Assembly (NCBI GenBank): GCA_902796225.1
Contig: CADBOO010000132.1
Span: 21,188-85,187 of the forward strand
Direction: 5' to 3'
DNA from: an uncultured Ruminococcus sp.
Lineage (GTDB): Bacteria; Bacillota; Clostridia; Oscillospirales; Acutalibacteraceae
DNA: 64,000 nucleotides
Shown: in pieces, positions 1-64,000 of the stretch
Position numbering within the stretch: the stretch's first letter is position 1
Layout of the letters: the number at the start of each line of letters is the position of its first letter
Translations under genes and position numbers: made by a program
Notes under the pieces: model-generated
Database searches by the model: none
What the model saw: only the letters and a program-made list of their open reading frames with translations
Told to the model about the DNA's origin: nothing

Positions 1-86
1 ATTCCGGATTGACTTTCTGCGTACAGGTGCGCTTCTTCTGAGATCTCTTCGAGAACATTGAGATCCGCGATGTTTTGCATTGCCAT
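1..86 (-). CDS. 5' part of a phage tail-region protein (truncated by window edge)
   Basis: ATG at 86 preceded by AAGGGGG; open frame MAMQNIADLNVLEEISEEAHLYAESQSG runs off the window. Confidence 0.6.
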   Translation of the reverse strand, partial: MAMQNIADLNVLEEISEEAHLYAESQSG

Positions 87-100
87 TCATATTCCCCCTT

Positions 101-1540
101 TTAGATGATCGCGATATAGTTATAGGTCACACCGTTCGAGTTCATCCCGAGCTGAGCGCCTGTTCCGCTTACGGATCCGCTGTAGTTACTGACAAAGCTG
201 ACATAATCCGCACCCCATGTAATATCGAGATTGAGATACTTTGTCGTGCCTTTTACAGCATAGAAACCGGCGCCTTCTTCTGCCGCTGTCATATTCCCTG
301 TATTTGCCCGCGTGACCATGATCATTTTCGGCTCACCGGCAAATTCCAGCTTTACAGGATTCGTCGTGCTGCCGTTACCGGTATAACTTCCGTTAACCAT
401 GATCGGCACACCCTTGCTGTGAACTCGATCGCAGAGATCCTGATTATATGACGCATCAGTATTCTTTCCGGTACCGCCTGCGGCGACCGGCAGAGTGCCG
501 AACTCGGGAGCTGTGGCACCGTGCGCATGGAAGAAGGCACCTTCGCCGTCCAGTTCTGATATCTCCGAACCGTCGGAAACAAGTACGCCGCCTTGCAGTT
601 CCCGCAATCCTGTACCACCATATTCTGCAGGAAGCGCTCCGAAAGAAGGCCCCACCTCTCCATCACAGTACATAGCACCTCTGCCATATACAGATGTGAG
701 CCTGTTTCCATTGCCGACCAACACACATCCAACATCCCATTGTGTATGGCCGGTACCGCCTTTTGACACTGGCAAAGTCCCTGTAAATCCGGTTGAACCG
801 TGTGTATGTTCCGCAGGAGCCGCGCCGACCTGATCATAAGTAACCTCATGGGGATTCGCACGGCTCTTCAGGTGGGTTATCACCAACTCGACAACTGATT
901 TCAGTTTACCGAAAAGAGTCTTTAAGGTATTGCCGCTGTTCAGTTTTAGGTTATTCAGATTCGCGGATGACGCAGCCGTAAACGTAGGCGGCATATCGTC
1001 AACCTTATAATTCTCTACGTTTCCAAGCCCGATCTGAGCTTTTGTAACGCCGTGAGGATTGTTGTCGGCGTCAACATGGTACTGGAATTCAGTACGCGGG
1101 ACGTATTCGACAGAAGCGTTTACGATCGCGGCGATATTCTCCGCCTCTCCGACGGTGATCGTTGGCGCGATCTTGATCTCCTTGCTGCGAACACCGGCGG
1201 CAGGGATATAGTCGGCGGTCGCGGGATCCTCGATGATATACGCATATAAGACTTCCGACAAGGCGTCATCCATATCCTGTGCGAATATTCCGTACTCCGT
1301 AACCTTGAAGCCAGCATTGAGACCCGCGTTTGTCGTTTCGCATTGGAGCGAAACGTAACCGTCTGCAATCGTCGCCGCATTGATGTCAATCATCATCTGC
1401 GTCGTAACCAGTCCTGTCGCTTGTTTTGGATTCGCGGGTGGGGCGCCGCTGCCGATGGCGACATGGGTAAAGATCAACTGCTCACCTTTCAATGCCCGGA
1501 GAAGCAATTCCATACCGCCGAAGGTAAGAATAGGCGTCAT
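101..1540 (-). CDS. Tail fibre protein
   Basis: N-terminal baseplate-attachment motifs (FTHVAIGSG, TEYGIFA), NPHxVT repeats, three GxLPxxxGGTG repeats; follows baseplate genes. Confidence 0.85.
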   Translation of the reverse strand: MTPILTFGGMELLLRALKGEQLIFTHVAIGSGAPPANPKQATGLVTTQMMIDINAATIADGYVSLQCETTNAGLNAGFKVTEYGIFAQDMDDALSEVLYAYIIEDPATADYIPAAGVRSKEIKIAPTITVGEAENIAAIVNASVEYVPRTEFQYHVDADNNPHGVTKAQIGLGNVENYKVDDMPPTFTAASSANLNNLKLNSGNTLKTLFGKLKSVVELVITHLKSRANPHEVTYDQVGAAPAEHTHGSTGFTGTLPVSKGGTGHTQWDVGCVLVGNGNRLTSVYGRGAMYCDGEVGPSFGALPAEYGGTGLRELQGGVLVSDGSEISELDGEGAFFHAHGATAPEFGTLPVAAGGTGKNTDASYNQDLCDRVHSKGVPIMVNGSYTGNGSTTNPVKLEFAGEPKMIMVTRANTGNMTAAEEGAGFYAVKGTTKYLNLDITWGADYVSFVSNYSGSVSGTGAQLGMNSNGVTYNYIAII

Positions 1541-2217
1541 TATAAATCAGTCCTTTCTGTGTAGAATAAAATGTCGCCGTCAGGCGTTGTCAGCCAATCT
1601 CCATTAGGCATCGTGAGAACGGTTATCGTCGAGAAATCAAAGTCCGGTACCGTAACTACCCCGATGGTGTCTTTTGAATGAATATCAATACCGACCACCA
1701 GAGGAATATTTGGCGCCGGATAAATAAGAACCCTGCTCATCTGAATGTGAGCAGGGATTCGTTTATCAAGCAGATTATAGACGTTTTCCCAATTGGGATT
1801 GACGCCATGCTTCTTCTTAATCTCGATCTGAAGAATGTAGTTGTCGTTCGCGTCCTTCATGTTAAAGGAAACCGATGAATCCTCCTGAGTGAACGCTTTG
1901 ATCAGTGCCTTGATCATCGTCGCTGACACATGGCCAAAGCCGATGAAGTACGAGAGAAGCGTCTGGCGCCGCTCTTCAAGATTATCCGTAAAGGGTGTGA
2001 TCTCAAAGAATTGCTCCATCCGCTCGATCAAATCTGCATGAGCGGTCAGGATAAAGTTGTTATCGATGATTATATCTATCGCTTGGACCAAGCCGTCCGC
2101 AATTGCGCCCTCAGCGCGGAGAATTGCCTGCATTTCCCTTACATCCCGGTAAAAGTCGGGATAAAAAGTCACCAATTCGTCATAGACCGACGGAAGTCTG
2201 TTAGGATTCAGTTGCAT
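1540..2217 (-). CDS. Baseplate protein, YmfQ/DUF2313 (XkdU-like)
   Basis: LEERR and RIPAH motifs; directly downstream of baseplate J. Confidence 0.8.
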   Translation of the reverse strand: MQLNPNRLPSVYDELVTFYPDFYRDVREMQAILRAEGAIADGLVQAIDIIIDNNFILTAHADLIERMEQFFEITPFTDNLEERRQTLLSYFIGFGHVSATMIKALIKAFTQEDSSVSFNMKDANDNYILQIEIKKKHGVNPNWENVYNLLDKRIPAHIQMSRVLIYPAPNIPLVVGIDIHSKDTIGVVTVPDFDFSTITVLTMPNGDWLTTPDGDILFYTERTDL

Positions 2218-3310
2218 ATTGTATATCCACCTGCCCCATTACAGCGACCTTATCAGGCGTTATAGTTTGGAAAGAAGCTGTTCCGGAAGCAGATTGAGAA
2301 TTAACGCCCAATCCCGATAAAGCTTCTACGAATTCCAGTTTATACATTTCAAAGATTATCTCCGAAGTGTATATTTTAAGATTGCTTTCATCAGAAGCAG
2401 CAAGGTTTTTAGCTTTAAGAAATTCTTCAATTGCCGAAGTGACTTTCTCAATAACTTCTGCTTCTGAGTATCCATTTTCAGAATTATATCCAGCCTTCAG
2501 AACAAAACCAAGTATCAGGATATTGATATTGTACGTTCCAGCTTTCGCGGCTGTGAAGTGAGCGCCGAGATTGGCAGCACCTTCCCCTAATCCCAATCCG
2601 TCAGGATCCACATATTCCTGAACTGCAGAAACAACTGTATCTGACACAGGTGTTCCCTCCGGAGAGATAAGCACGCCTTTTACGGTGTTCGGCCCATTCC
2701 AAAGAGGAAGGATTCTAGCCTTGCCTACTCCGTCTATTTCCTCGCACCATGTTTTATAATGTGCTTTGTTTCCGTTTTCTGTGGGACCCCCAATCTTGCG
2801 GCGCAGACGATCGCGGAGATCATCATCGCTTTCTTCGTCTTCACCATATACAAGAATAGCCCCAAACGAGGCAGAATTAAGTCCAGAAATAGAGTTTACC
2901 GGCACCGCTGGTGTTTCATTCTCAATGTGATTAGACGCTTCTCCGGCAGCGTCAGCAACTAATACAAGGATTCCGCTTCTATTCTCAAAAACGAAGTATA
3001 ATCCGTCATAATAGAAGCGACTGCCACCGACCGGCATCGTGCCGTCGTAATGAAACTCATAGACAGCCTTTGTCGCTGGTTTTCTCGTCAAGCCATGCTC
3101 CGAAGCTTTCATATCCAGATACTCGCCGCCCGTCGAATCAATGTAGATCAGCTTAGTGGTTATATCCAGATCGGCATATGTGCGAGCGAAAACTGTTGCC
3201 GCGCCGGCGACCGCGTCATAATAGATACTGCCCTGTCGGGTATCTACATCAGGCGGCGCTTGCGACAGCAAGTCACTGAGAATTTTCTCTTTTGTCATGT
3301 GTTCGAACAT
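2201..3310 (-). CDS. Baseplate J/gp47 protein (XkdT-like)
   Basis: DTRQGSIYYD, GEYLD, ESDDDLRDR, PLWNGPNTVK motifs. Confidence 0.92.
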   Translation of the reverse strand: MFEHMTKEKILSDLLSQAPPDVDTRQGSIYYDAVAGAATVFARTYADLDITTKLIYIDSTGGEYLDMKASEHGLTRKPATKAVYEFHYDGTMPVGGSRFYYDGLYFVFENRSGILVLVADAAGEASNHIENETPAVPVNSISGLNSASFGAILVYGEDEESDDDLRDRLRRKIGGPTENGNKAHYKTWCEEIDGVGKARILPLWNGPNTVKGVLISPEGTPVSDTVVSAVQEYVDPDGLGLGEGAANLGAHFTAAKAGTYNINILILGFVLKAGYNSENGYSEAEVIEKVTSAIEEFLKAKNLAASDESNLKIYTSEIIFEMYKLEFVEALSGLGVNSQSASGTASFQTITPDKVAVMGQVDIQYATES

Positions 3311-3311
3311 A

Positions 3312-3719
3312 TCACAACACCTCGCTTATATAGATTTGACCATATATGGTTTCGGCGGTGAATTCGATATAGCATTCGTCGCCTTGTACTTCTGCCGAAA
3401 AGTCATCGATACCAATAATTCTGCTATCAACGAGGAGCGCATCACGGACAAACCCCTCTGAAGACGACTTGATAAAGTCAACACTTGCATCTTTCGCTAT
3501 GATTACGTCTGACAGTTCATTCCCATACTGATCGTTGTAGATAAGGCAATTAAAACGCGGCGTCAGCAAAATCTTGAGGATCGCCTGCATGACCGCGTCT
3601 TTGCCGTCTACAATTCCGATGATTCTGCCGTTCTCGAGATCAAGCCCGTAGGTCTTTGTAGGCTTTTCCTGTTCCTCGATGACCTTGTCGATCGCCAGCG
3701 GTGTATAAACCTGTTCCAA
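3312..3719 (-). CDS. Baseplate wedge protein DUF2634 (XkdS-like)
   Basis: DGKDAVMQAILKILLTPRF, IYxxxYGNEL, DALLVDSRI, TIYG motifs. Confidence 0.85.
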   Translation of the reverse strand: MEQVYTPLAIDKVIEEQEKPTKTYGLDLENGRIIGIVDGKDAVMQAILKILLTPRFNCLIYNDQYGNELSDVIIAKDASVDFIKSSSEGFVRDALLVDSRIIGIDDFSAEVQGDECYIEFTAETIYGQIYISEVL

Positions 3720-3723
3720 TTCA

Positions 3724-4440
3724 TCACACCCTTCCTAAGACGTAGTAGATTTTTCCTTGTCCTACAGATAACAGGTGGACAAGCTCGTTGACTTTAAGGG
3801 AATCATCAATCTTGATCTTGACTTTTTTCATCCTTATTTTGAGATCATGCTTATGAGGATCAATGCTGTGCGTGTGGTCGTTGAGGCTGTGTGTATGGTC
3901 ATTTAGGCTATGTGAGTGATCCCCAATGCTATGGGTATGATCGTTGAGGCTGTGACTATGAGAGCTTACTGAATGCGTATGGCCATCCAAAGAATGATTA
4001 TGCCAGTAATCGGTACCCCCGATATTTTGAGTGATTGTTCCTGTAACCCCAGAACCTCCTTCGCCCGTATTTCCTCCACCACCATCACCTGTATTGCCGG
4101 AAGCGGCTCCGGTAGTTCCGGATGATGTTCCGGTATTGCCAGATGAAGCACCAGTATTTGATGTAGACGGTCCTTTTGTCGGAGAGGTTCCGCCGTTTTC
4201 CGTTTTACCGTCAATATAGGCGCTGGTTGAATCCTTATTACCGTCAATATCAATGATCTCGATTTCCTTTTCTCTCTCAGTCAGATACTCCGGGACGATA
4301 ATCAGATCGGACGGGAGATTGATCATCGCGTCGTTGACGAGGGCGATCCGCAGAGGCTTCGCAGAAGTCACAAACCCCTGTACGACCGTGGTCTTCTCGC
4401 CGTTCATCGCCTGTATCAGTTCTTTAATGCTGTCAGCCAA
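3724..4440 (-). CDS. Spike protein DUF2577 (XkdR-like) with His-rich insertion
   Basis: GFVTSAKPLRI start, LKVNELVHLL...YYVLGRV end; internal Gly/Thr/Ser tract and HxHSLND repeats. Confidence 0.75.
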   Translation of the reverse strand: MADSIKELIQAMNGEKTTVVQGFVTSAKPLRIALVNDAMINLPSDLIIVPEYLTEREKEIEIIDIDGNKDSTSAYIDGKTENGGTSPTKGPSTSNTGASSGNTGTSSGTTGAASGNTGDGGGGNTGEGGSGVTGTITQNIGGTDYWHNHSLDGHTHSVSSHSHSLNDHTHSIGDHSHSLNDHTHSLNDHTHSIDPHKHDLKIRMKKVKIKIDDSLKVNELVHLLSVGQGKIYYVLGRV

Positions 4441-4454
4441 GTATAATCACCTCA

Positions 4455-5447
4455 TCAAGTAAACTCAGAATCGCTAAGTTTATTCAACGAAAGCGACATC
4501 TTGTGATAATCGTCTGTAAAGGTATGTGTATCGGAGTCGACGTAATAGGTCTTGCTCAGTCCGAGCGACGGCATAACGATATAGACCGCTACGCCGGAGA
4601 TCACATCGGGAATACCGAGCGCGTCCACCTTGATCGTTTCTTCCGTCTGCCCCAACTGCTTCATCTTCGTTTTCGTGCGCTCGATTGCCTGCGCTTCACT
4701 CAGCGTATCGCTGGAAGATTCAACCTCCTGCATGATACCGAGCGCCGATTCCAAGCCGTTATAGATCGTCCATGCTGTGACGGTGTCCTCTTTCGAGAAC
4801 AGCTTGTATCGTGTGCGCAGCTTCTCGATCGACACGGTGCGCGTATAGCTGATGATGTTTCCGGCGCTGTCAAGCACCCATTGAACGACGTTGTCAATGC
4901 GGCGGCGAAGGCGAAGATAATCACGGTCAGAGTCAATATAATACTTATTGCCGGTCGCCTCATATTGCGACTTCATCGCTTTTGTGAGGATATCCCATGC
5001 CGTCGTCTTCGTCTTGGAGATCGTCGGGATAATATACGACGTCTGGTAGATTTCAGAACAGCGCAAACCGAACTTATACGCAATATCCGAGAATATCTGC
5101 GACAGCGTGCAATTTTCGTAGATAAAGCTCTCCTTGTTATTGGAGAGATATATCCCCATGTCATACGCCTTGTAAGTAGTTTTATTGCTGTTGGTATTCG
5201 TCTTTTTGAAGATGACGCCGCGAAACAGCTCCTTACCGTCCCATGTGAAGATGCACCGATACCCTTTCAGCAGGTCGATATTCAGTCGGGATTCACCCGA
5301 TTCTTCGTTATCGAGCAGGGTGATTTCAAGAGAGCGGGAAGCCGATCCTTTACGTCCGGACAGGACGACCTGAGAAACAAGCTGAGAGATATCCGAACCG
5401 ACGGTGCTGTTCGCACGAATGACGGTCAGACCTAAACGTGTAGCCAT
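4455..5447 (-). CDS. Baseplate hub protein (XkdQ-like)
   Basis: LFRGVIF, AYDMGIYL, YYVDSDTHTF motifs; lies after the LysM gene. Confidence 0.85.
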   Translation of the reverse strand: MATRLGLTVIRANSTVGSDISQLVSQVVLSGRKGSASRSLEITLLDNEESGESRLNIDLLKGYRCIFTWDGKELFRGVIFKKTNTNSNKTTYKAYDMGIYLSNNKESFIYENCTLSQIFSDIAYKFGLRCSEIYQTSYIIPTISKTKTTAWDILTKAMKSQYEATGNKYYIDSDRDYLRLRRRIDNVVQWVLDSAGNIISYTRTVSIEKLRTRYKLFSKEDTVTAWTIYNGLESALGIMQEVESSSDTLSEAQAIERTKTKMKQLGQTEETIKVDALGIPDVISGVAVYIVMPSLGLSKTYYVDSDTHTFTDDYHKMSLSLNKLSDSEFT

Positions 5448-5464
5448 AGTTTCTCCCCCTTCTT

Positions 5465-6115
5465 TTACGGAATGGTCAGCACCTGTCCGGTGTAAATGAT
5501 ATAGTCAGCGCGGATCTTATCGCGGTTCGCGTTGTAGATCGTCTTGAACTTCGTCCCATCTCCATACATTTCCACGGCGATCGTCCACAAGCAGTCGCCG
5601 GTCTTCACCGTGTAGGTATTGGGGCGCGTGCGGTTGTTTGTGCGGTTTCCGTTGTTATGTACGGTCGCGGTCGTACCGCCGACGGTCACGGTTCTGGTAG
5701 ACGTATTGCGCCACTCCTTGAGCTCGATGGTACAATGGAGGGCGCCGGGATCGTCGGCTTTGTATTCTTTTGTCAGTTTTGTTATTCTGGCGTAGAAATC
5801 GATATTGAGACCAGTTACGATAAAATGAATCGGCTTTAGGCTCTCTTTCCATTTTGTCAGCGCCTCAAAGGCCTTGAATGGAGGCACGATCCTGTTTTTC
5901 GGCAAGCCGGGATAACTGCTGAACGGAAAGATCACAGAGAAAGAAGTAGTAAGGAGAGGTCTGTTCTTTGCAATCAGAACCTCTCCCAGATCTACGATCT
6001 CTATTGTGCTGTCTTTGGATCCGATGGATATCGAGAACTTGTCCGGAGGGACAGGAAAGAGCAGCTTTTCACGACCGGCGTTGAAAGTCAGCCACATTTC
6101 ACACTTAGTAATCAT
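5465..6115 (-). CDS. LysM-domain tail tube initiator (XkdP-like)
   Basis: C-terminal LysM YTVKTGDCLWTIA...IYTGQVLTIP; start moved to the ATG at 6115 after GAAGGAG. Confidence 0.88.
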   Translation of the reverse strand: MITKCEMWLTFNAGREKLLFPVPPDKFSISIGSKDSTIEIVDLGEVLIAKNRPLLTTSFSVIFPFSSYPGLPKNRIVPPFKAFEALTKWKESLKPIHFIVTGLNIDFYARITKLTKEYKADDPGALHCTIELKEWRNTSTRTVTVGGTTATVHNNGNRTNNRTRPNTYTVKTGDCLWTIAVEMYGDGTKFKTIYNANRDKIRADYIIYTGQVLTIP

Positions 6116-9100
6116 AGCTGTCATCTCCTTCCTCAGCCATCTCATCCTCGAGAATCGACATCATGATCGGCTTCGCCTGCTCCACCATAATGGCGACGAC
6201 GTCTTCCTTCGATGTAGAACCGTCCACCTTGATGGATCCTGCTCCGTTGATGTTCAAGGTGATCGTCTTCTCGCTCTTCGAGGAGCCGCCGTCAGAATCA
6301 GAATAGGTAGCCGTCGGCAGAGAATCGGGAATACCGCCATTATTCGAGGAATTCTTGATGATCTCAGCGGTTTCGTCAGCCGGGACAACCTCTTCCCCGC
6401 CTTTGAACAGCACCAGTTCCGGTCCGTTCTCACCAACGACATGGACGCCGGCGGTCGCGTAATCGGTACCGAGGGCGTAGCCCGTATGACCGTATGCTCT
6501 CGCGCCAACGCCGAAATTCTTAGGTGTACTCGGTTCGGCTGTCTGTGCATAAGGATTCGTCACATTCGGAGTTGCTGTCGCGTTCGTATTTCCTTGATTC
6601 AAAGCAGCCTGTACTCCGTCGGCGGTAGCTTTCGCCGCATCTATCGCATCCTGCATTCCGGATTTGATTCCCTTGACGTAAGCGTTGATAGTATCCTTTG
6701 CTGCTTTCTCCGAATCTTTTGACATATCCATGTCCTCAACAGCTTTTTCCATATCCTTTTGGATCTTCGCTAGCCGTTCGGAAAAATCTGTCTGCCAGTC
6801 GGCAACAGTCTCAGCAGTTGCCTTCTGTTGTTCTTGGACCTCATTATAGGTTTTTGCAAGTTCATTTACGGATTCCGTATCGCCATTCTTGATTTTTTGC
6901 GCCATACTTTGAGCCAGACCGGCAGCCTCTTCGGATCCATCTTGCAGTTCTGCCAAGAACGTTTTCAGCTCGTCTTTGGTCATTCCTAAGCTCTTGATGT
7001 ATCCGTTTTTGTCTGCTGTTTTTTCCAATGACTCCATATACTCTTTTATGTCGGCAATATTGTCATTGTAAGTCGTCCAGTATTCAAGCTGAGAATCCAA
7101 TGCTTTCTGAGCAGCGTCAACGGTGGATTTTTCGAAGGTTGTTTCGCTCTCGTCGCCTGTATGGTACATCTTCGCCTCTTCAAACAGAGAGAATTGCCCC
7201 GCATAGCTCGATTTCGCGGCTTCGTAGGCATTATAGTATTCTGTGCAGAGATCCTTAAGCGCCTCTGATTGTGTTTCAATAGCATTTGTAGCCGCTGTAG
7301 CGGAATCTTCCGGATGCTTATAAGCGTTCTCTGCGGCCTCTGCGATCTCCTGCCATTGAAGTTCAATATCATCCATTGTTTTTTTAGCAGAATTATAAGC
7401 ATTTTTATAGTCATTATACCCTTCTTTTGCTTTCTTCAGCGAGGGATCTTGCGCCTCAGCCCAAGCAGAATCCACAGAATAATACCCACCTGGTACAGTT
7501 GCTCCGCTTCCCATGGCTCCTTGTGGCTCATAATACTTATACCATCCAGCCTTTCCCCCATCCGGTGAACCTTTAGCATAATACTTGAAGCCAAGATCTT
7601 TTAATTTTTTTTCATACTCACTTTTACCCGCTTTAAGGTTATTTTCTTGGTTTTCTAATTCTGCTTTTGCTGGGCCATACTGTTTTATCAGTTCTTGTTG
7701 CTTTTGTACCTTGTAGTACGCTTCTGCAACATTTTTTAAAGTCCCAACATAATCAGCTCCGCCATTAACAACATCTTCAAAATTCAAAGACAATCCCGGC
7801 AGTTCATTATTGAGTTCTTCGATTACTGCCTTGATATTCTTCTCCGAAGCCGCTGTTTTATCGTTGACCGCGACAAGATCTTCAAGTTTCTGGATCAAAG
7901 CATATACAGATGTTTTTTGATCATCAATAGATTTCATGCTCTCTTTGTAATCTTTGAATTTTTGCTCTGCCTCATCTGCATTTTCTTTTGCTGCTTCTAC
8001 ATAATCGTCCATCGTCTTAGCGCTGCCCTCATAGGCTTCGGTTAAATCGTCAATCTGATATTTTAACGTGGATGCTTCTTTAGAGTTTTCGCCGTATTTC
8101 TCAACGGCTTTGTCGTATTTGTCATTCAGGTTATCGAGTTCCTTCGCCTGCTCTTTAGCTGTCGCAGTTAATTCCTTTCCGGGATCCTCAGCAGACATAA
8201 AAGCTGCCGCAAGTGCTCCTACTGCAACCGCAACCAATCCAATAATCGGTAACGCTGTACTAGCAGCAGCACCAAATGCAGTAGTTACAGCAGTTGCAAT
8301 CTTAGTTGCGATTGTATATGTTGCAACTACAGCTGCAAATGTACCGAGCGCAACTGCGATACCTGTTATTACCTTCACTATCCACGGATGCTTCTTGATT
8401 ACCTCAGATGCGCCGTCGAGAACCTTTGACACAAAGTTATACAATTTCTGCAAAGAAGGATTGAGTTGCTGTCCGATAGACACTTTCAGATTCTCCGCAC
8501 TGTTCTTCATCTTATTGTGGGCGAATTCGGTGGTTTTCCCCATGATCTCATATGCTTTCGCCGTCGCGCCGGAGCTGTTTTTCAATGCGTCGAGGTTACT
8601 GTTGAATGTTTCCAAGCCCTGATTGACGATCGCCGCAGACGCGACGCCTGCGGTCTGACTTCCCCAAAGGTTCATCATAGCCTCGGAGTTCTTGCCCGCC
8701 TTGTTATAGATTATTTCAAGGACGTCTGCGAGTGACTTTCCTGAGTTCATCAGTTCACCGAAAGACTGTCCTGTTTCTTCTTTCAAAATCTTCGCTACAT
8801 TGGAGCTGGAATTACCCAGTTCGTTGATCATAGCGTTAATATATGTCGTACCCTCTTGCGTGCTGATACCGGCTTTTGTGACAGAGATATACGCCGATTC
8901 AAGGTTATTGAGGGAAACGTTATACGCTGCGGCTGTGGATATTGATTTACCCATACTGCTGGCGAGCTCACCTACGGTCGTGACGCCAAGATTCTGGACG
9001 GTGATCAGACTGTCTGTGATGTCAGTCGCCGAGCCTGCAGCTTTGCCGTAGCTGTTTGTTGCTGTAGTTAATACCGACAGCGCCGATGACGAGGAAGTAA

Positions 9101-10010
9101 AGCCTGCCGTCGCCAGTTTATTCGCTGCTTCTGTCGTTTCTCCCGCCTTCTCAATTGCTGTACCGGCGGATATAGCATTGTATGCTACTTCATATAAATC
9201 TTCCTGTGCCTGTCCGGATGCCGCCGAGATCGTGTAGATCTGATCGGACAGCATATCCATATTATTGGATCCTGCGAGCGTCTCAAGCTTTGCCGCAGAG
9301 GTCTCGACTATTTCAGCCGCCGATGAACACTCCAATAACGACGCAGTTATTTCTTTGACCATCTTCGCGATACCTGCCGCCGCAAGCACAGATTCGAGCG
9401 ATTCTATCGCGTTTCCGGTCCTATCGCCGAATTCTTTTCCTTTATCTGCGGCGTCTTCGGCTTCTTCCGCAAAATCATCCAACTTTTTACCCGCCTTCTC
9501 CGACGCTTCTTCGAGGTCAAGTGCTGCACTAGCGCCCTTATCAAACGCCTCGAATAGTTCTCTTGTCGCTGTGTCGAGCTGTTCTTCTGCCGATTGTAGT
9601 TCCTCGGCGGTGGATGCACTATTACTTACTGTCTTTTCGTAGTTCTGTGCCGCTTTATTCGCATTGGTCATTGCCTGTTCAAGGTTTTCCTGCGCTTCCT
9701 TCGCGGCGTCAAGTTTGGTTGAATATTCAAAGGTAGTAGCGGCTGTCTTGCCCTCTGCCTTCTCCATAGAGCTGAGTTGCTTTTCTCCGCGCTGTACCGC
9801 GTTGGCGAGCTGTTCCGCATTACCCTCGAAATTCTTGTAAACCGAAGCAAGTTTAGACGCGCTGGACTGATTACGAGAAAACGCCTTATCAGCTTTCGAT
9901 GCAGAAGACTCGATTTTGCTCATTGCTTTATCGCCGAGAGTACCAATACGATCGAAGCGATCGCTCATCTGGTCTGCAAGTTTGAATATAGCGGAAATCT
10001 TTACTGCCAT
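6105..10010 (-). CDS. Tail tape measure protein
   Basis: 1301 aa Ala-rich helical protein with TP901-type core, hydrophobic segments and the C-terminal GYALGT...VGENGPEL motif. Confidence 0.93.
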   Translation of the reverse strand: MAVKISAIFKLADQMSDRFDRIGTLGDKAMSKIESSASKADKAFSRNQSSASKLASVYKNFEGNAEQLANAVQRGEKQLSSMEKAEGKTAATTFEYSTKLDAAKEAQENLEQAMTNANKAAQNYEKTVSNSASTAEELQSAEEQLDTATRELFEAFDKGASAALDLEEASEKAGKKLDDFAEEAEDAADKGKEFGDRTGNAIESLESVLAAAGIAKMVKEITASLLECSSAAEIVETSAAKLETLAGSNNMDMLSDQIYTISAASGQAQEDLYEVAYNAISAGTAIEKAGETTEAANKLATAGFTSSSSALSVLTTATNSYGKAAGSATDITDSLITVQNLGVTTVGELASSMGKSISTAAAYNVSLNNLESAYISVTKAGISTQEGTTYINAMINELGNSSSNVAKILKEETGQSFGELMNSGKSLADVLEIIYNKAGKNSEAMMNLWGSQTAGVASAAIVNQGLETFNSNLDALKNSSGATAKAYEIMGKTTEFAHNKMKNSAENLKVSIGQQLNPSLQKLYNFVSKVLDGASEVIKKHPWIVKVITGIAVALGTFAAVVATYTIATKIATAVTTAFGAAASTALPIIGLVAVAVGALAAAFMSAEDPGKELTATAKEQAKELDNLNDKYDKAVEKYGENSKEASTLKYQIDDLTEAYEGSAKTMDDYVEAAKENADEAEQKFKDYKESMKSIDDQKTSVYALIQKLEDLVAVNDKTAASEKNIKAVIEELNNELPGLSLNFEDVVNGGADYVGTLKNVAEAYYKVQKQQELIKQYGPAKAELENQENNLKAGKSEYEKKLKDLGFKYYAKGSPDGGKAGWYKYYEPQGAMGSGATVPGGYYSVDSAWAEAQDPSLKKAKEGYNDYKNAYNSAKKTMDDIELQWQEIAEAAENAYKHPEDSATAATNAIETQSEALKDLCTEYYNAYEAAKSSYAGQFSLFEEAKMYHTGDESETTFEKSTVDAAQKALDSQLEYWTTYNDNIADIKEYMESLEKTADKNGYIKSLGMTKDELKTFLAELQDGSEEAAGLAQSMAQKIKNGDTESVNELAKTYNEVQEQQKATAETVADWQTDFSERLAKIQKDMEKAVEDMDMSKDSEKAAKDTINAYVKGIKSGMQDAIDAAKATADGVQAALNQGNTNATATPNVTNPYAQTAEPSTPKNFGVGARAYGHTGYALGTDYATAGVHVVGENGPELVLFKGGEEVVPADETAEIIKNSSNNGGIPDSLPTATYSDSDGGSSKSEKTITLNINGAGSIKVDGSTSKEDVVAIMVEQAKPIMMSILEDEMAEEGDDSYDY

Positions 10011-10028
10011 ACTACAGCCGCTCCTTCC

Positions 10029-10211
10029 TTAGAATAGTTTTATCGGATAATCTTTTCGGCAAGGATGTTCGCCCTCTATCATTTCGGAAGCGACGTAGAA
10101 TACCCTTGTTTGCAAGGGCAACCCTATAAACACTTCCGGTCGTAGGTGATGGCGTTGCCAGATCACATGCGCCCAATACGCCCATGTGTCTTTATCCTTA
10201 CCCCAGATTAG
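10029..10211 (-). CDS. Tail assembly chaperone, -1 frameshift extension (not in ORF track)
   Basis: Slippery A AAA AAC precedes the chaperone TAA; the -1 frame is open for 60 codons (LIWGKDKDTWAYWAHVIWQRHHLRPEVF...FYVASE...KLF*) and ends at the tape-measure RBS. Confidence 0.85.
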   Translation of the reverse strand, partial: LIWGKDKDTWAYWAHVIWQRHHLRPEVFIGLPLQTRVFYVASEMIEGEHPCRKDYPIKLF

Positions 10212-10687
10212 TTTTTTGCTGATTCGAAATCATCGTCTTCGTTCTCATCGTCGTCATTGGTAATGCCGAGCGCCTTGAGAACTTCGGTGACGACGTAGTT
10301 GAAATCCTCGCTCAGCGGGAACACCTTGTAGAGGATCTCGGAGATATCGTAGCAGTTATAGAAGTCCATGCAATCCTGCGATTTGATCTCAGGATCCACA
10401 AGAGCTTCTGCTACGACATGACGCAGAGCCGCGCCGGAATCTCTGTCCCGACGGACGACCAGCTCGCCGCCGTCGACCAGAGGCTTCTTCTTTCTGCCGG
10501 TGCCGTCGAACGCGGTTGCTTTCTTTGTGTAGCTGTCGTAGATTCGGTCGATCTCCTCCTGCGTGAGGATGCGGACTTTCATCTTGATCCGCTTGCCTTC
10601 ATCATCTACGAAAGATTCGGGAGCCTCAATCTCAACGATCTTGGGCTCGTGCTTCTTCAGAAAATAGTCTAAAGTCTTTTTGCTCAT
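10208..10687 (-). CDS. Tail assembly chaperone (XkdN-like)
   Basis: Between tube and tape measure; ends ESAKN* on a slippery site. Confidence 0.85.
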   Translation of the reverse strand: MSKKTLDYFLKKHEPKIVEIEAPESFVDDEGKRIKMKVRILTQEEIDRIYDSYTKKATAFDGTGRKKKPLVDGGELVVRRDRDSGAALRHVVAEALVDPEIKSQDCMDFYNCYDISEILYKVFPLSEDFNYVVTEVLKALGITNDDDENEDDDFESAKN

Positions 10688-10712
10688 AGTAATTCTCCTT
10701 GAAATATGATTT

Positions 10713-10736
10713 AAGCCCCCGCCGAAGCAGGGGCTT
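10713..10736 (-). terminator. Hairpin after tail tube gene
   Basis: AAGCCCC...GGGGCTT inverted repeat in the intergenic gap; weak U-tract. Confidence 0.45.
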
Positions 10737-10744
10737 ACGATAGA

Positions 10745-11188
10745 TTATTTGAACTTGACGTCCTTCGCGTTGCCGCTGATAACGTCGTCCAAGAACTCGC
10801 CTTCTGTGTCGAGTTCGATGGCGGTGAGCTCTCCGGTAGGAACGCAACCGACAACGGTCACAGACTCCTTGCCATAAGCCTCCTGATAGTCAGAATCCTT
10901 ATCGTCGATCACGCCGGACAGCGTAAACTCAGGTGTGATGCCTGTGTTGAGATAATCGCGAATCATCTCTTTAATCCACGGCGTGGATCTGCGACGTGTA
11001 ATCTCAAACTTGATCTCAACACGTCCATTCCAACGAGTATTAGGTGTTCTCTCTCCGAGAACATTGCTCGTTGATACGCCGGGAGTGATCTTCACGCTGA
11101 ACTTAACCGCGTCATAAACGCGCTTGCCTTTGTAGAAACAAAAGCCGTTTTTAACGATAATAGGCTTTTTGTTGTATTTTTCACTCAT
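10745..11188 (-). CDS. Tail tube protein (XkdM-like)
   Basis: 147 aa, follows the sheath gene; YGKESVTVVGC motif. Confidence 0.85.
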   Translation of the reverse strand: MSEKYNKKPIIVKNGFCFYKGKRVYDAVKFSVKITPGVSTSNVLGERTPNTRWNGRVEIKFEITRRRSTPWIKEMIRDYLNTGITPEFTLSGVIDDKDSDYQEAYGKESVTVVGCVPTGELTAIELDTEGEFLDDVISGNAKDVKFK

Positions 11189-11204
11189 TCATATCACTCC
11201 TTCC

Positions 11205-12548
11205 TTAACTGGTTGAAACGGTGACATAAATCTTCTCTGCGGAATCGATGGGCTTGATACGCACATCCAGATAGGTGTGCTCGCCCTCAGACAACTGTCT
11301 GTCAACCGCAAAGTCACCTTCCTCAACCTCTTTGATCGCGCCGAGATCGGCGTAATAGGTAAGGATTGCCTGTCCATGCTCTTCCATGATATCCCAGTCG
11401 GCGTCGACATTGGAATACTTGTTGGGCTGGAACTCTGCTTTGAGAGACTTGACGACCTCGCTGATCGTGCGAACCACGCGATTCTTCTTGTAGGAGCTGT
11501 CCTGATTGTTGCCGACGTTCACAAGAGAGTTGATATCGGTTTCAACCACAACGGCGCCCTCGTTATACGAGAAGAAAAACTCGCCGGCGGCGATCGCTGC
11601 TTTTGCTGCTTCGTTGCTCTTAACGCCGACAATCTCAACTGCATCGTCATACGGACGATAAGTAAGGCTGTCAGTGCAAGCTGCTGCAGCTTCGGCGCCA
11701 GCTACCCACGCTGCAGCCTGCGGGACGGTTAAGGTGATACCGTCAGCAGTCTTGACCGTATTTGTGACGTTGATAACGCCGTGATAGTCAGCCGCCTTGT
11801 TCGCGACGACACCCTGAATGTTCTTGCCGAGATTATCGTTAAGGAACTTCACCTTTGCAACAAAGGCTGTCTGCAAAGAGGAGTCGGTGCTCGGAAACAG
11901 AACGACGTCAAATCCGGCTTGCTCGGTTGAATCGAGGAAGTTCATGACATCCTCTGCCGCAGCTGAATCTGCTGTAGCGCCCGCGAGATTCACGCCGGCA
12001 GTAATAGCGAGCGTAGAATCCGCAGCGGTTTTCGTAAAATCAATCCACGGATCCTCAACAGCTACAGCCTCAGCAATGTTTGCCAGACCGGTATGCTTCG
12101 ACATAACTGTTCCATCAAGGGAAACGGTAATATCGAACTTTGTGTCGTCGAGGGTATTTGCGGAAACAGTAAACGATAGTTTGTTTCCGCGGATACCGCC
12201 GTATTTCGCGGTACCGGTCAGACCGCCGCCGGATCCTGTCGCCTTGGTGCCGGTCTTGATGATGTAAACCAGTACCTTAGCGGCATTCTTGAGCGCTTCT
12301 CTCACGAGAAGCATATTCGCGTTGGATGTGTCGTACACAGAATAGCCGAGAACGTCAAAATTTACATCTGGGGAATTCGCAGAGATCTCGATCAGTCTTC
12401 CGGTCAGGCCATAGTCATGGGTGACGAAAGGAATGAGAACGGTGCCTCTACCGCCGGTGTAGATCGTATTGTTTCTGGTACTCTGCACGTTCACATATAC
12501 ACCGGGACGGACTTCTTTGGCGTTACGGGTAAAAGTACCACCAGCCAT
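11205..12548 (-). CDS. Tail sheath protein (XkdK-like)
   Basis: MAGGTF, RPGVYVN, AKYGGIRGN, KKNRVVR, DSAEKIY motifs. Confidence 0.95.
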   Translation of the reverse strand: MAGGTFTRNAKEVRPGVYVNVQSTRNNTIYTGGRGTVLIPFVTHDYGLTGRLIEISANSPDVNFDVLGYSVYDTSNANMLLVREALKNAAKVLVYIIKTGTKATGSGGGLTGTAKYGGIRGNKLSFTVSANTLDDTKFDITVSLDGTVMSKHTGLANIAEAVAVEDPWIDFTKTAADSTLAITAGVNLAGATADSAAAEDVMNFLDSTEQAGFDVVLFPSTDSSLQTAFVAKVKFLNDNLGKNIQGVVANKAADYHGVINVTNTVKTADGITLTVPQAAAWVAGAEAAAACTDSLTYRPYDDAVEIVGVKSNEAAKAAIAAGEFFFSYNEGAVVVETDINSLVNVGNNQDSSYKKNRVVRTISEVVKSLKAEFQPNKYSNVDADWDIMEEHGQAILTYYADLGAIKEVEEGDFAVDRQLSEGEHTYLDVRIKPIDSAEKIYVTVSTS

Positions 12549-12549
12549 A

Positions 12550-12753
12550 TTACATTACCTCCTTCTTCAACCAGGTGTCGATAATACCTCGGACTTCTTC
12601 AATGGTATACTTTCCATGAAGACCGTCTGTCGCGCCGTCAAAAGCCGCTGAGGTAACACCAAACAGCTGATAGGAATTCTCTCTCAGCTCCGACAGAGCG
12701 AATTTAGGGCGCTCAGAAGGCGCCACATTTGCCTTTTTCGGCATATTAATCAC
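12550..12753 (-). CDS. Small phage protein (YqzN/YkzM-like)
   Basis: QLFGV...YTIEEVRGIIDTWLKKEV; typical slot upstream of the sheath gene. Confidence 0.65.
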   Translation of the reverse strand: MINMPKKANVAPSERPKFALSELRENSYQLFGVTSAAFDGATDGLHGKYTIEEVRGIIDTWLKKEVM

Positions 12754-12757
12754 CTCG

Positions 12758-13237
12758 TTATGATATTATTTCGACAGAAATATGATTCTGTCTGTTTATT
12801 TGTTGTTCATCATCCGGGATATCGTCAAACAGTCTGACTGAATCCCATTCGAGATTGAAACCATACACGCCGGTATCAATCTTCTCCACTTCGGATTGCT
12901 TTACTCTGAATCCGCTTCCACTCTCAGTTCCGTCCGCGTTGATCAGCGGGATGTGATTACGTCCGGCGATCAGCGCCGTCGCAGCCGCCAGCGCATAGTC
13001 ATATGCACTCTGATTATTTGCGGCGAAGAACCGAACAGGCATCCTGTAATGGATAACATAGGTTGACAAAGTGCTGTGTTCACTCTTCAGCTCAGGAGTA
13101 GGAAAGTAAGCGGAAGGATACGCGAAAGTCTTAGGAAGAACGTCGGTATAGTATTTCTGCAATCCTACTTTATCGAGGATAAAGCGGATAATACTACCGC
13201 GTTCAGGTTCCAGTATTACATCCGGCATTTCTCTCAC
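12758..13237 (-). CDS. Tail terminator/completion protein (XkdJ-like)
   Basis: Synteny; PKTFAYPSAYFP motif. Confidence 0.65.
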   Translation of the reverse strand: MREMPDVILEPERGSIIRFILDKVGLQKYYTDVLPKTFAYPSAYFPTPELKSEHSTLSTYVIHYRMPVRFFAANNQSAYDYALAAATALIAGRNHIPLINADGTESGSGFRVKQSEVEKIDTGVYGFNLEWDSVRLFDDIPDDEQQINRQNHISVEIIS

Positions 13238-13240
13238 TCC

Positions 13241-13750
13241 TTAAATTTCAAAATACTCATTGAGCCATTTTTCGAGTTTTGCTTCAAGCAGCCCCGGCAA
13301 CATCTTTTCGATGATGTGGCAAGCTGCATCGAAGTACAGTGATCCATCTACCCATTTAGCCTTGAGGACCATGCCGCCTTTTGCATTCCGATCATAGATA
13401 AAGTGTGTTCCTTCCCAATACCCGGGAATGAATCGCCCGGGGTTTTGGAAATGTCCATCATTGACCCACTTGGCATAATCCACAGTAGAGCCAACTTCCA
13501 GCGTGAGATCGCCCTCGTTCAGCTCCCAATGGTTACCATCACCGCCCTGATAAAAGGAAGCGAGGAGCTGCCTTGTGTCGACAGATCCCCGCTTGATTAT
13601 TTCATCTTGTACGATTCTCAGAAATTCGGTGCCGACGGATTTCAGCCACAAAGCAAAAGCCTTTTTGATCTCACCGCTACGTCCGAGCTGTTGCATTTTT
13701 TGAAAGAAGTCTCGTGCATCCGAGACATCAACCTCGATGTTCCTGCTCAT
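13241..13750 (-). CDS. HK97 gp10-family neck protein
   Basis: VDTRQL, EVGSTVDYAKWVNDGH motifs. Confidence 0.85.
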   Translation of the reverse strand: MSRNIEVDVSDARDFFQKMQQLGRSGEIKKAFALWLKSVGTEFLRIVQDEIIKRGSVDTRQLLASFYQGGDGNHWELNEGDLTLEVGSTVDYAKWVNDGHFQNPGRFIPGYWEGTHFIYDRNAKGGMVLKAKWVDGSLYFDAACHIIEKMLPGLLEAKLEKWLNEYFEI

Positions 13751-14124
13751 AGCGGGGTCTGCACTCCTTTACGTTCAACATAAGCATAGACGTGTCCGCC
13801 GCCCATCTTATTCCGAACGGGACGAGGCGGGGAAATAACGGTGTATTCCAGCCCTTCGTCATTCCAGATCACCTTATCGAGCAAGCGCAGATCTGTCCCA
13901 AGCGGCAAATTCAGTTTTGTGCGAATGAGAAGCTCATCCTTGGGCTCGTTCTGATTCAAGGTAGTAGACGTCGAATTGAAGTGGCAAGCCACATTCAAGA
14001 TGTCCGGCTCATCGGGATAGTCAAAGGACGGCTCTCCGGTCAATCCAAAGCCCAGGTCTTTATCCTCGCCACGCGCGATGTGGTAGATATCACAGGTATG
14101 GTCGAGAAAATCAGAAAAACTCAT
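13747..14124 (-). CDS. Head closure protein (YqbH/XkdH-like)
   Basis: LDHTCDIYH and GTDLRLLDKV motifs; synteny. Confidence 0.8.
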   Translation of the reverse strand: MSFSDFLDHTCDIYHIARGEDKDLGFGLTGEPSFDYPDEPDILNVACHFNSTSTTLNQNEPKDELLIRTKLNLPLGTDLRLLDKVIWNDEGLEYTVISPPRPVRNKMGGGHVYAYVERKGVQTPL

Positions 14125-14128
14125 AGTA

Positions 14129-14596
14129 TCACAACCTTCTCATTCGCAGCAAAACGCCACCTTTTGCTTGGCTTATCACATATTCGTCCAACAGTGAACC
14201 GAGCCCCAGACCTGATATTGATACAGTGGTAGCATCGCCTGCTGTATAAGAATAATCATCCATAGACTCGGACTTATAGTTGGAATATGCAACGGTGGAA
14301 ACATAATCGTTATGCGCGATCGCCTCAGCAAGCAGAATGGTAGCCACGCGAACGTTTTCGGGTAATTCGGGATACTTCTCTGTATCAGAAAAATCGTGAT
14401 GACAATACTTTATTATCATCGCTCTTGCTCTTGTGATATCAACAGCAATCTTCGCGTCGGATCGTTCCGGGATAATAGTTACGGTAGTATCGTTTCCGCT
14501 ACTGTCTTTTTTTGTTCCTTTTTTCCCTATGATCGCAACATCAGAAGAATACGACTTGACATCGCCAGGGGTGATCCACGGTATTGTGACAGCCAT
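14129..14596 (-). CDS. Head-tail connector (DUF3199/YqbG-like)
   Basis: WITPGDVKSYS, YCHHDF, KSESMDDYSYT motifs. Confidence 0.8.
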   Translation of the reverse strand: MAVTIPWITPGDVKSYSSDVAIIGKKGTKKDSSGNDTTVTIIPERSDAKIAVDITRARAMIIKYCHHDFSDTEKYPELPENVRVATILLAEAIAHNDYVSTVAYSNYKSESMDDYSYTAGDATTVSISGLGLGSLLDEYVISQAKGGVLLRMRRL

Positions 14597-14610
14597 TCAA
14601 ATCGCCCCTG

Positions 14611-15003
14611 TTAGTTTGCAGGGCGACGAACGACCTCAAGGAATACCCTTGCGGATCCCGCCGTAGCAGCAGTACCAGTCTGCGTGTACTTCGCTTTAAC
14701 AGTTTTCTCGGCGTCGCAATCAATAAAGACCTGCTTACTGTACGCAGCAGCAGTTTCCTCAGTGACATCATCGGCGCCCAGAATATTGTTGACATCGTCG
14801 TTGAATCCGATAGTCAGCACATTGGTGGTCCCGCCGTTAAATCCTGTATCAACAACCGCGATCGCCCTGGTGATGATCGTGTTAGCGGGGACCTTGCCGA
14901 GAGCAACGCCCGTTGCGACACCGGTATCATCGAAGTTTACGGGACCGAGCTCCATCATCTGAACGGAGCCGCAATCTTCCAAGTCATGGGGTACCATCTT
15001 CAT
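14611..15003 (-). CDS. Probable capsid decoration protein
   Basis: Beta-rich 130 aa (VPANTIIT, FNGGTTNVLTIG, ATAG) in the head module. Confidence 0.55.
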   Translation of the reverse strand: MKMVPHDLEDCGSVQMMELGPVNFDDTGVATGVALGKVPANTIITRAIAVVDTGFNGGTTNVLTIGFNDDVNNILGADDVTEETAAAYSKQVFIDCDAEKTVKAKYTQTGTAATAGSARVFLEVVRRPAN

Positions 15004-15015
15004 TGTCTTTCCTCC

Positions 15016-15426
15016 TTACTCTGTAAAAATATCGGGAACGCCACCGTTGAGGGCGTTCAGAATAGCCTCTTTGATCTCAGCCTTAGTGCCGAGACCATCG
15101 ATATTGATTTCGTTTTCCTCGGCATAAGCGATAAGCTCTTCCTTCTTCATCTTGTCGAGCTCGACTGTTTTGGGAGCACCGGCATGATTCTTGCCTTCTC
15201 CATTCTCGGAGTTATCATTGTCGTCGGGAGCATCAAAGTCGATGTCAACATCATCGTCAACATTAGCGGACTCAGGGATTTCCTCAAAGTACCCTGTCGA
15301 TACAAGGTACTCTGCAGCCGAACTCTCGACGTCGATGGTATTGTTATCCTGAGAAGCGTTAATCAGTACGCCGTCGTATCTCGTAGTATAAGAGCGGATG
15401 CCCTTACGCAATTTTACTTTTGCCAT
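15016..15426 (-). CDS. YqbF-like head-associated protein with C-terminal HeH-like motif
   Basis: AEYLVSTGYFEE, LDKMKKEELIAYAEENEI...TKAEIKEAI; follows the capsid gene. Confidence 0.6.
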   Translation of the reverse strand: MAKVKLRKGIRSYTTRYDGVLINASQDNNTIDVESSAAEYLVSTGYFEEIPESANVDDDVDIDFDAPDDNDNSENGEGKNHAGAPKTVELDKMKKEELIAYAEENEINIDGLGTKAEIKEAILNALNGGVPDIFTE

Positions 15427-15440
15427 ACGATCACCTCTTA

Positions 15441-16379
15441 TCAGATAGCGAGACCGGTGACGATACCCGTGGCATCGATTTCCTCGATTACGCAGTCAAA
15501 ATCAAGGATGATGACATAGTAGCGTTTCTCCTTATACATAGCATGAACGCTCTGGTCATCCTTGCGGATACGCATGTTGAGTGTACGAATGTCGACGAGG
15601 TTCTGCGGATCAGCCAGAAGGATAGTCCCGTCAGGCATATTCGGAACTTCGATGGTCGGGATCTTGAAAGGCGAATCATAGAAGCTATCCGGTACGATGC
15701 CGCCGCTGTTGACAGCCTTACCGAGCAGATATTCGTTCCAGTCAAGCAGACGAGTAGGAGACATCAGCCAGCGGAGTCCCGCAGTACGGTGCTTAGAAGG
15801 AAGCGATTTGAGAAGAGCGCTGAAAACGGTATAGTCGATATGACCGCCATAAGATGTGCTCTGCCCTGCATCCAGCAGATGACCGCCGGTTGTGATCTTC
15901 TTGATGAAGCCATCGTTGATCTTGAGGAATTCATAATCGGGATTGGAAGCAGAAACAGCTTCATCGCCGTTGATCTCAGAATCCTCAACATCGCAGGCAA
16001 CCTGATTCGTCATCAGACTCATGAGCTTCTGGCCGATCTTCTCGCCTTCCTTGTTCTCCTCAAAGAACTGCTCGGTGCATTCCCACGGAGCACGGACTCT
16101 GTGGGTCTGATAGTTAATACCGCCGAAGTTGACGCCGACACGGTAACCGTCATCGACACCCTCAGTGGTTTCGCGAATGATCCTCTTGTTGACTCCGATT
16201 CTGTCGATCTCGCCGCTCTTCTCAACATGGATCTCATGACGCATAGCCTGTGCGAGAGGAGTTGCCTCAAAGGTCTGCATATGAAATGCTTCTGCTTGCC
16301 ACGGACGCAGTCTGCCGTGAGAGATGGAACCGGAGTTGATATCTTTTTCAGTTACAATCTGAAAATTACTTCTTGACAT
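15441..16379 (-). CDS. Major capsid protein (XkdG-like)
   Basis: GRLRPWQA, INGD, FLKINDGFIK motifs; follows the protease gene. Confidence 0.9.
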   Translation of the reverse strand: MSRSNFQIVTEKDINSGSISHGRLRPWQAEAFHMQTFEATPLAQAMRHEIHVEKSGEIDRIGVNKRIIRETTEGVDDGYRVGVNFGGINYQTHRVRAPWECTEQFFEENKEGEKIGQKLMSLMTNQVACDVEDSEINGDEAVSASNPDYEFLKINDGFIKKITTGGHLLDAGQSTSYGGHIDYTVFSALLKSLPSKHRTAGLRWLMSPTRLLDWNEYLLGKAVNSGGIVPDSFYDSPFKIPTIEVPNMPDGTILLADPQNLVDIRTLNMRIRKDDQSVHAMYKEKRYYVIILDFDCVIEEIDATGIVTGLAI

Positions 16380-16393
16380 GCTCTTTACCTCCT

Positions 16394-17584
16394 TTAAATA
16401 AATTCTTCAAACCAGTGTTTGCCATCGCCCTTCTGGACGTCTTCGGGCTGAGTAGACAGCCCGTTAGCGGTCAGAATAGGCTGAATCGCCTTCGAAACCG
16501 CTTCGCCGATCTGTGCGCCGATCTCATTGTTGTTCTCAGCGACCGCTGTCTTCACGATGTCCTTTACGGCATCTTCGGTCAGCGCCGGCGGCGCCGCCGG
16601 CGCGGGATCAGGGGTGGGATCGGGCTCAGGATTAGCATCCGGATTCATAGCTTTCTTGATGGCTTCTGTAACCGAATCGGTAATCTGTTGTACCTGTTCA
16701 TTTGTCATGTTATCGTCCTCACTTTCATTGTTTTTTTGATTTTGTCTGCTGTTTTGGGAGTCCGCTTTCAAGAGCTTGTCAGCGGGAATGGATTGCAACG
16801 ATTTAACGACGTTGTCTTCGAGAAGCAATGCTTCAATGCAACTTTTGAACTCTTCAAGGGCTTCACGAAGCTTTGTTTCGTCTGTCTCAAACTTTGGACC
16901 ATTACAGTCATACGTAGTCCCTCTGGTCAATTCATCACGAAGGATATTGAATGCCAAGAAAAAGTTGCTTACTTTCTGTTCCTGCTTCATCCGATCGGCG
17001 AATGCACCCTTTTTAACCACGTCATAGCCGAGGAAGTTTGCAAACTTCATGAAAAGGGATTTCTGTGCCGTTTCAGATTCATTGATGTCAACATCTTCGT
17101 CACCGAGGATCGCTGTTCCTGCAAGCGAGAAACCTGTGATTTCTCCTTTCAGAACCGCGTCCCAGATCTCTGAGTCTTCGACCTCTACAACCATCACCCA
17201 TGTTCCCTTCGTTACGGTTTCCTCTCCGATAGTCATATCGGCAGGAGCAATGTAACTTTCTACAACTCTAACCTTTTCAAGCGGTTCAAAATCGTGCTGA
17301 CGATCCACGTTGTTGCCGTATTTAGCAAACCAATGCGCCGCCTTTGCGATTTCTTCCTCGGTCATAAAGTTGTCATGAGCGTCCTTCTTCATCGGCTCAT
17401 AAACGATTCCGGTTAAATAGTGCTTATCATCATCGCGCTTGATGATCCTGTGTTCCGTCGGAATAGATTTCTCAACGCCATTCTCACCCTTTGCGATGAG
17501 GAATTGCCTTTTGTTTGCGGGTCTATCGACCAAACTGACAAAAGACACCTTGACCTCCGTCATCTCAATAGACTTTTTAAGCAT
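16394..17584 (-). CDS. Prohead protease/scaffold (XkdF-like)
   Basis: VSLVDRPAN, GIVYEP, DRQH, GTWV, KGEITGFSLAG motifs. Confidence 0.9.
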   Translation of the reverse strand: MLKKSIEMTEVKVSFVSLVDRPANKRQFLIAKGENGVEKSIPTEHRIIKRDDDKHYLTGIVYEPMKKDAHDNFMTEEEIAKAAHWFAKYGNNVDRQHDFEPLEKVRVVESYIAPADMTIGEETVTKGTWVMVVEVEDSEIWDAVLKGEITGFSLAGTAILGDEDVDINESETAQKSLFMKFANFLGYDVVKKGAFADRMKQEQKVSNFFLAFNILRDELTRGTTYDCNGPKFETDETKLREALEEFKSCIEALLLEDNVVKSLQSIPADKLLKADSQNSRQNQKNNESEDDNMTNEQVQQITDSVTEAIKKAMNPDANPEPDPTPDPAPAAPPALTEDAVKDIVKTAVAENNNEIGAQIGEAVSKAIQPILTANGLSTQPEDVQKGDGKHWFEEFI

Positions 17585-17621
17585 TTCCTTTACACCTCCT
17601 TTCGCAGCAGAAGTAGGTATT

Positions 17622-17651
17622 AAAAAAGCGCCACCCTTGCGGATGACGCTT
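17622..17651 (-). terminator. Intrinsic terminator
   Basis: Minus strand AAGCGTCATCC-GCAA-GGGTGGCGCTT then a T-run. Confidence 0.7.
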
Positions 17652-17653
17652 AA

Positions 17654-18631
17654 TTAATCAGTGTTTTCTTTGTGCTCAGCTTGATATTTTGCCCTCATTT
17701 CAGCCTCCCAATCATCGTCGAGTTCTGCAAGGGCTTCTTCCTGCATTCTCTGACGCTCTTCGAGCGGGAGCCCGATGATATCAGGATCGATACCATCCTG
17801 CACAATACAATGGCAGTTTGCGGTTTCACCTACAGGAAGGGAAGGATCACGCGGATATTGCGCCATATACGCTAAGCCATCTGCGCCTGTAAGCATAAAC
17901 ATTTCGGTCTTCTTGACTTTCTGTCCATTCATCGCTACATGATTAGGGCGCGGTGTGTTGTTCTGATTACCGGTATGCCGCCATATCTTCTCGATCACAC
18001 AAGGATTCTGCATCATGGCGTCGTTATGGGCTATGGAATGCGCCCTCAGCGTTTCTGTTACCGCTACTGTTCTGGCGCGGTACCGCTCGTTGCGGATACC
18101 CTTATCCTGCAGAGCCCGGACAAATTCATCGATACCCTTTCCGCTCTTTAGGTGTTCTTCGAGCAGGGCAGCGATTTTCTTTGAGGATGATTCCTCCATG
18201 AATTCGGCAACCTGTTCGCTCCACAACTTCACCCATGCAGTCGTGCGCTTCATCGAGGATATGAAAGACAAGTCTTTATCAGCTTGCTTGATATAAGCAT
18301 CCGTCAGCTCTGGAAGGACGTCATCATAGTGATCTTCAATCAATTCGGCAATTTCTTCTCTCAACGAATTCTTCGAAAGCAACTGATCAACATCGATATC
18401 ATCAAGACCTTTTGCTTTTCCTACGTCATTGATAATTCCATCTGCCTCTTTTTCCAATGCGTCATTCAAGAGATCCTCGAACTCTGAAAGCCGCTTTACG
18501 CTGAATTTCGTTTTGAGAAATCCCGCTTTTTTTAGCTTATCCGACAGATCGCCCTTAGCTTTTTCTATGTAACGGTCTATTGTGTCAAGCAAATCGTTGC
18601 AAGCGCAAAGAACGGTTGCTTTATCCCTCAT
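17654..18631 (-). CDS. Minor head protein (Mu gpF/SPP1 gp7-like)
   Basis: RARTVAVTE, KIWRH, RPNH, YPRDP, ANCHC motifs. Confidence 0.9.
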   Translation of the reverse strand: MRDKATVLCACNDLLDTIDRYIEKAKGDLSDKLKKAGFLKTKFSVKRLSEFEDLLNDALEKEADGIINDVGKAKGLDDIDVDQLLSKNSLREEIAELIEDHYDDVLPELTDAYIKQADKDLSFISSMKRTTAWVKLWSEQVAEFMEESSSKKIAALLEEHLKSGKGIDEFVRALQDKGIRNERYRARTVAVTETLRAHSIAHNDAMMQNPCVIEKIWRHTGNQNNTPRPNHVAMNGQKVKKTEMFMLTGADGLAYMAQYPRDPSLPVGETANCHCIVQDGIDPDIIGLPLEERQRMQEEALAELDDDWEAEMRAKYQAEHKENTD

Positions 18632-20201
18632 TCTCCATCACCTTTTCCGCGAGAGCTGCAACAGCTTTTCTTACGTCTTTTAAGAATACAACAATATCAT
18701 CGTCGTGCTTGTCAGCAGCTTTTTCAATCGTTTTAGTGAGATTGGCATCGAAATTCGCATCAAACGCTTCTTGACTGTTGATTTGGAGAATAGCAAGAGG
18801 AGTATTGCCATACTCATCCGGGAAGTTCTCATAGTTTTCGCCGATCAGTTTATAGTACATAGCCTTGCCCATATTTGGAGTGGTACCACCGGCGTTCGTA
18901 GCGGCAGTAAACGCTGCTATGATATCATCGGGATTAGAGGTATCGGGACCGCTGAATTTCACCTGTGTGTATTTTAAACCGAGGTCATTCAGCAACCGAT
19001 CGTTGACGATATAAGATAACGCTTCACGCTTAGGTATGAATACCTGTTGTTCAGTAATCTCTTGCGCAACCTGAGCTGTAGCACGATTAAAGTCAGTGGT
19101 ATAGCCGACATAAATATCCGGGAGATTAAAAGCAGATTGCACGCTTTTTCTGTTATTCTCCTGGTAGTCTTGGAAGAGCTCATCCTTTTGCAAGACAGCA
19201 CCCATATCCTTAATCTGGACAGCAGGCGGTGCTTCTTTTTCATCTCCGAAAGCAGACTGTACTTCTTTCTCTTTGGTTTCGAATTCGAGTAAGATAAACC
19301 CGTGTTCACCTTTCTCCCCTTCGATATCCCTCATATACTCCTTCAGCTTTTCATAACAGTCATCTGTTAGCGTGCCGTTTTGAACAGAAATCAAAAGCGG
19401 AGTATGGCGCCCGCGTCTGAAATAGTTGTTATTCAGAGATTCGGCGCGCCTGCTGCCATCAATCCCAAGTACCTGACCAATCCAGCGCGGCTCTCCATAG
19501 GGCAGATCGCCGAGCCGATATTCGATAATCTCATTAGCTCTTTTTTGGAGTTTGATCTTTTTTCCAGTGGAGTATTCGCCGGTGTCCTTGTCTAAAAAGC
19601 GAGGATCACCAAATTCCTTATAGTAGACAGGAGCTGAATCACTTTGTTGACGGTATTTGATGAAACGCTTTTGCCTGGTAATTCTATCACCGTAGATCGT
19701 GTTGTAATTGAAAGGTACCAATTGAGCTTTCGATCGATAGGTCTTAGATATTGAAGGGACATCACGGATATTAAGAACCTCTACAATCTCTCCGGACAAA
19801 TTGCGGACGACTTCAAGATATCCAATACCATAGCTTTCAATTGATTTGACAAATTCCTCAAACACTTTCTTGATGGGAGCATCATAACTAAGACAGTTGA
19901 TAAATTTGGTAACCTTTGTAAACTCAGCGGCGGCGGCAGAAGATTCACTGGAATCTTTATACTCATCCTTGTATGTGACTTCCATGCCAAAGCCTGCAAT
20001 ATTTGAGGCGTATGCCTGGATACATTGTGGCAATATCCTTGATTCCGAAACCATCCTGCGGTAACCTCTCAGCAAAGCGGTATCCGGTTCATTCCATTCA
20101 CCCGTCGTGGATGTCTCCTGCTGTGTTGATGATACCGCCTTACTTACAGAATTAGAGCCAATAAACTTCACTTGAAGTTGGCGTCGGGTATTTTTACTCA
20201 C
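18621..20201 (-). CDS. Portal protein (PBSX XkdE-like)
   Basis: GIGYLEVVRN, YKEFGDPR, YGEPRW, DFNRATA motifs. Confidence 0.92.
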   Translation of the reverse strand: MSKNTRRQLQVKFIGSNSVSKAVSSTQQETSTTGEWNEPDTALLRGYRRMVSESRILPQCIQAYASNIAGFGMEVTYKDEYKDSSESSAAAAEFTKVTKFINCLSYDAPIKKVFEEFVKSIESYGIGYLEVVRNLSGEIVEVLNIRDVPSISKTYRSKAQLVPFNYNTIYGDRITRQKRFIKYRQQSDSAPVYYKEFGDPRFLDKDTGEYSTGKKIKLQKRANEIIEYRLGDLPYGEPRWIGQVLGIDGSRRAESLNNNYFRRGRHTPLLISVQNGTLTDDCYEKLKEYMRDIEGEKGEHGFILLEFETKEKEVQSAFGDEKEAPPAVQIKDMGAVLQKDELFQDYQENNRKSVQSAFNLPDIYVGYTTDFNRATAQVAQEITEQQVFIPKREALSYIVNDRLLNDLGLKYTQVKFSGPDTSNPDDIIAAFTAATNAGGTTPNMGKAMYYKLIGENYENFPDEYGNTPLAILQINSQEAFDANFDANLTKTIEKAADKHDDDIVVFLKDVRKAVAALAEKVMENEG

Positions 20202-21637
20202 TATCTCGCTTCCTTTCTCTTAGCAAACCGTAGCGGTAATACGCACATGATCACACTATCCGCTTCATCGGGCGAGGTCTTTTCTGTACGTTTTTTGAAT
20301 TCATCCTTACCTTCGACCTTGATTTTGGGTCCCCTAAATTCATATTTCCTCGTTGACAGTTGCGCCACAAGTTCGGAATCGTTTGGTAGAATAACTCCAC
20401 ATTCTTTGGGATTCCCTTTATCATCCTTCGTTGAAAGCTCATCCCTAAGAACGCCCATCATCAATGACGTTGTATCATAATAGAGCTTACTCTTTTTCCC
20501 GAGAGGTAATCCAAATTGAACAGGGACGATAACCAACCGAGCGTACGTAACAGGATCCTCACGCTTTGCCCTTCTCAGATTATCGGTTACACCGCCACCA
20601 ACACCGCCATCATCGACACAAGCGACAACCAATCCATCATAGTCTGGGTATCGTTCCAGAAGGCGTATGTACTCACGCAGAATTACGTTTGCTGTCCACA
20701 CAGTATCCATACCGTTACGCTTGTGTATAATATCAATCTTCTTGTCGACGCGCTGAGATATGATCGTTTTGTCACTGCCGAATCTCGCTACGTCCGCACA
20801 AATGCGGATATGCTCTGGGATCTCCGGCTCTTCCCAATCTGTCATAATAGATTGCTCGACCAATCCAATAGGGATCAGCACATCATCCTCGTTCAAGGGG
20901 AACTCACCGAGAACACGGACGCGGTATACATTGCTATCGCGTCCATATTTCTGCGCCATCGCCTCGATATTCTCTTTGTTGGTACGAGGCGATTCCTCTG
21001 CGTTAACTGTGAAGCAGCTATATAACGCTCTGGCAGATGTGTGGCTTTCATAAAAAGAGCCCTCTGCTTTTGTCGGGTTACCAAGCAAAAGGAGCTTATT
21101 ATTCTTACCTGACAAGGTACCATTGATTGTCTCAATAATCTTATCATCTACGCCGGATGCTTCGTCGACAACAAACAGTAGATTATCGGCGTGAGAGCCT
21201 GCAATATTCTCAGGCTTAGAGGATGCAACAGCCGCCGCAAACCACACCTTTTCGGCTCCAATCATGCGAATGTATGTAGCCGTTGGATCAAGTATAGCTT
21301 GAAGTAACGGCGATTTGTTCATCCATACTGCAATTTCAGACCACAAGACATCAATAAGCTGACGCTTTGTTGGAGCAGTTGCAACAACCTTGGAGAATGG
21401 GAAGCAAACTAAAAACCATAGTATAAGTGCCGCTGTCGCCGCTGTTTTTCCAACACCCTGTCCAGATTTGACAGAAGTCCGGGGATTATCTCTTAAGGAT
21501 AATGCAACTTCGATTTGCCAGTCGTCGGGTTCGAAGTGCAAAGCCTCCCTAAAGAACAGGATCGGATTTTTGCGCCACTCTCTTATTTTTCGGGCGAAGA
21601 ATTTCCGCCGAATATCTCTATTCATCATATTCATCAC
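20201..21637 (-). CDS. Terminase large subunit
   Basis: Walker A SGQGVGKT, Walker B FVVDEASG, nuclease DVARFGSD and SPDEADS. Confidence 0.95.
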   Translation of the reverse strand: MMNMMNRDIRRKFFARKIREWRKNPILFFREALHFEPDDWQIEVALSLRDNPRTSVKSGQGVGKTAATAALILWFLVCFPFSKVVATAPTKRQLIDVLWSEIAVWMNKSPLLQAILDPTATYIRMIGAEKVWFAAAVASSKPENIAGSHADNLLFVVDEASGVDDKIIETINGTLSGKNNKLLLLGNPTKAEGSFYESHTSARALYSCFTVNAEESPRTNKENIEAMAQKYGRDSNVYRVRVLGEFPLNEDDVLIPIGLVEQSIMTDWEEPEIPEHIRICADVARFGSDKTIISQRVDKKIDIIHKRNGMDTVWTANVILREYIRLLERYPDYDGLVVACVDDGGVGGGVTDNLRRAKREDPVTYARLVIVPVQFGLPLGKKSKLYYDTTSLMMGVLRDELSTKDDKGNPKECGVILPNDSELVAQLSTRKYEFRGPKIKVEGKDEFKKRTEKTSPDEADSVIMCVLPLRFAKRKEAR

Positions 21638-22439
21638 CCATCATAGCCGCAATCCAGTCATCCGCTACGGCGTTCTTTGTAGAGCCTTTCTTATTTGCAC
21701 GGATTTGCGCCAGAGCAGAAACGGCTTTGTTCTTAGCGTTTTGTACCTTTGTCAATTCAGCTTGAAGACGAACAATGATGTTATATGTGGCTTCTGTAGA
21801 TGTTTGAATATTCTGCTCTTGGCCTAAATAACTGATTTTGCCCTCTGCAATCTTTTGTTCTTTTAACTCTTCAAAACGTACCCTTTCTCTTTTTCCTTTT
21901 ACATCATTAGAAAATACCCGCTTAGTCTGGAAGGTGGAAACGCTGTTGACGGCCAATCCGCTTTTACTCTTTCCCTTTTCATCAACCGCGAACTCCATAT
22001 CCTCATACTTTTTAAGGGCATTCATTAAATGAATCTCCCTTATAGTACACAGATCTATCTGTCTTTCAAGCTGAGCTTCTTCATCCAGTTGCTCCTCTTC
22101 AAGCATTTTCCTTTCTTCGTCAGAGAGGGTATCCCAATAGATACTGGAATACCCTCCGTGTTTTAACGCTTTTTGATTGCCAACCGGACCACCGCCGCTA
22201 TTTCCGACAGCGTTCTTATTCCCCGGCTGCGCTCCTTTTTTTCGGAGCGTTTTTTCGGAACGCTCCTTTTTTGAGTGTTCCTTTATTTTTTGTTCCCATC
22301 TATCTTCTGACTTCCACTTTCTTACTTGATTGTCGGGAACTCCGAGCGTAGCGGCAATGTCTTTGATTTTCGCTTTACCGTCGGACTTCGCCCATATGTC
22401 ATAGGCTTTATCCCTCGCGGGGTTTCTTGCCCTGCCCAC
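21618..22439 (-). CDS. Terminase small subunit (YqaS-like)
   Basis: N-terminal HTH (VRKWKSEDRW), GAQPGNKNA and GNQKALKHG motifs. Confidence 0.9.
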   Translation of the reverse strand: MGRARNPARDKAYDIWAKSDGKAKIKDIAATLGVPDNQVRKWKSEDRWEQKIKEHSKKERSEKTLRKKGAQPGNKNAVGNSGGGPVGNQKALKHGGYSSIYWDTLSDEERKMLEEEQLDEEAQLERQIDLCTIREIHLMNALKKYEDMEFAVDEKGKSKSGLAVNSVSTFQTKRVFSNDVKGKRERVRFEELKEQKIAEGKISYLGQEQNIQTSTEATYNIIVRLQAELTKVQNAKNKAVSALAQIRANKKGSTKNAVADDWIAAMMGDEYDE

Positions 22440-22489
22440 ATCTGCGCCCTTCCTTTCAATTTCGATATTCGAGTGGTTTTGTCAATTTA

Positions 22490-23011
22490 TCAGATCTTTG
22501 TAATAAGCTCCGCCTGCGAATATTCCTTAACATCCTTTGTCATAAGCTCAAGGAATTCCTCGCGATCGAAGTTTGAAAGCCTGAAAATCTCTTCCGGTTT
22601 CATGCCGAGCTGCTTACTGATCTCGGTTATTGACTTGCCCTCATTCATAAGGCGGCTGACAATAGCCTTCATCGGTTCAAGCAGATGTGTACCGCGTGCC
22701 CTGTTATGGGTGACGGTACCGTATATATCCCCGCTTTCGTCGTCATGTTCAACGATTACCACAGGCACCTTACCGTCCAGCATAGACAAAAGCGGCTCCT
22801 CACCGGCAACAGTCCACCGGTGGAAGCCGTCAATTATGGTCATATCGGGACGGACAACAATCGGCAGCGTCCATCCGTTCGTCAGAATCGACTGGACCAA
22901 CAGTTTCAGATTGTCCTTTGATACCTTGTTCGGGTTCCAGTCATTTGCTTTGAGCGAATTTCGGGGAACCCATCGAAGACTCGAGAGCGGAGCTAATAGC
23001 TTTTTATCCAT
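22490..23011 (-). CDS. ibrB: IbrB-like ParB/Srx-domain protein
   Basis: ANDWNPN, GWTLPIVV, IIDGFHRW, HNRARGTH motifs; coupled to the IbrA-like gene. Confidence 0.8.
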   Translation of the reverse strand: MDKKLLAPLSSLRWVPRNSLKANDWNPNKVSKDNLKLLVQSILTNGWTLPIVVRPDMTIIDGFHRWTVAGEEPLLSMLDGKVPVVIVEHDDESGDIYGTVTHNRARGTHLLEPMKAIVSRLMNEGKSITEISKQLGMKPEEIFRLSNFDREEFLELMTKDVKEYSQAELITKI

Positions 23012-24143
23012 TCCGTATCACTCCTTTTTTCGCAACATCAACATATTTTCCGTAAACATGGTGATATAAGGCTCTCAGTGTCCTCAGCTTTGGGTCGCCG
23101 TTGATCAGTCCCTCATAGATCTTCTGGCAATCATCGTTATCGACTATCGAAGAAGCTTCCAAGAAGAAATTCCGATAGTGTGCCGCGATCTGCCGCTTAT
23201 GAGGCGTGGTGAATCTCTTGTCGAACTCGTTGAAGATTATCAACAGTTCAGCCTTATAGTCGCGTTTTGCTTGTCCTTTCTCCATTTCCTTGCGCTTTCT
23301 CGATGCTCTCCCGAACATTTCGCTATCCCAATAGAGCGCTGCGAGGTACGCGTTCGGCTCTCTGCGGATGATACGCTCCATCAAATCGGGATAATACTCG
23401 TTCATCTGAACAAGCGATCGGGATGTGTCTATGGAAAAGAACTGTGATACACGGAGTTGGCGCCGGTTCATACCGACTTGCCATAGGTATAGGTAAATCT
23501 CCGGGATTTTGACGTTTTCATTTTTCAGATAAAGCCAGACGTCTTTATCTTTCCAATCATATATCGGGTAGAGCTTTTTCTTCCCCTTGTATTTATTGGC
23601 GGCTCTTCTGGCTTGCGCCTGTAATCGTTGCAGGCTCTCCGCTACCCTGACTCCGATGATCGTGATACCATCGAGGCACAAGCGGTCAAGGAAATCTTGA
23701 TAGGTATCTTTCCGGTGCCTCAGCAAAGGATGATCCCGAATAGCGAACTTCGGGGGCTGCCGCACCCAGACGTCTTTCTTCTGACTGTCCCAGCAGATAA
23801 AGCTCTCGTCGTTCGACAATTCGTTAAAACAGTTGAAGTGCCGGACTTCGATGCAATACCAATCGAACCGCGCTCCGGCAAGAATGAATTTCTTGCGCCA
23901 TTCAATAACAGTACGCTCAATACAGGAGTAAATAGCCTCTTCGTCAATGAAGTGGACTATCAGTTGCTTCGGATTGATCTTCCCCTCTTGTATGAGTTTA
24001 AGGACAACATGCGCCAGACATAAGCTGTCTTTCCCTCCGGAGAACGCCATATAGACCGTTAATCCGTTATTGAAGATATTGATAATGCGCTGCCGAGCGG
24101 CGTCAACCACGTTGATCTTGCCGGTCAATCGTTTTACAGCCAT
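23004..24143 (-). CDS. ibrA: IbrA-like PAPS-reductase-family PP-loop protein
   Basis: FSGGKDS PP-loop, FIDEEA, GVRVAESLQR, YPIYDWKDKDVW. Confidence 0.85.
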   Translation of the reverse strand: MAVKRLTGKINVVDAARQRIINIFNNGLTVYMAFSGGKDSLCLAHVVLKLIQEGKINPKQLIVHFIDEEAIYSCIERTVIEWRKKFILAGARFDWYCIEVRHFNCFNELSNDESFICWDSQKKDVWVRQPPKFAIRDHPLLRHRKDTYQDFLDRLCLDGITIIGVRVAESLQRLQAQARRAANKYKGKKKLYPIYDWKDKDVWLYLKNENVKIPEIYLYLWQVGMNRRQLRVSQFFSIDTSRSLVQMNEYYPDLMERIIRREPNAYLAALYWDSEMFGRASRKRKEMEKGQAKRDYKAELLIIFNEFDKRFTTPHKRQIAAHYRNFFLEASSIVDNDDCQKIYEGLINGDPKLRTLRALYHHVYGKYVDVAKKGVIRNG

Positions 24144-24748
24144 AATATCTTCTCACCACATTTCGGGCAAATCACAAATGGCTTTTCGTCGTCCGGGGAC
24201 TGTTCTTCCACAGCACCCGGCGGCGCTGACGGCTCAGCAGGCGCCTGATTATTACTTATCGGTAATATTTCTTCACGTTTTCGCTCCGTTTCCTTGATTT
24301 CTTCGATCTCATCGTCATCGAGCGTTCCATATGTGGAAATCTTCTCGGTGATCTCGTCGGCTTCGGCGGCCATCGACTGCAAGATATCTTCATCAAAGCC
24401 GGGAACGTCATAATCATCCCCCAACTCTTCAAGGAATGAATTAAGCCCCTCGAGATCATCGACGCCAAGGTTGAATATCCTGTTGTCGGCGATCATCAGC
24501 TTTTTCTTCTGATTCTCTGTCAGATCTGTAATCTTATAGCAGTCGGCTTCGGCGATACCGGCTTTTTTGAGAGCTTCCACAAGTCCGTTACCGGCGAGGA
24601 TCATGTTATCCTCATCGACTACAACAGGACGAATCTGCCCGAACATCTTCACGCTGCGCACAAATTCGTCGATCTGCTTTTCAGTGTGAAGTCTGACGTT
24701 TCTTTCCGGCTTTCTGAGTAGCGAAACCTTTATCTTGATGATATTCAT
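24134..24748 (-). CDS. ParB/Srx N-terminal domain protein with C-terminal CPxCG knuckle
   Basis: NVRLH, FGQIRPVVVD, ILAGNG, IADNR, CPKCG. Confidence 0.85.
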   Translation of the reverse strand: MNIIKIKVSLLRKPERNVRLHTEKQIDEFVRSVKMFGQIRPVVVDEDNMILAGNGLVEALKKAGIAEADCYKITDLTENQKKKLMIADNRIFNLGVDDLEGLNSFLEELGDDYDVPGFDEDILQSMAAEADEITEKISTYGTLDDDEIEEIKETERKREEILPISNNQAPAEPSAPPGAVEEQSPDDEKPFVICPKCGEKILWL

Positions 24749-26115
24749 GCCCTCGCCCCCTTAACCTTGGTGACGATCACGGCGACAATACCGGACATCA
24801 ATACGGTGGTCAGACTGCCGATAGTCTTGACCATCGCGATATTGGCGATATTACCGTAGGCGAAGATCGGAAGGCCAACTATCAGAGCGACGATAATGCC
24901 CCAGAATACGCCCTGCTCCGAGAGTTTCTTGCCTTTGAGGGTAATAACCGTCGGGAGCAGCGTAGACGCTCTCAGCGTACCGTAGAACAAAAACAGGGTG
25001 GTTACAGTCAGACCGGGGATGTTTGCTATTCCGATTGCGATAACCAGCAGGACGATCATGCTGATCTTTGATACCTTGATATCGTCCTTCGGTTTGAAGT
25101 CTGACGTCAGGGACGCAGTCGAGCAAAGGTTAGAGTCAACCGTCGAGAGCAGACCGCTCAAAATCATAAAGAGGAACGGTATCAGCACCCACGACGGAAG
25201 TAATGATTTGATAAATTCAAAATTCACCATTCCGGAGTCATTCGCAACGAATCCGCTGCCGGCGGCGGTGAAGCCGATCGCGCCGAGCATGATCGGCACA
25301 AGGGCAAAAATAAAGCCGCCCAGGACAAATGCTTTGCCGATGGACTTCTTTCTGATCGAAAAAGCCCTCTGCCAGAAGCTCTGGTCGCCGAACGGTCCGG
25401 AGATTAAGCCGATCGCTGTCGGGATTCCGAATGACAACGCGACCTCCCAGCCCTTATCGCTGAAAAGGTTGCCAAATTCGCCTGAGATACCGCTTAATCC
25501 GCTAAATAATGTGTTTATATTCCCCGCTCTGGAAATCGTCATGGGAACTAACAGAGCGCACGTCAGGAGTATAAAGATGATTTGTATGTTATCAGTTATT
25601 ACAGACGCCTTAATTCCGGAGATCTGCGAGTAAGAGAACGCTACCACCGCAAGGATGATCGTCAGCAGCCAGAACGGTATACCAGTGATCATATTGAGGA
25701 TCTTACTGCCGGCGAGCAGCTGCACGGCAGTCGACAGAACCGATAAGCTCCCGAGCTGGAATTGATAGATCCCTCTGACCTTTTTCGATTTGTAGGTTTC
25801 GCCCATATACCCGGACAAGGTGATCCCCTCGGGCATCTGCTCCCTGATCTTCTTTGCGAAAGGAATAAACAGAAATAGGCACAGCACATTCGGCACCAAG
25901 AACCACAGCAATCCGACGATGCCGCTGGAATACGCTTTCTCAACGGATGTGAACAGCGCCGGAGCCCATATCCATGTAGCGGCGACACTCAGCGCCGATA
26001 CAATGGTACCGATATTTCTGTCTGCAACGTGGAAATTACTCTTTTTCCGCGAAAAAATGATTGTCGCCCCGATCATAATTAGGGCGTAGATTGATAGTAC
26101 GATTATTCCGTACAT
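24745..26115 (-). CDS. Sodium:solute symporter (SSS/SLC5)-family transporter
   Basis: About 13 hydrophobic segments; ATWIWAPAL, DQSFWQRAFS, LSTVDSNL motifs. Confidence 0.85.
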   Translation of the reverse strand: MYGIIVLSIYALIMIGATIIFSRKKSNFHVADRNIGTIVSALSVAATWIWAPALFTSVEKAYSSGIVGLLWFLVPNVLCLFLFIPFAKKIREQMPEGITLSGYMGETYKSKKVRGIYQFQLGSLSVLSTAVQLLAGSKILNMITGIPFWLLTIILAVVAFSYSQISGIKASVITDNIQIIFILLTCALLVPMTISRAGNINTLFSGLSGISGEFGNLFSDKGWEVALSFGIPTAIGLISGPFGDQSFWQRAFSIRKKSIGKAFVLGGFIFALVPIMLGAIGFTAAGSGFVANDSGMVNFEFIKSLLPSWVLIPFLFMILSGLLSTVDSNLCSTASLTSDFKPKDDIKVSKISMIVLLVIAIGIANIPGLTVTTLFLFYGTLRASTLLPTVITLKGKKLSEQGVFWGIIVALIVGLPIFAYGNIANIAMVKTIGSLTTVLMSGIVAVIVTKVKGARA

Positions 26116-26186
26116 GTTCTTCTCTCCTTTAATATGAATTATTATTGGAGAGGCGAAATACTGTACTATCCTCCTTTCTCAGCAAT

Positions 26187-26223
26187 AAAAAAAGGCTCCA
26201 AGCCGGCAGTTGCTTGAAGCCTT
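26187..26223 (-). terminator. Intrinsic terminator in the late-operon leader
   Basis: Minus strand AAGGCTTCAAGC-AACTGCCG-GCTTGGAGCCTT followed by a T-run. Confidence 0.8.
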
Positions 26224-26254
26224 CCAAAGAAATGGCGTAGAATTTTACACTATC

Positions 26255-26283
26255 ATTCTACCACAGACGAAATGATATGTCAA
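26255..26283 (-). promoter_or_regulatory. SigA-type late-operon promoter
   Basis: TTGACA-17 nt-TAGAAT with TG extension. Confidence 0.8.
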
Positions 26284-26301
26284 CGACAGTTTGGCGACAC
26301 A

Positions 26302-26913
26302 TTATTCATTATTAGAATTATAATCGTCGTTGAAGTCGTCTTCTTCAACAACAATTCCGTCAATACCGAACATAAAAGCCGCAACATCATCAATCGCCGT
26401 CTGAATATAGCGTTGAACTGTCCGGACATCAACCGCCAGTTCCATAGCAATCTGAACGACCGTCTTCTCATTCTCGTCTATGTACCGCGCGAACAATGCG
26501 TCGACCCGATCCCTTGCGATCGCATTGGGAGACCGATAACACATCTTTCTGTACTGCTCCAGTTCGGCGGTAACGTGCGCCATGATGATACCGGTCTTGG
26601 TTGCGGACGATTTGATCGAGAAAACCTGTTGCTCCGATCTGTTGCTCGGATCCCACATCATTGTGACAATATCTTCTACTTCTTCCTGCATTGATGAGTA
26701 GACAGCGGTTTCAGCGTGTTCTTTCAGCCGTCGATAGTTTTCGATCAGGAGCCGCGTATTCCGGAGCCGAAGATCACGAAATTTTTTCGCGTCCTTCTTC
26801 TGCTTCTTGCGATCCTCTTCCAGCGCCGCCCTTGCGCCCTCTTTCCCTGCGCTGGCGGCGAGCTTCTTCAACATATCTTTGACCTCGTCTGAAAGGTTAA
26901 TATTGTCCGGCAT
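26302..26913 (-). CDS. Probable late-gene regulator (C-terminal HTH)
   Basis: LRNTRLLIENYR, C-terminal HTH VQIAMELAVDVRTVQR, FGIDG; last early gene before the late promoter. Confidence 0.7.
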   Translation of the reverse strand: MPDNINLSDEVKDMLKKLAASAGKEGARAALEEDRKKQKKDAKKFRDLRLRNTRLLIENYRRLKEHAETAVYSSMQEEVEDIVTMMWDPSNRSEQQVFSIKSSATKTGIIMAHVTAELEQYRKMCYRSPNAIARDRVDALFARYIDENEKTVVQIAMELAVDVRTVQRYIQTAIDDVAAFMFGIDGIVVEEDDFNDDYNSNNE

Positions 26914-26925
26914 AGTGTTGCTCCT

Positions 26926-27069
26926 TTACAATTCACTGAGAACGTCTTTTCCCATCTGCGCCAACTTAATGACCTCGATCAGCTGAGCATCAGTCATTTT
27001 GCGGAGCTTCACCGCCTTTTCGTGAATTGCCTGTTCCTCCGGCGTTCTGCGACAGCTTCGTTTCTTCAT
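26926..27069 (-). CDS. Small phage protein (47 aa, not in ORF track)
   Basis: GGAGGTG RBS; MKKRSCRRTPEEQAIHEKAVKLRKMTDAQLIEVIK...; fills the gap. Confidence 0.65.
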   Translation of the reverse strand: MKKRSCRRTPEEQAIHEKAVKLRKMTDAQLIEVIKLAQMGKDVLSEL

Positions 27070-27511
27070 TGATTACACCTCCCTCCAGAATGGATACCGT
27101 AGCGGACAGCTCAACCTTATTCGGCTTCTCGTTTACGCCGATGACTACGAACCTTCCCTGAGCCAGAATATCATTGAAAAGGCTGAGTAAAAGCTGATTC
27201 TTCTTTTCCTCGACGCGCTGCTTCAGCTGCTTCTCGTTTCGCCCAATACGCGGGATCGTTCCCTCGGCGCGGAAGGTTTCGATCTTCGCCTTGAGGATCT
27301 GCAAACCGGAGAGGGTATCTCGCGCATCTTTCAGCTGAGATCTAAGGCTCTCAATCACGCCGGAAAGGTTCACGTTCTTTCCCTGCTCGTCATCGAGCTG
27401 ATCGCTCGTAATACGAAGATCCTCATAAAGCTTTGTGAACTCTCTATCGGTCCACCCGCCGAGTTTCTTGATGATCTTATCTTTTGCTCTTTGCTTTCTG
27501 CTTTTGTTCAT
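26990..27511 (-). CDS. Hypothetical coiled-coil phage protein
   Basis: AAGGA RBS; tandem packing in the early operon. Confidence 0.65.
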   Translation of the reverse strand: MNKSRKQRAKDKIIKKLGGWTDREFTKLYEDLRITSDQLDDEQGKNVNLSGVIESLRSQLKDARDTLSGLQILKAKIETFRAEGTIPRIGRNEKQLKQRVEEKKNQLLLSLFNDILAQGRFVVIGVNEKPNKVELSATVSILEGGVINEETKLSQNAGGTGNSRKGGEAPQND

Positions 27512-27695
27512 GTCGTTTTTCCTTTCTATGCGTTTTGATTTTATATATCAGGCTGCATCGGTAACGTTCAATGCAGCTTATCGCCAGATCGCAGGCTTCA
27601 TCGACTTCATTGTGCTGATATTCTGCTTTAAATGCCCGCATAAATGAGATCGCACGTTCGGGTATCATCTCTTGCCTCCTATTATGATAGTTCAA
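27477..27695 (-). CDS. Hypothetical phage protein
   Basis: Tight packing; EACDLAISCIE helix. Start uncertain. Confidence 0.5.
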   Translation of the reverse strand: MNYHNRRQEMIPERAISFMRAFKAEYQHNEVDEACDLAISCIERYRCSLIYKIKTHRKEKRHEQKQKAKSKR

Positions 27696-27696
27696 C

Positions 27697-27894
27697 CTAT
27701 ATTCCCAAATACTGATAACCGGTACCTTTGCAACTTACACATCGGCGTGCCGATATTTCTTCTGGAAAGAAGTCCCACACTCCTGTTCCTTCACATTCAA
27801 GACACGGGATAGACAGGACTATATCACCGACGATCTCAGCGTTGACTTCGACGACGGTTTCGCGATAGCGACCGCAGTAAACGTCGACTACCAT
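27697..27894 (-). CDS. Small DnaJ-type zinc-finger protein
   Basis: Two CxxCxGxG motifs (CLECEGTG, CVSCKGTG). Confidence 0.7.
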   Translation of the reverse strand: MVVDVYCGRYRETVVEVNAEIVGDIVLSIPCLECEGTGVWDFFPEEISARRCVSCKGTGYQYLGI

Positions 27895-28037
27895 TCTTCG
27901 TCATCATCTTCTGCTTCCTGGTCTGCTGCTCGCATAGCCTCAGCCCATTGTGACCAAATAGGGCAGTCGATAACCAAAGGGTATCTACAATTCTTTCGGT
28001 ATGATTCGCAAGAATAACAAGGTGGTTGAGTGTTCAT
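27888..28037 (-). CDS. Small Cys-rich phage protein (49 aa, not in ORF track)
   Basis: GGAGG RBS; MNTQPPCYSCESYRKNCRYPLVIDCPIW...; overlaps the next start. Confidence 0.6.
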   Translation of the reverse strand: MNTQPPCYSCESYRKNCRYPLVIDCPIWSQWAEAMRAADQEAEDDDEEW

Positions 28038-28040
28038 GTA

Positions 28041-28412
28041 TCATTCCTCCGATTCAAATACTGTTTTTGCAGACTTAATATCATTTATCGCCTGTAAAGA
28101 AGGACAATACTCAGGACAAACCCCTTTACAACAATGTTTACATAGTCTTTGCAACTTTTTTAATATTTTATCACGATCAATAAGATCGCCGTGAGGTGTC
28201 TGGATCTCAACGATCCTCTTTCCGTTATGACTTTCGCCCACCTCAAGGTTGAAGTTCCAAAGCCACCTAATAATACCAATCAAGGTATCCTTGACAACTC
28301 CCATGTGAGTAGGCATATTCATAACCTCGTGTACGGCAAGTAACTTGTCCTCGATGCTGTACTCGTCGCTGTCAAGGTTCTCACAGATAACAACAGCTTT
28401 TCCTATGCTCAT
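28041..28412 (-). CDS. Hypothetical phage protein
   Basis: GAGGAGG RBS; PHGDLIDRD motif shared with 28541-28900. Confidence 0.7.
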   Translation of the reverse strand: MSIGKAVVICENLDSDEYSIEDKLLAVHEVMNMPTHMGVVKDTLIGIIRWLWNFNLEVGESHNGKRIVEIQTPHGDLIDRDKILKKLQRLCKHCCKGVCPEYCPSLQAINDIKSAKTVFESEE

Positions 28413-28430
28413 GTCTTCCTCCTATATAGA

Positions 28431-28538
28431 TCATTCTTCAAAGTCATCATAATCATCCTCATAGTCGTCGTAGTTGTCCTCGAACTGATCGTGATATGCT
28501 TGATCGAAGCCAACGTCTTCTCCGTATGAGTAATCCAT
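28431..28538 (-). CDS. Very acidic 35-aa peptide (not in ORF track)
   Basis: GAGGAGG RBS; MDYSYGEDVGFDQAYHDQFEDNYDDYEDDYDDFEE*. Confidence 0.6.
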   Translation of the reverse strand: MDYSYGEDVGFDQAYHDQFEDNYDDYEDDYDDFEE

Positions 28539-28540
28539 TC

Positions 28541-28900
28541 TTATACCTCCTCTCTTTCAATGACTGTAGGTGCATTTTCTATTGACGCTAATACAGCGGA
28601 TAAAGGTACATTGGTATCAGCTGTTCCAGCAGCGCTTTTAATGACAGCTATCAGCCTGTCAGCGTCAATCAACCTGCCGTGTGGTGTAGGGATTTCGGAA
28701 AGAGAATAATTTCTACCGAGCACAGATAAATGGATTGTTCCATCGTGGTTAAAGGATAAATCAAAGGGAATTTTTGCCGCTCCAAACTGTACATCTTGAC
28801 CTACTTTCCAATTCCTGATAGTCCAGAGCTTTAACGTCCCTTTATCTGTTTGCACTTCCGTTTGTTTCGGCATATCCATGCCATTAATTAGTAGGCTCAT
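28541..28900 (-). CDS. Hypothetical phage protein
   Basis: AAGGAGG RBS; MSLLINGMDMPK...PHGRLIDAD...APTVIE. Confidence 0.75.
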   Translation of the reverse strand: MSLLINGMDMPKQTEVQTDKGTLKLWTIRNWKVGQDVQFGAAKIPFDLSFNHDGTIHLSVLGRNYSLSEIPTPHGRLIDADRLIAVIKSAAGTADTNVPLSAVLASIENAPTVIEREEV

Positions 28901-28941
28901 TTTTATCCTCCTTTATCTCTTCAGAACCAACATATGATAGT

Positions 28942-29193
28942 TCATCTCTTTATCCTTTCCACATGGATATCGAACCGCTTGAGTTGGCGTGAGAACGGGT
29001 CTAAGCCTTCCATAGAAGTGCCTTTGTAATAGTCGCTGGGATCGATCTGTTCAAGAGCGTTCGTCAGGTTTTGATCGTTGCTTCTTCTTTCTCTCAACTC
29101 TTCGAGCCACAGCCTTAGCTGTTTATGTTCTTGCCCACAGGCTGAACAATTCTCTTTTTCTCTGCAATGCTCGATAGCTTCATCGAGTGTCAT
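28942..29193 (-). CDS. Fusion protein: small phage early domain plus a copy of the N-terminal segment of the GTA-like major capsid protein
   Basis: AGGAGG RBS; residues encoded by 28960-29070 match capsid residues encoded by 55543-55653 at 26/37, ungapped. Confidence 0.85.
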   Translation of the reverse strand: MTLDEAIEHCREKENCSACGQEHKQLRLWLEELRERRSNDQNLTNALEQIDPSDYYKGTSMEGLDPFSRQLKRFDIHVERIKR

Positions 29194-29722
29194 TGTTTAT
29201 CCTCCTATCTCGATTTGCTGACCTGAACATCATTAAGAGCATTTCATAAATAGGTCTGCTGCGATCTTCCCTATGTGCTTTTTTCACTACCTTTAGGCTA
29301 TCGCCGCCGGGAACCAAAACACCAACGTGCCACGGTATGTAAATAGGCTCTTCCTTATCGAGCAGTTTAATAGTATAATCATCCACTACAAGCGGTATGG
29401 GATGTCGCTGTGAGTCTTTGATCTTTTGATAAGTTTCTTCCGTCATCACATAGTAGTTAAAGTCGCCTATAAAGTTATGCCCGTTCTTCGACCTGAAATC
29501 TTCAATACAAGACTTCACTTCAAAACAATAGAAAGCGCCTTTTTCTATGCCTGATACTGTGTTGTTCATCGGCTTGAATTTCATATAATCAACCCTGATT
29601 TGATGGTCAGTACCATAATCAAAGGTTACCTCTCTCGCCCAGTATATCCGAGTGTCGCCGTTGGGATCGATGTAACTCTCTGTGAGTTCAGATAGTCTTT
29701 TTGTTATTTCTGATCGGCTCAT
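29180..29722 (-). CDS. PD-(D/E)xK nuclease-fold protein (MmcB-like)
   Basis: RVDYM...CFEVKSCIEDFRSKNG, NYYVM motifs. Confidence 0.7.
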   Translation of the reverse strand: MSRSEITKRLSELTESYIDPNGDTRIYWAREVTFDYGTDHQIRVDYMKFKPMNNTVSGIEKGAFYCFEVKSCIEDFRSKNGHNFIGDFNYYVMTEETYQKIKDSQRHPIPLVVDDYTIKLLDKEEPIYIPWHVGVLVPGGDSLKVVKKAHREDRSRPIYEMLLMMFRSANRDRRINNDTR

Positions 29723-29906
29723 ATGTAACCCTCCTATTCCAAGCCTTAATTGCGCTTTGTTTCGTGCTCCTGCTAATCATGGCACCGCAAGAATTACACA
29801 TTACTGTAGGTTTGTATTTGCCGCCGGAAAGCGGAACCATAACCGGTCCAATATATACCGCGTTTTTGCCACAGTGCGGACACGGTATCAACTCAGGTGT
29901 TTCCAT
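29688..29906 (-). CDS. Lar-family restriction alleviation protein
   Basis: LIPCPHCG...CNSCGA...AIKAWNRR; start at ATG 29906. Confidence 0.8.
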   Translation of the reverse strand: METPELIPCPHCGKNAVYIGPVMVPLSGGKYKPTVMCNSCGAMISRSTKQSAIKAWNRRVTYEPIRNNKKTI

Positions 29907-30217
29907 TATTTGACACCTCCCCAATCTAAAGCCTGTCCGCAGAAATGACAATAAGGTTTTTTCGCATTCGCCATATCGTCAACATCATCTTTATTCCCGA
30001 ACTGACTTTCACAGGCAGGGCATTGGTATTGACCGTTCCAAATCTCAAGCTTTTTCGGGACTTGCGCCTCAAGCGCATCGATCGCAATACCGATAGCTTC
30101 TGCTTCTTTTTCGAGATACGCTGTCAGCGGAGTATCCTTCTGTTTCGTCAGTTTCTTTGCCAAAAGTGGAATTGAATTAAGATTCTGTAAAATCTTGATG
30201 GCATCTACTTCTGTCAT
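29906..30217 (-). CDS. Hypothetical Zn-ribbon phage protein
   Basis: ALEAQVPKK...CPAC...YCHFCGQALDW. Confidence 0.75.
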   Translation of the reverse strand: MTEVDAIKILQNLNSIPLLAKKLTKQKDTPLTAYLEKEAEAIGIAIDALEAQVPKKLEIWNGQYQCPACESQFGNKDDVDDMANAKKPYCHFCGQALDWGGVK

Positions 30218-30223
30218 TGTTGA

Positions 30224-30469
30224 TTACCTCCCGAGGAAAAATACGAGCCAGCTGATAATCAAGTAAACAGCAGATACAGCAGACAGAATTAACAATATCG
30301 CTTCGATAGTCTTCAAGATCTTTATCCATGTTGGCGGATTATCATGAGTAACATAAAAATATAGATCAAATCTTGACAAAGTCCCCTTATAGATGCCTTC
30401 GACTATTGAAAACACAATCTTATAGCACACGCTGACAGCGAGGATAGTAATCGCAATTTTTTCAAGCAT
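30224..30469 (-). CDS. Small membrane protein
   Basis: Two hydrophobic helices; start MLEKIAI at 30469. Confidence 0.6.
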   Translation of the reverse strand: MLEKIAITILAVSVCYKIVFSIVEGIYKGTLSRFDLYFYVTHDNPPTWIKILKTIEAILLILSAVSAVYLIISWLVFFLGR

Positions 30470-31157
30470 TCTTCTCCATCTCCTCCCGCAGGCTGTCCTT
30501 GATGTAGTAATCCACATGAAGGGTCTGGCACTCCTTTTCGATGATCCTGCCGAACTCAGCCCAGTCAATAACCGACGGGTAATAGTTCAGTTTACCGATC
30601 TTGACCTTATCGATGAATGAAGCTATCCGGCGCAGATACGCGAATACGTTTCCTGCGTTCACAACCGGCTCGAACGATACCCATGTTTTGATACCGCATT
30701 TGTGCGCTTGCATCAGATCAGCAATCCGATACTCTACCGGCTGGCACCACTTCCCGGCGGTACCGTCTAATGTAACGCCGTACCAGTCGTTTTCGTCAAG
30801 CAGATCGAAGTCGCGCAATCCGCTTCCTTTGGTGAGAATCTGAACGTGGTTGCCGCTATCTTTTAGTAGTTTGATGATTTCCCGCGTCGGGGTAGTGTCA
30901 TATCCTGTAGGGTAAGGATCACAGGTAAAGCAAAGGTGAATCAGCTTGTCGGTGATCTGTTCTTGATCGAGTTGTTTTCGAACTTCGTCGACGATATTCT
31001 TCCTCGGCTCGACTATGTTGTGAAACTGCTCCTTGTTCCGTTTGATCGTTCTCGGCGCAAAGCAGTAGAAGCAACTGTGCGGGCATCCGGTGTAGATGTT
31101 GATAGCGAGATCGCCGTATTCTTTCGCCTTACCTTTCGGCTCATAGATAGGTTTCAT
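30462..31157 (-). CDS. Radical SAM protein
   Basis: NIYTGCPHSCFYC (CxxxCxxC), CDPY, ILTKG, WVSFEP. Confidence 0.88.
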   Translation of the reverse strand: MKPIYEPKGKAKEYGDLAINIYTGCPHSCFYCFAPRTIKRNKEQFHNIVEPRKNIVDEVRKQLDQEQITDKLIHLCFTCDPYPTGYDTTPTREIIKLLKDSGNHVQILTKGSGLRDFDLLDENDWYGVTLDGTAGKWCQPVEYRIADLMQAHKCGIKTWVSFEPVVNAGNVFAYLRRIASFIDKVKIGKLNYYPSVIDWAEFGRIIEKECQTLHVDYYIKDSLREEMEKNA

Positions 31158-31170
31158 CCTTTATCTCCCC

Positions 31171-31743
31171 TCACTTGTGATATATTATTGTTGCACGACA
31201 GGATATTCTCTGTATTCCCGATTGGACGTCACATTGAGTTATGAAGAATCCATTCTTCATAATATGCTCTGCTATCTGTCTGCCTAAGTTTTCTAAGGCT
31301 CTGTCTATCACACAATCTTCATTATGCAAGCCTTCCAATTCAGCTCTGTCTAAAAATATATTTTCCATTAGGTTCTCTTCGCTTGTATTGCTACCCTTGT
31401 ATATAGCAAATTGTCCATCAAAAATTGCCGCTTTGAATTGTATCCGCTGAATTTGTTCGTCAGAGAACTCATACCCTCTTCCGAAAGAGTAATTGATGTG
31501 TTTTTGTATTTCTTCAATACTTCCATAGCGCATTATTGTAACAGCTTGTCTGGTGTCGCGATTACAACAATCATTCCATAGCATATATAGCTTATCGCCG
31601 GTAATACAGTTTTCAAGCATTCTACCTAAAGCCATCTTGCCATTTTTGAAAGCCAAACTCTCCATTATTACATTAAGCGCTCCAGGATTACCTTTGCAAA
31701 GCTGGTAAACCTCATCCATATCCTGATAATTAAATTCTTTCAT
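31171..31743 (-). CDS. Hypothetical phage protein
   Basis: GNPGAL...LYMLWNDCC domain; RBS present. Confidence 0.7.
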   Translation of the reverse strand: MKEFNYQDMDEVYQLCKGNPGALNVIMESLAFKNGKMALGRMLENCITGDKLYMLWNDCCNRDTRQAVTIMRYGSIEEIQKHINYSFGRGYEFSDEQIQRIQFKAAIFDGQFAIYKGSNTSEENLMENIFLDRAELEGLHNEDCVIDRALENLGRQIAEHIMKNGFFITQCDVQSGIQRISCRATIIYHK

Positions 31744-31945
31744 TTTCTCTACCTCTTTCTCTAAGAGTTCGAGCTATGGACAACATATCGCGGTAGATGT
31801 GCTGCAACTCAGTAATCTCCGCATTGAGCCGCTGCCGCTGATCGGCAGTTAACCGCTTCCGTTTCTGATCTTTCTTGCGTTCTATCGCGTCGTGGATCTT
31901 CGCGGCGTTGGTTTCGTATTGTTCAGCCCAGTTTATGTAATCCAT
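31730..31945 (-). CDS. Hypothetical coiled-coil phage protein
   Basis: GAGGT RBS; tight packing. Confidence 0.65.
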   Translation of the reverse strand: MDYINWAEQYETNAAKIHDAIERKKDQKRKRLTADQRQRLNAEITELQHIYRDMLSIARTLRERGRENERI

Positions 31946-31959
31946 AGCTCTTACCTCAA

Positions 31960-32796
31960 TTAAAACGGTTTGTAATATTCCAGATCTCCGTCGAAACTGA
32001 TAATACTGTATGTCCGGAGAATCGCCCTTGCCTGTTCATATGTTTCGCAGGCAAGAAGCTGTGCTTCGACTTCCTCGCGCATTCGATCAAGATGTTCGCG
32101 CTCCGCAACCTCTTTTTCACTCCATAGTTCCACCTTTTTTCTTGTGTCGCCGGTACAGTGAGTCAACTGATTATAAGAGGGGCCTCGGAACAGATGAAAG
32201 CCCACAAAGTCTCTCGGTGTATCCGTCAAACTATTGTTGAGCTGTTCAAAGGTTTCTTTGATCCGCTTTGTATTCTCGTCTTCCTCGACGAGCTGATTGA
32301 GCTTATCTTCTGCTGCCTTGTCGAGCGCCTCATACGCTCTCTTGAAATAAAGATCAAATATCGCTTTTGCTTGCATAACTGTCTTCTCCTTTGATGTGAT
32401 TATTTGTAATGGCATAGTATAGTGGTTTTCTTCTATCAATTCTTCTAGAGTTCTGTTATTGATTTCAAACGGATCCCGTGTATCAATATTCAGTTTGATA
32501 AACTCCGGCTTAATCGGTACTGCGATCGGAAGTTTCGACAACCAATCCTTCCGCGGCGGGTTAGCCGGTGTAAAACAACGCAACGGCATCGGATGTTCAT
32601 CCAGATCTTTCTTCAAAGCGTCAAGAATCTTATCCCTTATCGTATCCGGAATCGGAACCTCATGGATATCACTACGGTCGATTTCTAAGTTTGGGCCATA
32701 GCGGCATAAAGTGACCGGTGGCTTTCCCTTTTCGCATAATTGAAGATCAAATGTAACTGGTTTATATTCCTCTTTGAGAATAGGTATATCGATCAT
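31960..32796 (-). CDS. Hypothetical phage protein
   Basis: 278 aa ORF with AAGGAGG RBS. Confidence 0.7.
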   Translation of the reverse strand: MIDIPILKEEYKPVTFDLQLCEKGKPPVTLCRYGPNLEIDRSDIHEVPIPDTIRDKILDALKKDLDEHPMPLRCFTPANPPRKDWLSKLPIAVPIKPEFIKLNIDTRDPFEINNRTLEELIEENHYTMPLQIITSKEKTVMQAKAIFDLYFKRAYEALDKAAEDKLNQLVEEDENTKRIKETFEQLNNSLTDTPRDFVGFHLFRGPSYNQLTHCTGDTRKKVELWSEKEVAEREHLDRMREEVEAQLLACETYEQARAILRTYSIISFDGDLEYYKPF

Positions 32797-32806
32797 ATCG
32801 TCCTCC

Positions 32807-33694
32807 TTAGAATAAACTCAGCTGCTCTGCAACCATAGGCTTGATCTTCGGAGCTTCCTCATGTTCTTCCTTCTCCGGTTCTTCTAGTCCTGTTGCCTCC
32901 GGCGCCTTCGGTTCCTCGATTTCTGGCGCCGCCGTCTTCGATACGGTCTCAAACATCTGCGCCAGAAGCCGAGCCTGTCGGCGATACTGCCAGATCGGCG
33001 TGTAGTATATCGGCGTCAGCCAGACATTCTCGTCCAGTTCAAGCCTTGTAGGATTGTCGGTAGCAGGATTGCAGATCGTGTCGCCTATGAAGATTGCCGC
33101 TGCACACCCGAGCATTGACAGCTGTATGTAACACATCAGCGCCGCCGTCCGTTCAATGTCCTGGGCTACGATGAACACTTTTTCTTGATAATTCACATGA
33201 TTCTCGCGCAGGACATTCACCAGAGCGATCAGAGTAGCTCCTGCACCGCAGGCAGGATCATTTGCTGCTACATAGCCTCTCTCAGCGATCTTCTCGTCGA
33301 TAGGGCCATTATCGACGGTCATCTTTGCCATCATCTTACACACGTTGTATGGAGTGAATACTTGTCCGAGAGCGTCACTTCCGAAATTCAAGCTCATGTG
33401 GATCTCACCGAGTAGGTCTTGATCGGGGCAAGCCTCATATTGATTCACGATCTCAGCGAACACGCGAGCGATTACGTCCATATCCTTCGGACTATATTCC
33501 TTTGCTATCCGAAGGTAGTGTTCTTCTCTGCCCTTGCTCCGGGGGCTGTGGTCAACAGAATTTGCGATAGATATAGCAATCATTTCGATCATATCGCTCC
33601 ATATATTCCACAACGACTTTGAGCCGGTCAGCGACTCTATCAGCTTCACGATATCGCGATATTCTGCCTTAACGTGTCGAATCGCTCTGCTCAT
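32807..33694 (-). CDS. N-6 DNA methylase-like protein
   Basis: GQVFTP and motif I NDPACGAGA; no clear NPPY-type motif IV. Confidence 0.75.
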   Translation of the reverse strand: MSRAIRHVKAEYRDIVKLIESLTGSKSLWNIWSDMIEMIAISIANSVDHSPRSKGREEHYLRIAKEYSPKDMDVIARVFAEIVNQYEACPDQDLLGEIHMSLNFGSDALGQVFTPYNVCKMMAKMTVDNGPIDEKIAERGYVAANDPACGAGATLIALVNVLRENHVNYQEKVFIVAQDIERTAALMCYIQLSMLGCAAAIFIGDTICNPATDNPTRLELDENVWLTPIYYTPIWQYRRQARLLAQMFETVSKTAAPEIEEPKAPEATGLEEPEKEEHEEAPKIKPMVAEQLSLF

Positions 33695-34989
33695 TCCTCA
33701 ACATCTTCCATTTTGGAATACAGCTCGTGAGTACCGTTGATATAGGCGTGTTCTTCGTCTGACGCCTCATACCCTAGATACTCGATGCACTCATATGTCG
33801 CTTTTAAGCCGGGATTCTCTCGGTAGCCGACATCGGAGTAGCTGTGATAGAAGCAGCCATACTCGACGAAAGAATCGACGATCACAGACAGAAGCGCAGC
33901 CGGGACATCACGTACGATAGGAATATCTGAAAGAGTGATCTCGTCATCTTCATCAAGTTTCTCACTCATAATAGAACCAAGATCCAGTTTGCTACGCCAT
34001 CTCTGCTTAAGTTCCAAAACGATAAACAGTTGGAATATCTTTTGAGCGTCGCCCGCGTTTCTGCAGCTGAAATTATGACAGAACTCGAGAACGTTATCGC
34101 AGCACAGTTCTTCGAGTTCTTCCAACTGACTGGCGATCCTGTTTACTTCCTCATGTACCGCTTCCCGCGCGAGCTGCTCGGGGCTTTTCTCATTATCTTC
34201 TTTACGTTTCCCATAAACGTAAAATCCGCCGCTGTGCTCAAGTATTCTGTAAAAGAACGGTTCAAGAGGTAAAGGATTCACCATGTCATCCTCTCGTTCG
34301 GAAAAAGAAACATAGAATTGGAAACTATAATTAAGGTGATAGTCTACCTCATCAGTAATATCGGTTGCGTTCAATTCAGAAAGACGGTTTTTCCAATACT
34401 CTCTCCCCTCTGCCGTTTTTTCATTGGCAAGTTCGCGTTTCAGAGCCCAGTCGAAGTTATTGGTGCCGATCTCCTGCAACACTTTGTTGCGCCGGTCGAT
34501 GTCCTTTATCTTCTCGAGCTTGATATACGCTGAGAGCGGGATCTCCCTGCTCTGAGCGACGAGGACATCTCTATCGAGCTTCAAGAGCTCGACGCGGTGA
34601 TGGATCGTGGTTCTGGAAAAGCCGGTCTGCTCCGAGATGGTTTTGATGCTCTCGCCAAGATCGAGCATCATCTGGAATCCCTCTGCCTGCTCCAGAACGG
34701 TGAGATCCTCACGCTGCATATTCTCCAGAAGCATGGTGGAGAGCTGTTCTTTCTCGGTCATCTCGACAACCGCGCACGGCAATTCGCTTAACCCTGCCTC
34801 TTTCGCTGCCGCGAACCGGCGGTGACCGATGATGATGGTGTACGTGTTATCGTCGTTCGGTACGACGGTAAGATTTTGGAACACTCCGTTCTTTTTGATA
34901 CTCTCAGAAAGTTCGGAAATGTCCCCGACCTCTTTCCGGGGATTATTGGGATGAGGTCTGAGCATTGATAAGTTTATATTTTGAATCAT
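33691..34989 (-). CDS. ParB/RepB/Spo0J-family protein
   Basis: HPNNPRK, IIGHRRFAAA, ENMQREDL, HTH; start at 34989. Confidence 0.88.
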   Translation of the reverse strand: MIQNINLSMLRPHPNNPRKEVGDISELSESIKKNGVFQNLTVVPNDDNTYTIIIGHRRFAAAKEAGLSELPCAVVEMTEKEQLSTMLLENMQREDLTVLEQAEGFQMMLDLGESIKTISEQTGFSRTTIHHRVELLKLDRDVLVAQSREIPLSAYIKLEKIKDIDRRNKVLQEIGTNNFDWALKRELANEKTAEGREYWKNRLSELNATDITDEVDYHLNYSFQFYVSFSEREDDMVNPLPLEPFFYRILEHSGGFYVYGKRKEDNEKSPEQLAREAVHEEVNRIASQLEELEELCCDNVLEFCHNFSCRNAGDAQKIFQLFIVLELKQRWRSKLDLGSIMSEKLDEDDEITLSDIPIVRDVPAALLSVIVDSFVEYGCFYHSYSDVGYRENPGLKATYECIEYLGYEASDEEHAYINGTHELYSKMEDVEE

Positions 34990-35002
34990 ATATAATCCTT
35001 TC

Positions 35003-35848
35003 TTATGTATTTTTGAATCGATAGTTTTTCTTCGGATCCAAGCCAATATACAGGTTGTACTTCGGCTCGGTCATTTCCACTATGCGGCTCCCAAGAGCCT
35101 GATCAATTCCGATGATCTGCGTCAAGGAGAACTCTGAAGAAATGATGGTGACAAGTTCTGCGTTGTACCGGTAGTTGATAATGCGGAACGCCATATTGAC
35201 GTCGGCAGTCGAGATCGGCTCGTCTTTCTTGGTCTTGAAGAAGTCATCAATATAAAGGACGTCGACGGTCTTGTATGGAGCAATCAGGCTTTCAAATGAG
35301 ATCTCGTTGACATACGCTTTCAGCTTCGGATTCTCGTCAGGCCATACCATATACCGGACAGCCCTGCCCTTTTTCAAAAGCTCCATGCCGATCGCGGCGC
35401 AGATATGTGTCTTGCCGCATCCGGGCTGACCACCGATATAGAACCAGCTTCGCGGTGAATCGTCGGCATACTTTTTTCCGGCTTCTTTGATCCGCTTTTT
35501 CCATTCCTCGTCTGCATTATAGTTTCGGAATGTCTTTTTGTTTGCGAGTTTCTCCAACCCTGACGCCTTGATCCTCGCCAGCTCGCGTCTAGCGGGCATA
35601 CATTCACATTCTTTTGTCACTTCTTCCCATGTGCCGGGAATGTCCTCTCGTTCTCTTACGATCGAATAGAAGCCCCTGTTCTTGCACCTTTGGCACTCAT
35701 AACCTGTCAAGGATCCTTCAAGGCGGTTAGCCGCTTTTGCTCTTGCCAGTATGTATTCTTTTGAATCCGTGTCACAGGACGTTGGGATCGGTATACCCGA
35801 CGGGATCTGTATTCCTCGAGCCGCCAGTATGTCCCTGAGAGAATCCAT
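35003..35848 (-). CDS. DnaC/IstB-like helicase loader
   Basis: CxxC...CxC, Walker A GQPGCGKT, LYIDD, INYRY, SRIVEM. Confidence 0.9.
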   Translation of the reverse strand: MDSLRDILAARGIQIPSGIPIPTSCDTDSKEYILARAKAANRLEGSLTGYECQRCKNRGFYSIVREREDIPGTWEEVTKECECMPARRELARIKASGLEKLANKKTFRNYNADEEWKKRIKEAGKKYADDSPRSWFYIGGQPGCGKTHICAAIGMELLKKGRAVRYMVWPDENPKLKAYVNEISFESLIAPYKTVDVLYIDDFFKTKKDEPISTADVNMAFRIINYRYNAELVTIISSEFSLTQIIGIDQALGSRIVEMTEPKYNLYIGLDPKKNYRFKNT

Positions 35849-36656
35849 AACCTCTACCTCCTTGGTTTTGGGCTTTTTTCAACCAGTTATCGATAAATCG
35901 CTTAATTCCATTTCTTGTTTTACGCTTAACAGGATTGGCTTCTAACCAACCACACATCCCTCGTAATTCCTGCTCAATATCAACAGCCGGATATAGTTCC
36001 TTGTAACGCTCACAATCAGATAAAGGAACATCATAATAAGATTTGTCATTCAAGATAAGGGAAATAAAGATCTCTGCGGCTTCGCTCGATGATTCATCAT
36101 CGGGCGGAGCATTATTATTCTTTTCTTTACTTTCCTTTACTTTCCTTTTATTTTGTCGCTTTTCTGCAACATTTTCGGGGGTTTCTGCAACATTTTCGGG
36201 GGTTTCTGCAACATTTTCGGGGGTTTCGGATGCAACAATACAGGCTGACTCGTTGTTTTCGCTGTTTTTATCGAGTAGCCAGTATTTTGATTTATCTGCC
36301 TTGTTCCTCGAAGTGACGATATCGTATCGCCGCTGGATTCCAACAGAGGTCAAAATATTCTGCCGCAGGAGAGCATGATCAAACAGCCCTATATCCGCAC
36401 AGTAATCGATGACTTGTTTCACAAGGTCTTTGTTCTTGATCCACTTGGCGCCGATATCCTTCACAAGCAACAGCACTACTTGTGATATTGGAGCGTCAAG
36501 ATAATACCCATTCGAGTAAATGTACTGCAGACAGATATCGTAGATGGTATATCCAAGCGGACCGTACTCATTGAGCAAGTCCATGATCTTGAAATCGTTT
36601 CTACGATCTGTATCCTCCGGAAAGTAGTCAAGCCCCGCTTTTCGCGGTCTCGGCAT
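35772..36656 (-). CDS. Phage replication initiator (DUF4373-like)
   Basis: RPRKAGLDYFP, ILTSVGIQRRY, internal repeats; precedes the DnaC-like gene. Confidence 0.85.
   Translation of the reverse strand: MPRPRKAGLDYFPEDTDRRNDFKIMDLLNEYGPLGYTIYDICLQYIYSNGYYLDAPISQVVLLLVKDIGAKWIKNKDLVKQVIDYCADIGLFDHALLRQNILTSVGIQRRYDIVTSRNKADKSKYWLLDKNSENNESACIVASETPENVAETPENVAETPENVAEKRQNKRKVKESKEKNNNAPPDDESSSEAAEIFISLILNDKSYYDVPLSDCERYKELYPAVDIEQELRGMCGWLEANPVKRKTRNGIKRFIDNWLKKAQNQGGRGYGFSQGHTGGSRNTDPVGYTDPNVL
36161..36223. repeat. Three perfect 21-bp tandem repeats, probable replication-origin iterons
   Basis: (TTTCTGCAACATTTTCGGGGG)x3 inside the initiator gene, next to a pyrimidine-rich CTTTACTTTC tract. 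Confidence 0.8.
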
Positions 36657-37311
36657 AAGCACTTATCCTTTCTCGCGTATTCAAATTCAAGCATTCACAA
36701 AGATGTTCATCCAGTCTGATACCATAAATGCAGTATTCGTAAAAAAGGTCTCTTTCTCGCCGGTGAGCTTCGTCGTGATGCTCCCGACATAATGCGATCG
36801 CTTCGAGTCCGACATGGACTATATGCTCGCGATCTCGTCCCATGCCGATACGATTGACATGGTGTACCTCTGCTCTCTTATTGCAGATCGCACAGACGCG
36901 GTGCTCCAAGCAGGAATACAGGTACTTGCCAATGTCGTCCGTATAGTGGAGGCGAGTATCTCGCGCCGGCACGTTCCAGTAGAAGCAGAAATCTATCAGG
37001 AAGCTCAGGAAGTCGCGGGCGATGGATACGGAAGTGTCCGACAGGCTGAACGGCTCGACGTTGTACTCTTTGCAGAACTCCCATGTGAGATAGCAGCGAA
37101 TATCCTCCGGGGTATCTCCGTTCCACTTGGCGATCTCTCCGATCAGCGCGAAGATCTTCTTGCGTTGTTCGTTCCGGATGGTTCTACCATCATCAAGCCT
37201 TAACTCGGCTATAGCCGGGTGCTGAGTATTCAACACCCGGCTGATATCCTCAGTCGGCTCTAATACAAGAAGTCCTCTATCATACCTCAGTATTTTCGCT
37301 GTTGTCAGCAT
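36628..37311 (-). CDS. Putative HNH-like nuclease (DUF968-like)
   Basis: QRKKIFALI, CAICN...AEVHH...LCREHHDEAH. Confidence 0.85.
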   Translation of the reverse strand: MLTTAKILRYDRGLLVLEPTEDISRVLNTQHPAIAELRLDDGRTIRNEQRKKIFALIGEIAKWNGDTPEDIRCYLTWEFCKEYNVEPFSLSDTSVSIARDFLSFLIDFCFYWNVPARDTRLHYTDDIGKYLYSCLEHRVCAICNKRAEVHHVNRIGMGRDREHIVHVGLEAIALCREHHDEAHRRERDLFYEYCIYGIRLDEHLCECLNLNTRERISAYAETAKSGA

Positions 37312-37960
37312 CGTCTTCCTCTTCCTCGTGAGCGTGCATATACACATACACGCTAGATTGCTTTGCGTTCTTATAGATGAAGTCGTTTGCCTGCTGGACA
37401 GACAGATGCGTCCATGCAGCTCGCTTCTCGTAAGGAAACTGACCCTCGACTTGCTTTTCTTTGATCTTCCTCTTGATCTCTTCCTCGTCGTGATTCGCCT
37501 CGATCAAAAACAGATCATAGTGCCAAGCTGTGACACCATTCAGATTGCCGGTGTCAGTCGCATAGATCATCTTATTCCCTGACGGGAAATGGATCTTGTA
37601 GCCCTGGTTAGGCACATCATGAACAAGTGGTACCGGAATGACCGTGCATAGCTTACCGTAGGTGTAGCTTGTCCCGTCATTAAGAATATCGATGTTCTTC
37701 GCCGGTACACCGGCGTCGATCAGCAGCGGCACCAACCATCTACCGCATCCAAAGCGCAGTGTCGGGCGCTCCCGGCTCAGTCTTGATATAGTTGACTGTC
37801 TGAAATGATCGCTATGTTTGTGAGTAAGCAGTACGATCTTCAGACCGGGCACATACGGCCACAGAGCGTTATAAGGAACGCCGCAGTCAATCAGGATTTT
37901 GTTATTGATAACTACGGCGTTGCCCTTTGAGCCGGTCGCGAGTATGTCGTACTCAATCAT
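37280..37960 (-). CDS. Metallo-beta-lactamase-fold hydrolase/nuclease
   Basis: TGSKGN, THKHSDH, HDV, YATDT, EANH. Confidence 0.88.
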   Translation of the reverse strand: MIEYDILATGSKGNAVVINNKILIDCGVPYNALWPYVPGLKIVLLTHKHSDHFRQSTISRLSRERPTLRFGCGRWLVPLLIDAGVPAKNIDILNDGTSYTYGKLCTVIPVPLVHDVPNQGYKIHFPSGNKMIYATDTGNLNGVTAWHYDLFLIEANHDEEEIKRKIKEKQVEGQFPYEKRAAWTHLSVQQANDFIYKNAKQSSVYVYMHAHEEEEDDADNSENTEV

Positions 37961-38876
37961 CGTCGAACAGATCGCCGTCGTCGTCATCCATCGGAATCTC
38001 GACCGCATCGGTGGAATCCGGATGATGGGCGACCTCGTTGATGAACTCTGCGTCGTTCATTTGCTCTCCTGTGGCTTCCTCGAATACGATCTCGCCTTTG
38101 GGAGATATATCACCGGTAGAGTAATCACGGATAAACGCGTTTTGCATCTCCACCGACATGACGCCCCATTTGCTGATCAACTGGCGAAGCATGGTCTTCT
38201 TCGCCATAGCGTCGAAGTCTTTGTACCAGAACGAGGAATACTTCCACATATCCTTGTCCGGCACGTCGCCGTTGAGGATCTTCTGATACACCTCTCTGGA
38301 AAACGCCTTACTGTACTTGTCCGCGTGCGAGAGCATTTGCTCCTTAGTCCAGTAAATAGCCTTGCGGAATCCGTTGGTATACTCGAACATGGCATAATAG
38401 CCAATGGTCGGCGCCGCTTCTCTCTCGTCGGCGTCACCGATCAGAGTGACGTCGATCTCCTCAGTCAGAGGATCGAACTTATTCAACTCGCCCTGCTTGA
38501 TCTCGAGGACGTTCAGCTTCTTATAGCAGCCGGAGCGGATGGCCAACTGAATGTAGCCCTTGTAGCCGAGAATAAACTGTGCGTTTGTAGTTCCTGCCCG
38601 GTTATTCTTGAACGGTACCAGATAATAGTGTCCGATCTGCGGCGAGTGGGAGAGCTTCAAGCTCTCACCCAACAGGGCGCCGGACACAATGGAACCGGCA
38701 TCGCACTCCTGCAGAGCGGGAGTAGTAGCAACCGCTGACGATATCGCGGCGATAAACCGCTTTGCAGTATCAGGATCTCCGAGCGTATTACGGATAAGAT
38801 TCTGATATGCAGGTGTTGATAACGCAACCGAGAACTTAGGCTTCTGCTGTTGCGGTGACCTTTGTAAACTTGCCAT
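37953..38876 (-). CDS. recT: RecT recombinase
   Basis: GHYYLVPF, QFILGYKGYIQLAIRSG, FDAMAKKTMLRQL. Confidence 0.92.
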   Translation of the reverse strand: MASLQRSPQQQKPKFSVALSTPAYQNLIRNTLGDPDTAKRFIAAISSAVATTPALQECDAGSIVSGALLGESLKLSHSPQIGHYYLVPFKNNRAGTTNAQFILGYKGYIQLAIRSGCYKKLNVLEIKQGELNKFDPLTEEIDVTLIGDADEREAAPTIGYYAMFEYTNGFRKAIYWTKEQMLSHADKYSKAFSREVYQKILNGDVPDKDMWKYSSFWYKDFDAMAKKTMLRQLISKWGVMSVEMQNAFIRDYSTGDISPKGEIVFEEATGEQMNDAEFINEVAHHPDSTDAVEIPMDDDDGDLFDDD

Positions 38877-39834
38877 GGTGATGAATCTGAACTCCTTTCT
38901 CCTTGATGTATTCGATGATGTTTTTGATCTGCTCCTTTGTTCCGATGAGGGTGAATGTGCCCTCGTACAGTTGAAACTTTGATATAGGCCCCTCGATGGT
39001 AATGCCTACCGGCTCTGACGTGGGAGCCGCTACTGGTATAGGTGCTGGAGCCTCCACAGGAGGCTGTGTCGCGAGTTCTTCTTTATACACAGCCTCAACC
39101 TTAGCGGCGGCGGCAGCCTCTTCCTCGCGTTTTCTGCGCAGATCCTCAGCCCTCTTCCGTTCGGCTTCGATCAGCTTATGCCGGTTATTGACTTCGAGGA
39201 TCGCCCTGGATGCATCCAACGTCTTCTTATATTCGACGAGGATTTCATCGGCGCTTTCCTGCGTTTCAATTAACTGCAGATCTGCCTTGGCTCTGTCGAG
39301 GAACGCTTTGACCTGTTCCCTGTATTTCTTTTCGGATGTCGAAAGGTTGATCTCCAGCCCCAGCCGCTCGAAGGTGATGTAGTCCGGAATACTCAGCGTT
39401 TCAGCGTATTCGGCAAAGTATGCTCTGACGTTCGCCTCTTTTTCTGCCTTACGCGCATTCTCAACCTCGGAGATCCTCGCGCTGAGTATCTTGTCGGCTT
39501 CGGTAAAGGTCTTAGTCACGCAATCCTTGAACCTCTTTTCAAAGCGGTCATACGGTTCCGTGACTTTATTTTTGACCTCTTTACGCTTGGCGTCCAGTTC
39601 CTTAAGCTGCTTATTGAGCGCCGCTTTCTTCTTCTTGATCTGCTTGACGGTTTCATCTGTCACCGGCAGCGCGAGTACCTCGTTCACCATCTCGGTGATA
39701 GATCTCCGCATCGATTCAAGCTGTTCCTCGATGATAGGAAGTTGCTTGACGGTAATGAGTTTGGATACCGGTATAACCTCAACCGGATCCGATTCCGCTA
39801 CAGTCTCAGCCGTAGTTTCAACAAATTCTGCCAT
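38836..39834 (-). CDS. DUF1351-like coiled-coil protein
   Basis: AALNK...RKEVK...PYDRFE pattern; upstream of recT. Confidence 0.75.
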   Translation of the reverse strand: MAEFVETTAETVAESDPVEVIPVSKLITVKQLPIIEEQLESMRRSITEMVNEVLALPVTDETVKQIKKKKAALNKQLKELDAKRKEVKNKVTEPYDRFEKRFKDCVTKTFTEADKILSARISEVENARKAEKEANVRAYFAEYAETLSIPDYITFERLGLEINLSTSEKKYREQVKAFLDRAKADLQLIETQESADEILVEYKKTLDASRAILEVNNRHKLIEAERKRAEDLRRKREEEAAAAAKVEAVYKEELATQPPVEAPAPIPVAAPTSEPVGITIEGPISKFQLYEGTFTLIGTKEQIKNIIEYIKEKGVQIHHHGKFTKVTATAEA

Positions 39835-39861
39835 TTCTTTGTCCTTTCTTGAAAATAGTAC

Positions 39862-39890
39862 TTGCTTTTTCTCGCAAAGTGTGCTACACT
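39862..39890 (+). promoter_or_regulatory. Candidate antisense SigA promoter
   Basis: TTGCTT-17 nt-TACACT with TG extension. Confidence 0.5.
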
Positions 39891-40198
39891 ATTGGTGCAT
39901 TGATGAGTAGCACGGCGGCTTCGGCCTCGTGCTTCTTTTCTTTTTCCGGGATCCGGAAAGAGAATTTCATCGACCGCAGCACCTCGGCGATCAGCTGAGC
40001 GTAATACTTTGGCTCGACTCTTGCACCATTGGCGTCGCCCTCGCGCCCGATGATGAAGTCGAGCTTTCTTTTTGCTCTCGGCAGCGCCTCGGCGATCTCG
40101 GCGAGCGTGGCGCCGGTGTAGTACATCGGCAGGATCGCAACAGCGTCCCTGGCGTTCTTGTCGAGAACCAACATCTCGTAGACTTCCGCTGATGTCAT
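39884..40198 (-). CDS. Hypothetical phage protein
   Basis: GAAAGGAAG RBS before ATG 40198; AKRKLDFIIGREGDANGAR. Confidence 0.7.
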   Translation of the reverse strand: MTSAEVYEMLVLDKNARDAVAILPMYYTGATLAEIAEALPRAKRKLDFIIGREGDANGARVEPKYYAQLIAEVLRSMKFSFRIPEKEKKHEAEAAVLLINAPIV

Positions 40199-40264
40199 TG
40201 TTTCACTTCCTTTCGTTTTGGTATGGAGATGGCGGGCGGCGGCGATTCCTCGCAAACCGCCCGC

Positions 40265-40364
40265 TGGAACACCGAACAGGATTCGAACCTATGCCCTGCG
40301 GATATCAGACTAGTCACGCGTAGTGTAGCCCCATCCACCGCTCTACCGTCTGAGCTATCGGTGT
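40265..40364 (-). ncRNA. tRNA-like RNA with expanded (31-nt) anticodon loop
   Basis: Acceptor ACACCGA/TCGGTGT-T-CCA, D-arm GCTC-AGACGGTA-GAGC, stem GTGGA/TCCGC, T-arm ATAGG-TTCGAAT-CCTGT. Confidence 0.8.
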
Positions 40365-40430
40365 AGATGTGAGGGTGATATACCGCACCCTCGTCGGTTT
40401 GTCAGGAAATAAAAATGCAAAAGAAGTACG

Positions 40431-40527
40431 TGGTGGGAAAGGCAGGACTCGAACCTGCAGTACAGCATATTTGCTTGCTTTTCCTTTGGGGAGTGCACAA
40501 CTTTTTTACCCATTAAGCTACTTTCCC
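40431..40527 (-). ncRNA. tRNA-like RNA with aberrant anticodon domain
   Basis: Acceptor GGGAAAG/CTTTCCC-A-CCA, T-arm GCAGG-TTCGAGT-CCTGC, D-arm GCTT/AAGT; no canonical 7-nt anticodon loop. Confidence 0.75.
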
Positions 40528-40716
40528 ATGATGCGGTCTTTCCCGCCGTCATCCGATCGCCCGGCTATCGGAGTCGCCTGAGTCTGTTCACGCGGATGTA
40601 TAGTATGCACAGCGTTTTTTCTCATAATTGGAGGTTCAGAAAAAGTTGCAATCAGCCTACGGCTCCAGCTGATCAACGTGTGTGCGTGAACGTGGGGCAA
40701 AATGAATAAAGGATTT

Positions 40717-40777
40717 GGGAGCCGCGGGAATCGAACCCGCACGGGAGAAAACCCAAGAACCCGCTGCCTATGCTCCC
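40717..40777 (-). ncRNA. Truncated tRNA-like element
   Basis: GGGAGC/GCTCCC acceptor-like stem plus T-arm GCGGG-TTCGATT-CCCGC; no D-arm and no encoded CCA. Confidence 0.55.
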
Positions 40778-40800
40778 ATATATGCCCGACTGTTGTCGGG

Positions 40801-41373
40801 CTATCTTACTTTGAGATAAAAGCTCTGGTGACGGTTGATCCGCTGCTTGAACGTGACCACCGGATAAATATCGGCAGGATAGCAGGCTTTTTTGTGTCCC
40901 CATCTGCCAAAGCTGTCGGCGATTGCGACGCTCTGATCTCCGATATGTTTCTCTCTCGAGAAAATCCGCCTGCACTTCAACGGCGTCATCGTCCACGCCC
41001 AATCGCGGATATTCAGATGCTTTCGATACTTCACCATCTCCTGCTGGGTGAGGAGCCGGACATAACCGCGTGTCATGCCATAATCGCGGTGACCGTCATT
41101 ATCCACGATGTCGGTACTCATTTTGACGAAGTAATCAATATCGGTGTCGTTCTCGATCATTGAGCCGAAAAACACATGAGATAACAGGCTTCTGATCGAT
41201 GCGTCGCCGAAATCATTGGTGCAGTCGCGTTCGGTCTTTTCATCGAACGGTGCCCGTTTCCAACGCCTCGTCCTGATACACAAGACGTCACCGTTTGCTT
41301 TATCAATATCCAGCACCTTGAATTCCTGTCCCAGAGCGCCGAACCGATCTCCGGGAACTAAGACTCTACACAT
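40801..41373 (-). CDS. Hypothetical phage protein
   Basis: PGDRF...FKVLD, ASIRSLL, VRLLT...Y, WAWTMTP motifs; AAGGAG RBS. Confidence 0.7.
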   Translation of the reverse strand: MCRVLVPGDRFGALGQEFKVLDIDKANGDVLCIRTRRWKRAPFDEKTERDCTNDFGDASIRSLLSHVFFGSMIENDTDIDYFVKMSTDIVDNDGHRDYGMTRGYVRLLTQQEMVKYRKHLNIRDWAWTMTPLKCRRIFSREKHIGDQSVAIADSFGRWGHKKACYPADIYPVVTFKQRINRHQSFYLKVR

Positions 41374-41702
41374 GTTGATACTCCTTTGTTTGATTCTTGG
41401 GTGATCATATTGATCACTAATTCGGCGCCATCACGGGAAAATGTCCTCAGGTCTGATAACCCATTCGAGGAATCGTACAGATAAGCGACTCCGTATATGT
41501 TTCTCATGATCGCCCGATGGATGATCCATGAGGCGGTCATATTGAGCCCGACAGCGTTTGACGTTGATACAGCGTGCTTTCCTACAACCGCTACGCCGTC
41601 GATGATGGTCGGATATACCTCGGGCTTCTTGACGCCACCCATGAACTTTGCCGGACAGATCTCGATTTCGCCTGTCGGCGGGATCCTGACGATGTATTTC
41701 AT
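41358..41702 (-). CDS. Hypothetical phage protein
   Basis: Start MKYIVRI at 41702; NMTAS...IYGVA. Confidence 0.6.
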   Translation of the reverse strand: MKYIVRIPPTGEIEICPAKFMGGVKKPEVYPTIIDGVAVVGKHAVSTSNAVGLNMTASWIIHRAIMRNIYGVAYLYDSSNGLSDLRTFSRDGAELVINMITQESNKGVSTCVES

Positions 41703-41908
41703 CACGCAGCCCCTTTCTGCAGAAATGTCTCGCATTCCTTGAGATTGAGGTTGAAGCGCTCGCAGAAGTAGGTCTTCTGTATGCGCCCTGCCGGAGGCGC
41801 GAAATACCCTTTTGCTTCAAGCTCTTCCCTCAGCTTCCGGATGATCTTGTATGCGTTGTTCTCGCCGGTATGAAGAATAGCCATAACCTGTTCTACGCCA
41901 TAAAACAT
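41702..41908 (-). CDS. Excisionase-like winged-HTH protein
   Basis: VEQVMAIL...AYKIIRKLREELEAKGY...GRI...YFCERF. Confidence 0.75.
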   Translation of the reverse strand: MFYGVEQVMAILHTGENNAYKIIRKLREELEAKGYFAPPAGRIQKTYFCERFNLNLKECETFLQKGAA

Positions 41909-41912
41909 ATTG

Positions 41913-42401
41913 CTACCTCTTCTTTCTGTTCTTCTCGGCGTACACCTTTAATTCCTGCGCCCTCTTTGAAATTCCGTCGAGGTTTTCCAGAATCTTGTTG
42001 AAATCTGCTTCCTCGTCATCGGTGATCTGACCGTCTGCCGCAATCTCGATCAGCCTGTTCTTCAGCCGGTCAAGCATATTCATCTCGGCAAGGATGTTCA
42101 ATGTGATCCCCTCGAGCTGTTCCGAGTACACCGGATGAATGTCGATCGCGCCGATCGGGCATTGGTAATGGCAGTAATAAGAGCGAAGATCCGGAGCGTT
42201 GTAGAGCTCTGCCATCAGGCAAACGCTCTCCGGCGGGATCCGTTTACAGGTGCCGAGTTCATATTCCGTCAACTGAGACAGCGACATATTCATCATTTCC
42301 GCTGTCTTCTCTCGACTGTTGAACCGGTAATCTGTTAAAGCAGCCTGTAACCTCTTCTGACAATAGATGTTATCTGCCGCTTTCGTGGGCTTTTTCCCCA
42401 T
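41913..42401 (-). CDS. HTH transcriptional regulator (CII-like)
   Basis: SREKTAEMM...YELG, YCHYQCPIG, IAADGQIT. Confidence 0.75.
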   Translation of the reverse strand: MGKKPTKAADNIYCQKRLQAALTDYRFNSREKTAEMMNMSLSQLTEYELGTCKRIPPESVCLMAELYNAPDLRSYYCHYQCPIGAIDIHPVYSEQLEGITLNILAEMNMLDRLKNRLIEIAADGQITDDEEADFNKILENLDGISKRAQELKVYAEKNRKKR

Positions 42402-42433
42402 TTATCTCACCTTCCTGTAGTGATATACTTAAA

Positions 42434-42631
42434 TCAATGAACGAGATCGTCGACCTTGCATTTGAAAGCCTTTGCAAGAGCAATCAGCGTTTCAACTCCG
42501 GGCTTTTTCTCTCCTGATTCGATGGCATATATCATCGACGAGGATACCCCAACCTTATTGCCGAGCTCTGTGCCGGTCATGTTCATCTGCTTTCGCCGAG
42601 AAAACACATTATTGCCGATTGTGTTACTCAT
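42434..42631 (-). CDS. Cro-like XRE HTH regulator
   Basis: 65 aa HTH_3 (ELGNKVGVSSSMIYAIESG). Confidence 0.88.
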   Translation of the reverse strand: MSNTIGNNVFSRRKQMNMTGTELGNKVGVSSSMIYAIESGEKKPGVETLIALAKAFKCKVDDLVH

Positions 42632-42882
42632 GCAGCTTTCACCTCCTCAATTTCAAAATGGATACGAGAATATAACAGTTTTGAGTTGTCGTACATCTGT
42701 CTTAATCTTTCAACGACGGCTTTTGCCTCTTCCCTATCGTTGAATTCCTTGCGGTCATCAAAGCTGAACCGCGGCAAACCGTATTTGCCGAATCCAACAA
42801 AGTATTCATCATCGTACTCGTAATCGAATTCTCCGTACTCATCTATGTGCGGTGTTCTGGTGACTTTTACGATAACGAACAT
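42628..42882 (-). CDS. Hypothetical protein, first early-operon gene
   Basis: AGAGGT RBS before ATG 42882; overlaps the Cro start. Confidence 0.65.
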   Translation of the reverse strand: MFVIVKVTRTPHIDEYGEFDYEYDDEYFVGFGKYGLPRFSFDDRKEFNDREEAKAVVERLRQMYDNSKLLYSRIHFEIEEVKAA

Positions 42883-42942
42883 AAAATTACCTCTTTCGTA
42901 TTGCACCTTGACAATTTATGTGCTAAGATATTTGTAACTAAC

Positions 42943-43124
42943 GGTTGGATTATCGTCATGTTTTTTGACCAACCCTTTGAGATAAACTGCTCAGGTTCGC
43001 AAGCTCAACAGTTTACCTCACGGTATTGGTCGCTTGTTTGAGGCAGAACAGTCAGGACGGCGTCTTGTAGATACGCGAAAAGTCCGAATGACTGTTCCAT
43101 GTTAACGATGCAGGTTATCCAACC
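42943..43124 (-). ncRNA. Candidate structured leader RNA
   Basis: Seven nested helices closed by GGTTGGAT/ATCCAACC, just downstream of the leftward promoter. Confidence 0.6.
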
Positions 43125-43133
43125 TACGGTATT

Positions 43134-43162
43134 ATAATAATACCTTTTTTCGGTACTGTCAA
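43134..43162 (-). promoter_or_regulatory. Leftward early (lytic) promoter
   Basis: TTGACA-17 nt-TATTAT with an operator in the spacer. Confidence 0.75.
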
Positions 43163-43185
43163 TAGAAATGTACCTATTTTCGGTA
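43141..43185. promoter_or_regulatory. Two repressor-operator candidates TACC-N7-GGTA
   Basis: TACCTTTTTTCGGTA (43141-43155) and TACCTATTTTCGGTA (43171-43185) between the divergent Cro and CI genes. Confidence 0.75.
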
Positions 43186-43219
43186 TTTTGTGATATTATA
43201 CAAAAAGGCGGTGCTTATT

Positions 43220-43555
43220 TTGGGTACTTTGGATAGAATAATTGACCTTCTCAAAGAACAAAAGGTATCACAAAAAGAGTTGTGCGAGCACTTAGGAATT
43301 AAGAAAAATGCTTTTACTAATTGGAAAAGTGGACAAAACAACTCATATATGAAACACCTTCCGCAAATTGCTGAATACCTTGACGTTTCGGTTGATTATC
43401 TTCTTTGCAAAACCGAAATAAGAAAAGGAGCTGCCCCTACGGAACAGCCCCTTACTCCCATGCAGGAAAAAGCCTTTAATATGATTCTGAGTCTTCCGGA
43501 CTCTGCCCTTGAAGACTTAATGGGTTTTCTTGACGCTCTTCAAGATAAGCAATAA
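43220..43555 (+). CDS. CI-like XRE repressor (no peptidase domain)
   Basis: SQKELCEHLGI...WKSG...IAEYLDVSVDYLL; probable TTG start at 43220. Confidence 0.88.
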   Translation: MGTLDRIIDLLKEQKVSQKELCEHLGIKKNAFTNWKSGQNNSYMKHLPQIAEYLDVSVDYLLCKTEIRKGAAPTEQPLTPMQEKAFNMILSLPDSALEDLMGFLDALQDKQ

Positions 43556-43619
43556 CCTTTTGCAGATCTTCATCGTCCAGCGCGAGGATCTTCTTGATCA
43601 CCTGTTGCCGTAAATCCAT
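43476..43619 (-). CDS. 47-aa antisense ORF resembling the repressor C-terminal helices (candidate antirepressor)
   Basis: AAGGAG RBS; MDLRQQVIKKILALDDEDLQKVIAYLEERQE...; upstream ATGACG-17-TATAGT promoter-like sequence. Confidence 0.65.
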   Translation of the reverse strand: MDLRQQVIKKILALDDEDLQKVIAYLEERQENPLSLQGQSPEDSESY

Positions 43620-43704
43620 GTCACCAGCTCCTTTGCGAGCTTTACTATACCAAATAATTACAAATCCGTCATAATTCTGTAAAGGAATTACCAGAAACGA
43701 AAGG

Positions 43705-44151
43705 ATGAAACAGATGGATGAATTAAGAGAAAAGTATATCCGAGCCTGTCAATGTAAACCTTCTCTTGAAATAAACTTTGTACGCTCACATATAAATACG
43801 GTAGTTGGTTTCATACCTACTGCTCGTTTTGAATCTCAAATAGCTGTATTGAACGATGATTTCATTATACTGTTTCGTTACGATGTTAATGCCTATATCG
43901 GTGCATGTGCAATATCTGACGACGGAGAATATATTGCATGGCAAACTGCTTACGCTCGTACTGAGGATGGCGCTTCTGTATTCCTTTATGATGTTATAAA
44001 TAGTCAATTACTCTTTCGAACAGCAGAGTCTTTACCTATTAAGTATTTGAATGGAATGTATATTGAGAGAAAAAATGAAGATATTCTCTTGTATTGCCAT
44101 TACAAAGATAAAACTGTCATTTATGATCAAAAAGGTCAAATAGTTTTTTGA
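43705..44151 (+). CDS. Hypothetical AT-rich moron protein
   Basis: 148 aa, beta-rich (AISDDGEYIAW), in the lysogeny module. Confidence 0.65.
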   Translation: MKQMDELREKYIRACQCKPSLEINFVRSHINTVVGFIPTARFESQIAVLNDDFIILFRYDVNAYIGACAISDDGEYIAWQTAYARTEDGASVFLYDVINSQLLFRTAESLPIKYLNGMYIERKNEDILLYCHYKDKTVIYDQKGQIVF

Positions 44152-44166
44152 TCACGGGGTATTGTC

Positions 44167-44535
44167 ATGAAAAGAACTATTGCATTGATAATCGCCGCTA
44201 CGGTATTGTGCTTCACTCTTGTCGGCTGCGGAGGCGGAAAACCAAATGACGTCAGCCAAGAGATGTATGATGTCGGTATCGCTGCACTCCAAGTTGCTGA
44301 CGATTATATGGCTTACAAGATTTCCGGAGAAGAAGCCAAATCGAAAATTGAAGCGATTAGTGATGATGCAGATACTATTTATGACCGCAATAAGGAAACG
44401 AAATATGAAACAGATTATGTGTTAGCCGCTTCAATAAATGCGCTGTCTGCCGCTATATCCCTTGCGAATTGGAATGGTGTTCCATCAGATGTAAAAGAGC
44501 AGCGAGATAGAGTTGCCAAATATCTCGGAAAATAA
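44167..44535 (+). CDS. Prophage lipoprotein
   Basis: Signal peptide and lipobox LVG-C. Confidence 0.8.
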   Translation: MKRTIALIIAATVLCFTLVGCGGGKPNDVSQEMYDVGIAALQVADDYMAYKISGEEAKSKIEAISDDADTIYDRNKETKYETDYVLAASINALSAAISLANWNGVPSDVKEQRDRVAKYLGK

Positions 44536-44586
44536 CAAAAAACGAGCCACGCTTCAAGCGTGGCTCTAATAAATAGGAGTGAAATT

Positions 44587-44808
44587 ATGACGGAAAACGG
44601 TATGCTCTTACGAAACACGGAAGAACTGACCGAAGAAGAGTGGAATAACCTTGACGATCTGCTCCGGTTCGGGAATGATCTGCTCGATGATTCAGAAAAG
44701 TCTGTAATGCTACAGACCTTGAAAAAGATAATTGCCGCTACGAATTATGAAGAAATTACGCTGCACGTTCTGCAAGCGTTCATTCAGCTACACCAGGAAA
44801 GGAGGTGA
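44587..44808 (+). CDS. Hypothetical protein
   Basis: AGGAG RBS before ATG 44587. Confidence 0.5.
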   Translation: MTENGMLLRNTEELTEEEWNNLDDLLRFGNDLLDDSEKSVMLQTLKKIIAATNYEEITLHVLQAFIQLHQERR

Positions 44809-44812
44809 AACT

Positions 44813-45964
44813 ATGCCCGCCTACAAGGATGAGGAAAGGGGTACATGGTATGTCAAATGCTACTATACCGACTATTACGGACGAAAGCAGCAGAAGAAAA
44901 AGCGCGGCTTCAAAACAAAGCGTGAAGCGAAGGCATGGGAAGACAATTTTCTCGCAAACGAGTCACGATTGCCGGAAACAATCTTCAAGGATGTGATCTC
45001 TCAATACCTGGATGATACAAAAGATAAAATCGCTCCATCGACTTTGACATACAAAAAACAAGTGATTGAAGTATATATCATGCCGGTGTTTGGTGAAATT
45101 GAGATTTGTAAAATAACGCCGGAAATGGTTCTGTCATGGCAAAAGGATCTAATGAAAACGCCATGCAGAAAAAGAAAGGCACAGAAACTAAGTCCTACGA
45201 CGGTAAACCATATCACCGCCCAGCTTTCGGCAATCTTCAACTACGCTGTAAAATACTATAATGTCTCGAAAAACCCTGTATCCATTATCGACAGATTGAA
45301 AGGCGAATCTAAGACAATGGATTTCTGGGAAGTCAATCAATTCAAGAGAGCCCTTACATGGATCTCAAATCCGGAAATGCACCTGATTTTTCAAATGCTG
45401 TTCTTCGGCGGCTTCCGGATCAGCGAGCTTCTGGCTCTCACGCCAGGTGATCTACAAAAAAATGAAAGGGCTGTTTTCATCAATAAAACATATAAGCTTG
45501 ATGATGGTAAATGGATCAAGGGTCCCCCTAAATCAAAGAATAGTACAAGATTGGTTGCACTTCCAGACTTTCTATGGGATGAATTAGAATCTTTTGTAAG
45601 ACGGCAATACCATCTTAATCAGAATATGGACATTTTTACTGTTTCGAGATCAACGATCAGAGCACGGCTCGAATATATTGCTGAACAAACAAGTCTACCG
45701 CGTATCAGAATACATGATCTACGGCATAGTCATGTATCGTATCTAATCAATTTGGGGTTTACAATATACGAAATTGCTGATAGAATAGGTGACACACCAA
45801 CTGTTGTCGAGCGCATTTATTCACACATGTATCAAAGTCGGAGGCTTGAAATTGCCGATCGGATTCAAAGAGAAAACTCAGAAAATAATGATATTAGTAC
45901 CAAATTAGTACCACAGCGACTTTTGAGATCTAAAGACTACCAGTATTTACCTAGAAAGTTCTGA
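44813..45964 (+). CDS. Tyrosine integrase
   Basis: AAGGAGG RBS; arm-binding N-terminus KKRGFKTKREA, GFRISELLAL, PKS, HDLRH, IYSH. Confidence 0.95.
   Translation: MPAYKDEERGTWYVKCYYTDYYGRKQQKKKRGFKTKREAKAWEDNFLANESRLPETIFKDVISQYLDDTKDKIAPSTLTYKKQVIEVYIMPVFGEIEICKITPEMVLSWQKDLMKTPCRKRKAQKLSPTTVNHITAQLSAIFNYAVKYYNVSKNPVSIIDRLKGESKTMDFWEVNQFKRALTWISNPEMHLIFQMLFFGGFRISELLALTPGDLQKNERAVFINKTYKLDDGKWIKGPPKSKNSTRLVALPDFLWDELESFVRRQYHLNQNMDIFTVSRSTIRARLEYIAEQTSLPRIRIHDLRHSHVSYLINLGFTIYEIADRIGDTPTVVERIYSHMYQSRRLEIADRIQRENSENNDISTKLVPQRLLRSKDYQYLPRKF
45893..45913 (+). repeat. ATTAGTACCA direct repeat, candidate integrase arm-type sites
   Basis: Two 10-bp copies at 11-bp spacing at the integrase 3' end. 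Confidence 0.6.
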
Positions 45965-46117
45965 ATATCTGAACAAATTGTGAATTTGATAAATTTTTTA
46001 CACAAGATATAGACAAATTGCGATTTTTGGTGTATATTATATGAGTTAATTAATACTATATTGAGGAAGTATGCAACCGCAAATCCTCGATACGGTAAAC
46101 AAAGGACGGTAATCAAA

Positions 46118-47299
46118 ATGAGAAATGCAAAGAAACTCCTCTGTGTCGTACTGGTGCTGCTGGTAGCGCTCAGTGCGGCATCCTGCTCGATCACTAAGCA
46201 GTACGCTTACCAGAAAGACGACGTCGAGCTGCCTATCGGCGTATATATTTTCTATCTGCAGCAGGCGTACAGCGAAGCGCAGTCTTATGCACAGCAGTCT
46301 GATAAATACGACAGCGAGACCGGCAAGTATGACGGCAAAAAGTCTTTCCTGAAGATGGAGATCACCGACAGTGATGATAACACCGCCGTCGCAGAGGATT
46401 GGATCAAAGATAAGGCAAAGGAATACACCCTCAACGCGATCGCGATCGCTACAGAGTTCAATAAGCTCGGCGCTACGATCGATGAGCTGGGTCCCAACGA
46501 TATGTATTCGTCGATCAATATCTACTCTATCTATAATTCTCAGACAGGCCAGCTCGATTCTTCTCTCGACCAGAAGCTGTCCGACGTCGCAAAGAATTAC
46601 GAGAAGTACGGCATCGGCTTTGATTCCTGGCTGTTCTGCAGCTCTTCCGTCAATCTGATGAAGGAAGCCGCATTCCAGAAAGAGTATGCCGCCGACGGTC
46701 CTTCTCCTGTCAGCAACGACGACATCAGCAAGTATTTCACCGAGAATTACTACAACTATACCACTATCTCAGCTCCGCTTTATACATCCGAAGCCAAAGC
46801 CGATAACTCCGGCGAGACCGAAAATAAAGCTATGAGCGATAAGGAAGTCAAGAAGTACGAGGATGCTTTCAAGGGCTATGTCAAGGACGTCAAGAACGGC
46901 AAGTCCATGGACGAGGTTGTCAAGACTTACAACAAGAAGTTCGATGCGGAAGCTTCCGCGACTCCTTCGGTCGTAAAGATCGAAAAGGATACCAAGGATG
47001 AGCTGAGCAAGGCTGTACTCGCGCTCAAGGAAGGCGAAGTCACCTACAAGATCATCGGCGACGACGCAACCACCCGCATGATCTATCTGATCTACAGACA
47101 GCCCATCAAGGATAAGGTCTCCGAGTACCTTGACGGCGATTCAAAGCAGTCCTCTCTGCTCCACGAGCTGAAGGACGACGACTTTGAAGATCTGCTCAAA
47201 GGTCTTATCGAAGACGAGGACATCAAGATCTCCTCGGCATGCAACAGCTACAAACCCTCGATGTTTGAAGAAAAAGAAAAGAAGACAACGACAAACTGA
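46118..47299 (+). CDS. Host lipoprotein, possibly SurA/PrsA-like foldase
   Basis: Lipobox-like AAS-C; GVYIFYL, LKEGEV motifs; upstream TAGACA-17-TATATT promoter. Confidence 0.65.
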   Translation: MRNAKKLLCVVLVLLVALSAASCSITKQYAYQKDDVELPIGVYIFYLQQAYSEAQSYAQQSDKYDSETGKYDGKKSFLKMEITDSDDNTAVAEDWIKDKAKEYTLNAIAIATEFNKLGATIDELGPNDMYSSINIYSIYNSQTGQLDSSLDQKLSDVAKNYEKYGIGFDSWLFCSSSVNLMKEAAFQKEYAADGPSPVSNDDISKYFTENYYNYTTISAPLYTSEAKADNSGETENKAMSDKEVKKYEDAFKGYVKDVKNGKSMDEVVKTYNKKFDAEASATPSVVKIEKDTKDELSKAVLALKEGEVTYKIIGDDATTRMIYLIYRQPIKDKVSEYLDGDSKQSSLLHELKDDDFEDLLKGLIEDEDIKISSACNSYKPSMFEEKEKKTTTN

Positions 47300-47317
47300 T
47301 TGAACGGAGTTGATTGA

Positions 47318-48334
47318 ATGAAAAAATCGTTACGATTTATCACTCTGATACTGGCAGCGATCTTTTTGATCGTCGGCACAGCGCTTATTGCAAACGCCGA
47401 TGCAGGCGCAGGCGCCTCACCGGGCGCGGGTTCCGGCTCAAACGGAAATTCTGTCGACGACGGCGGCGAAGCTGTTGATTCCGACGGCGGCGACATCGTC
47501 GATCCCGGCGTTGATCCCGGCGTAGACGCCGGCAACGGCGGCGACAGCGGCAACGGCGGTAACAGCGGTAACAGCGGCAACGACGGCGGCAACGGCGGCA
47601 ACAGCGGCAACAGCGGCAACGCGGGCAACGACGGCGGCAACGGCGGCAACGGCGGCATTATCACCGACGGCGACGGCGGCGATAACGGCGGTGCTGCCAA
47701 CGACGACGGCAACAACTCGTCTTATGACGGCGGCAATGACTCCGGTTACGACAACAACCAGAGCGACGACAACAGCGACGATTCCGGTTCTTCTTCCTAC
47801 CAGCTGTATGTCGACGATTCTCCGCTGTACTACGGCGACGCCCAGAACTACGACTACAATTCCTCATCCGACAATGACCGCAACGCCGGCAAGATCGAAG
47901 CGAAGCAGTATGACGCACAGGTAGACCCCTCTATCAAAGCACAAAAATGGGAAAACCTTGATGTCCCCGGTTCCGATAAGGACATCAAGCTCAATTCCGG
48001 CAGCGCTGACGGCGACGTCAGCTTCAAAGAAATGAAGGCAAACAACAGCAAGGGCGACGATATGGGCTATATCCCGTATATCGGCGCAGCGCTGGTTGCA
48101 CTGGCAGTGCTGGGTATCCTCTATTTCATTATCGCTACCGTTACCCAGAGAAAGAAAAAAGAGCAATATGCTCAGGCGTCAGGAGCTTACGCGTCAAATC
48201 CGAATTCCGATAAGCCTGCAAAAAAGAGCAGAGCAATCCGCTACGCCGATGATTACGACGACGGTTACTCTTCTACCCGCAAGGGTTCAAAGGCAGATAC
48301 CGGCGAGATCCATCTCCCCCGCCGCTTTAAATAA
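47318..48334 (+). CDS. Exported Gly/Asn/Asp-rich protein with C-terminal membrane anchor
   Basis: Signal peptide, GGN/GNS low-complexity repeats, one TM helix followed by RKKK. Confidence 0.8.
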   Translation: MKKSLRFITLILAAIFLIVGTALIANADAGAGASPGAGSGSNGNSVDDGGEAVDSDGGDIVDPGVDPGVDAGNGGDSGNGGNSGNSGNDGGNGGNSGNSGNAGNDGGNGGNGGIITDGDGGDNGGAANDDGNNSSYDGGNDSGYDNNQSDDNSDDSGSSSYQLYVDDSPLYYGDAQNYDYNSSSDNDRNAGKIEAKQYDAQVDPSIKAQKWENLDVPGSDKDIKLNSGSADGDVSFKEMKANNSKGDDMGYIPYIGAALVALAVLGILYFIIATVTQRKKKEQYAQASGAYASNPNSDKPAKKSRAIRYADDYDDGYSSTRKGSKADTGEIHLPRRFK

Positions 48335-48342
48335 TCCAAGAT

Positions 48343-48371
48343 AAAACGTCTCCTTCGGGAGGCGTTTTTTT
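48343..48371 (+). terminator. Intrinsic terminator
   Basis: AAAACGTCTCC-TTCG-GGAGGCGTTTTTT. Confidence 0.85.
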
Positions 48372-48391
48372 ATCAATTATTCCGCAGAATC

Positions 48392-48420
48392 TTGCATTCC
48401 CGAACCATTTAGGATATAAT
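48392..48420 (+). promoter_or_regulatory. SigA promoter of the ybjQ-like gene
   Basis: TTGCAT-17 nt-TATAAT. Confidence 0.7.
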
Positions 48421-48456
48421 GGATTCAATCTTTTTAAACCGAAAGGGGAAAACATC

Positions 48457-48768
48457 ATGATCATTGTCAACACACCCACCATCGAAGGAAGAATTCTGGA
48501 AACACTGGGTCTGGTCACCGGCAACACCGTCCAGTCGAAGAACGCCTTCAAGGACATCGGCGCGGGCTTTCGCAACCTTGTCGGAGGCGAAGTCGGTTCC
48601 TACACCAAGATGCTTGCAGAAGCGCGCGATATCGCGATCAGCAGAATGATCGCACAGGCGCAGAGCATGGGCGCGGATGCTATCGTCAACGTCAGATTCT
48701 CCAGCGCGTCTATTATGGAAGGCGCTGCCGAGATCCTTGCCTGGGGTACCGCGGTCAAGTTCAAATAA
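48457..48768 (+). CDS. ybjQ: YbjQ/UPF0145-family protein
   Basis: LGLVTG, VGGEVGSY, GADAIVNVRF, GTAVK. Confidence 0.9.
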   Translation: MIIVNTPTIEGRILETLGLVTGNTVQSKNAFKDIGAGFRNLVGGEVGSYTKMLAEARDIAISRMIAQAQSMGADAIVNVRFSSASIMEGAAEILAWGTAVKFK

Positions 48769-48780
48769 TCCGTCCGGATA

Positions 48781-48820
48781 CAGCATGAGAGCCTCCCTTT
48801 CGGGAGGCTCTTGCTGTTTT
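48781..48820. terminator. Terminator between ybjQ and the GTA-like operon
   Basis: AGAGCCTCCC-TTTC-GGGAGGCTCT extended by CAGCA/TGCTG and TTTT. Confidence 0.8.
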
Positions 48821-49285
48821 TCAGCGAAATACGATTGCCAGATACTGGCCGCCGTTTTCGTTCAGATTGAATCGCATTCCGTCCGACGCCGAACTCTGCT
48901 GACGGACGACAAAGCCGGTCGAGCTGACGCTCACTCCGCCGCTGCCGCCGCTGCCGTATACCGCCGTACCGGAATTGACGACCGCTGTCCCGCTGTCGAT
49001 CGCAGTGGGAGCAGCGTTCTTTTTATACACCATCACCATTTTCGGAGCAAAATCCGTCGTCAGCGCCCGGTTATCGACGCCGCTGCCGGAGTAGATCATC
49101 GTCGTATAGGGCGACAACGCCTTCTCCTTCTCCGCCGCCGTCAGATGCTTGGTCGTATCCGCGATATGTCCGCCGACGGTCGAGTCGATGATGTGGTTGT
49201 CCGATACAAAATCCGCGCGTTTCGGACGGTCGGACGCCGCCCAATCGCACAATCCCAGATGGGTCGTAAAACTGCTGGATGCCAT
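48821..49285 (-). CDS. Short tail fibre/tip protein
   Basis: TTHLGLCDW...DNHIID anchor, YSGSG...FAPKMVMV...LNENGGQY C-terminal domain. Confidence 0.7.
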   Translation of the reverse strand: MASSSFTTHLGLCDWAASDRPKRADFVSDNHIIDSTVGGHIADTTKHLTAAEKEKALSPYTTMIYSGSGVDNRALTTDFAPKMVMVYKKNAAPTAIDSGTAVVNSGTAVYGSGGSGGVSVSSTGFVVRQQSSASDGMRFNLNENGGQYLAIVFR

Positions 49286-49299
49286 TTTTCTTCCTTCCT

Positions 49300-49857
49300 T
49301 TATTCAAGAGAATCGATCTCGTCCCAGTCGAGGTCTTCACTGTCAAGCGCAGCAAAGGTCTTGTTCAGCGCGTCCAACTCGCTCCACATCAGCGTATTGA
49401 AAACCAGCTGGAATTCCAGATGCGCCGGAACGATTTTTGCGACTTCGCTTTTGATAAACGCTTGCTCTGCTTTTGTGTAATCTGTCTGCGCCACGATGTT
49501 CAGACGGTTGAGGGTCGGAAACTCCGAGATCACATATTCCAGCCCGAAGCTGTCGAGCGCCATGCGGATCCCGGCGGGGGTAAAATCCCCTTCGCCGAGA
49601 TTCATGCGGCTGAGCAGCCGTTCGCGGCGCTCTGCTGCAGTCAATGACGATTGCTCGGGGCCGAAGAGTTCTTCGTATTCTTTGAGACCTCTGTCCTGCG
49701 CCGTTGCGATGAAGCCCTCCGGGAGCATCTCGTCGATCTGCTGATACAGGCGTTCGAATTCATCTGCGTAAGCCCTCAGCTCCCGCCCGAGATTTCGCGC
49801 ATCCGATCGGTAGATCATCAGCGGGAGCAGCGCTTTTTTCATACTTTGCAGAACCAT
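49300..49857 (-). CDS. YmfQ/DUF2313 baseplate protein
   Basis: FIATA...GL..YE, ERRERL, IVPAHLE. Confidence 0.8.
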   Translation of the reverse strand: MVLQSMKKALLPLMIYRSDARNLGRELRAYADEFERLYQQIDEMLPEGFIATAQDRGLKEYEELFGPEQSSLTAAERRERLLSRMNLGEGDFTPAGIRMALDSFGLEYVISEFPTLNRLNIVAQTDYTKAEQAFIKSEVAKIVPAHLEFQLVFNTLMWSELDALNKTFAALDSEDLDWDEIDSLE

Positions 49858-49860
49858 TCT

Positions 49861-50922
49861 CTACACCTCTCTGACCACGATATTGTCGGGATATGCGATC
49901 TGTGCGTCAGAGATCGGGCAATCGGAGCCGTAGCTCTCCAGAAAGCGATAATCGCGCACGCCCTTGATGTGATAGATGACCTCGCCGACCTCGCTGAGCA
50001 GCAGATCTCTGCCGATACCGAGATCATCAATAAAGCGGGTCACCGCCTGTCGGACCTCATCAGCGACCGTGTCAAAATCGTAGCCGGGATCGACTTTCAG
50101 CCGGATATAGAGCGATATTCCGATCGGCTCCGGCTCAGCCGCCCTGACGTCAACATTCAGCTCTCTCGCCTGTGTCAGCAATGCCTGCACCTGTGCCATT
50201 TGGGTGTTGGACAGCGACATCCCGCCGTCGCCGATGACATAGACGTCGACCGTCCCTGCTCCTCTTGCACAACCGACGACCGACGCGGATGCAACGCCGC
50301 TGACTGACATTGCAAGGCGCTTGTAGTAAGCGGCATTGGCTCCGTTTGAAATATATCTGTAGCTGTCCTGTACGCGGGCGCGCAGATCGTCGTCGCTTTC
50401 CGTATCCGCGCCGCCGCTGTACGGCGCGCCGTTCGTGACGCTGCCGATCCCCGTTATCGGTGTGACGATGATCGTGACGGTACCGCCGTTGACATTGTAG
50501 TCTGCGCCTGCCTGCGCGGCGGTAACATACGCCAGCGCACGTGTATCCTCCGCTCCCAGAACAACGTCGGAATCCGTCACGAACCGATGCATATTGGTAT
50601 ACGCACACACCACTGTACCGGCTGGGATCAGGATCGATCCATGCGTTTCCTCGGAAGGGTAAAAGTATACCGAACCGTGCGCCTTTGCCGCGGGTCTGCG
50701 CGTTATACCGCGTTCTGCGGCGTGCATATCCAAGTATTCGCCGACGGCTGTCGACGGGAACATCTGCCGCAGTACGTATTCCGCATAGGCGCGTTCCTTG
50801 AAGATCTCGGCGGCAAGCACCCTGAGCCGGATCATCACATCCGATCCTTCCTGCGGTTCAAAGCCCGCATAGCCTATGTAACTTTGTTTCATTCTGTCAA
50901 GAATGGTTTCATATGATTCCAG
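49861..50922 (-). CDS. Baseplate J/gp47 protein
   Basis: TAVGEYLDMHA, GGADTESDDDLRARV, RGAGTVDV; likely CTG start at 50922 after GGAGGTG. Confidence 0.9.
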   Translation of the reverse strand: MESYETILDRMKQSYIGYAGFEPQEGSDVMIRLRVLAAEIFKERAYAEYVLRQMFPSTAVGEYLDMHAAERGITRRPAAKAHGSVYFYPSEETHGSILIPAGTVVCAYTNMHRFVTDSDVVLGAEDTRALAYVTAAQAGADYNVNGGTVTIIVTPITGIGSVTNGAPYSGGADTESDDDLRARVQDSYRYISNGANAAYYKRLAMSVSGVASASVVGCARGAGTVDVYVIGDGGMSLSNTQMAQVQALLTQARELNVDVRAAEPEPIGISLYIRLKVDPGYDFDTVADEVRQAVTRFIDDLGIGRDLLLSEVGEVIYHIKGVRDYRFLESYGSDCPISDAQIAYPDNIVVREV

Positions 50923-51259
50923 AAATATCCACCTCCGTCACGGCAGATCTGCCGCGAAAAGTCACTTTTATTCCGGCGACCGCGTTTACGGCGTCGTAGG
51001 AAATAACCTGAGCGTCTACCCCGCCGATATCCGCAACGCCCTCTTTGACGAGCATATCCAGCCGATCGGCGGCATTGTCCGCATCGGGAGAAAACGCGTT
51101 GTAATCCACCCCTAAGCTGCGGTCATACTGAAAGTCGCCGCGCTTGACCAGCGCGACCGTCCGCACCAGCTGTACCGCCTCGTCGAATCCGCCGATCATC
51201 TCAAAATCCCCGTTGAGCCGCAAAGCGATATCACCGTTATTGATCCTGACGTCCATCAC
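50909..51259 (-). CDS. Baseplate wedge protein (gp46/DUF2634-like)
   Basis: RGDFQYDRSLG motif; slot between spike and baseplate J. Confidence 0.7.
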   Translation of the reverse strand: MMDVRINNGDIALRLNGDFEMIGGFDEAVQLVRTVALVKRGDFQYDRSLGVDYNAFSPDADNAADRLDMLVKEGVADIGGVDAQVISYDAVNAVAGIKVTFRGRSAVTEVDISGII

Positions 51260-51594
51260 TGTACCGCCCTTCCGTTGATCAGCACGCTGCCGTCGTTTTT
51301 CAACACTATGGAAGCGCCTCCCGCCGAGTACAGCATCAGCTCGCCGGGCTGCAGCTCGTCACATGCTTCGCCGAGTACCCCGAGGCAGATATTTCCCGCC
51401 TCGGTCGGCAGCACCACCGATCTGCTTCCGACAGCCGGCTTGTATGCGATACCGTACGGCACCGCGACCGGCAGCGACATATGCTCGTTCGTCGCGCTGA
51501 CCGCCACCTTATCGCCTCCTGCCGCACGCACTACGCCGACCGAGGCGCTGTCCTTCGAAAACGAGTTCTCCGTTACATATCTCGATATCCACAT
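51256..51594 (-). CDS. Baseplate spike protein (Mu gp45-like)
   Basis: PYGIAYKP, LQPGELMLYSAGGASIVLKNDG. Confidence 0.8.
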   Translation of the reverse strand: MWISRYVTENSFSKDSASVGVVRAAGGDKVAVSATNEHMSLPVAVPYGIAYKPAVGSRSVVLPTEAGNICLGVLGEACDELQPGELMLYSAGGASIVLKNDGSVLINGRAVQ

Positions 51595-52529
51595 CCGTTA
51601 TTCCTCCTTTTGAGTATCAGGGTCGACGTCCCGCCGCTGCTGTCCAGCCGATAGCTGACGCCGCTGACATAAAGCCCGCCTATCTTTGCGAGCCGGCGGT
51701 TTTTGACAACGGCGTCGCTGCCCATGACCTGCGCCAAAAATCCCGGGCATTTCAGCCGGATGCTGAAAGAAGCGTCGGCGCCGTTTTTGATCATCGTATC
51801 CACGCAGGTCATCGGCGTGGATGAAAGCACGGCGTTCACATATCGTTCCCTGCAAATGCCGCGGCGGACAGCGTCGTCGTTCTCAATCCTGTAGACATAC
51901 CCGTCCTCGTCATTGATCTTGACGTTCACGCGCGAGAGTTCTTCGCACCGCTTGATTGTTTCGCTCAGGTGCGTATAAACGATCCCGTCGCCGGTATCGG
52001 AAAAGACCGCCTCCCCCGAGGATCTGATCCCCTTCATCCACAGCACGCCGTCGGCGGTCACGCGCGGGGTCGAAGAATAACACGCCGTGCAGAAATTCTT
52101 CAGCACAGCCCACTGTGACATGCCTTTGTTGACCTGCTGTTCGCCGTAATAGACCGCGTCGTCATTCTCGCCCCTGACGATCCCGTAACGCTGCACATGG
52201 CGCTCGAAGATCAGCGCCGCCGAGGGATGATCATAACACTCCGGCATCGCCTCGTTATCGAGCAGACGCGCTGCGAGCGAACGGGCGGAGATCTTCAAAA
52301 AGCGTCCCTGTTCACCGATGATATGCTCCTGTTCATCCGCCACGCCGACAAAGATCACCCGATCGCCGTCAAATACCCTGACGTCGACCGTCTCGCCGAC
52401 GTCCTCATATGCAAAAACCGCACAGCAATCGTCTGCGGGGACGTCCTCGTCCATGCGGATGCTGAGCTTCAGCGGGCGGGTGAGGAGATGCGTTTTCCCC
52501 TGTGTATCCGTCAACTCAAAGCTCAGCAT
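51573..52529 (-). CDS. Baseplate hub protein (Mu gpP/XkdQ-like)
   Basis: IFVGVADE, ARSLAARLLDNE motifs; synteny. Confidence 0.75.
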   Translation of the reverse strand: MLSFELTDTQGKTHLLTRPLKLSIRMDEDVPADDCCAVFAYEDVGETVDVRVFDGDRVIFVGVADEQEHIIGEQGRFLKISARSLAARLLDNEAMPECYDHPSAALIFERHVQRYGIVRGENDDAVYYGEQQVNKGMSQWAVLKNFCTACYSSTPRVTADGVLWMKGIRSSGEAVFSDTGDGIVYTHLSETIKRCEELSRVNVKINDEDGYVYRIENDDAVRRGICRERYVNAVLSSTPMTCVDTMIKNGADASFSIRLKCPGFLAQVMGSDAVVKNRRLAKIGGLYVSGVSYRLDSSGGTSTLILKRRNNGCGYRDM

Positions 52530-53044
52530 AAACGCACCCTCTCCCCTTCCTCAAGGCAGTCGATATACCTGATCTGCGGATTCAGCCGCACCAGTGTTTC
52601 AATCGGAACGCCTGTGATATAGCTGATATCCCACAGTGATTCGCCGACAACGATGGCGTCATAGTATTCGCGCGGGATGTTATCCTTTGCCGCCGGCTGT
52701 GCTTCGATGAAAACAAAGCGATATCCGAGCACATCTTCTTTCGGCTGGGCGGTCATTTTCAGCTCTTTGAGATACGCATGCATCGCGGGCATCTTCGGCA
52801 GTGACAGCAGTCCTTCCTTTTCGTCGTCAAGCAGTTTCTGCAAACGCTCAAACTGCGCGATACAATCCGTACCGTACAGCTCGCCCTCGCCGGTGATCCG
52901 GCGCAGCTTGCTGCCGAGATGCGCGCTCTGCGGCTCACAGCAGGGAGAGGTCAGCTCGCGGATATTGCCCGCGCCCTCGATCTTCAGCGTTGCGGGATTA
53001 TGATGAAAGGTGTACCCGCAAAATCGCATGGGGGCATTTTTCAT
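52523..53044 (-). CDS. LysM-domain tube initiator protein
   Basis: HNPATL, GEGELYG, C-terminal LysM GESLWDIS...LNPQI. Confidence 0.8.
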   Translation of the reverse strand: MKNAPMRFCGYTFHHNPATLKIEGAGNIRELTSPCCEPQSAHLGSKLRRITGEGELYGTDCIAQFERLQKLLDDEKEGLLSLPKMPAMHAYLKELKMTAQPKEDVLGYRFVFIEAQPAAKDNIPREYYDAIVVGESLWDISYITGVPIETLVRLNPQIRYIDCLEEGERVRLC

Positions 53045-53169
53045 ATATGCTTTGCCTCCTCTTCTTCGCTGAACGCCTTGTTATAGCGGCGTGCGTCGCG
53101 TTCCATAAACGCGAACGCCTCCTCGTCATAGAATTCGCGTTCTTCGCTTTCATAGATCTCATCCTGCAT
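53041..53169 (-). CDS. 42-aa acidic mini-protein in the tape-measure position (not in ORF track)
   Basis: MQDEIYESEEREFYDEEAFAFMERDARRYNKAFSEEEEAKHI*; overlaps the upstream stop and has an ATGA overlap with the next start. Confidence 0.75.
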   Translation of the reverse strand: MQDEIYESEEREFYDEEAFAFMERDARRYNKAFSEEEEAKHI

Positions 53170-53542
53170 TTTCGCGCACCTGCCTTCTCATGCTTTTCGC
53201 CGTGATCGTAAAGACGTCGACCACGTTTTTTCCTTCCTTGATGCTGCGTTCCTGTCCGGTGACCGTGCAGCCCTCATAGCTGTACACGATCTCTCCGTCG
53301 ACCGCGCTCAGCGTGAATCCGTTCTCCCCGATGATCTCATAGCGGAACAGCGACAATACGCTCAATCTGATCTCTGCGCTGATCCTGCCGTTGACGATCT
53401 CAAACGCCTCGCCGCTGAGATACTCGCGGATCGGATAGCTCTCGCAAGCGGTTTTCGCGACAAAATCCGTCACGCCGAACAGCTGTTCTTCGCCGATATA
53501 CAGCTCGATATCCCGACTGCGGGTGATGCGTAATTCATTCAT
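53159..53542 (-). CDS. Tail tube-like protein
   Basis: 127 aa beta-strand pattern (DIELYI...YSYEGC...FTITA); synteny. Confidence 0.6.
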   Translation of the reverse strand: MNELRITRSRDIELYIGEEQLFGVTDFVAKTACESYPIREYLSGEAFEIVNGRISAEIRLSVLSLFRYEIIGENGFTLSAVDGEIVYSYEGCTVTGQERSIKEGKNVVDVFTITAKSMRRQVRENAG

Positions 53543-53985
53543 CGCACAGCCTCCCCGGTCAGGATGCGGCGCATCGTCACGCGCAGATCGCGATAGATCG
53601 TGCGGGCGGTGTTATCATAGGCAACCCCGCCCAGCGACATCTCGGCGATCTCCCGATCAACGTCGCAGACGCCGACCGCGTCAAACAGCTGGGCGCTCAT
53701 CCTGAGCAGCGCTGACGCCGAAGTGTTGCGCGGCGCATAGACCCTGAGCGTCAGGTCGATCTCATACAAAGCGCCTTTCAGTCCCGTGCCGACGGTATCT
53801 CCGATGAATACCTGCGATCGCTTGACGGACGTCTGATCAACGGCGACCGTGTACTTGTCAATGGGATTCGGCACATCTCTCGGAGGATACGCCGTCATGA
53901 ACACCATATCCGATACCGCGGTACGCTGACGCACGCGCTTGATCAGCTCGTCTATATTATTATCAATCAATGACGTCATAGTCAT
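53539..53985 (-). CDS. Probable tail terminator/neck protein
   Basis: Synteny; LTLRVYAP motif. Confidence 0.55.
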   Translation of the reverse strand: MTMTSLIDNNIDELIKRVRQRTAVSDMVFMTAYPPRDVPNPIDKYTVAVDQTSVKRSQVFIGDTVGTGLKGALYEIDLTLRVYAPRNTSASALLRMSAQLFDAVGVCDVDREIAEMSLGGVAYDNTARTIYRDLRVTMRRILTGEAVR

Positions 53986-54325
53986 CCTCCTTCAATTCTT
54001 TTTTCGGCGAAAGTATCGCCCAGACATAGACCCCGTCGTCGCCGACGACGAATTCTTCGGATCTGACAACGGTATACGCGCTGCCTTTGCAAGTGATCAC
54101 TGTGTTGTCGCCGAAGGAAAATCGGCGGGAGAGATCGCCGATATACAGCTGATAGGAATTGTCATAGTATCCGACAGGGATCTTCTTGTCGTAGAGATAC
54201 AGGCGATGCTGCCGCCGAAGCGGCTGGACAAAGGCCTTGGTGACCTCTGTCCTGCCGTTTGTGCGGATCGCGACCGTATTGCCGTATCGTCTGAGTATTC
54301 TGCGAAAGCTTTGTGATGCGGTCAT
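53963..54325 (-). CDS. Probable head closure protein
   Basis: LRRYGNTV, AFVQPL, LYIG, YVWAIL. Confidence 0.6.
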   Translation of the reverse strand: MTASQSFRRILRRYGNTVAIRTNGRTEVTKAFVQPLRRQHRLYLYDKKIPVGYYDNSYQLYIGDLSRRFSFGDNTVITCKGSAYTVVRSEEFVVGDDGVYVWAILSPKKELKEDDYDVID

Positions 54326-54684
54326 ATTCTCACCGCCCTGAATGAAAAATCGTCGTCGATCGCAACGATACCGGCGATAGACGCCTTCTCGTCTTCCCAG
54401 AGTTTTTCGGCGCTCGTACCGCCGTCGTCATCCATGATCAGCTGAACGTCGCCCGCCTTGAAACTGCTGACGCCCGTATCTCTGCCGAGCCTGCTGATGC
54501 GAAGGTAAGCATACACCGCACAGGCATGAACGACTCGGCGGTGTTCCGGACCGGTCAGTTCACGGCTGATCCTCTCCTCAAAATACTCTTTGCATTCGAT
54601 GATGATCGGCAGATAGCGGGAGATCTCTTTTCTCTCATAACCCGACACCAGAGTGAAGCGTTCAATGATCTCGTTCAAGCTCAT
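54322..54684 (-). CDS. Probable head-tail connector
   Basis: Helical; SSFKAGDV motif; follows the capsid gene. Confidence 0.65.
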   Translation of the reverse strand: MSLNEIIERFTLVSGYERKEISRYLPIIIECKEYFEERISRELTGPEHRRVVHACAVYAYLRISRLGRDTGVSSFKAGDVQLIMDDDGGTSAEKLWEDEKASIAGIVAIDDDFSFRAVRI

Positions 54685-54699
54685 AGTGCCACGCCTCCT

Positions 54700-55707
54700 T
54701 TAGTAGCTCAGCTTTTTGGAAGCGCCGGTAAAGATCTTTGCAAAGCCCGCGATCGAGCTGATCGTCGCGCGCTCAAGCTGACGGTCGATGAGCTTGTCGT
54801 AATCGGTCACGACGTCGCCCGCAACGACCATCTCCAGCGCGCAGTTCTTATCCAGACCGATGACATTGGCGCCGCTGACAGCGGTGGTATGGATGAGATT
54901 TGCGCCGAGCGGCGTGATCATCTTGCCGCTTGCGTGGAAGTTCAGACCCGCGACAGCGTCCTTCATCTCGGTGATGGAGAGCAGCTTGCTCATCGCCGCT
55001 GTCGGCGCAAGGATGGTGTTCAGCTCATAGGGAGCCAGCGCGCCCCACAGAGAGATCAGATCGGCGTAGCTGAGGCTGCCGGATGTCGCCGCGTTAACGG
55101 TCGAGCAGGCGTTGCTGTTACCGTCGCCGTTGATGATCACGTCGACCGCGTCTTTGAGCTGAGCGCGGGCGATGTACGCGCCGATCTGCTTGAGGGTAAC
55201 GGTGAAGAGATCGATACGCTGGAAGCGCAGCGCCTCGTACGATGACACCAGCATTCTGCCGCGCTTATGCAGCTTGACCAGATTATCGTTGGTTTTGATT
55301 TCAGTGGTCGGGATGAATGCGCCCTCGGCGACCTTCATCAGGCTCTTGTCATCCTCTCCGGGAGTCGAGGTGATCGAGCGATAATCCATGCCGTCGATCC
55401 TGGTGACGGTTGCGACGACGTCATTCAGGACGTCAGCCTCTTCCATGCCTGTGTGGACGGCGCGGCTGACGTATTCGGGGAACAGCGCCGCCGAATTGGA
55501 GGTCGCGAAGAACTTCTCAACAGTATCGCTGGCTCTGCCGCTGACTTTGATGTCAAAACGCTTGAGCTGACGGGAAAACGCGTCGAGTCCCTCGAGCGCG
55601 GTACCCTTGTACTCCTCGCTGGGATCCAGCGCCTCCAGCACCTCGGTCAGCGACTTGCCGCTCTGGTACATTCCCTTTTCCAGATTGATGGTTTCAAAAT
55701 TTGCCAT
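54700..55707 (-). CDS. Major capsid protein (HK97 fold)
   Basis: LFPEYV, VAEGAFIP, KLHKRGR...SYEALR, INGDG. Confidence 0.9.
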   Translation of the reverse strand: MANFETINLEKGMYQSGKSLTEVLEALDPSEEYKGTALEGLDAFSRQLKRFDIKVSGRASDTVEKFFATSNSAALFPEYVSRAVHTGMEEADVLNDVVATVTRIDGMDYRSITSTPGEDDKSLMKVAEGAFIPTTEIKTNDNLVKLHKRGRMLVSSYEALRFQRIDLFTVTLKQIGAYIARAQLKDAVDVIINGDGNSNACSTVNAATSGSLSYADLISLWGALAPYELNTILAPTAAMSKLLSITEMKDAVAGLNFHASGKMITPLGANLIHTTAVSGANVIGLDKNCALEMVVAGDVVTDYDKLIDRQLERATISSIAGFAKIFTGASKKLSY

Positions 55708-55719
55708 AGTATTCCCTCC

Positions 55720-56049
55720 TTAAAGAATGAAGCCGATGGTGGCGTCGTCTACATAAATGACAAGGCGGTCGACGCCCGATTCGGCGGTCTTGACAGCGCC
55801 GGTCGCCGCGACGAGTTTCTGATAACCGACGTTGACGGTACCGCTCTTTGCAGCCTCGGTATAGCCTGCGATCTGTACGGCGGCATAGCCGTCGCGGGTG
55901 CTGACGCAGACGCCGATGAATGCGTCGTTTGCGGACGCTTTTGCGACCTTCGCCGACGCGCTCATTTTGACAAGGTCGCCCTTGCTGAGCGTACCGGTAT
56001 ACTCAAAGGTCAGCACATTTTCATTAAAGCCTGAAAACTTGATATTCAT
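55720..56049 (-). CDS. Capsid decoration/cement protein
   Basis: KGDLVKM...FIGV...AAVQIAG; GGAGGT RBS before ATG 56049. Confidence 0.7.
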   Translation of the reverse strand: MNIKFSGFNENVLTFEYTGTLSKGDLVKMSASAKVAKASANDAFIGVCVSTRDGYAAVQIAGYTEAAKSGTVNVGYQKLVAATGAVKTAESGVDRLVIYVDDATIGFIL

Positions 56050-56060
56050 AGTTACCTCCG

Positions 56061-57014
56061 TTAAATTCTGAATTCGGTATTGCCGAAGGTCTGTTCGGCA
56101 GTCATGCGGCAAAGCTGAGGCGCCGCCGGTTTTGCGGGCTGTTTGCCGAGCGCCTTGATCAGCGCCTGCAGCTCGCCCACATCGAGCTTTTCGATAATGC
56201 TTTTGGATGTATTGAAATCCACCTCAATCTTGAGATCGGCGATCTGACGTCTGAGCTTTTCGCACAGCTCGGCGCGGTACGCGTCGGCATACTCCGCCTT
56301 TTTCTCCAGCGCTTTGACATATTCTCTGAGCGAATCCATATCGCGCTTCGAAAGGAAGATATCCTTCTCGCATTCCAAAAGCGTTTTGATCGTTTTCATA
56401 TCCTTCTCCTTGATTCCTGTTTTGACCACGCCGGCGGCTCGCTGGGCGGGAACCGCGACAAAGCTGAATTCATACGCGTCGGTCGGCTCCGATAATTCAC
56501 CGCAGCACTTCTCGCCGTTATACTCGCTGCCCTTGACATGATTGCACAGCGGCGAACGCATGTCGTTGCGGCAGATCGAACAGACGGTTTTGCCGACACT
56601 GCAGCCGACGGATACCTCTTTGACGATGCCCGCCTCGATCTGATCGATCAGCTCGGCGTTCGCCTGCGTGCGGCGGATATACGCCCTTGCGGTCAGGCGA
56701 AACAATTCGTCGCCCAACGCGGTCGTTTTGCCCTCGACATTCTCGACCTTACACGAGATGATCCGCGCCTTCTGATTCCTGGCGGTCGGATCGTGGTCGA
56801 TGATGCCGGTCTTGCCGACGAACAGTTTTTCGAGCGCGAACAGCGATTCGACCGTAAAGCGTTCGTTGTCCCTGTCGAGATCGTTATCACACAATACGAC
56901 CGTGAACAGATACACCTCGTCCGCGCTCAGCTCACGGCGCGAATAGGTGTTGACCAGCGCCATTTCTTCAGCAAGCGAATCCCCGGCGCTTTTGATGACC
57001 ATTCCGTTTTTCAT
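56061..57014 (-). CDS. Prohead protease/scaffold
   Basis: DRDNERF, DH, KEVSVGC, CSIC...CNH, EFSFVAVPAQ, helical C-terminus. Confidence 0.8.
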   Translation of the reverse strand: MKNGMVIKSAGDSLAEEMALVNTYSRRELSADEVYLFTVVLCDNDLDRDNERFTVESLFALEKLFVGKTGIIDHDPTARNQKARIISCKVENVEGKTTALGDELFRLTARAYIRRTQANAELIDQIEAGIVKEVSVGCSVGKTVCSICRNDMRSPLCNHVKGSEYNGEKCCGELSEPTDAYEFSFVAVPAQRAAGVVKTGIKEKDMKTIKTLLECEKDIFLSKRDMDSLREYVKALEKKAEYADAYRAELCEKLRRQIADLKIEVDFNTSKSIIEKLDVGELQALIKALGKQPAKPAAPQLCRMTAEQTFGNTEFRI

Positions 57015-58156
57015 TCCTTCACCTCCGTGAGCGTCGCTTCGATCTGGGCGGCACGCGCGTTATCCAGCCGCGCCGACGCCAGTTCCGTTTCATCCTGTAA
57101 GCTGATATTGTCCCACTCGATCCCGACCTGCGGGTTGAGTCCCGCACAGCTCAGATAGATCCGCGCGATCCTGAGCAGCACCGGTGATAACAGTGAACGG
57201 TAATAATCCAGCTCCGACGTAAGGATATCCGCCTGCTGAGAGGACATCCTCTCGGTCGTCGACCACGACAGTCCCAGCAAAAACGGCGGTACGGACAGCT
57301 TTGCGACGATCTGCTCGAGGATATGCCTGATCGGAACGTCGCAGTCGAGGATCTGGTTATCCGCGCCGATCGCCCTGACGGAAACGTCGCCGACCGAAAT
57401 AAAGTCGCACACCCTGCCTTTATCGCGCATGGCGCGGCCCCACTCCTGAGCGATCTCCTCCACGCGCTGTTTCGAATTGATCGCAGAAGTCCCTGTCGGC
57501 GGGCGATAGGTCACCGCGAAGCGGACGTTGCCGGCGCGCTCGAAATTCTGTCCTACGCTGTCGAAGATCTTCAGCAGGATCTCGCTGACGAACGGCAGAC
57601 CGCCGAGGATCGAGTTGCCCTTGAGCGAACCGGGATCGGGGTTGAGCAGGCTCACACAGATCAGCTCGGGATGCTCGACCTCTCGTGAGAGACCGATCCC
57701 CTTCGCACAGATGCGCACATCCAGCGGATTGCTGCCGGTCTTGAGCTCGACAGCGTCCGCCGGGGCGTTATACAGCGCCGCGACCTCTGTGCCGTCCGAG
57801 GAAAGCACAATTTCGCCCACCGCCGTTCCGTAGGTGAGCAGCTGATCAAAATAGCAGAAGATGAACTCCCTGATCCCCGTTCCCACACCGCCGACACGGA
57901 CGTTGTCAAAAAAGTGATCCAGCGATCTTTGCGCGGCGTCATCCGCGCATTTCACGTAAAAATCCCCCAGCAGGCGGATCAGCTTGCCGATCGCGGCGTC
58001 GATCACCGGCACCGCTTTTCTCAGTTCACGATACAGCCTGTATTGCGTCGGATCCGCACTTTTGTACAGCGACGGGAGAATACTTCCCCTGTCGGCTGCG
58101 GCACAGGTCTGCACCGCGGGAGTACCGCTCTCTTTTTTAGCGGAAAACAGTTTCAA
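57011..58156 (-). CDS. Portal protein
   Basis: VPVIDAAI, GTAVGEIV, GNSIL, PPFLLG; lies after the terminase; probable TTG start at 58156. Confidence 0.85.
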   Translation of the reverse strand: MKLFSAKKESGTPAVQTCAAADRGSILPSLYKSADPTQYRLYRELRKAVPVIDAAIGKLIRLLGDFYVKCADDAAQRSLDHFFDNVRVGGVGTGIREFIFCYFDQLLTYGTAVGEIVLSSDGTEVAALYNAPADAVELKTGSNPLDVRICAKGIGLSREVEHPELICVSLLNPDPGSLKGNSILGGLPFVSEILLKIFDSVGQNFERAGNVRFAVTYRPPTGTSAINSKQRVEEIAQEWGRAMRDKGRVCDFISVGDVSVRAIGADNQILDCDVPIRHILEQIVAKLSVPPFLLGLSWSTTERMSSQQADILTSELDYYRSLLSPVLLRIARIYLSCAGLNPQVGIEWDNISLQDETELASARLDNARAAQIEATLTEVKE

Positions 58157-58160
58157 ATAC

Positions 58161-59444
58161 TTACCTCCCTTGTGCGGCAGAATCATTCCGCCGCTCTACG
58201 ATTGCACAGCAAAAGCTGCTGTCAGCCTTTGTGATATAGCTGACAAAATACCGTATGTCGTCCATGGCGTGGTCGTCCCTCTTGATGACGGTATCCGAAG
58301 GCTTGTCCTCGTCCCAGCGATAGAGCGAAAACTCGCGGATCGCGTCGCTACAGTTCTCGCAAATGACGACTTCTTTGCGCATCAGCGCCTGATAGGTTTT
58401 GCGGATGCCGTCCAGCACGTTGTTGTCCGCCCTCACTGCCGCAAAACGTCCGTGACGTTCGATAACCTCGATAAAGCTGGCGGCGCTGGGGTCGACGATC
58501 ACCGTCCCGACGTCCAGCGTACCGACAAGGTTTTCGAGCGCCGTATAGTGCTCCTCATCGGTACGCGATTTTCCCTCTCTGCGCGCATCATAGTAGTCCT
58601 CTGCGATCCGATACCAGACCTCGCCGATCCTGCCCCAGAGTCCCAGCGAAGTCGGATTTACCGTGCCGTAATCGCAGGAGACACAGTATTCCTCAAAGCT
58701 GACCTTCGGAACAGGTACGAACATACTGCTGTCATCCATAAACGGATAGACAGCGCCCGAAACACTCACCCATTCGCCCTCGACAAAACGCTTATAGAAC
58801 GCGCCGGAATACAGCTTTTCATAGCGTCCCAGCATTTTTTGCGAGAGCGACGGATTGTCTTTCATCGAGAAGTGGATATACACGGCGTTTTTTTCATTCC
58901 TGCGGCATATCCACTCTCTGTAGAACCAGTGAGAAGGGTATTCGGGGTTACAGTTGAAGAAGAACCGCGATCCCTGCACCGAGCATCGCGCGAGCGCCTG
59001 TTCGACGAATGAACGCGGCATCAGCGCAACCTCGTCAAACAACACGCCCGACAGCGTGATGCCCTGCACCAGCGCGGCGCTGCCCTCATCCTTACCCGAA
59101 AACAGGTAAAAGTAATTCTCGTGCCCGTGAAATCCGATGACGAGCCGATTGCGCGAAAGGTTGTCCTCCACGCTGAAGCCCATCTCTTTCAGGCACGGCA
59201 GAAGCGGCACGATCACGTTGCGCCGTAAGGCGCCGATGGTTTTTCCGCACAGGCCGAGAGAGGCTTTTTGAAAGCTCAGCATCGCCCACATCACAAACGA
59301 CAGCGACAGCGAAAAGGTCTTGCCCGAACGGACAGCCCCGTCGCAGATCACCGCGTCGTGATGCTCGTATCCCGAGCCGTCGGCCCACCAAAAAAGCGCT
59401 TGCAGCTGCTTTTGAGAAAACGGTTTATACTCCATCGTCGTCAC
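58161..59444 (-). CDS. Terminase large subunit (PBSX type)
   Basis: GAVRSGKT, LFDEVA, NCNP, CDYG, DPSA, DHAMDDIRY; all motifs intact. Confidence 0.95.
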   Translation of the reverse strand: MTTMEYKPFSQKQLQALFWWADGSGYEHHDAVICDGAVRSGKTFSLSLSFVMWAMLSFQKASLGLCGKTIGALRRNVIVPLLPCLKEMGFSVEDNLSRNRLVIGFHGHENYFYLFSGKDEGSAALVQGITLSGVLFDEVALMPRSFVEQALARCSVQGSRFFFNCNPEYPSHWFYREWICRRNEKNAVYIHFSMKDNPSLSQKMLGRYEKLYSGAFYKRFVEGEWVSVSGAVYPFMDDSSMFVPVPKVSFEEYCVSCDYGTVNPTSLGLWGRIGEVWYRIAEDYYDARREGKSRTDEEHYTALENLVGTLDVGTVIVDPSAASFIEVIERHGRFAAVRADNNVLDGIRKTYQALMRKEVVICENCSDAIREFSLYRWDEDKPSDTVIKRDDHAMDDIRYFVSYITKADSSFCCAIVERRNDSAAQGR

Positions 59445-59916
59445 CCGCCGGTATAACGGATCGACCCAGCGCCTGTGCCGAAAGCCGCATCGCTTCGATC
59501 AGTCCGCCGGAAGAATTTAATTCTTCTGAAGAATTAAGAAGCTCGTTCAGCTTGTCCGCCGCCTTCACGCGGTCAAAGAACTTGATCTCCATGCTCTTGT
59601 CCTTTGTCCGCTTGATTTCCGCAACGGACGACAGATCCAGCATCTCCAGTTCCTCGTCGGTCGGATCCTCGTGATACAACAGCTTGAGCGCGTCACAGGG
59701 GTTCGAGAGCGCCGTCCGATACAATCCGCACATCGCCGTGTGGCGGTATACTGCGCGCAGCGCCTCGGCATTGCGTCCGATTTCAGCGGCAATATCGGCG
59801 CGGCACACCAGCCGCTGCCATTTCTTTGCCGATTTGATTCCTGCTTCGCGCGCCGCACGCGCAGGATCTCCGCAGATCGCCGTCAGACGGCAGAATTCTT
59901 TTTCTTTTGGTTTCAT
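59425..59916 (-). CDS. Terminase small subunit
   Basis: KEKEFC...AAREAG start, EIKFFDRVKAADKL; GAAAGGAG RBS. Confidence 0.8.
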   Translation of the reverse strand: MKPKEKEFCRLTAICGDPARAAREAGIKSAKKWQRLVCRADIAAEIGRNAEALRAVYRHTAMCGLYRTALSNPCDALKLLYHEDPTDEELEMLDLSSVAEIKRTKDKSMEIKFFDRVKAADKLNELLNSSEELNSSGGLIEAMRLSAQALGRSVIPAGDDDGV

Positions 59917-59963
59917 ACAAAACTCCTTTCACTGATTCCACCCATGCCGCGAAAATAAAAAAA

Positions 59964-59983
59964 GTTGCATAAACCTATGCAAC
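59964..59983. promoter_or_regulatory. Perfect inverted repeat upstream of the GTA-like operon
   Basis: GTTGCATA-AACC-TATGCAAC, followed by a T-run on the minus strand. Confidence 0.55.
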
Positions 59984-60127
59984 CGAGTAAAAAATAGTAA
60001 TATTGATTCCAAAAAATAGGGTTGAGTCGGACGTCAGCGGAGATTTTCGCAGAACAAGGCTGAGAATGCCGCACAATTCGCGGCGGCTCCTTCAATCGTT
60101 CCGTCTTCGCCATTCCCTGAAAACGAG

Positions 60128-61534
60128 GTGTTTTTCATCTTCACCGCATCATACGAACAAAACAAAAGCCTGCTTGTCCGGCTGCTGCGGTCGGACGACT
60201 GCTTTGATATCATCGAACGCAATATTATTCTTTCAGAGAAAAAAGCAGTCATTTTTTACGTAAACGGCCTGGTCAAGGACGACATCATGGAAAAGCTGAT
60301 GGAGTTCTTTTATACCCAGACCGAGCCGTCCTTTCTCAAGGACGCCCATACCTTTGCCGAGAACTGCGTCCCCTATGTCGAGATCAGCGTCGTCGATAAC
60401 CCCGACGACGTCATCAAAAACGTCCTCTCGGGTATTCCCTGCCTGATGGTCGAGGGTTTTTCGGAATGCCTCGCCTTCGATATGCGCACCTATCCCCAGC
60501 GCGGCACCTCCGAGCCGGAGGACGACAAGGTTCTGCGCGGCAGCAAGGACGGCTTTGTCGAAACGGTCATCTTCAATTCGGCGCTGATCCGCCGCCGCAT
60601 CCGCGATACGAACTTCATCACCAAGGCGATGACCGTCGGCAGGGAGTCCAAGACCGACATCATCGTCTGCTATATGGACAACCGCGTCGACCACAGTCTG
60701 CTGGAAAAACTGATCGGGCGCATCAAAGGACTCAGCATCGACAGCCTGTCCATGAACCAGCAAAGCCTGATCGAGGCGATGTATCAGAGCAAATGGCTCA
60801 ACCCGTTTCCCAAGGTCAAGTATACCGAACGACCCGACGTCGCCGCTGCGGTCTGTCTGAAGGGCAACATCGTCATCCTTGTCGATAACTCGCCGTCCGC
60901 CCTGCTGATCCCGACCTCGATCTTTGACGTTCTGGAGGAGGCGGACGACTACTATTTTCCGCCGATCACCGGCACCTATATCCGCATCGCGCGCTATCTG
61001 ATCACCATCAGCTCGGTACTGCTGACCCCGATCTGGCTCTTATGCCTGCAAAACCCCGACTATGTGCCGGACATATTCAAATTCGTCCTGCAGACCGAAC
61101 CGATCCACCTGCCGATCTTCTGGCAGCTGATTATCATCGAGATCTGCATCGACGGACTGCGGCTCGCCGCCCTGCATACGCCGTCGAGTCTGACCTCGGC
61201 GCTGGGCATTATCGGTGCGATCGCGTTCTCTCAGTTCGCCATCGACGCGGGATGGTTCACCACCGCATCGACGCTCTACATGGCGTTCGTCACCATAGCG
61301 AACTACAGCCAGCCCAACTACGAGCTGGGCTATTCCTTAAAGTACGTCCGCGTGATGCTGCTGACCCTGACCTACGCGCTGAACCTTGTCGGCTTCATTA
61401 TAGGGATCGTCATCATCTTCATCCTGCTGCTCACCAACAAGACTATCTCCGGCAAAAGCTACCTGTATCCCCTGATCCCCTTCAAGCCGAAGGAGCTGGT
61501 CAAAAAGCTCACCCGCATCCGCGTCAGGCAGTAG
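60128..61534 (+). CDS. spoVAF: Spore germination protein, GerA/SpoVAF family
   Basis: RTYPQR...EPE..KVLRGSKDGFVET, NPFPKVKYTERPD, VDNSP, C-terminal TM helices. Start codon uncertain. Confidence 0.85.
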   Translation: MFFIFTASYEQNKSLLVRLLRSDDCFDIIERNIILSEKKAVIFYVNGLVKDDIMEKLMEFFYTQTEPSFLKDAHTFAENCVPYVEISVVDNPDDVIKNVLSGIPCLMVEGFSECLAFDMRTYPQRGTSEPEDDKVLRGSKDGFVETVIFNSALIRRRIRDTNFITKAMTVGRESKTDIIVCYMDNRVDHSLLEKLIGRIKGLSIDSLSMNQQSLIEAMYQSKWLNPFPKVKYTERPDVAAAVCLKGNIVILVDNSPSALLIPTSIFDVLEEADDYYFPPITGTYIRIARYLITISSVLLTPIWLLCLQNPDYVPDIFKFVLQTEPIHLPIFWQLIIIEICIDGLRLAALHTPSSLTSALGIIGAIAFSQFAIDAGWFTTASTLYMAFVTIANYSQPNYELGYSLKYVRVMLLTLTYALNLVGFIIGIVIIFILLLTNKTISGKSYLYPLIPFKPKELVKKLTRIRVRQ

Positions 61535-61537
61535 AAA

Positions 61538-61725
61538 CCCCTAACTCCTAACTCCTAACTCCCAACTAATTCCTAACTTCTAACTTATTCCTAATTCCTC
61601 ATTCCTAATTTCTAATTCCTAATTCTTCACTCCTCACCCCTAACTCCTAACTCCTCACTCCTAACTCCTCACTCCCAACTCCTCACTCCTAACTAATTCC
61701 TAATTCCTCATTCCTAATTTCTAAT
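61538..61725. repeat. Degenerate heptamer tandem repeat (CCTAACT/CCTAATT/CCTCACT)
   Basis: About 190 bp of 7-nt periodic, G-free sequence between convergent genes. Confidence 0.9.
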
Positions 61726-62230
61726 TTAACAGAAGGCTCACCGTCACCACGCTCAATACGATCGCCGTAAAATCCGCCAGCAGCGCTGAGAACAGCGTAT
61801 GGCGGATCTTTTTGATCCCGGCGGCGGAGTAGTACATCGTCACGGCGTAAAAGGTCGTTTCGGTCGAGCCCGCCACCACGCTGGCGCATTTGGCGAGAAA
61901 GCTGTCCGCGCCGTGGTCCTCATAGATCCCGAGCAGGATCGCCGATGCGCCCGATCCCGACACAGGTCTGAGCAATCCCATCGGTACCAGCTCGGCGGGA
62001 AATCCAATCGCCTCGGCGGCAGGACGTATCGTCTCGGCGATCCAGTCGAGCAAGCCGGATTCTCTCAGCATCCCCACCGCGACCAGCAGCGCGATCATGG
62101 TCGGAGCGATAAACACGACTGTGTGCATCCCTTCCTTGACGCCCTCGACAAAGCTCTCAAAAATATTCACTCTTTTGAACAGTCCGTAACCGCACAGCGC
62201 GGCGATGATCAGCGGGATAATGATCTCCAT
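61721..62230 (-). CDS. spmB: Spore maturation protein B
   Basis: FVEGVKEG, RPVSGSG, GSTETTFY, KKIRHTL; start at 62230. Confidence 0.92.
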   Translation of the reverse strand: MEIIIPLIIAALCGYGLFKRVNIFESFVEGVKEGMHTVVFIAPTMIALLVAVGMLRESGLLDWIAETIRPAAEAIGFPAELVPMGLLRPVSGSGASAILLGIYEDHGADSFLAKCASVVAGSTETTFYAVTMYYSAAGIKKIRHTLFSALLADFTAIVLSVVTVSLLLN

Positions 62231-62799
62231 TTTTGCCTCCGCATCAACAGTTTTGACGACGCCAATCCTGCCGTCAGCGCCAGCGCCGAGGTGATCCATA
62301 CGCACAGCAGGATGTCGAACGGATGCTGTGAACCGTAGCTCTTTCTCAGCGCCGCAACCGACGTCGGCAAAAGCTGGATCGACGCCGTGTTCATCAACAC
62401 AAAGGTCAGCATGCTGTCGGAAGCCGTATCGGACGGATGATGCTTTTTTAATTCTTTCATAGCATTAAGTCCAAGCGGCGTCGCGGCATTTCCCAGTCCC
62501 AGCAGATTCGCGCTGATATTCATCGAGATGTAGCGAAAGGCGTCCGAATCGACGTCTACATCCGGGTATAATCGCTTCAGGATCGGCGCGCACAGCCGCG
62601 AGAGCTTTTCGATCAGCCCGCTGTCCTTTGCAATCCGCATGAATCCCGACCACATACACAGCATCCCGCTGATCGAGATCAGCAGAGTCACCGCGCCCGA
62701 CGCCGAGTCCATGATCCCCTCGCTCAATTCTCCCGCGCTGCCGCTGATCAGCGAAAAAACAAATGACAGTGTGATCATGATCCCGAATACATATGACAT
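62209..62799 (-). CDS. spmA: Spore maturation protein A
   Basis: NISANLLGLGNAATPLG, NTASIQLLPT. Confidence 0.93.
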   Translation of the reverse strand: MSYVFGIMITLSFVFSLISGSAGELSEGIMDSASGAVTLLISISGMLCMWSGFMRIAKDSGLIEKLSRLCAPILKRLYPDVDVDSDAFRYISMNISANLLGLGNAATPLGLNAMKELKKHHPSDTASDSMLTFVLMNTASIQLLPTSVAALRKSYGSQHPFDILLCVWITSALALTAGLASSKLLMRRQKWRSLSR

Positions 62800-62923
62800 A
62801 GGAACCTCCGATACATACGCGGCGATCCCGCAAACAGGATCGACACATTTCAGCCCTCACGCCGCTTTTGGCAGGGATTGCCGCAGCCCCTCGTCGGAGC
62901 TTCGCAGCAATACCCCCTAACTA

Positions 62924-62952
62924 TTGACAAATTTACCGAAATTTGGTAAACT
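62924..62952 (+). promoter_or_regulatory. SigA promoter of the AbrB-family gene
   Basis: TTGACA-17 nt-TAAACT with TG extension. Confidence 0.75.
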
Positions 62953-63005
62953 ATCGACGGCAGAAAACAAGATTCACCAAAACACCCACAGAAAGGAAGA
63001 CCCAA

Positions 63006-63248
63006 ATGAAACCCGCAGGCTTTCTCTGCAAGATAGATAAGCTGGGGCGCATCGTCGTACCGAAGCCCCTGCGTACCAAATACGACCTCAACATCGACGA
63101 CACCATCGAGCTGTTCACCGACGACAACTCGATCATCCTCAAAAAATACAAGGCAAGCTGCATCTTCTGCGGTGGCGACGAAGACCTTGTTTCCTATCAG
63201 GGCAAGACCGTTTGCAAAAGCTGTATTGCAAAGCTGAACAAAATCTGA
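63006..63248 (+). CDS. AbrB/SpoVT-family transcriptional regulator
   Basis: KIDKLGRIVVPKPLR...IILKKY..SCIFCG...CKSC; ATG 63006 after GAAAGGA. Confidence 0.9.
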   Translation: MKPAGFLCKIDKLGRIVVPKPLRTKYDLNIDDTIELFTDDNSIILKKYKASCIFCGGDEDLVSYQGKTVCKSCIAKLNKI

Positions 63249-63301
63249 TACTATATATACATACCGAACACGATGAATAGACCATTCAGGAGGTAATTCA
63301 A

Positions 63302-63787
63302 ATGAAAAGAGAAGATCACATCTCATGGGATGAATACTTTATGGGCGTAGCGCTTCTGGCGGCACAGCGTTCCAAAGACCCGAACACCCAGGTCGGCGCC
63401 TGCATCGTCAATAAGAACAAGCGCATCCTCTCCACCGGTTACAACGGCTTCCCCTACGGCTGCTCCGACGACCTGTTTCCGTGGGAGCGTGAGGGCGAAG
63501 ATAACAAGTACAAGTACGTTGTTCACGCCGAGCTGAACGCCATTCTCAACGCAGGCGGTAAATCCCTCGAGGGCGCGCGTCTGTATGTCGATCTTTTCCC
63601 GTGCAACGAGTGTGCAAAGGCGATCATCCAGTCCGGCATTTCCGAGATCGTGTACCTGTACGATAAGTACGCCGATCTGCCCGAGACCGCCGCTTCCAAG
63701 AAGATGCTCAACTCCGCCGGCGTTCGTATGACCCAGCTCAAGCCGAACACCGAGAAGATCGTCATCGATTTTGACAAAAACAAATAA
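63302..63787 (+). CDS. dCMP deaminase (ComEB family)
   Basis: SWDEYFM, RSKDP, GYNG, HAELNAI, PCNEC. Confidence 0.93.
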   Translation: MKREDHISWDEYFMGVALLAAQRSKDPNTQVGACIVNKNKRILSTGYNGFPYGCSDDLFPWEREGEDNKYKYVVHAELNAILNAGGKSLEGARLYVDLFPCNECAKAIIQSGISEIVYLYDKYADLPETAASKKMLNSAGVRMTQLKPNTEKIVIDFDKNK

Positions 63788-63790
63788 GAT

Positions 63791-63868
63791 AAAAAACAGG
63801 GCAGTCCGTCGATGAACTGCCCTGTTGAGCAAAATAAGCCGGAGGATCTTCCTCCGGCTTGTTTTTTT
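63791..63868. terminator. Tandem hairpins/bidirectional terminator
   Basis: AACAGGGCAGT...ACTGCCCTGTT and AAGCCGGAGGA-TCT-TCCTCCGGCTT with T-run. Confidence 0.75.
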
Positions 63869-64000
63869 ATCTCGTTTGATGATCAAAATTGTATTTCTCT
63901 ATGACTTGCGCATACTTTTCCTGCACCAGCGGGATGATTTCCTCCCACGGCTTTGCGACATGGGTTCTTGCACCTTCGCCGACTTTTTTCAGCAGTCCGT
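63867..64000 (-). CDS. 3' end of a gene, possibly a GT4 glycosyltransferase (truncated)
   Basis: Open frame ...LLKKVGEGARTHVAKPWEEIIPLVQEKYAQVIEKYNFDHQTR*. Confidence 0.45.
   Translation of the reverse strand, partial: GLLKKVGEGARTHVAKPWEEIIPLVQEKYAQVIEKYNFDHQTR

Follow-up and report, generated by a model that had tools for sequence, protein, structure and literature searches.

Assembly of HK97-type heads is guided by a helical N-terminal domain of the capsid protein, which the protease then removes (PMC5052747). Judged from the accessible parts of the papers cited here, the closest known system to the locus described below is the SaPI protein Ccm, with the direction reversed. Ccm of SaPIbov5 resembles the present case in being a homologue of another element's HK97-type capsid, in its helical delta-like N-terminal region and in its position outside the head module (PMC5052747). 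Ccm interferes with capsid assembly of the other element (PMC5052747), and a corresponding interference may occur here. However, Ccm is a distant (19%) full-length homologue that is borne by a satellite, acts against the helper phage and is associated with small satellite capsids (PMC5052747), whereas in the phages described here the copies of the host's chromosomal capsid are nearly identical or only fragments, with direction and target reversed. Rcm/CpmB of SaPIs (PMC12409344) and TcaP of PLE (PMC10945586) are small and act as competitors where capsid and scaffold meet, as the captured parts might do. Unlike these parts, Rcm/CpmB and TcaP mimic or replace scaffolds, are satellite-encoded and are not copied from the capsid of their target. 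If our inference holds, the captured parts work like Ccm, Rcm or TcaP, yet they stand outside those families because they sit in the wrong element, are fragmentary and are copied from a host gene. The anti-DSR2 phage protein DSAD1 also resembles a virion component and is used against a host system (PMC10981675). Unlike DSAD1, the module studied here has its sequence taken directly from a gene of the host. DSAD1 reportedly acts on an immune sensor through structural mimicry.

On the host side, FpGTA of Faecalibacterium is likewise a host-fixed head and packaging operon without replication genes in gut Clostridia, and GTA-like packaging is described in Ruminococcaceae and Oscillospiraceae, where the loci are mostly not identified (PMC12946183). 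The FpGTA capsid is labelled as N4-gp56 family (supplement file 4), and a second operon houses the baseplate and lysis genes of FpGTA (PMC12946183), unlike the host operon here, which has a PF25209/phrog_3922 capsid and holds head and baseplate genes together. NCBIfam gave only a sub-threshold HK97 match for the host capsid and no N4-gp56 match. Set apart by capsid label and layout, the host operon is not FpGTA as the accessible part of PMC12946183 presents it; that part contains no report of phage capture of FpGTA. The operon resembles PBSX of Bacillus subtilis in its PBSX-family terminase (TIGR01547), its domestication and its lack of an integrase; unlike PBSX, it contains no recognised sheath, tape measure or lysis genes. 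Phage-borne PBSX fragments were not met in our searches. Searches of the literature within reach, from which subscription papers are largely missing, turned up no report of phages capturing GTA genes, and the supplements of 10.64898/2026.07.08.737213 might show such clusters.

The host operon, the prophage and the fusion ORF

The window, the whole 64,000-nt stretch of Ruminococcus DNA that was analysed, contains the host operon and a prophage that encodes a small fusion ORF. The features of the host operon are as follows.

48821..59916, minus strand: host head-plus-baseplate operon, terS to baseplate, approximately 11 kb, host-fixed
54700..55707, minus strand: host major capsid protein, HK97 fold, PF25209, phrog_3922
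55543..55653, minus strand: capsid residues 19-55, the counterpart of the fusion-ORF module by ungapped alignment
56061..57014, minus strand: host prohead protease-scaffold-like protein, phrog_16951
58161..59444, minus strand: host large terminase, PBSX family (TIGR01547, above cut-off)

The features of the prophage are as follows.

15441..16379, minus strand: the prophage's own capsid gene, phrog_1623, dissimilar to that of the host
28942..29193, minus strand: 83-aa fusion ORF, a helical phage module joined to the host-capsid N-terminal module; six alleles, also on contigs of other studies
28960..29070, minus strand: 37-codon module of the fusion ORF, homologous to capsid residues 19-55 by ungapped alignment
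29083..29193, minus strand: N-half carrier module of the fusion ORF, phrog_33451 (E 2e-12)
29201..29206, minus strand: ribosome-binding site AGGAGG, 7 nt 5' of the fusion-ORF ATG
37953..38876, minus strand: RecT-like recombinase
44732..45964, plus strand: integrase

Of the same-genus genomes 32 of 36 hold the host capsid, and of the same-family genomes 225 of 400, usually as one full-length copy, and the gene order of the operon is conserved across relatives. Its host-fixed, single-copy head and packaging genes and the absence of integrase and replication genes are as in a GTA, and the operon product is a putative GTA-like particle. The operon can decay: one small low-GC genome has a frameshifted host capsid (L346/L347; G462:C1:685019-685172), and the reading of this genome as having two separate matches was rejected in favour of one frameshifted capsid. 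The host capsid is predicted to have a helical N-terminal domain (approximately residues 1-75) ahead of the HK97 core. AlphaFold places helices within residues 3-73 (pLDDT 83-98), the Pfam core starts at residue 66, and Foldseek matches the protein to HK97 folds; the helical region predicted N-terminal to the core is a trait of the HK97 delta type. The protease-scaffold-like protein is a candidate partner of the captured module.

The prophage comprises an integrase, RecT, its own terminase and protease, and a dissimilar capsid. One end lies approximately 2.9 kb from the host operon (region 44732-48821) and the other just past mfd on the same contig (C132); no attachment-site repeat was found for it. 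The fusion ORF sits among small genes, with the replication module on one side and late genes on the other. As the sequence-only reading had held, the prophage's own capsid gene is distant (12.6 kb) and dissimilar; tblastn of this capsid matched neither the fusion ORF nor the host capsid. The same reading had placed the ORF in an anti-defence neighbourhood, for which the basis is one Lar-family gene (29688-29951), two ORFs upstream of the fusion ORF, and one N6-methylase. The RecT-like protein probably brings about capture at microhomologies and shuffling.

Several side observations were made around the ORF. The 36 nt at the start of a 119-aa gene (28866-28901) match many unrelated contigs from several runs (up to 8 per run), like a recombination joint common to phage accessory genes. 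ARAGORN finds a 97-nt tRNA-Glu(CTC) in the prophage early region, 40255-40427 (C132:61618-61714 region). Ahead of the terminase (24745-26115 and 22490-24748), the translations read like a sodium:solute symporter, a ParB protein and a PAPS reductase. Left of the window, C132:12691-14644 holds a reverse-transcriptase-like ORF and an Avd-like neighbour adjoining a tail-fibre gene, and these labels, also read from translations, suggest a diversity-generating retroelement.

The start of the fusion ORF overlaps the end of an upstream 180-aa gene. Its residues 42-78 align without gaps with capsid residues 19-55, and 26 of the 37 residues are identical, whereas the second-best ungapped offset gives 12 matches. 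The identical residues are encoded by the same codon in 9 cases and by different codons in 17; nucleotide identity is 72/111 nt, and identity per codon position is 27, 34 and 11 of 37, with third positions saturated. Our recount agrees with the identity and codon counts first given, and the in-frame fusion behind a small helical phage domain and the AGGAGG site are also as first described. The match is significant within the same genome (tblastn E 1.5e-13), against capsids among 1.84 billion proteins (phmmer E 5e-9) and against phrog_3922 (E 2e-8). Like Ccm, the fusion ORF is homologous to the major capsid of the putative target element; unlike Ccm, it has the N-module only rather than a full HK97 fold, and it lies in a full prophage rather than a satellite. 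None of 366 capsid copies exceeds 79/111 nt identity to the module and none of 278 capsid variants exceeds 28/37 aa, so that no recent donor is seen, in line with the earlier view that this is not a recent DNA copy of this allele. Synonymous saturation against this host allele is not enough to demonstrate that selection followed capture, because the capsids of other species are equally saturated.

Logan contigs cross the fusion junction in 4 of 8 other runs (X2, X3, X5 and X6; four studies), and the fusion is therefore not an assembly artefact. In these contigs, the upstream gene is constant while the downstream neighbour varies. The six protein alleles are too similar to each other for dN/dS over the module itself; in allele X6, codons 1-37 differ by 7 synonymous and no amino-acid-changing substitutions. 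The non-synonymous changes of X6 are K72R and those close to the junction. Elsewhere in phages, the phrog_33451 module occurs alone (40-51 aa) or joined to unrelated tails. A second N-half copy in the same genome (87% nt over 126 nt) has a different 150-aa tail and lies at a contig end, with phage-like genes nearby (G000, C59:32344-32916). The model of the fusion ORF, whose alignment was built from capsid fragments and is hence biased toward capsid, has helices in the module at ORF residues 43-50, 53-56 and 66-73 (pLDDT near 90), and the module is predicted to take the same three-helix fold as within the capsid. No solved structure matched the fusion ORF by sequence, and the fold search with its model gave Z scores under 5, too low to be informative.

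Head parts in other proteins and in phage lineages

The capsid N-module is also found in non-capsid proteins. Among the best 150 of 241 phmmer matches and the best 120 of 1468 profile matches, at least six further non-capsid architectures hold the module, and with the fusion ORF at least seven are present in at least 14 clusters at 90%. The further architectures, of presumed phage origin, are as follows.

63-aa protein
double-HTH fusion
family of 69-76-aa basic proteins (F4), with a 384-aa extension variant
54-66-aa family
152-164-aa fusion, whose partner is also found alone
98-aa fusion

The carriers are rare, with 1-6 members per cluster, and in the 36, 400 and 400 relatives searched a carrier was found in this genome only (G000). 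Viral scans, a GTDB pattern scan, genome searches and a metagenome scan (25 of 64 parts) for carriers with DNA context returned just capsids or the N-half, and the best 120 of 1010 matches in a short-protein profile search are all truncated capsids. Three short-frame matches considered as real short carriers were rejected, as they are located at contig ends.

With one representative per architecture, 8 of 91 capsid-invariant positions are changed in the carriers, compared to 92 of 164 variable positions, a comparison biased by the fact that carriers were found by similarity. In the basic family F4, the 26-residue core is 22-26/26 identical while in distant pairs the N-flanks agree at 6-13 of about 20 residues. 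A 34-column tree requires two to three origins and clusters the fusion ORF with four other architectures (94/80, unsettled). Of the 7 architectures, 5 have proline at capsid position 43; of the 278 capsid variants, 4 do. The idea that Pro66 is absent from all capsids was rejected, because four GTDB capsids have it. The sequence-only reading had proposed that the phage captured a piece of the host's domesticated capsid. The family origin is supported; judged from the tree grouping (94/80, not starred), the module probably came to the fusion ORF by way of an older pool of non-capsid carriers rather than directly from a host.

The capture extends beyond the module. The whole capsid, its first 140 codons, the protease domain and the C-half of the terminase have also been captured, a pattern that exceeds the earlier proposal. 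Among 67 viral loci found with the capsid fragment, a redundant set in which many come from a single data set, 24 hold the host capsid gene without its operon neighbours, and 16 of these 24 have at least 2.5 kb on both sides. In the matched portal scan used as a control, 0 of 29 loci are orphan. The host capsid, either complete or cut down to the first 140 codons, lies among accessory genes away from the operon in six phage lineages.

(a) 104-114-kb temperate gut phage with its own terminase, portal, tape measure and integrase: full-length host capsid, 92-99.7% identical
(b) RecT-encoding phage (L053:9947-10423, L060-L064, L066): exactly the first 140 capsid codons
(c) L008: old capsid copy
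(d) L291, a temperate phage: host-type orphan capsid plus its own phrog_10 capsid
(e) L319/L322: host-type capsid outside the operon
(f) L406: host-type capsid at a contig edge

In lineage (a) (L009, L010, L023, L025, L030, L032, L035, L037, L044, L047 and L049; around 9947-10987), the capsid lies among small accessory ORFs, and an 11-residue internal duplication is common to some copies. The insert of lineage (b) lies inside a small phage gene, with microhomology at both ends. In lineage (d), the protease of the phage's own head module is phrog_16951, the same family as that of the host operon (L291:16273-17070). Every truncated capsid copy seen retains the N-domain (140 codons, 179 codons or the module only). 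Two further candidates for orphan capsids were dropped: L247, in which the phage's own capsid is a distant family member, and L250, a chance match.

Whole-record searches with 11-15 kb of the host operon found the capsid, the protease domain and the terminase C-half only, except in two hybrids. The captures are domain-sized, in frame and downstream of phage ribosome sites, and the captured protease domain, the N-terminal one of the host protein, lacks the scaffold tail. A single phage lineage of related hosts has taken up the protease domain or the terminase C-half in addition to the capsid. The two pieces alternate in one slot behind a phage ribosome site and after a DHH phosphoesterase (L023:8363-8953; L044:8008-8577; L047:7221-8678; L444:5160-5405); depending on the record, this slot contains the protease domain of the host, a degenerate copy of the protease, a fusion of DHH and protease, or the terminase C-half. 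The L044 protease lacks His74 and Ser135, which are invariant in 57 host sequences and presumed catalytic. The terminase C-half is captured in two records of a phage lineage of related hosts, where the pieces run into contig ends. Integration of the large phage in host terL was rejected as the origin of this piece, which lies behind a phage RBS in an accessory slot far from the integrase. Among 19 records picked by the phage's own putative capsid, many of them fragments, 4 hold the whole host capsid, 1 a capsid edge and 1 a hybrid, the protease domain is present in 5 and the terminase half in 2; capsid and protease domain occur together in several phage records. Three of seven near-complete records of lineage (a) and its relatives lack any host piece, two of them being distant relatives. 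The hybrids, L022 and L029 (G842 and G820), run from a phage accessory region through the capsid gene into the rest of the host operon, and they may be recombinants that would remove the front half of the operon, or assembly chimeras.

Constraint after capture and the competing readings

The 13 phage copies of lineage (a) carry 41 private non-synonymous and 42 synonymous changes, compared to 4 and 61 in the host operon copies (n = 20, two of which were later found to be hybrid records; p 3e-9). Residues 1-68 of the young full-length copies have few changes of either kind (3N:3S) and show no signal of differential selection. Constraint on these young copies is relaxed and their frames are mostly retained, with L012 frameshifted downstream of the N-domain; the copies themselves are lost in some cases. 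Old captures keep the N-module while the remainder diverges: in L008, identity to hosts is 80% for the N-domain and 40-44% for the body, below the range of 399 comparable host pairs (minimum 46%, median 71%). The proposed protein-level conservation of the module is thus supported across carriers and old captures, and its recurrence in phages by the further architectures and the six lineages; the one-off recent neutral capture that the sequence-only reading had raised against itself is not what we find. Overall, the sequences point to real and recurrent capture, probably under selection.

The homology, the domain boundary, the recurrence in architectures and lineages, the conservation and the gene position are direct observations, and a poisoning of host head assembly is the reading that we prefer for them. 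We give roughly even odds that, while the phage grows, the fusion ORF serves as a competitive decoy and jams the assembly of the putative GTA-like particle, and hold it about as probable as its negation that the captured parts in general are competitive or dominant-negative poisons of host head assembly and packaging. The phage accessory gene would join a promiscuous helical carrier to the N-terminal module of a domesticated HK97-type capsid, and the capsid N-domain would be a delta-like assembly handle that touches the protease-scaffold or adjacent subunits. Made ahead of the phage late genes, as we suppose, the free module, surplus capsid, scaffold-less protease and ATPase-less terminase half could separately interfere with head assembly and packaging, by titration or as poisons. 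The motive might be to spare replicating phage DNA, which would be cut and mis-packaged by a host terminase that has no sequence preference; alternatively, particle release would kill the cell early, and capture would delay host-driven lysis.

This jamming is favoured by the N-domain as the common denominator of all capsid captures, and by the other captured parts being separable domains of one head pathway. Recurrence across module-only architectures, orphan-capsid loci and six lineages, the selectivity for capsid, protease and terminase pieces over the portal, and the domain-sized, in-frame form of captures behind phage ribosome sites also count for it, as do the retention of the N-module in L008, F4 and the carriers and the synonymous-only codons 1-37 of X6. 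Ccm is a precedent for a capsid homologue blocking another element's capsid (PMC5052747, accessible part). Against it count the rarity of the carriers, the relaxed young copies, the L012 frameshift and the three records without any piece. In addition, a wild-type full-length capsid is not obviously dominant negative, and the 2.9 kb between prophage and operon could have favoured capture by proximity.

Among the known triggers of immunity are capsid, prohead protease and terminase. The captured parts could instead be decoys that occupy a host sensor or lysis trigger for one of these proteins without activating it, shielding the phage's structural proteins. TIR capsid sensing (PMC11312562), DSAD1 mimicry (PMC10981675) and the immune-like control of GTA lysis in Caulobacter (PMC13236601), each in the accessible part of its source, are in keeping with such decoys, which would account for the sufficiency of a wild-type full-length capsid and would suit the Lar-family gene upstream. 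We nevertheless consider this unlikely, since the captures come from three distinct proteins of the operon, for which a single assembly pathway is the simpler explanation.

Unlikely, too, is a near-neutral process in which phage recombinases recurrently insert host DNA at microhomologies and in-frame pieces linger and then decay. The microhomology flanking the 140-codon insert of the L053 group, where RecT is encoded as it is in this prophage, fits such a process, as do the relaxed constraint, the frameshift and the patchy presence in the large-phage lineage, the rarity of each fusion and the two hybrid records linking phage DNA to the operon via the capsid gene. It does not readily explain the strong bias to the capsid and head-processing domains, the long retention of the N-module while body and flanks diverge, or a ratio of 41:42 that is far from the approximately 3:1 expected without selection, although unsampled host polymorphism inflates the synonymous count.

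The module might also have become a generic helical binding or oligomerisation domain that is shuffled among phage proteins, with the link to the operon gone. Its unrelated fusion partners, the double-HTH regulator among them, the clustering of five architectures in the tree and the frequent Pro43 are in keeping with such a domain. The positions retained are, however, the capsid-invariant ones, and fresh near-identical captures of the same capsid gene are still arising, so that we regard this reading as quite improbable. HK97 capsid and protease can assemble without other genes, and with both parts co-occurring in several records, the module could tag phage proteins into host particles or the pair could form phage-serving shells, but this is the most doubtful reading, as no shell can come from captures limited to the module, to 140 codons or to the terminase half, the L044 protease lacks its presumed catalytic residues and some records hold one part alone.

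Implications for GTA-like elements

Coming back to the jamming of host head assembly, the sequences tentatively suggest, at somewhat less than even probability, that the operon, domesticated in gut Oscillospirales, restricts phages through DNA chopping, mis-packaging or early lysis, and that phages counter it with stolen parts as dominant-negatives in an ongoing arms race. A practical consequence of the captures is that a capsid gene on a viral contig of this group is not necessarily the phage's own. The captured parts (83 aa and smaller) are candidate inhibitors of a widespread DNA-packaging system that is hard to reach genetically, and with a cultivable gut host and the temperate phage that infects it, a defence role of the GTA-like element can be put to a direct test. 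Why bacteria retain costly GTA-like elements is a long-standing open question. Repeated phage capture of head-assembly and packaging domains is indirect evidence that the element is active in infection and costly to the phage. If the arms-race reading is true, the captured parts would be the first class of phage anti-GTA factors, and they would provide a defensive reason for keeping GTA-like elements.

Follow-up and report, generated by a model that had tools for sequence, protein, structure and literature searches.

What an intact-looking set of phage head and baseplate genes does in a chromosome that it has no visible means of leaving is the question raised by one locus of an uncultured Ruminococcus sp. 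(family Acutalibacteraceae). The locus occupies positions 48821 to 59916 of a 64,000-nt stretch of contig CADBOO010000132.1 (assembly GCA_902796225.1, here genome G000); this whole stretch is called the window, and all coordinates refer to it. An initial annotation, made from the letters alone, had read the locus as a non-mobile phage-derived operon encoding a candidate gene transfer agent (GTA) or an anti-phage particle. We put the probability at about 0.6 that the operon is a host-inherited, selectively maintained head and near-tailless baseplate kit for SOS-induced GTA-like particles. GTA is used as a candidate label, suggested by genomic features: the element is endogenised, multi-locus and vertically inherited, and its lysis genes lie elsewhere.

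The operon consists of 18 uninterrupted ORFs on the minus strand, running from 59916 to 48821 with intergenic distances of -26 to +16 nt, so the description of it as intact and tightly coupled was accurate. Packaging and head genes come first: terS, the terminase small subunit (59425..59916; phrog_51 and a weak PF03592 match, E 3e-5); terL, a large subunit of the PBSX family (58161..59435; TIGR01547, 181 bits, above the cut-off); the portal (57011..58186; phrog_30703, E 5e-121); a probable prohead protease or scaffold, judged by position (56061..57014; phrog_16951, with weak phrog_4523 and NF045541 matches); a head decoration-like protein (55720..56049; phrog_4588); and the major capsid protein (54700..55707; PF25209, phrog_3922). 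By sequence the capsid has no match among solved structures, and among GenBank phages it matches five unannotated faecal contigs at 60-71% and three distant records. Two neck genes of conserved place and without a family match follow, probably an adaptor (54322..54684) and a stopper (53963..54325) by position, then the neck 3 gene, a tail terminator (53539..53985), a tail tube-fold protein (53159..53542) and a conserved 42-aa mini-protein with an ERDARRY motif in the tail chaperone or tape-measure position (53041..53169). The baseplate genes comprise a LysM baseplate or tube-initiator protein (52523..53044; weak PF01476, PF07157 and phrog_184), the hub (51573..52529; phrog_177), a putative short spike placed by position (51256..51594; phrog_25991, of unknown function in PHROG), a gp25-like wedge subunit (50909..51259; phrog_120), Baseplate_J (49861..50892; PF04865, E 1e-51), a Mu gp48/YmfQ-like wedge (49300..49857; PF10076) and a tip protein, probably a short fibre or tip adaptor (48821..49285). 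For the tip, HphA_C at E 0.004 is not significant, and the ESM Atlas leads to gp53-like fibre C-termini at a score of only 0.80, with no named family. Profile searches gave no significant family match for the three neck proteins, the tube, the mini-protein or the tip.

The borders are those of host DNA, as had been proposed: a terminator-like hairpin (48786..48813) separates the convergent ybjQ and tip genes, and a GerA-family gene diverges from the operon at 60128. Codon endings are host-like too, with a GC3 of 0.71 in the operon, 0.72 in the host flanks and 0.51 in a neighbouring prophage. No integrase, att site or replication module was found inside or beside the operon, and the longest direct repeat between its flanks is 9 nt.

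The capsid gene occurs in 21 of 24 genomes of the genus and 119 of 200 of the family and extends to three further families in the order, with a single match per genome in the family set except in G055, where the gene is split. Gene order is conserved among relatives and only 3 of 1,085 gene matches were flagged as possibly broken; the patchy, pseudogenised distribution that would have spoken against the initial annotation was thus not observed. Nor does the operon appear as part of a larger mobile prophage, with no integrase in the 80 loci compared or in four extended regions reaching past the insertion site. For the 17 larger genes dN/dS is 0.03-0.38, the 42-aa gene being too short to score (saturated or near 0). 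A FastTree phylogeny of the head genes from 28 genomes has 11 of 13 well-supported splits in common with the host tree, which is based on the single marker rpoB (patristic rho 0.82; random mean 0.2 splits), and one strong conflict is left (G122). Conservation, synteny, selection and tree congruence, the checks suggested at the outset, therefore all indicate on genomic grounds that the operon is inherited with the chromosome and under purifying selection. In some pairs dS is higher in baseplate than in head genes, up to about tenfold in L015/L020, which suggests module exchange of a kind also seen in killer particles.

Upstream of terS lies a palindrome, TTGCA-N8-TGCAA (59965..59982, minus strand), which we predict to be the activator site and which is found in 52 of 65 terS upstream regions. 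It is followed 16-17 nt downstream by a second, GGxATAGGTG-like box (59939..59948, minus strand), and 47 of the 52 regions keep this spacing. Control of the terS promoter by SigK or SigE was dropped, since the alignment resolved into the palindrome plus the second box and the association with spo0A is weak. Across 26 genomes the promoter motif occurs 148 times, compared with 10 times for the reversed control; of 65 of these sites examined, 48 lie upstream of terS or of genes for fibre-like proteins, lysis, replication or satellites, as do 15 of 25 unselected sites taken as the first of each genome. They are scattered around the chromosome; in G002 they lie between 0.15 and 2.42 Mb. In the window's genome the form TTGCAT-N6-ATGCAA precedes terS, a BppU-like gene with an r1t holin and a CHAP endolysin, an amidase with a holin-like gene, and a 39-bp x4.9 repeat array. 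The claim that lysis and regulatory genes are lacking is thus correct inside the operon and fails genome-wide: two lysis cassettes stand behind the operon's promoter motif on other contigs, and a candidate activator is also encoded elsewhere. In relatives, orphan replication genes of phage type, accompanied by iteron-like repeats, lie downstream of the motif; these genes vary between species and many of the initiators are N-terminal halves. A search behind the motif in the window's genome turned up neither an initiator nor a helicase gene, so recurrent recruitment or decoys fit as well as run-off replication. An IMG/VR search returned 77 motif matches, mostly by chance in unrelated contigs. 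Thirteen lie ahead of the element's own terS/terL, and single matches precede a 766-aa ORF that we read as primase-like and an ORF that we read as fibre-like; the motif is thus no general phage promoter.

The candidate activator is encoded in an unlinked operon, in which a gene for a 75-aa helical hairpin precedes one for a 94-aa helix-turn-helix protein consisting of sigma region 4 only. Among 200 family genomes, kin included and hence not independent, 84 have both activator and capsid gene, 35 the capsid gene only (that is, no strict activator match), 2 the activator only and 79 neither. The activator is present in all 24 genus genomes; the three without a capsid match are 85-93% complete, yet keep it. 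Going by this co-occurrence, the activator is predicted to act on the palindrome. A LexA box is found at 30 of 35 activator loci, versus 4.35 expected from shuffles, and a matrix built from these sites only places sites before an IMS-family polymerase gene, recA, rmuC and lexA among its top eight in G000. The activator matches the Xpf-type model NF005385 weakly, far below the cut-off. Two further ideas were rejected. A split sigma factor with the 75-aa protein as region 2 does not agree with its predicted model, a plain two-helix hairpin; a complex prediction for the two proteins scored 0.01, which speaks neither way, and the ESM Atlas gave the 75-aa protein no named family. Autoregulation of the activator by the palindrome is not a general rule: of 24 loci, only that of G002 contains exact sites, about 1 kb upstream, and a single further locus has two sites with one mismatch each.

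Under the preferred reading of an SOS-induced GTA-like particle, DNA damage would free the activator operon through RecA-dependent cleavage of LexA, and the region-4 protein would bind the palindrome and turn on all loci. Truncated phage initiators, origin-like repeats and helicases could then amplify chromosomal DNA by run-off replication, the terminase would pack headfuls of host DNA, and holin and endolysin would lyse the producer. Variable fibres may dock the particle on kin, which would take up the DNA; that delivery would have to do without a tape measure or recognisable ejection proteins counts against this reading. A ComEC gene is present, but ComEC is widespread. Temperate phages responding to that DNA-damage signal would be competitors of the element, and such competition would explain both the capsid copies kept in phages and the promoter found in satellites. 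A more far-reaching version is tentative, and we consider it rather improbable as a whole: a family-wide Gram-positive GTA, wired to SOS by a LexA-repressed region-4-only activator, might repeatedly recruit phage origins and helicases for run-off replication, with satellites borrowing the promoter so as to travel in its capsids and phages holding captured, selected copies of the capsid gene as a means of sabotage. A point against the preferred reading is that in Table S1 of PMC12946183, a human virus-like particle study, a Ruminococcus bromii MAG, which may or may not carry the element, is scored as prophage induction rather than GTA, with length peaks of 37.2, 5.95 and 17.7 kb.

The traffic between element and phages bears on the other half of the original proposal. 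A complete-looking prophage, absent from the relatives checked, sits 2.9 kb from the operon between mfd and a lipoprotein gene. The capsid fragment reported in it is real: a minus-strand ORF (28942..29193) joins a small phage domain (phrog_33451) to a stretch from the N-terminal part of the element's capsid, 54% identical to capsid residues 16-65. Another minus-strand ORF (31730..31945) is a homologue (42%) of the 75-aa gene found ahead of the candidate activator on contig C96. It has a family of its own (59-100% identity) and is itself 22-43% identical to the host copies, so transfer may have run in either direction; no phage relatives of the 75-aa gene were confirmed in IMG/VR. Besides this prophage, two phage lineages carry the capsid gene apart from their own head modules. 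In one, a group of 57-114 kb, the copies are 93-99% identical in nucleotides to the host gene, were captured from RBS to stop and have intact ORFs (dN/dS 0-0.19, versus 0-0.03 among host copies); the other is a 34.5-kb temperate phage that also has its own HK97-type capsid gene. In IMG/VR, 13 of 80 loci are lone capsid genes, mostly of one phage group, 3 of them at a locus edge. Three integrase-bearing satellites (L123, L129 and L137), with an excisionase-like HTH gene and primase/helicase, have the promoter motif ahead of their replication genes; L129 and L137 additionally carry a Cro/CI repressor and a phrog_36 activator.

Anti-phage interference could accordingly be the main job, with co-induced terminase and small heads chopping or trapping phage DNA, truncated initiators jamming phage origins, lysins ending infection early and host DNA packaged as a by-product. 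The capsid copies in three lineages, the lone capsid loci and the many half-length initiators of the regulon lend it some support. We nevertheless think it unlikely, because a complete baseplate and variable fibres under purifying selection are needless for purely intracellular interference, the capsid capture might just as well be a way for phages to hold down a rival for DNA and for the timing of lysis, and a complete-looking prophage adjoins the element in the window's own genome.

R-type tailocins such as pyocin and diffocin are headless and have a contractile sheath; the element differs in having head and packaging genes and no sheath. The late operon of PBSX, by comparison, has the order head-neck-tube-LysM-hub-spike-wedge, and its Xpf is controlled through the repressor Xre. 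PBSX of Bacillus subtilis is chromosomal and SOS-inducible and has a sigma-like activator, according to the passages of PMC4243946 and PMC12946183 drawn on here. The element is alike in its PBSX-family terminase, gene order, holin/endolysin lysis and predicted SOS induction, and an SOS-induced bacteriocin that holds random host DNA, kills related strains and delivers none would also account for the variable fibres, the more diverged baseplate genes and the parallel between sigma-like control and that of PBSX by Xpf (in the relevant part of PMC4243946). It would lack the tail for the purpose. There is no sheath or full-length tape measure in the operon, whose longest ORF is 427 aa and which has the 42-aa ORF at the tape-measure position; no sheath was found in any of five relatives searched, a one-contig genome among them, and the only sheath gene in G000 is the prophage's. 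The operon gene set includes no recognisable ejection proteins. In many relatives terminator and tube are fused in ORFs of about 230-270 aa, which implies a single tube ring. The predicted fold of one such fusion (L065) matches tail terminators at Z 12-13, those of lambda (gpU) and RcGTA among them, and tail tubes at a Z of about 10 (10.4 against the phiCD508 tail chain). The tail is thus predicted to be a terminator and one tube ring on a baseplate, from which no contractile or long flexible killing tail could be built. Further departures from PBSX are the dispersed lysis, fibre and activator genes and a 94-aa region-4-only activator with a direct LexA box, and we judge a killer particle improbable.

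A particle made in the mother cell during sporulation would explain why most loci of the genus are flanked by gerA and spmAB, and G000 has Spo0A and genes that we read as sigma E/F/G/K-like. This neighbourhood is lost in other genera and some genus members, the spo0A association (112 both, 7 capsid only, 69 spo0A only, 12 neither; p 0.048) is weak beside that of the region-4 gene, and the element has its own promoter, lysis genes and LexA-boxed candidate activator, which together make coupling to sporulation very unlikely. A decaying or hitch-hiking prophage remnant, for all the phage origin of the genes and the real prophage nearby, can be dismissed given purifying selection, a head tree that follows rpoB, so few broken genes, host-like GC3, a conserved promoter, a family-wide range and a neighbouring prophage that relatives lack.

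PICI-like satellites are triggered by a helper phage, and capsid-forming PICIs have their own integrase, att sites and replication module, none of which is in or beside the operon. The L123, L129 and L137 satellites are PICI-like in their gene content and unlike PICIs in that a domesticated host element provides the promoter ahead of their replication genes. RcGTA and CcGTA are siphovirus-like and have a tape measure; with RcGTA the element has the terminator fold in common. NCBIfam includes an N4-gp56 model, which the capsid does not match; it matches PF25209 and, weakly, TIGR01554. In Faecalibacterium, FpGTA is encoded by 10 ORFs and its capsid is of the N4-gp56 family (Borodovich et al. 2026, PMC12946183, in the sections cited). 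It resembles the element in coming from gut Clostridia, in being non-mobile, in its head operon with a separate fibre/lysis operon and in its very short tail, as far as those sections describe it, and differs from the element's 18 ORFs, PF25209 capsid and baseplate inside the main operon. Given its different capsid family, the element is not the published FpGTA cluster, and by the published description it looks like a domestication independent of it.

GTAs are defined, in the cited part of PMC9662315, by caudovirion-like particles with mostly random host DNA, often multi-locus endogenisation, failure to package the whole genome, vertical inheritance and DNA delivery. The element has neither integrase nor att sites; its lysis and fibre genes, both behind the common promoter motif, and its activator gene stand on contigs of their own apart from the operon; and it has co-diversified with its host (11 of 13 rpoB splits, dN/dS <0.4). 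The same part describes RcGTA and CcGTA of Alphaproteobacteria as likewise multi-locus, vertically inherited and under purifying selection, and a link of CcGTA to DNA damage or repair is reported in an excerpt of PMC9632790. In BaGTA of Bartonella, regulation links a capsid/lysis module to run-off replication of phage origin (10.1101/2024.11.20.624540, PMC9662315, as excerpted). A comparable tie to phage-derived replication functions is suggested for the element by its motif; unlike BaGTA it has a Gram-positive host, run-off replication is conjectural, and its replication genes are scattered, often truncated singletons from several families of phage that stand downstream, not upstream, in the regulon.

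GTA-like packaging is reported to be common in gut Clostridia in the part of PMC12946183 used here, and Faecalibacterium is the one case of a validated GTA gene set in the literature found. A description of this cluster was not found in the open literature searched; the Coprocola and QXXE01 candidate clusters (10.64898/2026.07.08.737213, S13-S20) could bear on its identity. Both halves of the initial proposal thus keep some ground, GTA as a candidate label with the expected genomic features and anti-phage action with some support from capsid capture.

About 60% of the genomes sampled from a large family of gut and rumen bacteria, which includes many genomes labelled Ruminococcus, carry the element. 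The analysis names DNA damage as its predicted trigger, proposes a gene for its activator and defines a promoter motif. If it does make a DNA-transfer particle, it may offer a genetic tool for poorly tractable bacteria. Capsid capture by phages and promoter use by satellites point to a conflict between GTA, phage and satellite, for which no description was found in the literature searched. Should the more far-reaching version hold, the element would be a GTA that is itself a host, with parasites of its own and a phage counter-defence directed at it.

The most economical reading of the operon, to which we give a probability of about 0.6 on sequence grounds, is that it would encode an SOS-induced particle resembling a gene transfer agent (GTA). 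It runs from terS to the tip gene (59916-48821, minus strand) as 18 uninterrupted ORFs with intergenic gaps of -26 to +16 nt, as expected from its initial annotation as an intact, tightly coupled gene set. Profile matches name the terminases, portal, protease-like, decoration, capsid, LysM, hub, wedge, baseplate J and Mu gp48 genes; the only profile match of the spike gene is an unnamed PHROG, and profile searches returned no significant family match for the neck, tube, mini and tip genes. The third neck gene and the tube gene are fused into one ORF in many relatives. An AlphaFold model of one such fusion (locus L065, pLDDT 90.8) resembles tail terminators in domain 1 (Z 12-13) and tail tubes in domain 2 (Z about 10) by structure comparison. 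Since terminator and tube are joined one to one, the tail would consist of a single tube ring. A search of the operon and of five relatives found no sheath gene, and the single sheath gene of G000, the genome holding the window, is part of the neighbouring prophage. A conserved 42-aa ORF occupies the usual position of chaperones and tape measure, and the element's genes include no obvious DNA-delivery device. Three variants (L076, L088 and L090) lack the baseplate and carry a tip domain at the end of a ~285-aa ORF 3' of neck 2; they would be podovirus-like or would borrow a tail.

The closest records, from ruminant and other guts, bear the titles Ruminococcus sp., Acutalibacteraceae or Oscillospiraceae, and the host probably belongs to GTDB Ruminococcus_E/Acutalibacteraceae. 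About 680 GTDB stretches gave a pattern match. Conservation, synteny, selection and tree congruence had been proposed as checks. The capsid gene occurs in 21 of 24 genus genomes (71-80% identity). In the family 119 of 200 genomes have it, one as a fragment only and one split; across the order 45 of 300 genomes do, all within four families. Gene order is kept in the best 80 loci, and close relatives retain the gerA/spmAB and lipoprotein flanks; in other genera the element lies at different sites, and some copies consist of head and neck without baseplate. Only 3 of 1085 gene matches were flagged as possibly broken. Pairwise dN/dS, computed on up to six hand-picked pairs, came to 0.03-0.38 in the 17 larger genes and was saturated or near zero in the 42-aa gene. 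For 28 genomes, the tree built from terL, portal, protease and capsid has 11 of 13 strong splits in common with the rpoB tree and one strong conflict (genome G122), two further genomes having been excluded for want of an rpoB match. The dS of baseplate genes exceeds that of head genes in some pairs; in L015/L020 and L023/L031 it lies clearly above that of both the head genes and gerA, which suggests that the baseplate module may be exchanged between species.

The claims of host-like codon endings and non-mobility also stand: GC3 is 0.71 in the operon versus 0.72 in the host flanks and 0.51 in the prophage, and a search for att-like repeats around the operon found none. The prophage lies to the left, inserted between mfd and a lipoprotein gene, with its integrase at 44732-45964, and is missing from four relatives whose sequence runs past the insertion site. 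It is a separate, complete-looking myovirus (window 1-45964 plus upstream sequence of the same contig; L529). Beyond the left edge of the window, its reverse transcriptase (PF00078) adjoins a 2156-aa tail gene, an arrangement that we take to be a diversity-generating retroelement layout.

In 52 of 65 loci the region ahead of terS contains the palindrome TTGCA-N8-TGCAA with a T-run, followed 16-17 nt on by a GGxATAGGTG-like box. The strict form of this promoter is found at four places in G000: before terS; on contig C95 before a BppU-like gene, an r1t holin and a CHAP endolysin; on C30 before an amidase with a holin-like gene; and on C15 before a 39-bp repeat array at the contig end. Across 26 relatives there are 148 sites, versus 10 for the reversed control. 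We inspected 65 of the 148 (25 first-per-genome and 40 hand-chosen, with labels profile-checked for part): 16 precede fibre-like or LRR proteins, 14 replication initiators, 7 holins or endolysins, 5 orphan helicases, 3 terS, 3 integrase-bearing elements and 13 unrelated genes, and 4 are without a clear ORF. Phage-type genes follow 15 of the 25 unselected first-per-genome sites, and 5 of 7 sites in the one-contig genome G002. Many of the initiators are reduced to their N-terminal half, with short repeats and AT-rich tracts behind them, and at some sites the repeats are present and the ORF is absent. In genome G013, L438 and L440 are candidate bare origins, in which a near-identical promoter and AT-rich repeat tract with no ORF precedes a host gene. 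At L138 (G012:C79) the promoter stands ahead of a full initiator and a DnaC-like loader, and an adjoining ORF has a start that presumably resembles Cas9. The arrangement of halved initiator, repeats and AT-rich tract resembles lambdoid origins and suggests that run-off replication may occur, as in BaGTA. Coverage peaks of the run-off kind are reported, in another family, in a mouse-gut preprint (10.64898/2026.07.08.737213).

A capsid fragment in the prophage had been taken as a sign that the operon matters to phages; the fragment is real, but alone it is weak evidence. The capsid gene occurs without the operon in 13 of 80 IMG/VR loci, mostly in one group of 57-114 kb phages. In this group the captured stretch reaches from the ribosome-binding site of the gene to its stop codon, is 93-99% identical to a host element and often includes part of the protease gene; the capsid gene has stayed intact amid small non-structural genes. 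The dN/dS of the phage copy against a host copy is 0-0.19, compared with 0-0.03 among host copies, dS being inflated by host polymorphism. Three of four members searched have their own terminase, and one member carries a head module of its own, whose capsid is labelled by position and gave no Pfam match. An unrelated 34.5-kb temperate phage has captured the gene likewise. Among the phages with a captured copy (L202, L213, L220, L229, L234, L235, L238-L243 and L178), several have a common 11-aa duplication near residue 250; L191 and L194, in which phage and host DNA join at the capsid gene, may be assembly chimeras. Anti-phage interference as the main job would account for these captures and for the truncated initiators, but it leaves a baseplate under selection unexplained, and we consider it unlikely. 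Three integrase elements, L129 (G008:C101), L137 (G012:C68) and L123 (G016:C36), with excisionase-like and primase/helicase genes behind the element's promoter, are candidate satellites of the particle.

Among the sigma-like genes of G000 is a 94-aa region-4-only gene on contig C96, 3' of a 75-aa helical hairpin gene; we infer that the region-4 protein acts on the palindrome. With strict matching (E <= 4e-8, short frame), 200 family genomes divide into 84 with both this candidate activator and the capsid, 35 with capsid only, 2 with activator only and 79 with neither; since kin are not independent, the p value of this split is overstated. The identical test with spo0A gave 112/7/69/12. The activator is present in 24 of 24 genus genomes, including three incomplete ones without a capsid match. 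Upstream of it, 30 of 35 loci carry GAAC-N4-GTTC (<=1 mismatch), versus 4.35 expected, adjoining a sigma-A-like promoter. In G000 the eight best-ranked matches of a matrix built solely from these sites lie before the activator operon, twice before an IMS-family polymerase, and before recA, rmuC, lexA, a methyltransferase and one unidentified gene. Given recA, lexA, rmuC and the polymerase among these, the box is, as predicted from sequence, the LexA operator of this organism. The DNA ahead of the activator operon (L402-L425 and L330) also has a recurring GTCC-N8-GGAC-like palindrome with a GCCCC...ACGAAT element downstream, perhaps the site of a second regulator or an RNA structure. SOS control would fit a PBSX-like killer particle, but the element has neither sheath nor long tail, which leaves that option slightly less probable still than phage interference. 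A sporulation-coupled particle is poorly supported and most improbable, and a decaying prophage, likewise poorly supported, can practically be dismissed.

In the SOS-induced, GTA-like reading, one predicted switch would govern genes for the motor that packages DNA, for a docking baseplate and its variable fibres, for lysis and for amplifying DNA. A human VLP study (PMC12946183), in which an R. bromii MAG with an unassigned 5.95-kb peak was scored as prophage induction, counts against it, and so does the lack of an obvious DNA-delivery device. Both GTA criteria testable from genomes, as set out in PMC9662315, hold for the element. It differs from FpGTA in capsid family, the latter having an N4-gp56 capsid, and is hence not FpGTA; it likewise falls outside the PBSX elements, the tailocins and the capsid-forming PICIs. 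We found no account of the cluster in the literature searched. With a trigger, an activator and a promoter all predicted, the GTA-like reading becomes testable in a single experiment.
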